Part shown: one piece after another, positions 1 to 32,396 of the stretch | How the letters are laid out: the number at the start of each line of letters is the position of its first letter | Position numbering within the stretch: the stretch's first letter is position 1 | Virus record (IMG/VR): IMGVR_UViG_3300032281_000691 | Location: 1 to 32,396 of that record | Strand: one strand, 5' to 3' | DNA length: 32,396 nt | DNA from: a virus | Lineage: Duplodnaviria > Caudoviricetes | Made by a program: the position numbers and the translations under genes | Notes under the pieces: generated by a model | Database searches by the model: none | What the model was told of the DNA's origin: nothing | Seen by the model: the letters and a program-made list of their open reading frames with translations, nothing else

Positions 1-99
1 ATCCACACCTTTGACATACCATCCTTTTTCAAGGCATAGGCGGGTGATGTATGATCCAATAAAACCTAAACAACCAGTTACATATACTATTTTAGTCAT
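1..99 (-). CDS. NAD-dependent epimerase/dehydratase (NDP-glucose 4,6-dehydratase-like), N-terminal fragment cut by the window edge
   Basis: Not in the ORF track. Hand translation from the ATG at 99 gives MTKIVYVTGCLGFIGSYITRLCLEKGWYVKGVD, a Rossmann TGxxGFIG motif with an acidic residue after beta-2. ATGA overlap with the upstream stop at 96-98. Confidence 0.85.
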   Translation of the reverse strand, partial: MTKIVYVTGCLGFIGSYITRLCLEKGWYVKGVD

Positions 100-779
100 A
101 AAAAATCCTTGAAATGTGTATTTAAAATATCAATTCTTCTATTATTTCCTGCACCCGTCAAGTGTACCAAAAATGATTCAGAATTCCATACACCAACTGG
201 TTCTGGTCTAGTTTCCCATCCCTGAGCATATTGTTGTTTTGAGGGAGTGGATCCAAGATATTTATGTTCTAAACTTTTAGTTCCAATTGAAAAATTTTTA
301 TGTATAACATTCAAAGTCTCTTGTTCGGAACTGAACGATGGACCTATTTTGTAGAATAATTCCAACAAGTTATCAGTATTATTTGTTTTTTGAACTATAA
401 AATTTCCAGTGCTAAATGATTCTTTCCACATCCAATCATAAGATGCAACAAATGTTGTATTATCATCCATAAAATCTTCAAGTCTATAATCATAATTTGT
501 TATTAATGAATCTGCATCTATCCACATCACTGCATCATATGATAACAACATTTCCATTGCTCTTATGAATCTTAATTGTCCTATATGTTTATCGCTGAAT
601 ATATTTCTAGGATCCTTTCCAAAGGATCGTAAGGACATCAAATCATAATTGTTATATTTTACATATTTATTTTTTGATGGAAGCGTAAGATCAAATACTT
701 CTTGCATATACGCATCGGTACATCCATCAGGCCTAATATCATCAGTATAACCAGTTAATAATAAAACACGCTTATTCAT
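96..779 (-). CDS. GT-A glycosyltransferase, GT34/Mnn10-like
   Basis: YDAVMWIDADSLITN DxD motif, FSTGNFIV, EQETLN and FLVHLTG resemble the galactosyl transferase GMA12/MNN10 family; lies in a sugar gene cluster. Confidence 0.7.
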   Translation of the reverse strand: MNKRVLLLTGYTDDIRPDGCTDAYMQEVFDLTLPSKNKYVKYNNYDLMSLRSFGKDPRNIFSDKHIGQLRFIRAMEMLLSYDAVMWIDADSLITNYDYRLEDFMDDNTTFVASYDWMWKESFSTGNFIVQKTNNTDNLLELFYKIGPSFSSEQETLNVIHKNFSIGTKSLEHKYLGSTPSKQQYAQGWETRPEPVGVWNSESFLVHLTGAGNNRRIDILNTHFKDFL

Positions 780-792
780 TATATCTCATTTC

Positions 793-2127
793 TCATAGTA
801 TTGGTAAAGATACTCTATTGTCATTAAAAAAGTCATTCAAAGTCTCTTCTATGTAGTCAAGCTGAACATCAGTTATAACTGGACTTGTTCCTAAGAAGAA
901 GGTATCCGTCGTGACCTTTCTTGCATTGGGGTAATTACGTATGACCTCAAATTCATTCATCATGCCGGAATAAGCTGGCTGAAGCATAATATTTCCGGCA
1001 AAGTATGGCCTGGTTTGAATCTTATTTTCTTCAAAGTAATTTACGATATCCTTTCTCCTGAAAGGGGCATCGTCGCGGATGGTAATAGCAAAGGCAAACC
1101 AGCTAGGATCAGCACCTTCCGTAGCCTTTGGTAAAATTAGCATGTCCTCGTATTTTGAGAAGATCTTCTGAAGTCTTGCATGATTGTGCTTTCTCTTCTC
1201 AATTATTTGTGGAAGCTTCTTCAGTTGCGCCAGTCCCATTGCGGCTTGCTGTTCTGTTGGTTTTAGATTATATCCAATCTCGTCATACACATACTTGTGA
1301 TCAAAAATTTCATCTGGAAGAGCAGGAAGCCAATTAGAGAACCGCTTCTTACACGACCCGTTCTTCAGGAGATTGGCCTTCTTCCCGACGCAATAGCAGC
1401 CTCTACCCCACTCTCTGAAGCTTCTGGTAACTATCTCTTGCTGGTGTGTGTTACATGCTACAAATCCGCCCTCGCCCATAGTAATATGGTGTGCAGGATA
1501 GAACGAGCAGCTAGCAAGTTCGCCAAAAGAACCAAGAGGCTTATTCTTGTAAGTCGATCCCAGAGCATCACAGCAATCCTCAAGAAGCACAAGATCGTAC
1601 TTCTTTACGATTTCCATGAGTCTATCCATATTTGGAGGATTTCCTAGAACATGAGCAAATGTAATGATCTTACAACCATCCTTAGCCTTTTCCTCTACCT
1701 GATCTAGGTTTAGATTTAGCGTATCAAGATCAATATCTACAAATACAGGCTCAAAACCAACCTGGAAAATGGGATTGATCGTGGTAGGGAATCCGGCTAT
1801 TGGAGTAATTACCTTAGTTCCCTTTGGGAAATTGTATAATCTTTTTGATGTCATTGCAGACATCATAATTAAATTTGAGCTACTTCCGCTATTTGTAAGA
1901 ATACCGTATTCTTTCCCCATTAGACGGGGAAATAATTGCTCAAAGCGAATTCCACTTTCTCCCAGTGCAAGCCATCCGTTCAATAAAGACTTGGTTACTT
2001 CAACATATTCATCTGCTGTAAAATAAGATCCAGCATACTGTACCCAGTCCTGTCCAGCCACCCATACTTTACTCTGGTTTTTTTCGTTGATATATTCTTC
2101 AATAGATTTTAAAATATGTTCCATCAT
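793..2127 (-). CDS. rfbH: CDP-4-keto-6-deoxy-D-glucose 3-dehydrase (E1/DdhC/RfbH), DegT/DnrJ family, PMP and Fe-S dependent
   Basis: SFYPAHHITMGEGG (His in place of the PLP Lys), LEDCCDALG, WGRGCYC, FDHKY, GYNLK and TNSGSSSNL are all RfbH/E1-type motifs. Start adjusted to MMEHILK (2127 or 2124). Confidence 0.88.
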   Translation of the reverse strand: MMEHILKSIEEYINEKNQSKVWVAGQDWVQYAGSYFTADEYVEVTKSLLNGWLALGESGIRFEQLFPRLMGKEYGILTNSGSSSNLIMMSAMTSKRLYNFPKGTKVITPIAGFPTTINPIFQVGFEPVFVDIDLDTLNLNLDQVEEKAKDGCKIITFAHVLGNPPNMDRLMEIVKKYDLVLLEDCCDALGSTYKNKPLGSFGELASCSFYPAHHITMGEGGFVACNTHQQEIVTRSFREWGRGCYCVGKKANLLKNGSCKKRFSNWLPALPDEIFDHKYVYDEIGYNLKPTEQQAAMGLAQLKKLPQIIEKRKHNHARLQKIFSKYEDMLILPKATEGADPSWFAFAITIRDDAPFRRKDIVNYFEENKIQTRPYFAGNIMLQPAYSGMMNEFEVIRNYPNARKVTTDTFFLGTSPVITDVQLDYIEETLNDFFNDNRVSLPIL

Positions 2128-2962
2128 GAATGCCCATTCCCCAATCATTCAAATTGGGAATATTATACTTTTCAATACTTTCTCTTATAAATTTTGCTTT
2201 GAAACTATTCTTACGATCATGGTTATCGTAGATCTTTGGATTAATTTTTAAGGGAAAATCAAAGTGACTATAGTTCCACATAAAATTATTAACAGATGCA
2301 TCATATGCGCTTGTGGGTATAGTGTCAATACCAAATCTAACACGATTTACATAATCACATATTTTCCAATAGTACTGCTTAAGTGCTACGGTATCTTTAC
2401 ATAACCATTGAAGGTGTGATATGAATATATTTGGAATTTCTATTCTACCTTGTTTACCTGGAACCGGTAAATGTTCAGAGTGCATTTGTAGATTTTTAAA
2501 TATTGCCCTTGAACTATAAGAACCAATTCTATCCTTATAGTTAACTCCCCAAGGACCATCAATTCTTATTGTATTTACATCGGTATATTGTATCCATCTA
2601 CTATGAATAAGAGTATCCTTATAACTATTCATAATATTTTCCAGATCTTCTTTGGATAAATTTCCATCGAAATATTCATCAGTATCCAAACAAACTATAT
2701 TCCCACTATGCTTAAAGGCCTCGTCATATAGTCTTTGTCGTATTTCAGATTCTATATTTGTTGTTATATCTTCTCTATTGATATTACTGTGCAATACAGA
2801 CAATATGTTATATTTTTTTGCATTATCCATTAAAAATTCATATGTTCCATCTGTACAAGAATCTACCATAAAAACAAAAGCATCGGAATATTTTTGCCAG
2901 TGAGGCATCATTTCCTGTATCAAAAAAAGTTCATCTCTAGTAATTGTTGTCTGAACAATCAT
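2099..2962 (-). CDS. Glycosyltransferase family 2-like protein
   Basis: N-terminal TITRDE, VDSCTDGT and CLDTDEYF DxD motif; ATGA overlap with the upstream gene. Confidence 0.75.
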   Translation of the reverse strand: MIVQTTITRDELFLIQEMMPHWQKYSDAFVFMVDSCTDGTYEFLMDNAKKYNILSVLHSNINREDITTNIESEIRQRLYDEAFKHSGNIVCLDTDEYFDGNLSKEDLENIMNSYKDTLIHSRWIQYTDVNTIRIDGPWGVNYKDRIGSYSSRAIFKNLQMHSEHLPVPGKQGRIEIPNIFISHLQWLCKDTVALKQYYWKICDYVNRVRFGIDTIPTSAYDASVNNFMWNYSHFDFPLKINPKIYDNHDRKNSFKAKFIRESIEKYNIPNLNDWGMGIHDGTYFKIY

Positions 2963-4446
2963 TTTTTATCCTCATACAAATAATGATACATTATCTCTTC
3001 GATGTATATGTGTGTTTTAAGTAAATTAGATTTTACCAATCTTTCCCAAAAGTTTGAATCTTCACCATCGCTGATATCTGGAAACCCTATTTGTTTTGCT
3101 ATATCTGCTTTTATTGGATTTAAATGATTTAATGGTCTGTGCTGAGTGCCTTTACTGTCTTTAAAACTATCTAAATTTGCCGCACTATGACAAAATAGCA
3201 ATGATGGTTCATTTTTATAATAAAACATTCCACAAAACCCAATACCGTCATAATCGTATGTGTCCATTATTAATAATAATTTTCTGAGATAAGATTCACT
3301 TATTATATCATCATCGTCTACGAATGAAATATATTTTGCAGTACAAGAATCCAAACATTCTTGTCTTTTTTTCCCTATGCTTTTAACTTTATTATCATGA
3401 TTAATAGTAACAAGTAAACGATTTTTATAAAGATAAGGACAATACTGATCTAGTAATTTAAGTAATCCATTTAACTTCTCTTTTCTTTCTGGAATAGTCA
3501 ATATGCATATGTTCCAAAGAATATCTTTTTTTGATTTCATTGTATCAATATAATTTTGTATCTCTACTTGTATTCTTTCAAAAAAACAAGAAGCATATTT
3601 TTGTGCCCTAATATAATTTTCCTCTATGAATGGTTTCATGCTTTCATATAATTGTTCATCAATAGAATTTACACTATTGATCAATTCCTGATAACTATTA
3701 ACTATTATCATCCCACGAACATCAAAAAATTCTGATATATTAGGACAACCAAAATAAATTGGAATAGTTTTAGTAACCAAACAGTCTATAAGTTTTTCAG
3801 TAAAATATGAATTTTCTCTAGAACTTTCTATTACTATACTAAATTGAGTTCTAAACAGATTTATCTTATCATCATTTGGCAATAATCCATCATGCAATGT
3901 ATTGGAAAAGATATTGTTATTTGTCGGTGATCTTGTGCTAGAATAAAATAAACTTGGAATTTTAATGTTTTGACGGGTGTTCCAAATATGCTGTCTTAAA
4001 TTATAACCTTCTTTGCCCAAATATGATGTTGTTATAAAGGAAACACCAAACACTTTATTCTTTACACTTTCGTATATTTTTTCATTAAAAACACCAAGCG
4101 AATCTAAATTAACTTTATCCTTATTCAACCATGTTGTTCCATATGGAAAAAAAACAGAATTAGAAACAGAATCTAATATTTCCTTTTCGCTGGTGAGAAT
4201 TAAATCATACTTGTGTGAATTTCTAATTATATTTTCATTTGTTTCTCTGTTAACGGAACTACTGGGTTCATTTGAGCAAATGAAAACTTTAAATCTACTT
4301 GGATCCTTAAATTGAATATTCACATAAGAAACATGGTGTCTCCTGGGCACATCTCCAAATCTAGTAAAGTGTATTTCGCATGGAGTATCTAGCGTTATTG
4401 CTTTAGAAGAAAAGTATGAACCATTAATAATAATAGAATCAGTCAT
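2959..4446 (-). CDS. Two-domain glycosyltransferase: GT10 (alpha-1,3-fucosyltransferase-like) fused to GT2
   Basis: GT10 signature FSIVIESSRENSYFTEKLIDCLVTKTIPIYFG, then a GT2-like domain ICILTIPERKEKL...KYISFVDDDD...GEDSNF. Confidence 0.78.
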   Translation of the reverse strand: MTDSIIINGSYFSSKAITLDTPCEIHFTRFGDVPRRHHVSYVNIQFKDPSRFKVFICSNEPSSSVNRETNENIIRNSHKYDLILTSEKEILDSVSNSVFFPYGTTWLNKDKVNLDSLGVFNEKIYESVKNKVFGVSFITTSYLGKEGYNLRQHIWNTRQNIKIPSLFYSSTRSPTNNNIFSNTLHDGLLPNDDKINLFRTQFSIVIESSRENSYFTEKLIDCLVTKTIPIYFGCPNISEFFDVRGMIIVNSYQELINSVNSIDEQLYESMKPFIEENYIRAQKYASCFFERIQVEIQNYIDTMKSKKDILWNICILTIPERKEKLNGLLKLLDQYCPYLYKNRLLVTINHDNKVKSIGKKRQECLDSCTAKYISFVDDDDIISESYLRKLLLIMDTYDYDGIGFCGMFYYKNEPSLLFCHSAANLDSFKDSKGTQHRPLNHLNPIKADIAKQIGFPDISDGEDSNFWERLVKSNLLKTHIYIEEIMYHYLYEDKK

Positions 4447-4447
4447 A

Positions 4448-5110
4448 TTATACCTTTAATAAATTAAATTGTATGTCTCTTTCCGGAAGACCCATTTCTC
4501 TTAGAGATTTTTCCTTTGAACTATTATTTGCTATACCCATAGTTATGTATGGTTTCATTTCCGGAGGTAGTTTATCTGTTGGCCAGATTGCATAATTTAC
4601 TGGTAATACTCCTAGTCTCAATCTCTTAAGAAACTCCGGTAAAACATCAAACAATAGCACTTCGTGATCAAATACTTTCGGACCAGTATTGGAAGCATTA
4701 TAATGACACTTATCAACCCAAAACTCAAGAAATTCAAATACTATAGATTTTGGTGTTAGATATATTGGTGAAGCCTTTGGTAGTTTAACATCGATCATCG
4801 ATGGAATAATGCCAGAATAAGCAAATATCATATCACAGTGATTTTCTTTATCATCAAATATGCTAAGTTCATTATGAATCAAAGAATCTATATCTAACCA
4901 AACTATAGGTTTATTTTTAAGTTTAAGCATGGTTAAAATAAATTCTGGTTTTCTTAAACAATTCATTCTATAACTACCACTACTCTCTAACTTTCTTATG
5001 TCATAGGGGACATTATGCTCTTCGCAGTTTTTTGCTAAACGAGCAGCATGATCACTATAATAAGTGTGTCCATCTATGTCGGAAAAAAATGATATAATTT
5101 CAGTTTTCAT
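4448..5110 (-). CDS. Nucleotide-diphospho-sugar transferase (GT-A fold)
   Basis: KPEFIL...IVWLDIDS DxD motif, DHEVL and LPVNYA. Start adjusted to the ATG at 5110 (MKTEIISFF), a TAATG overlap with the upstream stop. Confidence 0.65.
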   Translation of the reverse strand: MKTEIISFFSDIDGHTYYSDHAARLAKNCEEHNVPYDIRKLESSGSYRMNCLRKPEFILTMLKLKNKPIVWLDIDSLIHNELSIFDDKENHCDMIFAYSGIIPSMIDVKLPKASPIYLTPKSIVFEFLEFWVDKCHYNASNTGPKVFDHEVLLFDVLPEFLKRLRLGVLPVNYAIWPTDKLPPEMKPYITMGIANNSSKEKSLREMGLPERDIQFNLLKV

Positions 5111-5877
5111 TAAATATAGTTCCAATTTTTCTTAAATATTTTATTAATGTAGTCAAAATTTTGATACATTTTTTCACCACCTTTTCGTAATCTGGGATAA
5201 CAGTAAATTTTGTCAGTAGTATTTAGAACTTCAACAAGATAACACATTGAAGTTTCGACTGTATGAATCTCTTGTGCGTTTTCCAACAACCAACAAAAAT
5301 CAAATATGTGACAGGGGGATCCGTCATTGTATATAATTTTATATTCACTTTCCAAATTTATTTTGTAAGTATTGTATGGACTAGTGAAATACATGGTATT
5401 TACAAATATAAACTTCTCTCCCCTTTCAATCCCATATTTCTTTCTAAGAGAATCTTCTCTGTCTAATTTTCTCTTAAATTGAAAATATTTCTGCCAATCA
5501 TCAAAGGATATATTCAATATTTTATATTTTGAATACATAATGTCTATATCATTTGAATTAAATGAAGATGTTCTAAATGGATAATAGTGAATTACACCAC
5601 CACTAACGGGAGTGCTACTAAATGTATTTGATTTATAATTATCATACAAAACCTTATGCCATATTTTGACACTCTCGCTGAACTCTGCCTCGTTCAACGG
5701 AAAACTAAAATATGAAGTCTTGGGAGTTATCAAATATTCGTGAAGATAATTATATTTTGGATGTATTGGCCAAATAATATTATCCATTCTTTCTGATATC
5801 TCATATACTGCTTTCTGCAAAAAGAAGATGTCCCCCAATCCTCTAGCCTGATCAATTAATGCTATCCGCTTAGTCAT
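5110..5877 (-). CDS. Putative glycosyltransferase (GT-B/GT9-like N-terminal motif)
   Basis: ARGLGDIFF N-terminal motif and C-terminal LLENAQEIHTVETS resemble GT9-like proteins; cluster context. Confidence 0.5.
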   Translation of the reverse strand: MTKRIALIDQARGLGDIFFLQKAVYEISERMDNIIWPIHPKYNYLHEYLITPKTSYFSFPLNEAEFSESVKIWHKVLYDNYKSNTFSSTPVSGGVIHYYPFRTSSFNSNDIDIMYSKYKILNISFDDWQKYFQFKRKLDREDSLRKKYGIERGEKFIFVNTMYFTSPYNTYKINLESEYKIIYNDGSPCHIFDFCWLLENAQEIHTVETSMCYLVEVLNTTDKIYCYPRLRKGGEKMYQNFDYINKIFKKNWNYI

Positions 5878-6250
5878 TTTTATATCTTGGTAATATTTTT
5901 TCTTCTTTTAAGAGACTATTAGTTATTTCATTAATTTTTTGTTTTATGGAATATCTCTTGTCGTTAATTTTATAAACAGATCGTGATAGCAAAATAAACT
6001 CATCATCAAATGTGTTTTGACTTTCTTTGATTCTTAATTTATCTTCTATTTCCCATAATTCTAAATTAGTGGTGTAAAGAGATTCTAATATTTCTTCATC
6101 AATGTGCAACTGATCCACTAGTGGTTTAATTGCATTATACTCCTCATGAATATTAAAATACTTCATGGAAAATGGAATCGCTTTTCTTATTTTAATTTTT
6201 AAAATTGTATATTTGTCTACAATCTCACCATTAGACACTTCTATTTTCAT
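5870..6250 (-). CDS. Conserved helical protein, DUF6165-like, associated with glycosylation clusters
   Basis: MKIEVSNGEIVDKYTILKIK...LWEIEDKLR...RSVYKINDKR...EEK pattern recognised from memory of this family. Confidence 0.7.
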   Translation of the reverse strand: MKIEVSNGEIVDKYTILKIKIRKAIPFSMKYFNIHEEYNAIKPLVDQLHIDEEILESLYTTNLELWEIEDKLRIKESQNTFDDEFILLSRSVYKINDKRYSIKQKINEITNSLLKEEKILPRYKND

Positions 6251-7085
6251 TTTTAATAATATTAGTATAAAGAATATCGTCTGAAGACTTTAGTAATTTA
6301 ACTCTTTCTAAATTGTCCTTAACTGCCTCTAACTTACTTTCATATAATTCTGGAGTAAGTATAATAGGATCAAAGTCAGAAGTCAATTGAATTATTCCAT
6401 CTGAATTAAAGTGTTCAGATATATCGGGTGCTCCCCAGTAAATTGGTATAGTACCAGATGCGAAACAATCTGTTATCTTTTCTGTATAGTATGTCGAATA
6501 TGAATCATTTTCGATCACTATAGAAAATCTATATGGAACTGTTGCGTTAGATTTATCTGGCCAAATATTCTCACCATAACCAAATCTTGTGGTGCCAGCT
6601 GCGCCACCATAGACATCAATAACATCTTTGAACTTTTCTGCTACTATATGTCGGATTGCATGTCCAAATGTTATTTTTTTAGGAGAAGCAATCAAAGAAA
6701 CATTTTTAGTTTTCAATGGTAGATCTCTATAAATGCTCAACCAAGGTAAATTGCTACCGGCCGGACTATAGAGTATGTTTGGATATTTGCATAAACTTCG
6801 CTCTGAAACAAAAACATAATCAAAAGACTCACTTATTTTTTTCAACTCTTTTTCAAATAACTCTCGCGGGAAGGAAAGATGAAATATAGCCCTAGATTCA
6901 CAAACCCATGCTATTTTTTTCTCTCCTTCTTTCTTTGGTTCTTGTAATCCCAAAGCAATACCACGATCAATATAAACCTTTATTGGTCTATCCTGATCAG
7001 TCCATCTAAAAAGTTCTGGTAGTTTATTCGAACACGAAGAATATTCAACTGGAAACGGAGCACCTATCGCTTGTATCTCATTCAT
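6231..7085 (-). CDS. Glycosyltransferase family 10 (fucosyltransferase-like)
   Basis: YRFSIVIENDSYSTYYTEKITDCFASGTIPIYWG, the GT10 nucleotide-sugar binding signature. Confidence 0.82.
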   Translation of the reverse strand: MNEIQAIGAPFPVEYSSCSNKLPELFRWTDQDRPIKVYIDRGIALGLQEPKKEGEKKIAWVCESRAIFHLSFPRELFEKELKKISESFDYVFVSERSLCKYPNILYSPAGSNLPWLSIYRDLPLKTKNVSLIASPKKITFGHAIRHIVAEKFKDVIDVYGGAAGTTRFGYGENIWPDKSNATVPYRFSIVIENDSYSTYYTEKITDCFASGTIPIYWGAPDISEHFNSDGIIQLTSDFDPIILTPELYESKLEAVKDNLERVKLLKSSDDILYTNIIKNENRSV

Positions 7086-7092
7086 AAAAATA

Positions 7093-7494
7093 TCACCTTC
7101 CTATATGGTATTTAGGTACGAGTTCCCAGTCTCCCTTCTCCTTATGCGAAATAATCTTTAAACGAGCAAGACTTAATTGTTTTTCATATTCACTTGGATC
7201 TACTGCCTCAACCAGACCCCAATCAACTAGAAGTTTTACAATTGTATTTCTTCTCATTTCGTCTTCTTCACTTATGTCGCTTTCCAGTCCATCCATTAAG
7301 AACATTTCTTTAAAATGCATAATGGCATATCTACCCCGTTTGTGTAGAATGTGGCAAGACTGATATAATTTCTTTTCATGCTTGGAAGAGACGCCTAGGC
7401 GAGTAAGAGTTTCCTTGACCTTAAGGAAGTCTTCTTTATTTTTGAGTTTAATCTCAACCCCTAAACCGTCAAAAATATCATCATCATTTTCCAT
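7093..7494 (-). CDS. regA: T4-like translational repressor RegA
   Basis: DFLKVKETLTRLGV, LYQSCHILHKRGRYAIMHFKEMF, RRNTIVKLLVDWGL and WELVPKY are RegA hallmark motifs. Confidence 0.96.
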   Translation of the reverse strand: MENDDDIFDGLGVEIKLKNKEDFLKVKETLTRLGVSSKHEKKLYQSCHILHKRGRYAIMHFKEMFLMDGLESDISEEDEMRRNTIVKLLVDWGLVEAVDPSEYEKQLSLARLKIISHKEKGDWELVPKYHIGR

Positions 7495-7517
7495 AATATC
7501 TCCGTAATTTACGGCAA

Positions 7518-7525
7518 TATTTATA
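7518..7525 (-). promoter_or_regulatory. T4-type late promoter TATAAATA upstream of regA
   Basis: Exact TATAAATA on the minus strand, between a terminator and the regA RBS (GGAG), 23 nt before the ATG. Confidence 0.75.
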
Positions 7526-7543
7526 AAAAACTCGATTTACAAT

Positions 7544-7568
7544 AAAAAAACCCCGCTTTCGCGGGGTT
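7544..7568 (-). terminator. Rho-independent terminator
   Basis: Minus strand AACCCCGC-GAAA-GCGGGGTT running into a T tract (GCGGGGTTTTTTT). Confidence 0.92.
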
Positions 7569-7589
7569 CCTTTTAAAAATTAGTTTGAA

Positions 7590-7892
7590 TCAGACTTCGC
7601 TTGGAGTCTTATTGCACACTTGAGTCTTATTGTAGACGGCGCTACACTTGTTCTTAAGGCAATGTAGTGATTCGTCAATACGATCAACCCGGCGTTCAAT
7701 CTCAACAATGTAATCGCTCTGATAACGCTCTTCGATGCGAGAATTTAGTCTGAAGTTATCATATGCAAGAAAAATAAACGAAAGACCGGCAAAAGAAGCA
7801 ACCACATTAAATTCTGAGCATGAGAAATGAAGAACTACTGCGGCAAAAAGCGAAACAAAAGCAAGAAAACGATAGCTAAAATAATTAGACAT
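7590..7892 (-). CDS. Small membrane protein with two predicted TM helices and a charged C-terminal tail
   Basis: Start adjusted to MSNYFSYRF behind a strong AGGAGAG RBS; hydrophobic FLAFVSLFAAVVLHF and VVASFAGLSFIFLAY segments; terminator directly downstream. Confidence 0.7.
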   Translation of the reverse strand: MSNYFSYRFLAFVSLFAAVVLHFSCSEFNVVASFAGLSFIFLAYDNFRLNSRIEERYQSDYIVEIERRVDRIDESLHCLKNKCSAVYNKTQVCNKTPSEV

Positions 7893-7920
7893 TTTTAAAT
7901 CTCTCCTATAAAGACGCAAA

Positions 7921-8097
7921 TCAACTGGAAGTAGAGTTATTGGAGTTTTTTTCATTATAATCACCATTCATCACTTTAAGTAATAGATTTGCAATTTGAT
8001 CAAGTTTCTTATTTTCAAGGATGAGGTTGACCTTGATCTTATCAACTTCCCCCTTTAACGATTGTATAAGTTGTATTTGTTCTTGTGTTAGTGTCAT
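7921..8097 (-). CDS. Hypothetical 58-aa coiled-coil-like protein (absent from the ORF track)
   Basis: Hand translation MTLTQEQIQLIQSLKGEVDKIKVNLILENKKLDQIANLLLKVMNGDYNEKNSNNSTSS; fills the gap and starts 5 nt after the upstream stop. Confidence 0.6.
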   Translation of the reverse strand: MTLTQEQIQLIQSLKGEVDKIKVNLILENKKLDQIANLLLKVMNGDYNEKNSNNSTSS

Positions 8098-8102
8098 AAA
8101 AA

Positions 8103-8378
8103 TTACATCAAAAATGCGATACTTATATTTGCACCAGTTAAAGATGTAATTTCATAGATTCTAAACGGCACAAAAAAAGTAGTATCGTCTGGTACATTTA
8201 AAACAAACGAACCGGTTGCAGTTCCATCTGGTTTCATTCCCTTTACCGTTACAACCGCAGTAGCGGCACCCGTATTGCTAATATGTAAACACTTATGCTT
8301 TGGAATTGAGGTGACCGCCAACGATGATGAAGTTGTTAATGCCTGAGCCTTTACTACAGTATATGATGTTTCTCCCAT
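8103..8378 (-). CDS. Small beta-rich protein, possibly capsid decoration or spike base
   Basis: AAGGA RBS; Thr/Ala/Val-rich with alternating hydrophobic residues; LHI..TG, DG, NVP..T..VPFRI pattern is reminiscent of head-spike base proteins (weak). Confidence 0.55.
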   Translation of the reverse strand: MGETSYTVVKAQALTTSSSLAVTSIPKHKCLHISNTGAATAVVTVKGMKPDGTATGSFVLNVPDDTTFFVPFRIYEITSLTGANISIAFLM

Positions 8379-8393
8379 TTAAAATCCTTTCTA

Positions 8394-8777
8394 TTATTTA
8401 TGCCCACCAGTATTTAGGTGAGATTTAATTATAGCAATCTGTTCATCAGAAAGCAAGGGTAGAATTTGTTTTGCCTTTTGAACCGAATAACCATAATACT
8501 GCTTTATTGCATCAATATCTGGGTTTTCTTCCTGTTTCGTCCATTTACTGAATCGACTTCTCCTTGAGAGTTTTTCGCGCAAATAATCATATTGCATCTT
8601 CTTGTCCAAATGTGGCATCAGATTCATTTGATTTGCGTAAAAAACTGTGTCTGGAAAATAAGATAGACACCTATTTGTCACGAAAGGTAGGTAATCCTTT
8701 TCGGCAAGAGGATCTTGTTTGATGAGATCCTTCTTGTTGTAGTTAATAGAACTTAGAAAATCACCCAAAGACGGCAT
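8394..8777 (-). CDS. gp62: Clamp loader small subunit gp62
   Basis: YLPFVTNRCLSYFPDTVFYANQMN, QYDYL, KQYYGYSVQKA; follows gp44 with a TAATG overlap. Confidence 0.94.
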   Translation of the reverse strand: MPSLGDFLSSINYNKKDLIKQDPLAEKDYLPFVTNRCLSYFPDTVFYANQMNLMPHLDKKMQYDYLREKLSRRSRFSKWTKQEENPDIDAIKQYYGYSVQKAKQILPLLSDEQIAIIKSHLNTGGHK

Positions 8778-9727
8778 TATTTGAATTCACATCTCATCAT
8801 TAGTTCGGTCATACATGCTACTAGATTGATTTCCTGATCCGCAGCGAAGGAAGACTTGTATTGGTACTCAGCAAGCACTAGAACCGCTTCAGGGATGCTA
8901 GGAGGACTCAGGAAGTCATATAGACTGTCGTACACCTTACGGAAGATCTCTGTCTGGGAATTGTCTAGATTCATTACCACCCACTTACGAACCGCTCCAA
9001 AGTCCTTGGAACGCATCGCAGCGATAAGAGTCTTCATATCCAGTTCCACGAAATTGGACAGGATGCCCTCATCGATTACACCAGAGACAGAATACCTCTG
9101 AAGTTCATTAATAATCCTACGGAAGTCGGGAAAATGCTTCGCAATTAGCTGTGCCAAAACGGCAGAATCACTAACCTTGATCTTCTCCTTCTCCAGAATC
9201 ATATTAATTCTTCCGAGCATCTTTAGAGCAAGTGCAGGTTTTTCCTTCTGTGGAATCTTAAACTCAATGCAAGTACACCGAGAATGAATTGGTTCTATAA
9301 TTCTGCTCTTGTAATTACAAGTAAGAATAAATCGGCAATTATTGGAGAACTCTTCAATCGCACCTCGTAGAGCAGGTTGAATGCTCTGTGCGTTTGAATA
9401 GTCAAACTCATCCAAAATAACTGTCTTCTTGGATTCTGAAAGGGATACGGTACTAGCAAATTGGCGAATATCAGTTCGTAGAGTATCAATATTTCCATTT
9501 TCGGAACAATTGATAATCATTGAATCAACACCGATATCCTTGCAAAGTGCTTTAGCAACGGTAGTCTTACCGATACCGGCAGTACCCGATAGAAGAAGGT
9601 TTTGGGGTTCCCCACGCTTCACCATGTCTAGGAAAGTCTTCTTCAACTCCCCCGGAAGAATACAATCTTCAATTGTCTGTGGGCGATACTTCTCCACCCA
9701 CAGAAACTCATTCTCTTTGTTTTGCAT
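8777..9727 (-). CDS. gp44: Clamp loader AAA+ ATPase subunit gp44 (RFC-like)
   Basis: LWVEKYRP, Walker A GTAGIGKTT, Walker B ILDEFD, SRC motif (IHSRC), FPDFRR. Confidence 0.97.
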   Translation of the reverse strand: MQNKENEFLWVEKYRPQTIEDCILPGELKKTFLDMVKRGEPQNLLLSGTAGIGKTTVAKALCKDIGVDSMIINCSENGNIDTLRTDIRQFASTVSLSESKKTVILDEFDYSNAQSIQPALRGAIEEFSNNCRFILTCNYKSRIIEPIHSRCTCIEFKIPQKEKPALALKMLGRINMILEKEKIKVSDSAVLAQLIAKHFPDFRRIINELQRYSVSGVIDEGILSNFVELDMKTLIAAMRSKDFGAVRKWVVMNLDNSQTEIFRKVYDSLYDFLSPPSIPEAVLVLAEYQYKSSFAADQEINLVACMTELMMRCEFK

Positions 9728-9730
9728 ATA

Positions 9731-10423
9731 TCACTCAGTATACGTCGAACCAGTTTCCATTGCAAACCAATACTTAAGATCCGTATTGACATTTACAAAT
9801 TCGGCAACAGTATTCTTTGCAAAATTAATGTCATAATCGCCGGCAAGCAACTTAATGTTCTGAATTTGGAAATTGAACTTGAAGTCTGCATCACCATCGT
9901 AATCACCAACACCAACTTCATAACTATTGGCGGTTGGATCCTTTAGATCAGTAACTCGTGCAACAATAGAACCTTCCTTATTCACAAAAGAAAGATCCGG
10001 AAGTTGCATAACCGCGGACGCCTTCTGAATTTGTGTAAAGTCAGAACCGGAAAGAGTGGCACTAACCACAGTCTCTGGCATGTTTACATTCTTGGTGGGG
10101 GTAGTAAGTAGCTTTGGTTCAGAGTAAAAATACTTTACCTTCTGTGAACCTCCGCCGGAGATAAGAACATACTTCTCCATAAATTCAAAGTTCGGATTGG
10201 TAAAAAGACTAATCACTCCAAGGAACTTATTAAGATCCCAGATACCAAATTCAGTATCGAATGTCTCTGTAACCTTTGCCTCTGCCATTCCATTCTTTGA
10301 AGGGGTAATTGTCTTGATAACATTACCGGGCTTCACAAGAATATTTGAATTCAAGCTTGCGAAGTTCTTGAGAATGGAAAGGGTTTCCTTTGAAAAATTA
10401 ATCTTTGTTGTTGTAGTTGTCAT
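9731..10423 (-). CDS. gp45: Sliding clamp gp45
   Basis: SKETLSILKNFASLNSNI, FGIWDLNKFL, YWFAME. Start adjusted to the ATG at 10423 behind GAGGA. Confidence 0.95.
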   Translation of the reverse strand: MTTTTTKINFSKETLSILKNFASLNSNILVKPGNVIKTITPSKNGMAEAKVTETFDTEFGIWDLNKFLGVISLFTNPNFEFMEKYVLISGGGSQKVKYFYSEPKLLTTPTKNVNMPETVVSATLSGSDFTQIQKASAVMQLPDLSFVNKEGSIVARVTDLKDPTANSYEVGVGDYDGDADFKFNFQIQNIKLLAGDYDINFAKNTVAEFVNVNTDLKYWFAMETGSTYTE

Positions 10424-10424
10424 A

Positions 10425-10604
10425 TTATTCCTCGAAATCGTCATCGAAGTCGTCATCATACTCTCCCGAATTTATGTTGTCAACATATTCTTGTAAATCC
10501 TTTTTTACATTTCGCTTACGGGAAGTATTTTCCTTATCAATAGATCCACGGTCTTTGCGACGAAGTGGTCTTTCATCCCTGTCTCGGTCATAATCTCGTT
10601 TCAC
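10425..10604 (-). CDS. Hypothetical 59-aa protein with basic N-terminus and acidic C-terminus (absent from the ORF track)
   Basis: GTG start at 10604 behind GAGGAG; MKRDYDRDRDERPLRRKDRGSIDKENTSRKRNVKKDLQEYVDNINSGEYDDDFDDDFEE; fills the rnh-gp45 gap with 1-nt spacers on each side. Confidence 0.78.
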   Translation of the reverse strand: MKRDYDRDRDERPLRRKDRGSIDKENTSRKRNVKKDLQEYVDNINSGEYDDDFDDDFEE

Positions 10605-10605
10605 A

Positions 10606-11451
10606 TTAAAACTCCTCTATTACTGAAATAAGGTTCTTTAGTTTATTATTGATCATATAGGGCAGAACCTTGGACCTATCTGATACAACTGTAGGTTTTT
10701 CGTATTCTTCCATAATTCTATTCTCAATGTGTTGGGGAATGCATGTAAAATCAATAAGAGTGCTATTTCTATCCCAATTTCTAGAAATAGCATGATCCTC
10801 AAACCGAGGAGCAGTGTTCATCATCTGCTCTATACGCTTTGCAGTTAGACGATTCTGCCTCTTTTGATCCTCAACGAAAACATCATCATCGGAAAGAATA
10901 TTGGGGATACCATCTGAAGAATCACCACGAAGAATGTGTTCTAGAAGAAAGAACTTTGGATTTCGACATTCTAAAAACTCCTTTTTCATGGTGCTGTATT
11001 GCTTAACATTGGGGTAGACTTGAAGTTGTTGAAAGTCCTTATCGTTGGAGACAATGACAATCTTTTCTCTGTGTGAATTATTCTTAACAAGAACTGCAAT
11101 AATATCATCTGCTTCGCAGTTTTCTACACGCATATTCTTGTATGGAAAATTATCACGAACTTCATCGCGCACAATGTTTAGAATACGATAGATTTCATCC
11201 CAATCATATTCGGATTCGGAATGACTCTTTGATCTGTTTGCCTTATATTGTGGGAAATATTGCTTACGCCAAGAGTTAGAAGAATCCTGACAAATAACAA
11301 GTTCCCCATATTCTTCGTTGAACAACCTACGAATCATTCTATATGAATTCAATACCTGATGACGAATGAGATCTTCGGTTACATTTGGATCATTCTTAAG
11401 ACCAACAAAAATACTTGCAAGAATGATCTGATTATTATCTAGCAAAATCAT
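10606..11451 (-). CDS. rnh: T4 RNase H (5'-3' exonuclease, FEN/PIN fold)
   Basis: MILLDNNQI, WRKQYFPQYKANR, EADDIIA, IVSNDKDFQQLQ, GDSSDGIPNILS. Confidence 0.96.
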   Translation of the reverse strand: MILLDNNQIILASIFVGLKNDPNVTEDLIRHQVLNSYRMIRRLFNEEYGELVICQDSSNSWRKQYFPQYKANRSKSHSESEYDWDEIYRILNIVRDEVRDNFPYKNMRVENCEADDIIAVLVKNNSHREKIVIVSNDKDFQQLQVYPNVKQYSTMKKEFLECRNPKFFLLEHILRGDSSDGIPNILSDDDVFVEDQKRQNRLTAKRIEQMMNTAPRFEDHAISRNWDRNSTLIDFTCIPQHIENRIMEEYEKPTVVSDRSKVLPYMINNKLKNLISVIEEF

Positions 11452-11486
11452 GTTTATAGTATATCACAAATAAATTAAATAGTCAA
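11452..11486 (-). promoter_or_regulatory. Sigma70-type promoter with extended -10 for a leaderless rnh transcript
   Basis: TTGACT (11481-11486), 17 nt, TGa-TATACT (11458-11463), 6 nt, ATG; no Shine-Dalgarno. Confidence 0.8.
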
Positions 11487-11797
11487 GTAGCAACCCAATG
11501 AAGACCATCATTATCACAAACTCTAGTATAAAGAAGTCCTACATCCGGATTAAACCAACGGTCACCTTCTGAAGAAACTTCAGGTTCTTCTGTTTGACAA
11601 TAAAATGTTGGTGTTGATGTTAATTTTTCCCATCCACTATTCTTAAATAATGGATTACTTCCCATTATATTTTTTGTGGCAATATAATTTATTCCATTGT
11701 AAGTAACCACAGAACCTTTGGCATATTCAATTAAACGACCATTTGGATCGTATTTTCTATAGTTTCCTACAAAATTTAAGTTATCTGCTTCGTTCAT
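11483..11797 (-). CDS. Small protein with a CBM5/12-like module and a phage fibre-type GDxWF repeat
   Basis: YAKGSVVTYNGINYIA...P....GW resembles chitin-binding type 3 modules; P....GDRWFNPDVGLLY...WVA resembles repeats in phage tail fibres; ATGA overlap with the upstream gene. Confidence 0.55.
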   Translation of the reverse strand: MNEADNLNFVGNYRKYDPNGRLIEYAKGSVVTYNGINYIATKNIMGSNPLFKNSGWEKLTSTPTFYCQTEEPEVSSEGDRWFNPDVGLLYTRVCDNDGLHWVAT

Positions 11798-12870
11798 TTT
11801 TGACTACTCAGGAATAAACAATGTTCGTTAATTCTTGATTTTGGTTTGGACTCTTTAGTATTTATAGAAGAAAATAATGTTTCAGTATATTTAAAGTTTA
11901 CAGAATTTAAGTTATTAATTTTAATAAACTTATCGAATCCACGAATCTTCTTAATACTTGATTTTTCTTCATCTACACCCAAAAGAGTAGTTCCCTTGAA
12001 TGAAAGCGTTTCGTTTGTTTTTGATTTATAGATTGTTAGTGATTTGGTCTTAATATTCAATACGACCACAGAAGAACAACCAACAATCTGCTCCGGTTTC
12101 ATGGAATTAATACCATTAAAGGATGGGAGATATTTGACCTTGGATGCAATTTGTTGTGGGGTCTTATTCTTTTTCTTTCTTGGCTTACGATTTTGTCGCT
12201 TTTCCTGAATCTTTGAATTGTAATAATTCAAAAGTTCTTCTTGTGTTTCAATGTAAGAAACCAATTGTGATTTAGTAAAGTACGAATACCCCTCTACCAA
12301 TTGATCATCCTTCTTATCCCTCGCAAGGTACAACTCATTTAACTTGTCTTCTATAAAATGAATAACCTCTGTATAAAAAGCAGGAGTAATTTCAAACTTA
12401 TCACAAGTTTTCTTTACATTGATATCTTTCTTTTTCTTTTTCTGAATTAGGGTAGAACATTCATCAATGAAAATATTAATATCTACAAGATGCTTGCACA
12501 ATGTATCTGCAAACCTCTTTGTTCGTTCTTCTATTGACTTATTCTTACTCTTTAGATAATCGGCATATTTGTTTTCTAACTTAAGTAGGAAATCATCAAA
12601 TATCTTCTTTTCAGTTTCTGGTATTGAAATGCCACGATATAGCATTCTTGCCCAGATACCGAATGGAGTATAATCTTTCGTTTTACCGTGAGAATAGATC
12701 ATAGGATCTCTCTTAAGATTGGCAACATATTCCGTCACCCATTTCTTATGATCCTTGGATGTGCTGATACCACGATAGGTATTATATGCGTTATAAACCT
12801 CTGCCTCGTACTCCTTAGCATCAATTGATGGAGCGGGAGTTGGTTCTTCAAATGTTTTTTTCTTTGCCAT
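11794..12870 (-). CDS. Conserved hypothetical protein of T4-like phages, Lys-rich
   Basis: QLVEGYS, RKPRKKK, SKVKY, SMKPEQIVG, LSFKGTTLLGVD and RINEHCLFL resemble an uncharacterised family of aquatic T4-like phages. Confidence 0.7.
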   Translation of the reverse strand: MAKKKTFEEPTPAPSIDAKEYEAEVYNAYNTYRGISTSKDHKKWVTEYVANLKRDPMIYSHGKTKDYTPFGIWARMLYRGISIPETEKKIFDDFLLKLENKYADYLKSKNKSIEERTKRFADTLCKHLVDINIFIDECSTLIQKKKKKDINVKKTCDKFEITPAFYTEVIHFIEDKLNELYLARDKKDDQLVEGYSYFTKSQLVSYIETQEELLNYYNSKIQEKRQNRKPRKKKNKTPQQIASKVKYLPSFNGINSMKPEQIVGCSSVVVLNIKTKSLTIYKSKTNETLSFKGTTLLGVDEEKSSIKKIRGFDKFIKINNLNSVNFKYTETLFSSINTKESKPKSRINEHCLFLSSQK

Positions 12871-14426
12871 TACTCTTTATAGAATACAAAAACTGGTTCG
12901 TATTTCAAGTATGTATTATTAACTTTGCAATAATTTTTACACTTTGGTTTGCCGTCTGAGTCTAGTCTATTTTGTCCCGGCATTCCTTCCATTGCCATCT
13001 TCATCGTTTCGACATATTTCATTCCCAAACTTTCCAAAATATCTCTAGAATCTTTTTCTAGTGGCAAATATTTACCGCCAATTTGAATATCTGCAATATT
13101 CCAAAGAAGATAACGATCTTTCTTCAACCATTTAACACATGTTTCTAGTGTCGGTCTTAAAAATCCATCTCGCCAAGAATCATAATTAGAAAACTTCTTA
13201 TATGACTGTGTATTATCATTTGAATATGCCTCTCTATTGAAATAGGGAGGAGAAGTAAATACAAGATCTACTTCCTTTGAAATATGTTTTCCTATTTCCT
13301 CAGAACCATACTGATACAACTCAAAGGTATGGGTGTCGCTAAAGAAAGAGTTACCTCTATATGTTCTAGTATTATAGAAGTTTGCTAAGTTGTGGTATTT
13401 TGACGAATTCTCTGAAAACCAGTTTTCGCTATTTGGATCAGTTCCGATATAGTGTATGCGAACACGATCAGACATAGACATGCAACCGAGAAGACGACCA
13501 CCCCAACCGCTAGAAGGGTCGTAAATAGTAAGTAACTTATTTCCTGTAATATGAGAAGTATATTTTTCATAAAGAAACTTTGCAGTAAGAGGTGGGAAGT
13601 TCACCGCAGGTTGAATATAACCAATCCTAAACGAAGGAAAACACTTTGGAAATATTCGTTGTCCCTTTTCATACACTCTAATATGGAAAACATCATCACT
13701 CTCGATGTTATGTATGTCAAAGGTTGAGTAATGACGATAAGAAAGTTTAGATTTCCACTTAAGAAATAAATCTTTGTCAAGAGACAGTATTCTAGATTGT
13801 TCTAGTTGAAAATAACCAGTATTCAGTCCATTCTTCTTCTTGTTCTTTTCTAGAATAAAATCATAACCCTGAAATATTTCAGGACTACTAAAGAATGCTT
13901 CCATCCATTCGTCGCCAGTAGATACATCAATGATTGAATATTTTGGATCGTTCTTAATTGAAGATAGAGCAAAATTATAGAAGGAATCTCTACGAATATG
14001 TCTCTTTGCACCCTTGATCATTCTAGGAAGATACTTATCATCCGCAAATAAATCATAGATTGAGTAACCAGTATCATTTTCGCTATAATTAATTCTGGTC
14101 TTGTACATATTAGAAAAGAACTGATCTGCTTCAGATCCAATTCTTGATTTATTGATAATTACATCTTTTGTTCCGGTTATCTCATCAACAAATTCAAATT
14201 GATGAATCGGATAACTAACAAGTTTATTAAACTCATCAATTATTTCTTGTTCGTTTTTACCAGTACGCGGGGGACAACCATAGGTATCCCATATATCAAG
14301 AATAGTTTTACGCATCTTCTTGACCCAATCTTCAAATTCGGGTTCAGTCATAGAAACAATGTCTTCATAAAAGACATTGATATCACTATTTAAAACATAT
14401 TCGTTCCGTTCGTAAAATGGTTTCAT
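12870..14426 (-). CDS. SAM-dependent amino-methyltransferase-fold protein (SPPY type; N4-cytosine/N6-adenine DNA MTase-like) with a long N-terminal extension
   Basis: Motif I-like YDPSSGWGGRLLG, YIGTDPN, motif IV DLVFTSPPYF, LLWNIAD, YEPVFVF. Start adjusted to the ATG at 14426 (MKPFYERN), an ATGA overlap with the PLP-enzyme stop. Confidence 0.85.
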   Translation of the reverse strand: MKPFYERNEYVLNSDINVFYEDIVSMTEPEFEDWVKKMRKTILDIWDTYGCPPRTGKNEQEIIDEFNKLVSYPIHQFEFVDEITGTKDVIINKSRIGSEADQFFSNMYKTRINYSENDTGYSIYDLFADDKYLPRMIKGAKRHIRRDSFYNFALSSIKNDPKYSIIDVSTGDEWMEAFFSSPEIFQGYDFILEKNKKKNGLNTGYFQLEQSRILSLDKDLFLKWKSKLSYRHYSTFDIHNIESDDVFHIRVYEKGQRIFPKCFPSFRIGYIQPAVNFPPLTAKFLYEKYTSHITGNKLLTIYDPSSGWGGRLLGCMSMSDRVRIHYIGTDPNSENWFSENSSKYHNLANFYNTRTYRGNSFFSDTHTFELYQYGSEEIGKHISKEVDLVFTSPPYFNREAYSNDNTQSYKKFSNYDSWRDGFLRPTLETCVKWLKKDRYLLWNIADIQIGGKYLPLEKDSRDILESLGMKYVETMKMAMEGMPGQNRLDSDGKPKCKNYCKVNNTYLKYEPVFVFYKE

Positions 14427-15154
14427 GCGCCTACATTCCAAAACAGAGCACCCGGTTTTGCGTATTGCTTCATAAAGGCCCATGCTTTGGCGTCATATGT
14501 GGGGGCGGAAGGAAAGGGAGGAGCATCAGCCGCTGCGACGGCCTGAAAGAAAGGAATGGCACACTTGAACATTTTTGCTCTCCCTAACTCCTTCGCCCCC
14601 ATTTTATGACCAACAGACACACAATTAAATTCAGCATTAGGCCATGCGGCCTGTAATCCTCTAGTTAGAGTTCCGCTCGATCCTACTGTCCAGACTTCTT
14701 TCGGTTGAACAGGAAGTTGTCTAGCCAGATCCCGTATGGAGTCCAATACCTCTGGACAATCAAACCCAATAGGAAACAATTTACGAGTAAAAGGATCTGA
14801 GTTAACATAATCACGCGCTCTTTTCTGAGTTACAGATAGCATACCGTTCTCTACCCAGTTCATTGTAGCACCGTATGATATTGCTTTCAACTGGTAAGGA
14901 TGAAGATTCTCCATCTTTCTTTTTGCCATAAACAATATACATTTCTTATTGAAATGCTGACATACTCTTGCCAACGATATCTGAGCATAACCAGTTGCAG
15001 GCGAAGAACCATAAACCAATTCATCGCCGACAAAATCCTTCACTAACGATTGAACAAATCTAGTTTTTGAACCACCATCAATAAGATCATCACGGACTAC
15101 TAAAAATCCATCATGTTCCATAATTACAGGAGGGGGATTTAATTCATCAATCAT
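14423..15154 (-). CDS. PLP-dependent enzyme, fold type II (ACC deaminase/D-cysteine desulfhydrase-like), compact phage form
   Basis: VVRDDLIDGGSKTR (Schiff-base Lys), VGSSGTLTRG phosphate loop, PTYDAKAW, LFWNVG. Confidence 0.85.
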   Translation of the reverse strand: MIDELNPPPVIMEHDGFLVVRDDLIDGGSKTRFVQSLVKDFVGDELVYGSSPATGYAQISLARVCQHFNKKCILFMAKRKMENLHPYQLKAISYGATMNWVENGMLSVTQKRARDYVNSDPFTRKLFPIGFDCPEVLDSIRDLARQLPVQPKEVWTVGSSGTLTRGLQAAWPNAEFNCVSVGHKMGAKELGRAKMFKCAIPFFQAVAAADAPPFPSAPTYDAKAWAFMKQYAKPGALFWNVGA

Positions 15155-16866
15155 AGCATTCTACTAAAATTGTTTTTCTTTTCGAATGAAATTGTATTTT
15201 GAAACTTATCAGCAAGTTGATCTGATTTGTGACTAATCACATAGATGTTCGATTTATCACTTACAGAATTTAAAAGTTTCATCAATTCTTCCATACCTAA
15301 AGTGTCCAGAGAAGAATCAAATACTTCATCAAGAATCAAAAGATTACAATTAACACTATTCTTTGCCCTGGCAATTTCTCTCCAAGCAAGTAAAAGTGCC
15401 AAATCAATTCTCATCTTTTCACCTTCGCTGAAATTCATATAACTCATTTCATCCCGATGACGACTCTTAATAGTTTCATTAAAATCTTCATCTAAAATAA
15501 ATTGCACGAAGAAATCCATAGAAGTTAAAAACTTGTTAATGTACTTATTCATAAAGGGAAGATAATACTTGATAATCTTTGCCTTTACTCCAGAGTCCTT
15601 TAGAAGATCAGAAGCATATTGATAATAGTGCTCCTCATCTTTCATTTCAATCTTCTTGGTTTCCATTTCGACTAAAGAAACCTTCATGGATTCTAACTTT
15701 CCCTTTTCTAGAATAATTTCTTCAGTTGAAATATTTGCCTTTTTTAAATCTTCAGAAAGGGTTTTTAGAAACTTCTTTCCATTATCAATTGATGTTTTCT
15801 TTTGAAGAAGTTGAATGTTCTTGGTTTGAACAAATGAAGAAGAAGTATTAATTTCTTCAACACGAGCATTATATTCCTGAATAGTTTTTTCTAATTCAGA
15901 AATTGCTTTTTCGTATTCTTCTTTCTTCTTATTTCTTTTCTTCAATTCCTTCTCCTTTACTTCTGAAGTAATTGATTGACAACAAGAAGGACATGTTTCG
16001 TTTTCTGTAAAGAAACTAATATCTTTAGAAAGCGAAGATAAGTTAACTCCAATCTTGGTTTTAAGAGTTTTAATTTCAGTTAACTTATCAAATACATTAT
16101 CTTTATCCTCTATAGAAGACAGTGTAATTGCTATAGATTTTTCTAATTCAGAGATATCATGTAAAAGATCAGCCAATTCAGATTCTATCTTTTGAATCTT
16201 TTCATTGGTATGTTCTATATCTTTATTGCTTCTAGTCTCTAAACTATTGATTAGATCATTCTTTGAATTAATCTTTTCTTTTTGAATCTCTATACTATTG
16301 TTTAACTCTCTAAGATTTTCTTTAAGAGCAGATAGTTTTCCCTTCAAAATCATATTCATAGAACTAAAAACATTGATATCCAAAATATTTTCAATAACTG
16401 CTCGGCGATCAGATGCATTTAATTGCATGAAAGGGACAAAAGATGAACTACCAAGAATCACCACTTGTGTGAATGTTTTGTAATTCATTTTAAGAATTTG
16501 TTCTTCCAGAACAGACTGATAATCTACACTCTTGGCATCTTGATTTAGAAGTTCACCATTTCTATGAATTTCAAATATCTTTGGGTTTAATCCTCTACGA
16601 ACAATATATTGTTCATTGCCCTTTGCAAATTCAATTTCAACTAAACAATTTTTAGAATTAATAGAATTTGCAAGTTGAGGAATATTAATCTTACGAAATG
16701 GTTTTCCAAACAAAGCAAAAGTAATAGAATCTAAAAAAGCAAAAGACTTACCACTCCCATTGCTTCCGCAGATGAGAGTGGTATTATTTTTGTCTAGATT
16801 CAATTCCGTAAAGGTATTACCAAAAGAACCAAAGTTCTTAAATTTAACCTTAGAAAATTTTATCAT
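15151..16866 (-). CDS. gp46: Recombination endonuclease ATPase subunit gp46 (Rad50/SbcC-like)
   Basis: Walker A GSNGSGKS, FTQVVILGSSSFVPFMQL, coiled coils with CPSC zinc hook, FSEGEK signature, LILDEVFD, ISHK. Confidence 0.96.
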   Translation of the reverse strand: MIKFSKVKFKNFGSFGNTFTELNLDKNNTTLICGSNGSGKSFAFLDSITFALFGKPFRKINIPQLANSINSKNCLVEIEFAKGNEQYIVRRGLNPKIFEIHRNGELLNQDAKSVDYQSVLEEQILKMNYKTFTQVVILGSSSFVPFMQLNASDRRAVIENILDINVFSSMNMILKGKLSALKENLRELNNSIEIQKEKINSKNDLINSLETRSNKDIEHTNEKIQKIESELADLLHDISELEKSIAITLSSIEDKDNVFDKLTEIKTLKTKIGVNLSSLSKDISFFTENETCPSCCQSITSEVKEKELKKRNKKKEEYEKAISELEKTIQEYNARVEEINTSSSFVQTKNIQLLQKKTSIDNGKKFLKTLSEDLKKANISTEEIILEKGKLESMKVSLVEMETKKIEMKDEEHYYQYASDLLKDSGVKAKIIKYYLPFMNKYINKFLTSMDFFVQFILDEDFNETIKSRHRDEMSYMNFSEGEKMRIDLALLLAWREIARAKNSVNCNLLILDEVFDSSLDTLGMEELMKLLNSVSDKSNIYVISHKSDQLADKFQNTISFEKKNNFSRML

Positions 16867-16870
16867 AATA

Positions 16871-17848
16871 TCAATTCAACTTATTTTCAGGAACAACCAT
16901 AGATCTAAATGTAGGATTGGGATCGATGGATGTTACCTCAGATTGTAACACATCTGGTGTAGTAGTTTGCATAAAACTTTCAAAATTTTCATCAGATTGT
17001 ACAGGAATAGTCTCCACTATTGGTTTATCATCCTGCGGAAGAGAAGAAGTGGGTTCAACCTTTATTAGTTTTCCAACCGGAAGTCCTTCCTTTACTCTGC
17101 GATCATAATCTTCTGCTCTTGCCTTGCCCATTTCAATTAATTTTTCCGTAGGCATTTCATATATCTTTTCACCCTTTTCGTTTATAGTACCATTTCTACA
17201 ACCACATCCTCGCTTTTTCTCTTGCGCTGATTGCGGATAATCATGTGGTCCTACTTGATATCCTTTCTGAATAGACTTTACTACATAACTAAGTCCTTCA
17301 GGTTGAACCTTGGGATTATTAGCCTCATTGCGTAATGTTTTAGCATAACCAGAACTATAATACCAAGTAATTTCTGTATCCTTCTTTATATCCGTCAACG
17401 CATAGAATCTATAAAGTTTAAATGCATTGTCCTGTACAATATAAGCATTTGGTTTTTCAGAATGATTGTAAATTGAACCATTTCCAAACATTACCGCCAT
17501 GCTCTTACCATTCTTTTGACATATATTGCAATTGCAATCCCATGTCATAGCATAACGATGAAGTGCTTGATCTTTATTATTAGACCAAGTAGTGTCTAGT
17601 AATAAGACTGGAAATTCTTCAATGACATCACCAGCACTTATGTCTTCGTTTGCAAATACACCATAACCACTTATATTAGACTTTCCAATATAAGTCTTAT
17701 TGATGAACCTTTCCTTTTTTGCGTAACTATTTGTATTGTAATCGAATGAACCATGATAATGCGAATGACTAGTATATTCTGGTTCAGTTTCCATAACCTG
17801 TATGTTGTTATTGCCAGTAAGACCCGAATTTGTATTATTTTCACTCAT
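16871..17848 (-). CDS. SET-domain protein (putative protein lysine methyltransferase)
   Basis: SET motif I SNISGYGVFANEDISAG, motif III YNHSEKPN, motif IV ALTDIKKDTEITWYY; CNCNIC insert; GCGC downstream; low-complexity C-terminus. Confidence 0.88.
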   Translation of the reverse strand: MSENNTNSGLTGNNNIQVMETEPEYTSHSHYHGSFDYNTNSYAKKERFINKTYIGKSNISGYGVFANEDISAGDVIEEFPVLLLDTTWSNNKDQALHRYAMTWDCNCNICQKNGKSMAVMFGNGSIYNHSEKPNAYIVQDNAFKLYRFYALTDIKKDTEITWYYSSGYAKTLRNEANNPKVQPEGLSYVVKSIQKGYQVGPHDYPQSAQEKKRGCGCRNGTINEKGEKIYEMPTEKLIEMGKARAEDYDRRVKEGLPVGKLIKVEPTSSLPQDDKPIVETIPVQSDENFESFMQTTTPDVLQSEVTSIDPNPTFRSMVVPENKLN

Positions 17849-18900
17849 AGTGTTAAACTCTCCATATATAAATCTTTAATAATAATTTTTAACTTAGTTT
17901 TGTCTGATATATGTTCTAAATTATCGATCTCTTTATTTATAATTGATATAGTATCCTCTGATATGTCTATATCTATTGGATTTTGCTTATCTGTATATTC
18001 TTCAACTATTGTTAATTGTTGAGGATTTAATGTATAAATTGCATCAATGAACTTATCAAATGCAAATGGTTTTGTTTTATTTGAAACAATGATCTTGATG
18101 AAACCATTTTTATATTGAGAAAAATCAGTAGAGATTATAGAATCAATACCATCCTGTGTGGAATCATCATATTTAATTAAATGGAATATCTTATTAGGAT
18201 TTTTAATAAATTCAATATTTCTAGTTTTTGTATCTAAAACATGAAATCCCTTTGGACTATTCATATCCCCAAAATTCAATTCATATTGAGTACCGAGATA
18301 ATGAATATTACCATTATTCTGCTTCAAATGAAAATGACCAGATAAAACTAATTCAAATCTTTCAAATATTGATTTATTTAATCCAGATGGATGGACAACA
18401 CCATTCATTACCTGAAAACCACTAATCTCAAAATGTCCTCCAATAATTGGACATTTACAAGATTTAATAAAATCTAAACATTCCTTTTCGTTATCTTTTG
18501 CAACCCAAGGAATAATTCCAATACATAATCCATCATAATCGATTGCTGTTGGTGTTTCTACAATAGTAACAATATCTGATTCATTCAAAAAAAGTTCATT
18601 AATAGAATTTAAACTATTAGTATTTTTATAATAAGTATCATGATTACCAATAGTAATATGAGTTTTTATACCATTATCAATGAGTGGTTTGAAGAATCGT
18701 TTTCTTACTTGAGAAAGTGTATTAAAATTTACAAACTTCCTGCGATCTAAAAGATCACCAAGATGAATTACATTTTTAATGTTATTTTCTTTAAGATATG
18801 GAAAGAATATCTTCTCAAAGAAATCTAAAGATTGATCTAGAAAAAATGGAGAATCGTTTCTAATACCAAAATGCGTATCATTTATTATTGCAATTTTCAT
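17845..18900 (-). CDS. gp47: Recombination endonuclease nuclease subunit gp47 (Mre11/SbcD-like)
   Basis: DTHFG, HLGDLLDRRK, GNHDTYYKN, GHFE and SGHFH metallophosphoesterase motifs. Confidence 0.96.
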   Translation of the reverse strand: MKIAIINDTHFGIRNDSPFFLDQSLDFFEKIFFPYLKENNIKNVIHLGDLLDRRKFVNFNTLSQVRKRFFKPLIDNGIKTHITIGNHDTYYKNTNSLNSINELFLNESDIVTIVETPTAIDYDGLCIGIIPWVAKDNEKECLDFIKSCKCPIIGGHFEISGFQVMNGVVHPSGLNKSIFERFELVLSGHFHLKQNNGNIHYLGTQYELNFGDMNSPKGFHVLDTKTRNIEFIKNPNKIFHLIKYDDSTQDGIDSIISTDFSQYKNGFIKIIVSNKTKPFAFDKFIDAIYTLNPQQLTIVEEYTDKQNPIDIDISEDTISIINKEIDNLEHISDKTKLKIIIKDLYMESLTL

Positions 18901-19487
18901 TCAAATAACCTATTGGACTTACTTTTATTTTTCTTTTTTCTTTTCTTTCTTTGTTTTGGTTCTAGATTATTGAGATCTTGTTCACTTAGAAAGAAAGTCT
19001 TTTGTAAAAATTCCGTATAGGTGGAGGAACCCTGATTTTCCTTCAACCAGTCTACAAATTTACCATCTGGATCATTCATCTGCAAGGACTTATATTTTAT
19101 ATAAGCTTGTTTTTTTTCTTTTTCTATACGTCTCAGAAATGCATAATAAATTATTTGAGTAAAGTATGAGAATGGATTTTTGGATTTCTTTGGATCAAAA
19201 TTATGAGCATATAGAAGACAGTTTTCTATACCATCACCGACCATATCTTCTCTAAATGGATAGTTAATAAAATTAGGTCTATAGGAAAGATGTTCAGCAA
19301 TCTTTAAAAAACATTCGGCAATATAATCTGTAACTGGGGGTCTACCCTCATCACATTCTTCTGCTTCTTTTACTTTCTTTTTCCAATCTGTCATTTCTTT
19401 ACAGAAACGCTGATTGTCAACATAATGTTTTAATGTTTTTGAATCTTCTATATCTTCTTCTTGTTTTGGTTTCTTTTTCTTTCCCAT
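18897..19487 (-). CDS. gp55: Late transcription sigma factor gp55
   Basis: HYVDNQRF, YIAECFLKIAEHLSYRPNFINY, MVGDGIENC, NPFSYFTQIIYYAFLRRIEKEKKQ. Confidence 0.96.
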   Translation of the reverse strand: MGKKKKPKQEEDIEDSKTLKHYVDNQRFCKEMTDWKKKVKEAEECDEGRPPVTDYIAECFLKIAEHLSYRPNFINYPFREDMVGDGIENCLLYAHNFDPKKSKNPFSYFTQIIYYAFLRRIEKEKKQAYIKYKSLQMNDPDGKFVDWLKENQGSSTYTEFLQKTFFLSEQDLNNLEPKQRKKRKKKNKSKSNRLFE

Positions 19488-19496
19488 AGTGACACT

Positions 19497-19524
19497 AGTA
19501 TACCTTCCATTATATAAAAATCAA
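19497..19524 (-). promoter_or_regulatory. Sigma70-type promoter for gp55 (near-leaderless)
   Basis: TTGATT (19519-19524), 16 nt, TATACT (19497-19502), 9 nt, ATG; no Shine-Dalgarno in the leader. Confidence 0.65.
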
Positions 19525-19542
19525 GAATCTTCTAAAAATTGG

Positions 19543-19571
19543 TTGACAATACTTGACAACCTCGTTACACT
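19543..19571 (+). promoter_or_regulatory. Near-consensus sigma70 promoter on the plus strand, divergent from gp55, with no downstream gene
   Basis: TTGACA (19543-19548), 17 nt, TACACT (19566-19571); a second TTGACA lies at 19553-19558. Confidence 0.65.
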
Positions 19572-19609
19572 GTCTGTGTGGGCTATGGAAAAGGATAATA
19601 GTAACTATA

Positions 19610-19655
19610 CTCTAAGAGCTCTAAAGCCCTCTGAGTACTCTAGAAACCACTTAAG
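19610..19655. repeat. Five degenerate CTCTRAG-like repeats at 9-10 bp period
   Basis: CTCTAAG (19610), CTCTAAAG (19619), CTCTGAG (19629), CTCTAG (19638), CACTTAAG (19648). Confidence 0.65.
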
Positions 19656-20316
19656 CATAGTCATCTGAATTAGGATCTGGGTTCCAATCGGAAAACTTAT
19701 TTCCGAAGTCTTTTCGATCCTTCTCATCCCCTGTAAACTTATTCTTCTTCTTTACTTCCTTGATCATTTTTTGTAGATCACGGGGATCTAAAATGCCAGA
19801 AGTAATAAGATTCATAATCATTTCAGGTGGGAAAACCATACTCATATAAATCATTTCCTGCCCGTTCATTTTTTCTGTACCCATTTCACTATCATCGCCT
19901 TCTAGTTTACCTAGAACTGAAGAATCTCCACCTGCACCACCACCAGGACCAAACTTCTCAAAGAGTTCGTTAAACATGTCTTCCATTTCTTTTTCTGCCA
20001 TTTCTCTATCTTCGTCAGTAACTACATTACTAGAAACGGCAGAAAGATTATCAAGTTGCTGCATGTAAATGGTTTTGCACTTTTGAGATGGTTCTATAAT
20101 TGAGGCAACATGACTACGGGGGATACTAATGGTTTTTTCGTCGCTATTATACAACCAATCCTTTAGAGTGGTCATATCATATGGTCTACCAGTCATATCC
20201 ATCATTGTAGTGAAACGAAATAACATGGGATTCGTAAGAGTGTATTTGCCCTTAGTCTCTGTTAGAATTGAAATAACCTCTTCACCGCTTTTTAATTTTA
20301 GTATTTTGCAATTCAT
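19651..20316 (-). CDS. Conserved hypothetical protein downstream of uvsW (Sm/SH3-like N-terminal domain, acidic C-terminus)
   Basis: KILKLKSGEEVIS...LTNPM...LKDWL pattern typical of the gene between uvsW and gp55 in aquatic T4-like phages; AGGAG RBS; ATGA overlap. Confidence 0.7.
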   Translation of the reverse strand: MNCKILKLKSGEEVISILTETKGKYTLTNPMLFRFTTMMDMTGRPYDMTTLKDWLYNSDEKTISIPRSHVASIIEPSQKCKTIYMQQLDNLSAVSSNVVTDEDREMAEKEMEDMFNELFEKFGPGGGAGGDSSVLGKLEGDDSEMGTEKMNGQEMIYMSMVFPPEMIMNLITSGILDPRDLQKMIKEVKKKNKFTGDEKDRKDFGNKFSDWNPDPNSDDYA

Positions 20317-21800
20317 GATGTCTCCTTTAGATTAATATTGACTACTTCGTAAGGGAATCTCTCATTACTATATAGGTTGATTCTTTCGTCCATGTGACGG
20401 AGAGAATGGTTACGGTACTTCTTCCATCGAAGATCGTCACCTATATCGTATATTGAAACTTTATCTTTCTTTTCACTCTTTCGCAATCCTCTACCTATCG
20501 ATTGTAAGACTCTAACTACCGATTTAGACGGTGATGTGAAAACGATATTGTGTATGTTCTTGATGTTAATTCCTGTACTACATGTGCCATAAGAAGCAAC
20601 AAGAATACTTCTTGATTGTTTATTTACAATTTGACGAATAGATTCCCTGTCATCCGCCTGTGTTTTTCCATGAATGAGATAGCAAGGATATTCAGAGTAT
20701 TGCTTTAGCCTTTTATACATTGGTATCCCATGTTTCTCAACAAAGTTAAATAGAACTAGAGTATTCCCTGTTAAGTTCTTACATAGTTGTTCTATAAAAT
20801 AATTTCTTTCTTCATTTGCAACTAACCATTGTATTTCATCTATGTACTTTGCTCTTTTAATTTCTTCAACTTTAGATTCTGGATACTTTAAAAGGATGCA
20901 GTTTATCTTTATATTCGATAAGAAATTTTGATCAATTAGATCCTTTGTTGTGGTGACACGGAAAACAGGACCAAATAAACCTTCTACGACTAATTTATGG
21001 ACATGCGTTCCATCTAGTGTTCCTGTAGTTCCAACTCTAAATTCACAACCTTTCATTTTATTCATTAAGGTAGTAAGTGATTTTGCTTTGAACAAATGAC
21101 ATTCATCTCCAAATACACAGAGAACATCTTTAAAGAATTCTTCTTTCATCTTATAGATGCTCTGCCAAGTTGAAATTATAACTCTTCTATTTGTCTCTTT
21201 TGGTTGACCGGAATATACCGCATGACAATTACGGAGAAATCCATCCTTATTTGAATAATCGTGGAAATCATTTGCCATTTGACCAACAAGACCGGTTGTT
21301 GGAACTACAATTAAAATTTTCTTATGTGGTGGAATTTTTTCTAAAAGATATCGAACACACATGTAAATTATCAAAGACTTACCACTTCCAGTCGGAGAGA
21401 TGAGTAATGTTCTTTGCTTCAATAATGCATGCTTTACTGCATCTTTTTGATATTCGTGTGGTTGTATTTCGCTACCATCACTATAGCATTTTGTTCTTTT
21501 AAAGAAGTCTTCTATATCTTGTTCGTTGAACTTTAAATTTAAATTCTGAACTGGTTCATATTGAAGTTTATATCCTCGCTCTTCGGCAAACTTAAACAAG
21601 TAGTCCAACAATCCAACATAAAGAGTATGAGTGAGAGTATTGAAAAGACGAATCTTTCCATCCCATAGTCTATTCTTATATGCTGGTGTAAATTGATAAT
21701 TAGGAACCGAGAAAGTGAAAAAGGAACTTATTTCCTTAGCAATGCTTTTTTCACAGTCGATTTTTAAATTAACGGCATCTACTTGTTTTACTTCAATCAT
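20313..21800 (-). CDS. uvsW: SF2 DNA helicase UvsW
   Basis: WDGKIRLF, SPTGSGKS, STWQS, GDECH, TTGTLDG, LQSIGRGLRK. Confidence 0.97.
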   Translation of the reverse strand: MIEVKQVDAVNLKIDCEKSIAKEISSFFTFSVPNYQFTPAYKNRLWDGKIRLFNTLTHTLYVGLLDYLFKFAEERGYKLQYEPVQNLNLKFNEQDIEDFFKRTKCYSDGSEIQPHEYQKDAVKHALLKQRTLLISPTGSGKSLIIYMCVRYLLEKIPPHKKILIVVPTTGLVGQMANDFHDYSNKDGFLRNCHAVYSGQPKETNRRVIISTWQSIYKMKEEFFKDVLCVFGDECHLFKAKSLTTLMNKMKGCEFRVGTTGTLDGTHVHKLVVEGLFGPVFRVTTTKDLIDQNFLSNIKINCILLKYPESKVEEIKRAKYIDEIQWLVANEERNYFIEQLCKNLTGNTLVLFNFVEKHGIPMYKRLKQYSEYPCYLIHGKTQADDRESIRQIVNKQSRSILVASYGTCSTGINIKNIHNIVFTSPSKSVVRVLQSIGRGLRKSEKKDKVSIYDIGDDLRWKKYRNHSLRHMDERINLYSNERFPYEVVNINLKETS

Positions 21801-22237
21801 TGTCCCTGTGTAAATTTAATCCAATCAATTGCAGAACGAATATTCCAATTCCTCTGAGAAATTACTTTAACAAGATTTTCTAGGTAGTTTACCTTTTCCT
21901 TTTGAAGTTCAACTTTATTTGAGATATCAATTATTTGTTGATCGCTATCGATGAATCTGTCTAGGTCTTGTCGAAGAAGTGCAAGATCAAATGGTTCCCA
22001 TCCTAGATCCTTTAATTGTTCATCTGACATCTTTCCAGAGTAATACAACCACTTGTTCTTCCTTACTATATTTAGATCAGATTCCAACTTCTTCAAAATC
22101 AGTTTCTCGTCCAACATAATAGATAGATACTTGTTATGAATTTGTGGTGTGCGAAGACTTTCAACATCCAAAGAAGATGGATCAATCTTCATATCTTGTT
22201 CAGCCATAGTTCGAATTTCACTTAGTTTAATTGACAT
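21797..22237 (-). CDS. uvsY: Recombination mediator UvsY
   Basis: ESLRTPQIHNKYL, KWLYYSGK, PFDL, RNWNIRSAIDWIKF; directly upstream of uvsW. Confidence 0.93.
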   Translation of the reverse strand: MSIKLSEIRTMAEQDMKIDPSSLDVESLRTPQIHNKYLSIMLDEKLILKKLESDLNIVRKNKWLYYSGKMSDEQLKDLGWEPFDLALLRQDLDRFIDSDQQIIDISNKVELQKEKVNYLENLVKVISQRNWNIRSAIDWIKFTQGQ

Positions 22238-22271
22238 GCTTAGATTATATCACATAATCGGCAGAAATCAA
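22238..22271 (-). promoter_or_regulatory. Sigma70-type promoter with extended -10 for a leaderless uvsY transcript
   Basis: TTGATT (22266-22271), 16 nt ending TGTGA, TATAAT (22244-22249), 6 nt, ATG. Confidence 0.78.
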
Positions 22272-22852
22272 GCGGCAGTTATACCTTGTATTTCATAATG
22301 AGTATACGAGAATGTAGCAGATGCTACAACTGCATCCACCGCAGGAAGTGTTGAATCAAAATCTATTCCGGTTAATGATATTGGAAATAAATTGTAAAAA
22401 TTAACATTTATGATTGGTTTATATGCACTGTTAAAAACAGTTAAAAGTGCAGAAGATACTTTTTGATGTTCTTTTAAAATATCAGAATATGCATTTGTAT
22501 CGTTAGATAAATCACGAATCCAATTGTATATTTCTAACCAATTTTTCATTTCTTCGTCAACTACAAACCCAATTGCTAAGTCACCAAATACATGTCTAGT
22601 TCCAGGTCTTTTTATATCAATTGCAGTAGGATTAGATTGAATGCTTATGCCCATTGATAATTCTGGTATATTTGCCCTTTGACAAAAATATGTAAATGTT
22701 GGACATCTATTGATTAAAAATAGAAACTTATTATTGGTTAGTTTATTTCTGTTTTCTGGTTGATATGGATTCTTTAGTAAGATATCTCCAGGTAATTGAT
22801 TTAACAAATCAATAGGTAAATTTCCAAGATATTCTAATATGTTATTTGACAT
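22268..22852 (-). CDS. gp3: Tail tube terminator / tail completion protein gp3
   Basis: FLFLINRCPTFTYFCQRANIP, FVVDEEMKNWLEIYNWI, FPISLTGIDFD; conserved gp23-gp3-uvsY-uvsW order. Confidence 0.9.
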   Translation of the reverse strand: MSNNILEYLGNLPIDLLNQLPGDILLKNPYQPENRNKLTNNKFLFLINRCPTFTYFCQRANIPELSMGISIQSNPTAIDIKRPGTRHVFGDLAIGFVVDEEMKNWLEIYNWIRDLSNDTNAYSDILKEHQKVSSALLTVFNSAYKPIINVNFYNLFPISLTGIDFDSTLPAVDAVVASATFSYTHYEIQGITAA

Positions 22853-22857
22853 ATAAG

Positions 22858-22865
22858 TATGTATA
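22858..22865 (-). promoter_or_regulatory. Variant late promoter TATACATA upstream of gp3
   Basis: TATACATA directly after the gp23 terminator and 5 nt before the gp3 ATG. Confidence 0.6.
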
Positions 22866-22897
22866 AAAAAACAGGGAGGGGTTTTGCCCCTCCCTGC
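22865..22897 (-). terminator. Rho-independent terminator after gp23
   Basis: Minus strand CAGGGAGGGG-CAAAA-CCCCTCCCTG followed by TTTTTTT. Confidence 0.95.
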
Positions 22898-22923
22898 TAC
22901 TGAACCTTATTCAGTCTTTGTTA

Positions 22924-24366
22924 TCAGACGATGTATCCGCCGGTCTGTCCGTGGAGATTATCAACGCGGAATAGACGGTAGTAAACATTGCTGTCTGAGT
23001 CTAGACCATCAGTACCAGTTTGATTTGCCCATGAGGTACGACCCTTAGCGAATGGGTTTGCAACCATTCCGTAACGAGTCTTGAAGCCAATCTTGGGTTG
23101 GAAGGTATCCTGATTTACTGCACGAACCATCTGTAGTGGAACATATGGGCAGTAGAAGAATCCTGCGTCATAAGGAGTTGAACCCTTATAACCAACGCAA
23201 ACGAAGTTCTGGTTGGTATTGACGAATGGATCGATGTAAACCTTCATCTTACCGGCAAGAATACCAGCGAAGACATTACCAGTGTCGTCAACATTTAGGT
23301 TGGCGGTCATGGCAGGAGCAAGGTTTAGGAAACCACCCATTGCTAGGGCGCTTGCAACATCTGCAGAGCAGATGATGAAGTTACCCTTGCCTCTACGGGT
23401 TTGCTTGGCGATAACATTTGCTTCGCGTTCAATCTGGAACATTAGACCACGGAAACGTTCTGCGCTCCAACGACCATCTGAGTCATTTAGGATGTCGTAG
23501 ATACCACCAGTACCGCTTGAGTAGTTAGCAAGGTCTGGTTGCTTGCAACCGGTCTTTGCAACATGGTACATTGCACGGATAATTTCGCGGTTGATTTCGT
23601 TGAGGATTTCGGTGCTAAGAATATTAGCAAGTTCTGCCTCAGCGTCAAGTCCGTGAACGGCCTTGAGGTCTTGTGCAAGTTCGGTGGTGTACTCTGCCTT
23701 TAGTGCTCTGGTCTTTGCTTCCACGGCAACACGCTCAATGCTGAATGCCATTTGCTGGAATGATGGAGTACCAGTGCCGAGGTTTTCTGCATTTGCAGTT
23801 GAGAAACCACGGAAGGTTGAAAGTGGGTCATTCGCACCAGATCGAGTTGGCCACTTAGCACCAGTTGGAGCACCATTTAGATTGAGGAATGTTCCACCTT
23901 CTAGTGGTGAGAATCCGAAGGTAATACCAGAAGTTGAACCTGAAGCACCAGCGAATGCTGGGAATGGTTCATCGAAGTGTGATTCAAACCCGGCCTGTGA
24001 ATCATACTTGCTACGCATTGCAAAGATAAGTCCGGTTGGAGCAGTCATTGGCTGCACACCGCAAATATCATATGCAACAACATTAGGCATTGCACGACGA
24101 ACTAGTGAGATTAGAATTGGATCATAACCTGCTAGCGAAGTGTTGGTTGCCGATGAAACAGTAGGAACTGAGAATGCACCACCCATTGCGTTGACTGGGG
24201 CTTCAACTAGGTACTGTTCTCTCATTGCATTCTTCTGGTTTTCTAGAAGAACTGCAGTGACTCTCTTCTTGTGAATGTCATTAATTTCTTCGAGTTCCTT
24301 GTGATCTAGCACAGGACTCCACTTTTCTACTAAAGTATCATACGGGGTTGTCGAATTAAAATCCAT
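22924..24366 (-). CDS. gp23: Major capsid protein gp23
   Basis: LVEKWSPVL, LISLVRRAMP, GVQPMTAPTGLIFAMRS, RALKAEYTTELAQDLKAVHGLDAEAEL, FYCPYVPL, FQPKIGFKTRYG; AAGGAG RBS; LVE/A candidate gp21 cleavage site. Confidence 0.99.
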   Translation of the reverse strand: MDFNSTTPYDTLVEKWSPVLDHKELEEINDIHKKRVTAVLLENQKNAMREQYLVEAPVNAMGGAFSVPTVSSATNTSLAGYDPILISLVRRAMPNVVAYDICGVQPMTAPTGLIFAMRSKYDSQAGFESHFDEPFPAFAGASGSTSGITFGFSPLEGGTFLNLNGAPTGAKWPTRSGANDPLSTFRGFSTANAENLGTGTPSFQQMAFSIERVAVEAKTRALKAEYTTELAQDLKAVHGLDAEAELANILSTEILNEINREIIRAMYHVAKTGCKQPDLANYSSGTGGIYDILNDSDGRWSAERFRGLMFQIEREANVIAKQTRRGKGNFIICSADVASALAMGGFLNLAPAMTANLNVDDTGNVFAGILAGKMKVYIDPFVNTNQNFVCVGYKGSTPYDAGFFYCPYVPLQMVRAVNQDTFQPKIGFKTRYGMVANPFAKGRTSWANQTGTDGLDSDSNVYYRLFRVDNLHGQTGGYIV

Positions 24367-24392
24367 CTCTATTTCTCCTTGTTATTTATTTA

Positions 24393-25355
24393 TTATTTTG
24401 CTGTTTTACGATTTGTTAACTTAAGCTGGTTGCTGATGCTATGGATATACGCATCCATCATAGGATCCGCACCAGCTGGTTTTCTATTTACATCTGTAGT
24501 TTCTTCGGTTAAAAGTGATCCAGTATATTCTGGAGAACCTTCAGATCCGAAATACGATTCTTTCAAAAGTTCGATCTTTTCACGATATTGATCTACACTA
24601 TTGAATTCAATATTTTCTGAAAGTTTTGCTAGTTTCTCAATTTGAGTATCTGCAAGACCTCTGCTCATTTCAACAAATGATTCAGCACACTCATGAGCAA
24701 GAACCTTATTCTTTAGATCAATATTTTCTTTTAGTGTGTGATTTAATTGTTCTTCAAGGTCTGAATTTGACGCAAATAGATCATCTAAAACATCATATTT
24801 TTCTTGTGGTACATCAATGAAACTATTTTCAAATAGTTCTTTGAGTCCCATCATAAAGTTTTCTGCAATTTCAGTTCTGAAACCACTTTCGACTGCAAGT
24901 TTATTTTCTTGCATCCATTCTTCAACAACATATGAAAGATATTCGTCCATATGATTAGTTAATGCTTCGGTAATTGATTCAATATTTTCTTCAATTACTT
25001 CCTTGCTTGCTTCAAGAATTGATTGTTCAATCAGTGAAATTTTTTCTGAAAGTGCTGCTTCAAAGACTACTTTGAATTTTTCAACAAACTCAGGTGATGC
25101 TTCGGTAGATTCGAATAGCGCATTTAAAGTATCTGAAATGTCAAGTTCTAGTTGTTCCATTTCTGATTCTTCATTAATGCTATCATCTGCATCATCTGAT
25201 TCGTCTTGTCCGCCAGTTGGTTGTGCCCCGCCTGGTTTTAGTGAAGCCATGTTAGCGGCCGCCGCATTGAATGCTCTTGCACCGTCGAGAGTGCCTAGTT
25301 TTGCACCTCGACCCGATCCATCGTTATATAAATTTGTATCTTCGTATTCTGACAC
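24393..25355 (-). CDS. gp22: Prohead core scaffold protein gp22
   Basis: VFEAAL, YLSYVVEEWMQENKLAVESGFRTEIAENFM, LKESYF, MDAYI; GTG start with GGAGG RBS. Confidence 0.93.
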   Translation of the reverse strand: MSEYEDTNLYNDGSGRGAKLGTLDGARAFNAAAANMASLKPGGAQPTGGQDESDDADDSINEESEMEQLELDISDTLNALFESTEASPEFVEKFKVVFEAALSEKISLIEQSILEASKEVIEENIESITEALTNHMDEYLSYVVEEWMQENKLAVESGFRTEIAENFMMGLKELFENSFIDVPQEKYDVLDDLFASNSDLEEQLNHTLKENIDLKNKVLAHECAESFVEMSRGLADTQIEKLAKLSENIEFNSVDQYREKIELLKESYFGSEGSPEYTGSLLTEETTDVNRKPAGADPMMDAYIHSISNQLKLTNRKTAK

Positions 25356-25421
25356 TTTGACCTCCGTTTTTTAATATTTAGTAATATCTATTTTTTGACA
25401 ATATAAACGACTGTACACACC

Positions 25422-26069
25422 TCAGATATTTCTTAGGAAATGCTTAAAAAGACTTAAAGCTCTTTCCTCTAATTTTCGTTTTGGTGTTTTTTTAAGTTTA
25501 TTATGGTATTCTGAAATTTGTTGTTCTTTCAAAATGCCGTTATCCCAAATCCATTCTTTACCTTCCATGATGCCATTTACAAATGCGCCAGGGGCAGATG
25601 GATCTGCAACAATATCAATAGCAGAAAGAGTAAAGTCCTTTTGAACGATATTTACTCCATTGATTTTTTGCAATGAACCCATTCCTCTTGAAGAAACACC
25701 AAGACATGCACCTTCATCAATTAAATTTTTGACAATAGCACCCATAGGGGTTTCTGTGAGAATTTTTGCCTTGCCGATAAAATCATTACCGCTTTTCTTC
25801 ATTTCGGTTATCATATGACAAACCTTATCAAGATTTACGGTCGGACTCGTTGGGTGATTTAATTCACCCATGGCTCTATTCTTTATAATGTAATTATTAG
25901 TGTATCTTCCAATTTCTTCTGAAAGAATAGAAAGGGGATACATTCTACCGTTACGATTAACGGTTTCTGCTTGAAGCATTATTCCTTCTATAAAATAGGA
26001 CTTTTTACCGTCCTCACGAGCTTCAATTAGAGGTTTTACATCCTCAGTATGCTCTGTGATTAATTTCAT
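25422..26069 (-). CDS. gp21: Prohead protease gp21
   Basis: MKLITE, NRNGRMYP, GELNHP, LGVSSRGMGSL, DIVADPSAPGAFVNGIME. Confidence 0.97.
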   Translation of the reverse strand: MKLITEHTEDVKPLIEAREDGKKSYFIEGIMLQAETVNRNGRMYPLSILSEEIGRYTNNYIIKNRAMGELNHPTSPTVNLDKVCHMITEMKKSGNDFIGKAKILTETPMGAIVKNLIDEGACLGVSSRGMGSLQKINGVNIVQKDFTLSAIDIVADPSAPGAFVNGIMEGKEWIWDNGILKEQQISEYHNKLKKTPKRKLEERALSLFKHFLRNI

Positions 26070-26071
26070 TA

Positions 26072-26611
26072 TTAATTACCCCTGTTAATTGCTGCTGCTA
26101 TTGCTGCTCTTCGTTTTGCTAGATATGCATCGCTTTCGTCTTCATCATTATCATTATCAACGTCACCATCTTCTTCGCCAACCGGATCTAGTTGTTGTTC
26201 TTCTGCTAACAATTCATATTCTCTGATAACTTCTTCAGCTATAAATTCAATTTCTTCTTGTGTTAGCTGCTTTCCTTCTTGCTCTTGAATATAATCTACT
26301 AGATCGGAAATTGTGCTATAGAGTTCATATTCAAATTGTTCATTCATTTCTTCGGATGAATCATTTTCTGCATCAGATTCTTCATCATCATTATCATCTT
26401 CGTCCTCTGAATCTTCAGAATCATCCTCTTCATCTTCCTCTTCATCTTCATCCTCTTTTTTCTCATTAAAAACTGTTGGTGCGTATTCCATTAGTTTTTC
26501 TTCTAATGCTTTTCCAAGTTTAGCATATAGATTGTCTTCAATTAACTGCTTTGCCTTCACAATTTCTTCATTTATCATTAAAGTTATTGCATTCTTGAGT
26601 TCGGTGTTCAT
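26072..26611 (-). CDS. Acidic prohead core protein (gp67/gp68 position)
   Basis: Lies between portal and protease; very Asp/Glu-rich; AGGAG RBS and a late promoter upstream; C-terminal LDPVGEEDGDVDNDNDEDESDAYL motif. Confidence 0.7.
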   Translation of the reverse strand: MNTELKNAITLMINEEIVKAKQLIEDNLYAKLGKALEEKLMEYAPTVFNEKKEDEDEEEDEEDDSEDSEDEDDNDDEESDAENDSSEEMNEQFEYELYSTISDLVDYIQEQEGKQLTQEEIEFIAEEVIREYELLAEEQQLDPVGEEDGDVDNDNDEDESDAYLAKRRAAIAAAINRGN

Positions 26612-26635
26612 ATAATTCTCCTGTTATTATTTATG

Positions 26636-26643
26636 TATTTATA
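26636..26643 (-). promoter_or_regulatory. T4-type late promoter TATAAATA
   Basis: Exact TATAAATA just after the portal stop, with a tandem CATAAATA at 26628-26635. Confidence 0.75.
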
Positions 26644-26645
26644 TT

Positions 26646-28220
26646 TTATTCTTCTTCTGGGGGTGGTTCTTCACCTTCTACCCCTTGTTCCTGTTGCTGC
26701 ATCATTTGTTGTTCAAGCGCGGCCGCCTGTTCATTTTGCATTTGTTGGTTAATTTCTTGGATTTCTTCGTCTGTTTGCTTGAGGATATTCTTTCTTAACC
26801 ATTCATTTGAATAAAATTGACCAACATAATTTGCCATTATATTCAACATATCCACTTTTTCTCTTAAAATTTCATTTTCCTTTAAATCGCTAAAGAATGA
26901 ATCTTTATTCCAAACAAAGTAAATGTCCTGATTAATTTTTGACCAATCGGATTCGGTCATAATTCCCTTTAGCAAAACTTGCTTCTTTAAAAGATCCACG
27001 AACAATAAAGAGAACCGCTTTCTTAGTTTTTCTATAAACTTAAAGAAAAGAACTTCATCTCTGGTTATTTCTGTAGAACGACCAAGACTAAACCCGGTGG
27101 TAGTTTCCATGCGACTGATAGGAACATTTAGTGCTCTATAGACTTTCTTTAAAAGATAATCTACATCTTCTAATTGTCCTAAATTTTGGCCACCTTCTAG
27201 GGTTGCAACTTCAGTTCCTCTACCACCTTCGCGTCTCGGAATCCAATAATCCTCAAGCATGGACATGTGATTTCTTTCGTCTTTGATTTCACCTGTTCTG
27301 CTATCGTAGGTTATTTTATTTCTATACTTATTCATTAACGATGCAATGTACTGTTCTGCCTTTTGTTTTGGAAGATTACCGACATCAACATAGAATATTC
27401 TTCTATCTGGTGCTCTTGACATTCTATAAATTACAATTGCATCTTCTATTTGACGCAACATGTTAACAGGACGAATTGCTTTATGAACATAACCGACAAC
27501 TCGTTTTGTTGTGCTATCCACTATACCACTATGCAGATATGAGATAGAATCTACTGCAATTTTAATACCTTGAGATGTCGTTGGTGTTAATGAATCTGTG
27601 TCTAGATCGGTATAAACAAAAAACTCATCAATCTTTTTAACAACTGCAACTGATCCAGTATTTGCAGTTTTAATTTCTTTTTCTACTTTACGGATCTTTT
27701 TGATCTTTGTTGGATCTATTCCTCTTAGTTCTATTATGCCCTTTTGAGGTTGTTCTAGATCTATGATAACATGGAAATATAATTTAGAATCGATATACCA
27801 TCGTCTAAAAATTTCGTCTCCTTTGTTATTAAAATCTAATAGTTTTTTAATGTATTTAAATTCAGTTTGTAGTTTAGATTTAATATTCTCTGATAAAAAA
27901 GTAATATTATCTAAATTCATTTGGACTGCTTCATTTTCATCATTAAAAACAACTGCATCATTTACTATGTCTTGAATTGCCTTATCTACTTCTGGATAAA
28001 GTGCCATAGAACGATATTGTTGAATTAGTGTATTTTCTTCAGTTAATGAACCACCAAAATCAAAATAACTACTAAGAATTCCACCTGTTTCAATTACATA
28101 AGTACCATCATAATCTTCTGGTGAAATGAATGAGGGTTGGGTCTTTGGAACCTCAACCCCCTCCATTTCATCAGTTTTTTTCTTACCAAAAGAAAAACCA
28201 AAATAATCGCTTAATGCCAT
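26646..28220 (-). CDS. gp20: Portal protein gp20
   Basis: FRRWYID, IEDAIVIYRMSRAPDRRIFYVDVGNLPK, MLEDYWIPRREGGRGTEV, ITRDEVLF. Confidence 0.98.
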   Translation of the reverse strand: MALSDYFGFSFGKKKTDEMEGVEVPKTQPSFISPEDYDGTYVIETGGILSSYFDFGGSLTEENTLIQQYRSMALYPEVDKAIQDIVNDAVVFNDENEAVQMNLDNITFLSENIKSKLQTEFKYIKKLLDFNNKGDEIFRRWYIDSKLYFHVIIDLEQPQKGIIELRGIDPTKIKKIRKVEKEIKTANTGSVAVVKKIDEFFVYTDLDTDSLTPTTSQGIKIAVDSISYLHSGIVDSTTKRVVGYVHKAIRPVNMLRQIEDAIVIYRMSRAPDRRIFYVDVGNLPKQKAEQYIASLMNKYRNKITYDSRTGEIKDERNHMSMLEDYWIPRREGGRGTEVATLEGGQNLGQLEDVDYLLKKVYRALNVPISRMETTTGFSLGRSTEITRDEVLFFKFIEKLRKRFSLLFVDLLKKQVLLKGIMTESDWSKINQDIYFVWNKDSFFSDLKENEILREKVDMLNIMANYVGQFYSNEWLRKNILKQTDEEIQEINQQMQNEQAAALEQQMMQQQEQGVEGEEPPPEEE

Positions 28221-28245
28221 AATTTAAACTTTCTATTACTTTCTA

Positions 28246-28872
28246 TTACCGACGAGGTGCGAGCCCAGATTGCTGTCCAGATGATTGTGCTGAATCTGCA
28301 CCAGTTGTTTGAGCACTACCATCTGCACCAACATAGTCCCAGTAATCATATGCAAATGTTACTGGAAACTCACTAAATTGGTCAACATTATCGTAACTAA
28401 GTTGCAATTCGCCAACATCGATTGGGAAGCAGTTGTATAGTTTAACTCTCTTGCCCCAAGATGATTGGTTATTGTGATTTGTTGGACCTTGTCCACCCTG
28501 CAAATCATTCCATGCAATGACTGCATCAGAAACTATATTATATCTAATATCATGTGTTTCTGCAGTATTCATTGCTTCTATCCATTTCATCATTAGGTTA
28601 CGAATGTCGCTATTTCCTCCTGCATTTTCATCATACAATTGAATAGTCCAGTCAGCAAAAGTTCTTTCTCCTGAAAATTTGATAACTCTACCCATCCAAG
28701 GCACAGGAATTACACCAATCGATGCAGTTGGTAATGCAGTTGCTTTTCCATAGAGATCCAATCTTAAAGTATTACCATTTCCAATCTCACTAGGAAGATC
28801 CAACTGAATAGCAAATCTATTGTTTCTAGTTCCTCTAAATTGTGATCTAAAGTCATTTATGCCAATTGCCAT
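28246..28872 (-). CDS. gp19: Tail tube protein gp19
   Basis: KATALP, VPWMGRVIKFSGERTFADWTI, FPIDVGELQLSYD, EFPVTFAYDYW. Confidence 0.93.
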   Translation of the reverse strand: MAIGINDFRSQFRGTRNNRFAIQLDLPSEIGNGNTLRLDLYGKATALPTASIGVIPVPWMGRVIKFSGERTFADWTIQLYDENAGGNSDIRNLMMKWIEAMNTAETHDIRYNIVSDAVIAWNDLQGGQGPTNHNNQSSWGKRVKLYNCFPIDVGELQLSYDNVDQFSEFPVTFAYDYWDYVGADGSAQTTGADSAQSSGQQSGLAPRR

Positions 28873-28896
28873 ATTTCTCTCTCCTTCTTATAGTAA

Positions 28897-28904
28897 TATC
28901 TATA
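28897..28904 (-). promoter_or_regulatory. Variant late promoter TATAGATA upstream of gp19
   Basis: TATAGATA in the 36-nt gp18-gp19 gap, upstream of an AAGGAG RBS. Confidence 0.55.
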
Positions 28905-28908
28905 CTCT

Positions 28909-30147
28909 TTAAGCACGAGCTGATAAATCATCATTTAGATTTTTATTAGTGAATGTAATTCTAACGTAATTGATTGCTATTGTTGGTTTGACTAAGATAT
29001 CGGCTACAAAGATTCTTGCCTGAACTAGTTCAGGTGGATTATTTGTTTCGTCGCATATGATTCTAAAATCAGTGATGCCTCTTTGACCTTTCACTGTATT
29101 TAGAACAGTGCTGGCAGCAAGAACGAATCGTGATCTAGTAATTGCATCATTAATTTCGAATAGAATACTTCTTGCGATTGGATTAATTACTTTTCTTAGA
29201 TAGATGAACAATCTAGAAACATTGATTCTAGAAAGAGTTGAGGTATCTGCTTGTCCAGTTTTATCACCGAAAAGAAGTGTTCCTTCACCGGGGAAAGTTA
29301 CCACTGGATTAATACCCGCATCAAAGAGAGTGTCTTGCTGTGTAACTGATGGATTTTCCAATAAACGAACAACATTTAAAATTCTTCCTCTTACTCTACC
29401 TGCAGGGGAGAACCAGGGGAATGAATCTCTATCGCATCTAGTTATACAACCAGCAACATCTGGAGTCAGATTTGTTAGAATTAGTTTAGTTGCATCCAAA
29501 GCGCCTTGACCAACACCATTTAGGTGATATTTTGATCCGGCAACATTTACAAAGAATTCAGTTTCTGTTCCGCTAACTTTAGATGTATCAGTTACACTTC
29601 TATGAACAACGCCGAGTGCAGGAAGTTCAGATATTGATTTAGCATCTGTTAGAGTGATTAAGTCTTGCTCATAACCAGTTGCAGTATCACCCATGAATGC
29701 TACATCAAAATTAATGTCTTTAAGAGAAGCTAGATTATCTGTAGTATTGGATACAGTTCCAGTATTTCCAACAAAGCATGCTCCACCATATTGAAGGAAG
29801 TTGTGAACCGCCCACCATTCTTTTTGCCAAGGTTTAGTGGCCCCTGCCCCGCCGATATCAATATGCTCGGCCGCGCAGGCGCCTATTGCTGCCTGTAGGG
29901 TTGCTCCATACCAATATCCAGAACTTAATCCTTTTAGATTATTTTCTGTATAAGTCTTTAGTCTACCAAACCAATCCTGAATGCTTTCGGCAAGCAAAAG
30001 ACCTTGTTGTTTTTCTCCGGTTATTCCTAAGTCATGTGCAAGTCTATTACGAGAAACCATAGCACCACGACCGGGACTTGTATTTTCCCCGATTGGTGCC
30101 ACTAACGATTCATCTATTACCTTTATCGAAACATTTGGTCGTGCCAT
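28909..30147 (-). CDS. gp18: Tail sheath protein gp18 (short form, 412 aa)
   Basis: NFLQYG, PWFSPAG, INPVVTFPGEGTLLFGDKT, RINVSRLF, FEINDAITRSRF, CDETNNPP, KPTIAINYV. Confidence 0.93.
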   Translation of the reverse strand: MARPNVSIKVIDESLVAPIGENTSPGRGAMVSRNRLAHDLGITGEKQQGLLLAESIQDWFGRLKTYTENNLKGLSSGYWYGATLQAAIGACAAEHIDIGGAGATKPWQKEWWAVHNFLQYGGACFVGNTGTVSNTTDNLASLKDINFDVAFMGDTATGYEQDLITLTDAKSISELPALGVVHRSVTDTSKVSGTETEFFVNVAGSKYHLNGVGQGALDATKLILTNLTPDVAGCITRCDRDSFPWFSPAGRVRGRILNVVRLLENPSVTQQDTLFDAGINPVVTFPGEGTLLFGDKTGQADTSTLSRINVSRLFIYLRKVINPIARSILFEINDAITRSRFVLAASTVLNTVKGQRGITDFRIICDETNNPPELVQARIFVADILVKPTIAINYVRITFTNKNLNDDLSARA

Positions 30148-30183
30148 TTTTTAATCTCCTTTAAATAAAATGTGGTTTCCAAA

Positions 30184-30191
30184 TATGTATA
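30184..30191 (-). promoter_or_regulatory. Variant late promoter TATACATA upstream of gp18
   Basis: TATACATA in the gp17-gp18 gap, upstream of an AAGGAG RBS. Confidence 0.55.
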
Positions 30192-30204
30192 TTTTTCGAT
30201 ATCT

Positions 30205-32396
<2,192 letters not shown>

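What the first reader, a model, noticed from the sequence alone, without database searches (positions are those of the whole stretch)
12870..15154. Coupled PLP enzyme plus SPPY methyltransferase-fold gene: candidate DNA hypermodification system
Seen: a compact 243-aa fold-type-II PLP enzyme overlaps (ATGA) the start of a 518-aa protein with SAM-binding DPSSGWGG and catalytic SPPY motifs and an unexplained N-terminal half of more than 250 aa. Both are coupled to gp46, and no restriction nuclease lies beside them. Known: PLP-dependent decarboxylases act on amino-acid-modified bases in DNA in the thymidine hypermodification pathways of phages ViI and M6, and some Rossmann SAM enzymes (e.g. TYW2) transfer the aminocarboxypropyl group instead of the methyl group. 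Inference: the pair could be a two-step pathway, for example SAM-derived aminocarboxypropyl transfer to an exocyclic amine followed by PLP decarboxylation or deamination. The usual partners (5hmU kinase, amino acid:DNA transferase) are absent from this window.
Basis: partly seen in the sequence, partly recalled or inferred. Interest (0 to 1): 0.82.

Follow-up and report, generated by a model that had tools for sequence, protein, structure and literature searches.

The report
Phage DNA aminopropylation enzyme pair
A T4-like phage couples a methyltransferase-like gene to a vitamin-B6 enzyme related to one proven to decarboxylate amino acids attached to DNA; the pair recurs side by side or fused in many unrelated phages and likely puts an aminopropyl group, not a methyl group, on phage DNA, a reaction not yet tested in the lab.

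Summary
Observation confirmed: gp46, a 243-aa PLP gene and a 518-aa SPPY transferase gene overlap by ATGA in an uncultured T4-like phage. The PLP enzyme belongs to the M6 gp52 family and keeps its lysine. The two genes are tightly linked: 73 of 80 PLP loci carry the transferase (the other 7 are truncated), and 77 of 98 longer PLP homologues have the PLP domain inserted inside the transferase. Four complete phages with the pair show no 5hmU kinase or amino acid:DNA transferase. Main clue to chemistry: a sister subclade swaps motif-I Gly6/Arg9 for Asp/Phe, the positions that select decarboxylated SAM in spermidine synthase, and has SAM decarboxylase beside it (41 of 41 clusters, none with PLP); Gly/Arg forms have PLP (21 of 74) or neither. 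Best reading (0.6): aminocarboxypropyl transfer to a base, then decarboxylation to an aminopropyl base, as in microcin C MccD/MccE. Caveats: no biochemistry, base unknown, the Asp subclade arose once and is distant from this protein, and a 2013 prediction paper could not be read. The scan already noted this pair on many other genomes.

The parts
14423..15154 (-). PLP-dependent enzyme, fold type II, M6 gp52 family; predicted decarboxylase of an amino-acid-like adduct on DNA
   Evidence: phrog_7093 E 4e-39, the family of M6 gp52 (E 2e-159); profile vs M6 gp52 probability 98.2, E 6e-14, 27% identity
15065..15067 (-). Lys30, predicted PLP Schiff-base lysine
   Evidence: Invariant in 121 of 121 aligned; aligns with M6 gp52 K36, the residue proposed in PMC8989533
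12870..14426 (-). 518-aa class I Rossmann SAM-dependent transferase with amino-methyltransferase motifs; predicted aminocarboxypropyl transferase
   Evidence: Pfam N6_N4_Mtase E 1e-8; phrog_12517 E 9e-13; AlphaFold model mean pLDDT 88; best solved matches TrmN/Trm11/Trm14, Z 15-16, rmsd 2.7-3.0, about 180 aligned
13494..13520 (-). Motif I DPSSGWGGR (residues 303-311) with Arg311 at motif position 9
   Evidence: R311 invariant in 120 of 120; Arg at this position in 105 of 108 distant relatives with a readable motif
13242..13253 (-). Motif IV SPPY (residues 392-395), predicted base-binding catalytic loop
   Evidence: Invariant in 120 of 120
13992..14324 (-). Family N-terminal subdomain (about residues 35-145), likely target recognition
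   Evidence: Aligns with the N-terminus of 280-420-aa short family members in a global profile alignment; function inferred
13632..13979 (-). About 110-aa insert (residues ~150-265) specific to the long form; conserved basic and aromatic residues, no catalytic family found
   Evidence: Largely gapped against short members; conserved residues; atlas hits only unnamed viral clusters, score 0.81 or less
15151..16866 (-). gp46 recombination ATPase (context only, overlaps PLP start)
   Evidence: phrog_77 E 9e-158; junction
11794..12870 (-). 358-aa unknown gene overlapping the transferase stop (context; not linked outside this phage clade)
   Evidence: phrog_11903; in 43 of 82 T4-like loci

Best explanation
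The 518-aa protein likely transfers the 3-amino-3-carboxypropyl arm of SAM, not its methyl group, onto a base amine in newly made phage DNA, and the PLP enzyme is then predicted to decarboxylate that amino-acid-like adduct, leaving a positively charged 3-aminopropyl base. Shown: gene anatomy, fold, conserved active-site residues, linkage, fusion and partner exchange. Inferred: step 1 (acp transfer, releasing methylthioadenosine), step 2 (decarboxylation on DNA), DNA as substrate, and the base (SPPY suggests N4 of cytosine; N6-adenine or N2-guanine are open). The likely purpose is to block host nucleases and possibly to aid packaging. Family members without a partner would stop at the acp base; members with SAM decarboxylase would reach the same aminopropyl base in one step from decarboxylated SAM.
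For: (1) The PLP enzyme is of the M6 gp52 family with the lysine kept; M6 gp52 and ViI gp226 decarboxylate amino-acid adducts in DNA and need a free primary amine (PMC8989533 passages), which a methyl group cannot supply but an acp arm can. (2) Linkage: 73 of 80 PLP loci hold the transferase, 55 directly adjacent; the 7 without all end <2.5 kb downstream. (3) Fusion: of 98 longer PLP homologues, 77 have PLP inserted between transferase motifs I and IV and 7 have it after both motifs; full-length relatives of this very protein (36-37% identity) are fused to PLP in both orders, P0378 and P0411. (4) Cultured phages: fused in ZS04/R6L and Pam4, adjacent in Mae-JY30 and Vincenzo, 1 kb apart in Alsa_1. 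(5) No ADDT or 5hmU kinase in 4 of 4 complete pair-bearing genomes, M6 control positive. (6) Partner exchange: among clade-B relatives with at least 1 kb downstream, Asp6/Phe9 forms have SAM decarboxylase in 151 of 153 loci and PLP in 0; the others have SAM decarboxylase in 0 of 148 and PLP in 47; after 75% clustering 41 of 41 versus 21 of 74. G-to-D and R-to-F are 2 of only 8 columns separating the groups. In spermidine synthase the same motif positions, D103 and V106, control decarboxylated-SAM versus SAM use, and D103I switches aminopropyl to methyl transfer (PMC3725402 passages). (7) Precedent for the two steps: MccD plus PLP domain of MccE in microcin C (PMC10491745 passages).
Against: No modified base has been measured for any carrier. 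The Asp6 subclade is monophyletic (support 0.989), so its link to SAM decarboxylase is one evolutionary event. It is distant from the window protein (profile E 5e-12 over the C-terminal part only); equating R311 with clade-B Arg9 rests on the ungapped MAFFT register, while hhalign put a 2-residue gap there. Most transferases have no PLP gene nearby: 29 of 80, 18 of 80 and 7 of 80 in three sets, and no residue separates PLP-linked from solo forms. The closest solved structures are true tRNA m2G methyltransferases. L051/L052 has both PLP and SAM decarboxylase near an Arg9 transferase, against strict exclusivity. The window still avoids palindromes such as ACGT (16 seen, 85 expected), so any mark is probably not genome-wide protection.
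Confidence: 0.6

Rival explanations
1. Reverse order: the PLP enzyme decarboxylates SAM itself, standing in for SAM decarboxylase, and the transferase moves aminopropyl from decarboxylated SAM. Same end product.
For: PLP and SAM decarboxylase are alternative partners; this order is not fully excluded for MccD/MccE; insertion next to the SAM site would allow channelling.
Against: PLP-linked transferases keep Gly/Trp6 and Arg9 like solo ones and lack the Asp that marks the SAM-decarboxylase-linked forms; characterised relatives act on DNA adducts.
Confidence: 0.1
2. The transferase is an ordinary orphan N4-C or N6-A methyltransferase, and the PLP enzyme works on some other substrate; linkage reflects co-regulation of DNA-modifying genes.
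For: Pfam N6_N4_Mtase and SPPY; most family members lack PLP nearby; nearest structures are methyltransferases; R6L ORF1 is described in print as a methylase by annotation (PMC5463345 passages).
Against: Does not explain PLP inserted inside the catalytic domain in 77 proteins, fusion in several orders, at least 14 gains or losses of PLP on the tree, or the motif-I switch that tracks SAM decarboxylase; no other PLP substrate source in four complete genomes.
Confidence: 0.12
3. acp is transferred, but the PLP enzyme does something other than decarboxylate it (deamination to a keto acid, elimination, racemisation), sometimes with a 2OG hydroxylase.
For: Fold type II also holds deaminases and dehydratases (own knowledge; Vincenzo gp2 is annotated carboxylate deaminase); a 2OG hydroxylase is fused or adjacent in some cases.
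Against: Both characterised family members are decarboxylases; exchange with SAM decarboxylase points to loss of CO2.
Confidence: 0.08
4. The same chemistry is applied to RNA (for example tRNA) or a small molecule, not to phage DNA.
For: Best structural matches are tRNA enzymes; known acp transferases act on RNA or small molecules.
Against: Genes sit among replication genes in T4-like phages or fused to ParB before the terminase in others; PLP relatives act on DNA.
Confidence: 0.1

Closest known systems
Pseudomonas phage M6 gp52 / Salmonella phage ViI gp226 PLP decarboxylases of thymidine hypermodification (PMC8989533, passages read)
   Same: Same PHROG family as M6 gp52, lysine and C-terminal PFP-x3-YD-x-KAW...FWN motif aligned; predicted to remove CO2 from an amino acid bound to DNA.
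   Different: No 5hmU kinase or amino acid:DNA transferase; partner is a SAM-dependent Rossmann transferase, often fused; the adduct would come from SAM.
Microcin C aminopropylation, MccD (SAM methyltransferase fold) plus MccE PLP decarboxylase domain (PMC10491745, passages read)
   Same: Proposed two-step logic: acp transfer from SAM, then PLP decarboxylation to aminopropyl.
   Different: Acts on a peptide-nucleotide phosphate; no sequence match to it appeared; this is an analogy, not kinship.
N4-cytosine / N6-adenine DNA methyltransferases (Pfam PF01555) and phage ParB-terminase methylase loci (PMC4738411, passages read)
   Same: Rossmann fold, motif I before SPPY motif IV; clade-B relatives are ParB-fused and sit before terminase.
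   Different: Motif I is DPSSGWGGR with a conserved Arg, against DPFTGSGTT or DNFIGIGTT in two conventional methylases of L051; tied to decarboxylases; the window gene has no ParB or terminase beside it.
Spermidine synthase type aminopropyltransferases (PMC3725402, passages read)
   Same: The SAM-decarboxylase-linked sister subclade has Asp and a hydrophobic residue at the motif-I positions of D103 and V106.
   Different: The window protein has Trp and Arg there, so it is predicted to use intact SAM; it keeps a nucleic-acid amino-transferase motif IV.
TYW2 and Tsr3/TapT acp transferases of RNA (PMC10491745, passages read)
   Same: acp transfer from SAM to a nucleobase; TYW2 uses a Rossmann fold.
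   Different: RNA substrates, no PLP partner; not among the top structural matches.
Systems using modified SAM derivatives predicted by Iyer et al. 2013 (PMC3763556; not readable here, recalled only)
   Same: As recalled, predicted phage DNA methylase-like genes linked to SAM decarboxylase; this may cover the sister subclade.
   Different: Whether it covers the PLP-linked form or the motif-I switch could not be checked; no experimental product is known to me.

Membership tests
M6 gp52 / ViI gp226 PLP family | Sequence membership of the family profile | tested here: met
   phrog_7093 E 4e-39; M6 gp52 scores E 2e-159 on the same profile; hhalign probability 98.2
M6 gp52 / ViI gp226 PLP family | PLP Schiff-base lysine | tested here: met
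   K30 aligns with M6 K36, invariant in 121 of 121
M6 gp52 / ViI gp226 PLP family | Decarboxylates an amino acid adduct in DNA | not testable with these tools
   Needs biochemistry
Thymidine (5hmU) hypermodification pathway | 5hmU DNA kinase and amino acid:DNA transferase in the genome | tested here: not met
   0 of 4 complete pair-bearing phages, M6 positive; 0 of 5 partial T4-like relatives, 27-78% complete; for the window's own full genome the question stays open
N4-C/N6-A DNA methyltransferases | Class I Rossmann SAM fold | tested here: met
   Model pLDDT 88; Z about 15 to Rossmann methyltransferases
N4-C/N6-A DNA methyltransferases | Catalytic motif IV (S/D/N)PP(Y/F) | tested here: met
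   SPPY invariant in 120 of 120
N4-C/N6-A DNA methyltransferases | Conventional FxGxG motif I (motif form recalled; two examples) | tested here: inconclusive
   A glycine-rich motif is present but reads DPSSGWGGR
N4-C/N6-A DNA methyltransferases | Transfers methyl, releasing SAH | not testable with these tools
   Needs biochemistry; partner pattern argues against it
Type II restriction-modification system | Adjacent cognate endonuclease | tested here: not met
   No endonuclease family on neighbours; one neighbour is of unknown function
Spermidine-synthase-type aminopropyltransferases | Asp at motif I position 6 selecting decarboxylated SAM | tested here: not met
   Window has W308; the Asp is present in the SAM-decarboxylase-linked sister subclade
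MccD/MccE aminopropylation system | SAM Rossmann transferase paired with a PLP decarboxylase | tested here: met
   Pairing and fusion; architecture only
MccD/MccE aminopropylation system | Homology to MccD and microcin gene cluster | tested here: inconclusive
   MccD not listed; no microcin genes seen in the window
ParB-terminase methylase loci | ParB domain and terminase next to the methylase-like gene | tested here: not met
   Window neighbours are gp46 and an unknown gene; met in clade-B relatives

The most novel reading that the evidence does not exclude
A large viral family annotated as N4/N6 DNA methyltransferases (phrog_12517/498-like, thousands of loci) does not methylate: it transfers the amino-acid arm of SAM to DNA, giving acp bases when alone and aminopropyl bases by two interchangeable routes (PLP decarboxylase after transfer, or SAM decarboxylase before it with a spermidine-synthase-like Asp switch). 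This would be a DNA acp/aminopropyl transferase class with a new base family, some of it further hydroxylated.
Probability: 0.55. Interest if true: 0.92.

Novelty: new variant of a known kind. Interest (0 to 1): 0.78.

Why it matters
If true, phages have a route to bulky cationic DNA bases that needs no special nucleotide pool, only SAM and one or two enzymes. Many genes now counted as DNA methylases would be misannotated. The enzymes would install a primary amine on DNA, useful for labelling and for studying nuclease evasion and packaging. It is cheap to test, because cultured phages exist for all three configurations (PLP-linked, SAM-decarboxylase-linked, solo).

Tried and rejected
Single-sequence AlphaFold model of the PLP enzyme failed (pLDDT 35) and was not used. 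PDB sequence searches gave nothing for the transferase and only weak tryptophan synthase beta matches for PLP (best E 0.006). NCBIfam gave no family. Promoter and terminator scans were near chance (53 found vs 43.7 expected). The atlas gave only unnamed clusters under 0.9 for the N-half; that half was not folded alone, so no claim is made about its fold. Coupling to gp46 as a functional link was rejected: absent outside T4-like relatives. A SAM decarboxylase in the window's clade was not found (0 of 5 partial relatives; only L051 among 91 clade-A loci). Paper searches for this system returned no description of acp or aminopropyl DNA bases; two searches returned nothing; the library lacks most subscription papers and Iyer 2013 could not be read. 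Passages of PMC5463345, PMC11001980, PMC9837993, PMC8256090, PMC13229309 and PMC13444090 gave no measurement on these genes; their supplements were not opened.
Full report
Observation. The window is a 32-kb fragment of a T4-like phage: terminase, sheath, portal, capsid, uvsY, uvsW, gp55, gp47, a SET-domain gene, gp46, then the two genes in question, an unknown gene, RNase H, clamp and clamp loaders, regA and a sugar-modifying cluster. The PLP gene (14423-15154) overlaps gp46 and the transferase gene by ATGA at both ends, and the transferase read from 14426 is 518 aa. The stated motifs are present and conserved in the 120-sequence alignment. No restriction nuclease, 5hmU kinase or amino acid:DNA transferase was found among the 36 ORFs scanned.

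The PLP enzyme. Its only PHROG match is phrog_7093 (E 4e-39), the family of Pseudomonas phage M6 gp52. A profile comparison with M6 gp52 gives probability 98.2 and E 6e-14, with K30 on M6 K36 and the C-terminal motif aligned. Metabolic fold-type-II enzymes in the PDB match only weakly. M6 gp52 and ViI gp226 decarboxylate amino-acid adducts in DNA, and the chemistry needs a free primary amine (PMC8989533, passages). The family is large: 1155 homologues of similar length.

The transferase. The AlphaFold model is confident (mean pLDDT 88) and is a class I Rossmann fold whose best solved matches are the exocyclic-amine tRNA methyltransferases TrmN, Trm11 and Trm14 (Z 15-16, about 180 residues). 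Motif I precedes motif IV with no large domain between. The N-half is not a second enzyme as far as I can see: residues ~35-145 align with the N-terminus of short family members and ~150-265 is largely an insert. Its role in DNA recognition is inferred. There are 2392 homologues of similar length and 3672 clusters at 50% identity.

Linkage. In the best 80 of 559 confirmed viral PLP loci, 73 hold a family transferase (55 adjacent, 17 within about 2.5 kb, 1 further), and the 7 without all end less than 2.5 kb downstream. Most of these are related T4-like phages, so I looked for independent cases. Of 98 longer PLP homologues, 77 carry the PLP domain inserted between transferase motifs I and IV, 7 carry it after both motifs (6 of them with the window-type GWG motif), 6 show one motif and 8 none. 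Full-length relatives of the window protein are fused to PLP in both orders (P0378, P0411). Cultured phages show the pair fused (Erythrobacter ZS04 and R6L, Pseudanabaena Pam4), adjacent (Microcystis Mae-JY30, Mycobacterium Vincenzo) or 1 kb apart (Staphylococcus Alsa_1). Four of these complete genomes lack the M6-type transferase and kinase families, which the same search found in M6. The link is asymmetric: from the transferase side PLP is near in only 29 of 80, 18 of 80 and 7 of 80 loci in three sets, some with short flanks. The transferase therefore makes a usable product alone and PLP is an optional finishing step.

The clue to chemistry. Two cultured relatives, ZRG1 and P2559S, have SAM decarboxylase overlapping the transferase gene in place of PLP, and their motif I reads D-x-F-A-G-D-T-V-F where others read D-P-F-A-G-G-S-V-R. 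I collected loci by these motifs without regard to neighbours. Of 365 loci, 3 had no readable motif and 61 had under 1 kb downstream. Among the remaining 301, Asp6/Phe9 forms had SAM decarboxylase in 151 of 153 and PLP in none; the others had SAM decarboxylase in 0 of 148 and PLP in 47. Some contigs were fetched twice, so clusters are the fairer count: 67 of 69 versus 40 of 123 at 90% identity, 41 of 41 versus 21 of 74 at 75%. The linked decarboxylases keep the self-cleavage motif in 155 of 157 (motif recalled). G-to-D and R-to-F are two of eight columns that separate the groups. In spermidine synthase the motif reads VIGGG-D103-GG-V106; D103 binds the amine of decarboxylated SAM and is thought to repel the SAM carboxyl, D103I turns aminopropyl transfer into methyl transfer, and V106T helps SAM binding (PMC3725402, passages). 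By the usual motif-I register (my alignment, not a structural superposition) these are positions 6 and 9. The simplest reading is that this family transfers the long arm of the cofactor: aminopropyl from decarboxylated SAM in the Asp subclade, acp from SAM in Arg forms such as the window protein (R311; Arg in 105 of 108 distant relatives), with PLP removing the carboxyl afterwards. Microcin C uses the same two steps, with the order not fully settled (PMC10491745, passages).

Limits. Nothing here measures a base. The Asp subclade is a single clade, one event, whereas PLP is gained or lost at least 14 times. It is distant from the window protein (profile E 5e-12, C-terminal part only), and hhalign and MAFFT disagree on the register at R311. 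The non-Asp loci were ranked by likeness to a PLP-linked query, which may raise the PLP share. L051/L052 carries both partners. The window still avoids ACGT, AGCT and TCGA, so a mark would be site-limited or not fully protective. The target base is open. Physical binding of the two proteins was not tested.

Known versus new. It works like M6 gp52 on the PLP side and like MccD/MccE overall; it is not a member of the 5hmU pathways, nor of an R-M system. Six paper searches found no description of this pair or of acp or aminopropyl DNA bases, within a library that lacks most subscription papers. Iyer et al. 2013 could not be read; as I recall it predicted methylase-like genes using modified SAM, so part of the idea may be in print as a prediction. 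Earlier notes of this scan report the same pair on many other genomes and several reach the aminopropyl reading; they are unchecked AI notes, seen after my reading was formed, and are not counted as evidence. The few lines shown of them do not mention the motif-I switch.

Verdict. Real, strongly coupled, widespread and uncharacterised. Functional coupling in nucleic-acid modification about 0.85; acp transfer then PLP decarboxylation on DNA 0.6; interest 0.78.

Noticed in passing
window 16871-17848: SET-domain gene between gp47 and gp46 (Pfam E 1e-15), present in 31 of 82 related loci; substrate unknown.
   Followed up: no
window 96-7085: Cluster of glycosyltransferase-like genes and an RfbH-like PLP aminotransferase after regA; variable among relatives; could glycosylate virion proteins, host surface or DNA.
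   Followed up: no
window 1-32396: Strong avoidance of ACGT (16 vs 85 expected), AGCT (46 vs 105) and TCGA, with excess ACGA/TCGT.
   Followed up: partly
L051:7225-12716 and L052: Modification cassette: short transferase, PLP, DUF1599, SAM decarboxylase, Mom, GNAT and two conventional N6/N4 methylases.
   Followed up: partly
P0273, P0256; L018, L099, L102, L103, L105: Asp/Asn beta-hydroxylase-type 2OG oxygenase fused to or just before the PLP gene, once in a triple fusion with the transferase; may hydroxylate the side chain.
   Followed up: no
P0338: PLP domain fused to a PCIF1-like domain, a different methyltransferase-type partner.
   Followed up: no
P0357, P0363, P0364, P0365, P0372: Long-form transferases with a C-terminal domain of about 200 aa that matches no Pfam family.
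   Followed up: no
model m2479e09da96f vs BFVD: Structural relatives in pithoviruses, pandoraviruses, Bacillus phage G gp294 and salmon gill poxvirus.
   Followed up: no
L001:6111-7702: GenBank labels are misleading in Mae-JY30: the transferase is called ParB/sulfiredoxin and the PLP enzyme DNA modification methylase.
   Followed up: yes

Follow-up and report, generated by a model that had tools for sequence, protein, structure and literature searches.

A SET-domain protein with a conserved C-terminal peptide encoded between the Mre11- and Rad50-like genes of T4-like phages

Results

The gp47-gp46 interval

The DNA analysed here, referred to as the window, is a 32,396-nucleotide fragment of a T4-like phage whose identified genes all lie on the minus strand. 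Sequencing runs that contain this DNA are labelled as lake, freshwater or unspecified metagenomes. At positions 16871-17848 (-) the window carries an intact open reading frame encoding 325 amino acids, which comprise a SET domain, a linker and a short C-terminal peptide, in a slot that is conserved in relatives. Upstream in the same gene run lie gp55, the late sigma factor (18897-19487, -; phrog_234, E 1.1e-60), and gp47, an Mre11-like nuclease (17845-18900, -; phrog_100); downstream is gp46, a Rad50-like ATPase (15151-16866, -; phrog_77). The start of the SET gene shares four nucleotides (17845-17848) with the gp47 stop, and a further four separate its end from the gp46 ATG at 16866; both arrangements had been noted, and the reading frame is real. 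The annotated gp46 proteins closest in coverage and identity are those of cyanophages, at 44-46%. A single metatranscriptome contig covers 175 nt of it (16916-17090) with three differences, which is too little to be given weight.

Several other genes of the window and its relatives deserve description. Residues 11-15 of gp46 (16822-16836, -) form a loop, NFGSF, with Gly at residue 13 in this gp46 group; in yeast Rad50 it is Arg13 that contacts ATP (PMC12343972), the two residues being matched here by position and not by alignment. In one relative (L205:1734-3400) gp46 is interrupted immediately downstream of the Walker A motif, apparently by an intein with a homing endonuclease, itself in pieces. 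Beyond gp46 the window encodes a 243-aa PLP-type enzyme (14423-15154, -; phrog_7093) and a 537-aa N6/N4 DNA-methylase-like protein (12870-14483, -), a pair for which no good solved homologue was found. The pair follows gp46 in L001-L029 (where visible), in G002 and in L046, where a small SET gene lies between its members, and it is possibly a DNA-modification module. A sugar-modification island (96-7085, -) includes several glycosyltransferases, a DegT aminotransferase and DUF6165, and a tail-sheath gene of 412 aa (28909-30147, -; 402 aa in a relative) aligns with sheath profiles through their C-terminal part alone. In the relative G001, two adjacent genes (L164:8121-9466) have PEP-CTERM-like sorting tails, a resemblance left unconfirmed by Pfam and NCBIfam; the Atlas neighbours of the first are clusters of PEP-CTERM-type surface proteins from mixed phyla, and the tails are a possible clue to the host.

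The SET domain

Residues 61-164 (17357-17668, -) constitute a SET domain of the vSET/Set7 type. The PF00856 profile, which had been proposed as a check, matches these residues with an E value of 9.6e-16, scoring 58.5 bits where the cut-off is 22.4, and it matches all 35 aligned sequences at E 0.01 or better. Every motif that had been named was found: GYGVFA at residues 61-66, CNCNIC at 105-110, YNHSEKPN at 127-134 (17447-17470, -), EITWYY at 159-164 and GCGC at 214-217. The hallmark motifs of SET proteins are given as NHxxxPN and E-L/I-x-x-x-Y (PMC3980110), and they are matched by YNHSEKPN and EITWYY. Among solved proteins, phmmer matched SpSet7 (5h6z; the best, E 2.2e-7), vSET (1n3j) and PFL0690c (4rz0). 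When a predicted model of the window protein was searched with Foldseek, the top match was vSET (3kma; E 3.3e-10, TM 0.85 over the target), and a probability of 1.00 was returned for vSET, PFL0690c, Set7 and MLL1; the core of this model, in blocks 41-80 and 111-170, has pLDDT values of 61-92, and the mean of the whole model is only 51.7. The SET fold that had been suggested is thus borne out, and the window protein is a member of the SET family by profile, fold and motifs. Its best sequence and fold matches lie in the vSET/Set7-like group; it lacks pre-SET and canonical post-SET zinc regions, has no further Pfam domain, and its NH motif contains no Cys.

In alignment with vSET, residues N128/H129, Y99, E159, Y164 and Y168 correspond to N69/H70, Y50, E100, Y105 and Y109. 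Of 33 aligned family members, some of them library proteins whose genomic context was not seen, 29-32 retain each of these active-site residues. Within the cofactor-binding motif YNHSEKPN, N128 is present in 31 of the 33 sequences, H129 in 30, and P133 and N134 in all. Y164, which lies in the stretch E159-Y168 (17345-17374, -), is found in 32 of 33; its counterpart, Y105 of vSET, we take to be the catalytic Tyr, and we likewise assume the functional roles of the other aligned vSET residues. Judged by these intact residues, the window protein most probably performs SAM-dependent lysine methylation. H97/R98 stand where vSET has E48/D49, an acidic pair in the substrate groove that presumably binds the basic histone tail, and Arg or Lys occupies position 98 in 29 of 33 members. 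By its lack of the acidic pair, the window protein is classed as something other than an orthologue of vSET, the H3K27 enzyme.

Two groups of cysteines had been noted. The CNCNIC insert (17519-17536, -), of the form CxCxxC, is indeed present in the window protein but is variable rather than a constant of the family, occurring in 19 of 33 members; since the other 14 have fewer of these cysteines or none, the case for zinc binding is so far weak. The GCGC sequence after the domain (17198-17209, -) appears in relatives as a CxC or CxxC pair, with C215 in 29 and C217 in 26 of 33, and this downstream pair is retained in degenerate SET proteins as well.

The linker and the C-terminal peptide

The remainder of the protein had been described as a long low-complexity tail. 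That description fails, with a 40-residue entropy of 3.5-3.7 bits against 3.9-4.0 in the domain. The tail is instead composed of a variable linker (residues 179-313; 16910-17314, -), predicted to be mostly disordered with pLDDT mostly below 50, and a conserved C-terminal peptide starting FRSMVVPE (16874-16909, -). Among relatives the linker differs widely in length and has a relaxed dN/dS. The near-invariant FRSM[VI]VP[ED], in turn, is the most conserved motif besides the active site, and the initial protein search recovered 19 sequences, the query counted in, all of which have FRSMVVP unchanged. It is conserved at the protein level, with pN 0.038 and pS 0.69 across 20 genes and Arg codons that include AGA, CGT and AGG. 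In the single predicted model the tail has a pLDDT of about 40-44 and is unplaced, which has no bearing on whether it binds a partner.

Simpler origins for the peptide were considered and set aside. It is not a duplicated piece of gp46 or gp47, to which it has no profile similarity (E 0.38 and 0.76). A self-inhibiting pseudo-substrate carrying Met in place of Lys is unlikely, as SET-less forms persist and Arg stands at the Met position in 5 of 33. Neither a gp46 ribosome-binding site nor an alternative start fits the distances of 32-152 nt and the synonymous codon variation. The FRS of the peptide resembles the NFGSF loop of gp46, yet 61 of 91 NFGSF-type loci have no peptide.

The peptide is homologous to a stand-alone microprotein of relatives. 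A DNA pattern for the FRSM peptide matched 87 loci, many of which have no SET domain and only a short open reading frame of about 35-55 aa between gp47 and gp46, a state that we call mini. A protein search for the microprotein yielded 56 clusters (P0246-P0301) of 34-62 aa, most of them seen without genomic context; FRSM is present in 54, and three resemble broken SET ends. A second motif further upstream, A-D-E-L/F-L-F, occurs in 44 of the 56 and is absent from the window protein. Among 7,999 candidates scored, the longer proteins bearing the peptide were SET proteins in 20 of 20 cases. In curated families the microprotein had no PHROG match below E 0.18 (19 members searched), and no Pfam family is recorded for the 56 clusters.

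The first motif of the microprotein ends in L-L-F-E, the DNA polymerase of G001 (L164:25-624) ends in E-S-L-F-S, and gp55 proteins, including that of the window (18897-19487), end in L-F-E. Protein ends of the L-F-E or L-F-S type bind the gp45 clamp in T4. As a weak lead, the microprotein may also bind gp45, through an L-L-F-E-type motif that is missing in the window SET protein.

Occupancy of the slot

In 175 loci with both neighbours visible, the slot held a SET gene in 91, a mini in 18, another gene in 18 and nothing in 48; this sample was collected partly via the motif, and the counts are not frequencies. A fairer sample was drawn with a gp46-start pattern, which gave 120 stretches from 15 of 64 collection parts, with gp47 visible in 91. 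Script calls for these 91 were 61 empty, 18 SET, 6 mini and 6 other. Revision by hand removed L254 and L263 from the SET class (a different, longer insert), assigned L306 and L318 to degenerate SET and moved L269, which has a GTG start, to mini, resulting in 61 empty, 18 SET (4 degenerate), 7 mini and 5 other. Degenerate SET genes occupy the slot in L091, L092, L094, L306 and L318, and the complete ones (L091, L092, L306 and L318) retain the Cys pair and an FRS or FKS tail. Unrelated occupants in L084-L090 are a pyrimidine-dimer glycosylase-like gene (PF03013) and a gene for a 95-aa, very Arg/Lys-rich protein.

A gp47 tree of 82 of the 120 distinct sequences, made by a quick method with distant sequences dropped, contains a branch with support 99 that holds 45 SET loci, 10 minis, G002 and one empty lineage. 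G002 is a mini that spans an assembly gap and has ungapped equivalents in L241 and L249; L082/L083 have an empty slot within the SET clade. The mini state requires at least four changes on the gp47 tree and on a gp46 tree of 54 rows. The nesting of several minis among SET carriers suggests that the SET domain was lost repeatedly while the peptide was kept; at the root, it is just as likely that an older microprotein captured a SET domain. Of the two units, the peptide is the one that is older or persists better, and the enzyme is an optional addition. Neither is essential, since 61 of the 91 relatives sampled, and L082/L083 as well, leave the slot vacant.

Conservation, selection and exchange

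A scan of viral contigs found 74 SET loci, of which 44 have at least 40% identity and visible T4 core genes; the remaining 30 match SET more distantly and lie outside the gp47-gp46 slot. Conservation of the order gp47-SET-gp46, which had been proposed as a check, holds in 42 of the 44 related loci, which are redundant rather than independent; two loci end before both neighbours come into view. In a tree (FastTree, 129 columns) the slot proteins group on a single branch (support 93), together with two library proteins whose context was not seen, and the slot SET gene is retained across gp47 identities of 49-100%. A GTDB scan returned only three distant cellular SET proteins. Near-neutral decay is contradicted, and purifying selection indicated, by a domain dN/dS of 0.02-0.23 in 10 of 13 pairs, the other three being saturated at silent sites; in L021, a stop codon separates the SET domain from the tail.

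Over uvsW-orf221, four relatives (L007, L008, L016 and L017) match the window at 94-100% identity, whereas their identity is 75-82% in gp47 and 26-62%, at the nucleotide level, in the SET gene. gp47 and the SET gene have been exchanged as one block between near-identical genomes. Likewise swapped are gp3 and gp23 (22268-24366) and a 104-aa gene (11483-11797), at 66-90% against about 100% in the flanks.

A putative late promoter

The sequence TATAAATA, a putative late-promoter consensus, lies at 17934-17941 (-) in the 3' end of gp47, 93 nt before the SET start. The late promoter of T4 and cyanophages is NATAAATA (PMC2984593); the site at 17934-17941 has a T4-type late-promoter sequence, and the window encodes gp55. 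In the relative G001, NATAAATA precedes 14 of 108 open reading frames, compared with about 0.9 expected. Within the window TATAAATA is not enriched by count (4 found, 5.2 expected), and the argument for a late promoter rests on position and codon choice. Because the gp47 site overlaps Ile-Asn-Lys codons, 113 distinct gp47 ends were compared for codon choice: among those whose protein sequence permits it, ATAAATA is used in 21 of 34 SET loci and in none of 16 SET-less loci, against a background of 34 in 153 (nominal p for promoter against SET state 2.4e-5, not corrected for kinship). The consensus is missing in 24 of 45 SET loci, and scans for sigma-70 promoters and terminators gave chance-level results only. 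The early or middle expression originally proposed agrees with the position of the gene within the gp55-gp47-gp46 run, but it is incomplete, since the late-promoter consensus tracks the presence of SET. In the window's lineage the gene likely has a late promoter, beyond read-through from the gp55-gp47 run.

Discussion

The conserved parts of this protein, a SET domain with an intact active site and a peptide that also exists alone, suggest how it may work. The peptide, which also occurs as a separate protein, probably acts in trans as a docking unit. T4 gp46/47 is the counterpart of Mre11/Rad50 and resects DNA ends (PMC3016280). This complex is our first candidate for the partner because the peptide is seen only in the gp47-gp46 slot and because the complex resects DNA ends; judging from gene position only, the chance that the partner is gp46/gp47, or a recombination protein directly attached to it, is slightly better than even. 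The peptide would dock on the phage Mre11-Rad50 machinery, the flexible linker would hang the SET enzyme from this partner-binding peptide, and the tether would concentrate the enzyme on gp46/gp47 or on proteins at DNA ends, with a methylation substrate on or beside the complex. Taken as a whole, a SET methyltransferase tethered by its peptide to gp47/gp46, methylating the complex or adjacent proteins, probably late in infection, is the reading that we favour over its rivals, tentatively and at somewhat below an even chance. A more specific version is a doubtful possibility: the FRSM microprotein could be a third accessory subunit or regulator of phage Mre11-Rad50, and its SET-fused form either a late switch that controls DNA-end processing through lysine methylation or a shield, methylating those host factors that attack the ends of phage DNA.

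The original prediction looked to host proteins (nucleoid, transcription, translation or defence) as targets, for which we found no evidence; under this explanation the peptide would serve only to localise the enzyme, or its partner would be some other hub. vSET, the top structural match, silences host chromatin according to a review (PMC7019647), and the SET gene is the most divergent of its region, swapped at 26-62% nucleotide identity between flanks of 94-100%. Such allele swapping would be expected of a host-facing gene too and counts against the gp46/gp47 reading. Slot position can also be passive, since the slot accepts unrelated genes such as the pyrimidine-dimer glycosylase, and a search for a covarying substrate Lys in gp46/gp47 gave nothing convincing: Lys at the six candidate positions is still found in 23-50% of SET-less sequences, and the analysis is uninformative as one mini clade dominates. 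Against a host-directed enzyme stand the replacement of vSET E48/D49 by H97/R98 (29 of 33 members have a basic residue, Arg or Lys, at position 98), a late promoter ill-suited to early takeover unless the protein is packaged, and the persistence of the lone peptide in the slot, which this explanation leaves unaccounted for. An anatomy in which a separable, conserved peptide goes with the gp47/gp46 slot favours the phage recombination machinery over host targets, and we regard a host-directed role as rather unlikely.

Other readings give the enzyme or the peptide a lesser part. The FRSM motif could work in cis, setting gp46 translation as a nascent-peptide or coupling element, with SET as a passenger acting on an unrelated target. 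The motif was seen in no place other than directly before gp46, with a single occurrence in the window and a single one in the called open reading frames of 157 kb of G001, and in 14 of 15 minis (one unmeasured) the distance from its start to the gp46 ATG is 32-37 nt. In 14 SET loci, however, this distance is 34-152 nt and in six of them at least 50 nt, and the microprotein has its second conserved motif further upstream, so that a cis element appears improbable. That the domain serves mainly as a non-catalytic lysine-binding or scaffold module is suggested by the persistence of at least two groups of slot proteins without the GxG, NH or Tyr positions (L091/L092, L306/L318, and P0122, whose context was unseen); we think it quite improbable, because the window protein and about 29-30 of 33 members retain each catalytic-site residue. 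Together with the PLP enzyme (14423-15154) and the DNA-methylase-like protein (12870-14483), the SET enzyme might act on a modified DNA base or a small molecule and methylate an amine there, an idea supported by the smaller SET gene that L046 carries between its PALP enzyme and methylase-like gene. This too is highly improbable, since L046 SET falls outside the slot clade, L030-L045 have a slot SET without such genes beside gp46, and G002 (a record 54% complete) has both with only the microprotein. Repeated loss or truncation, as in the L021 stop between domain and tail, might finally be taken for a decaying or neutral insertion, but the dN/dS of 0.02-0.23 refutes this for the window's lineage and the slot gene is kept across gp47 identities of 49-100%, leaving it next to no probability.

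If the tethered-methyltransferase reading is true, phages regulate recombination-dependent replication through protein methylation, a so far undescribed form of control of phage recombination, and there is, outside eukaryotes, a minimal peptide that binds Mre11-Rad50. The candidate target is concrete, consisting of two soluble neighbour proteins and a 40-residue peptide that can be produced and assayed without the host. Even with a wrong target, a conserved microprotein family without curated annotation has been found. In the mostly open-access literature covered, we found nothing on phage SET protein function or on a gp47-SET-gp46 operon. The arrangement, a known enzyme fold and an uncharacterised microprotein inside the phage Mre11-Rad50 operon, is real, selected and previously undescribed.

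SET domains in phages are less exotic than had been implied, being annotated already in Stenotrophomonas phage Ps15 (ORF62; PMC9025141) and in uncultured Caudovirales entries. Small SET proteins of tailed phages are found in Ps15, cyanophage P-RSM6, Vibrio phage GR11A and a megaphage (LR756501); those of Ps15 and P-RSM6 are of about 100 aa, stand-alone and annotated only, and their genes lie among small hypothetical genes in Ps15 and adjoin baseplate genes in P-RSM6. None of 50,697 records gave a cultured-phage match to the slot protein, the matches being uncultured megaphage records and to the domain only, and the nearest Atlas clusters to the window SET protein are 92% and 69% viral. vSET (A612L of chlorovirus PBCV-1, a homodimeric enzyme; 1n3j, 3kma) is likewise virus-encoded and has the same minimal SET fold (28% identity by Foldseek), with the N69/H70, Y50, E100, Y105 and Y109 positions kept in the window protein. 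It is a packaged protein of 119 aa that trimethylates H3K27 of its algal host (PMC7019647), whereas the window protein is a bacteriophage protein of 325 aa with basic residues at the E48/D49 positions and has, in addition, the linker and a tail that is conserved. S. pombe Set7 (5h6z) and Plasmodium PFL0690c (4rz0), near-top fold matches, share the small-SET architecture, with Tyr-x-x-x-Trp in the insert, but are eukaryotic histone enzymes in an unrelated context and without the peptide module.

For the proposed target, archaeal Mre11:Rad50 is reported to be lysine-methylated (Kish et al. 2016, via the review PMC7226565), and for chromatin proteins the same review points to a crenarchaeal enzyme of broad specificity. 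The target complex is the same; the archaeal system differs in being cellular and hyperthermophilic and in having no operon-encoded tethered SET protein. The third Mre11-Rad50 subunit, Nbs1/Xrs2, is described in one source as eukaryote-only (PMC12343972). Its resemblance to the phage arrangement is one of analogy only, with no sequence relationship claimed: a flexible protein would use a short motif to bring another activity to the complex.
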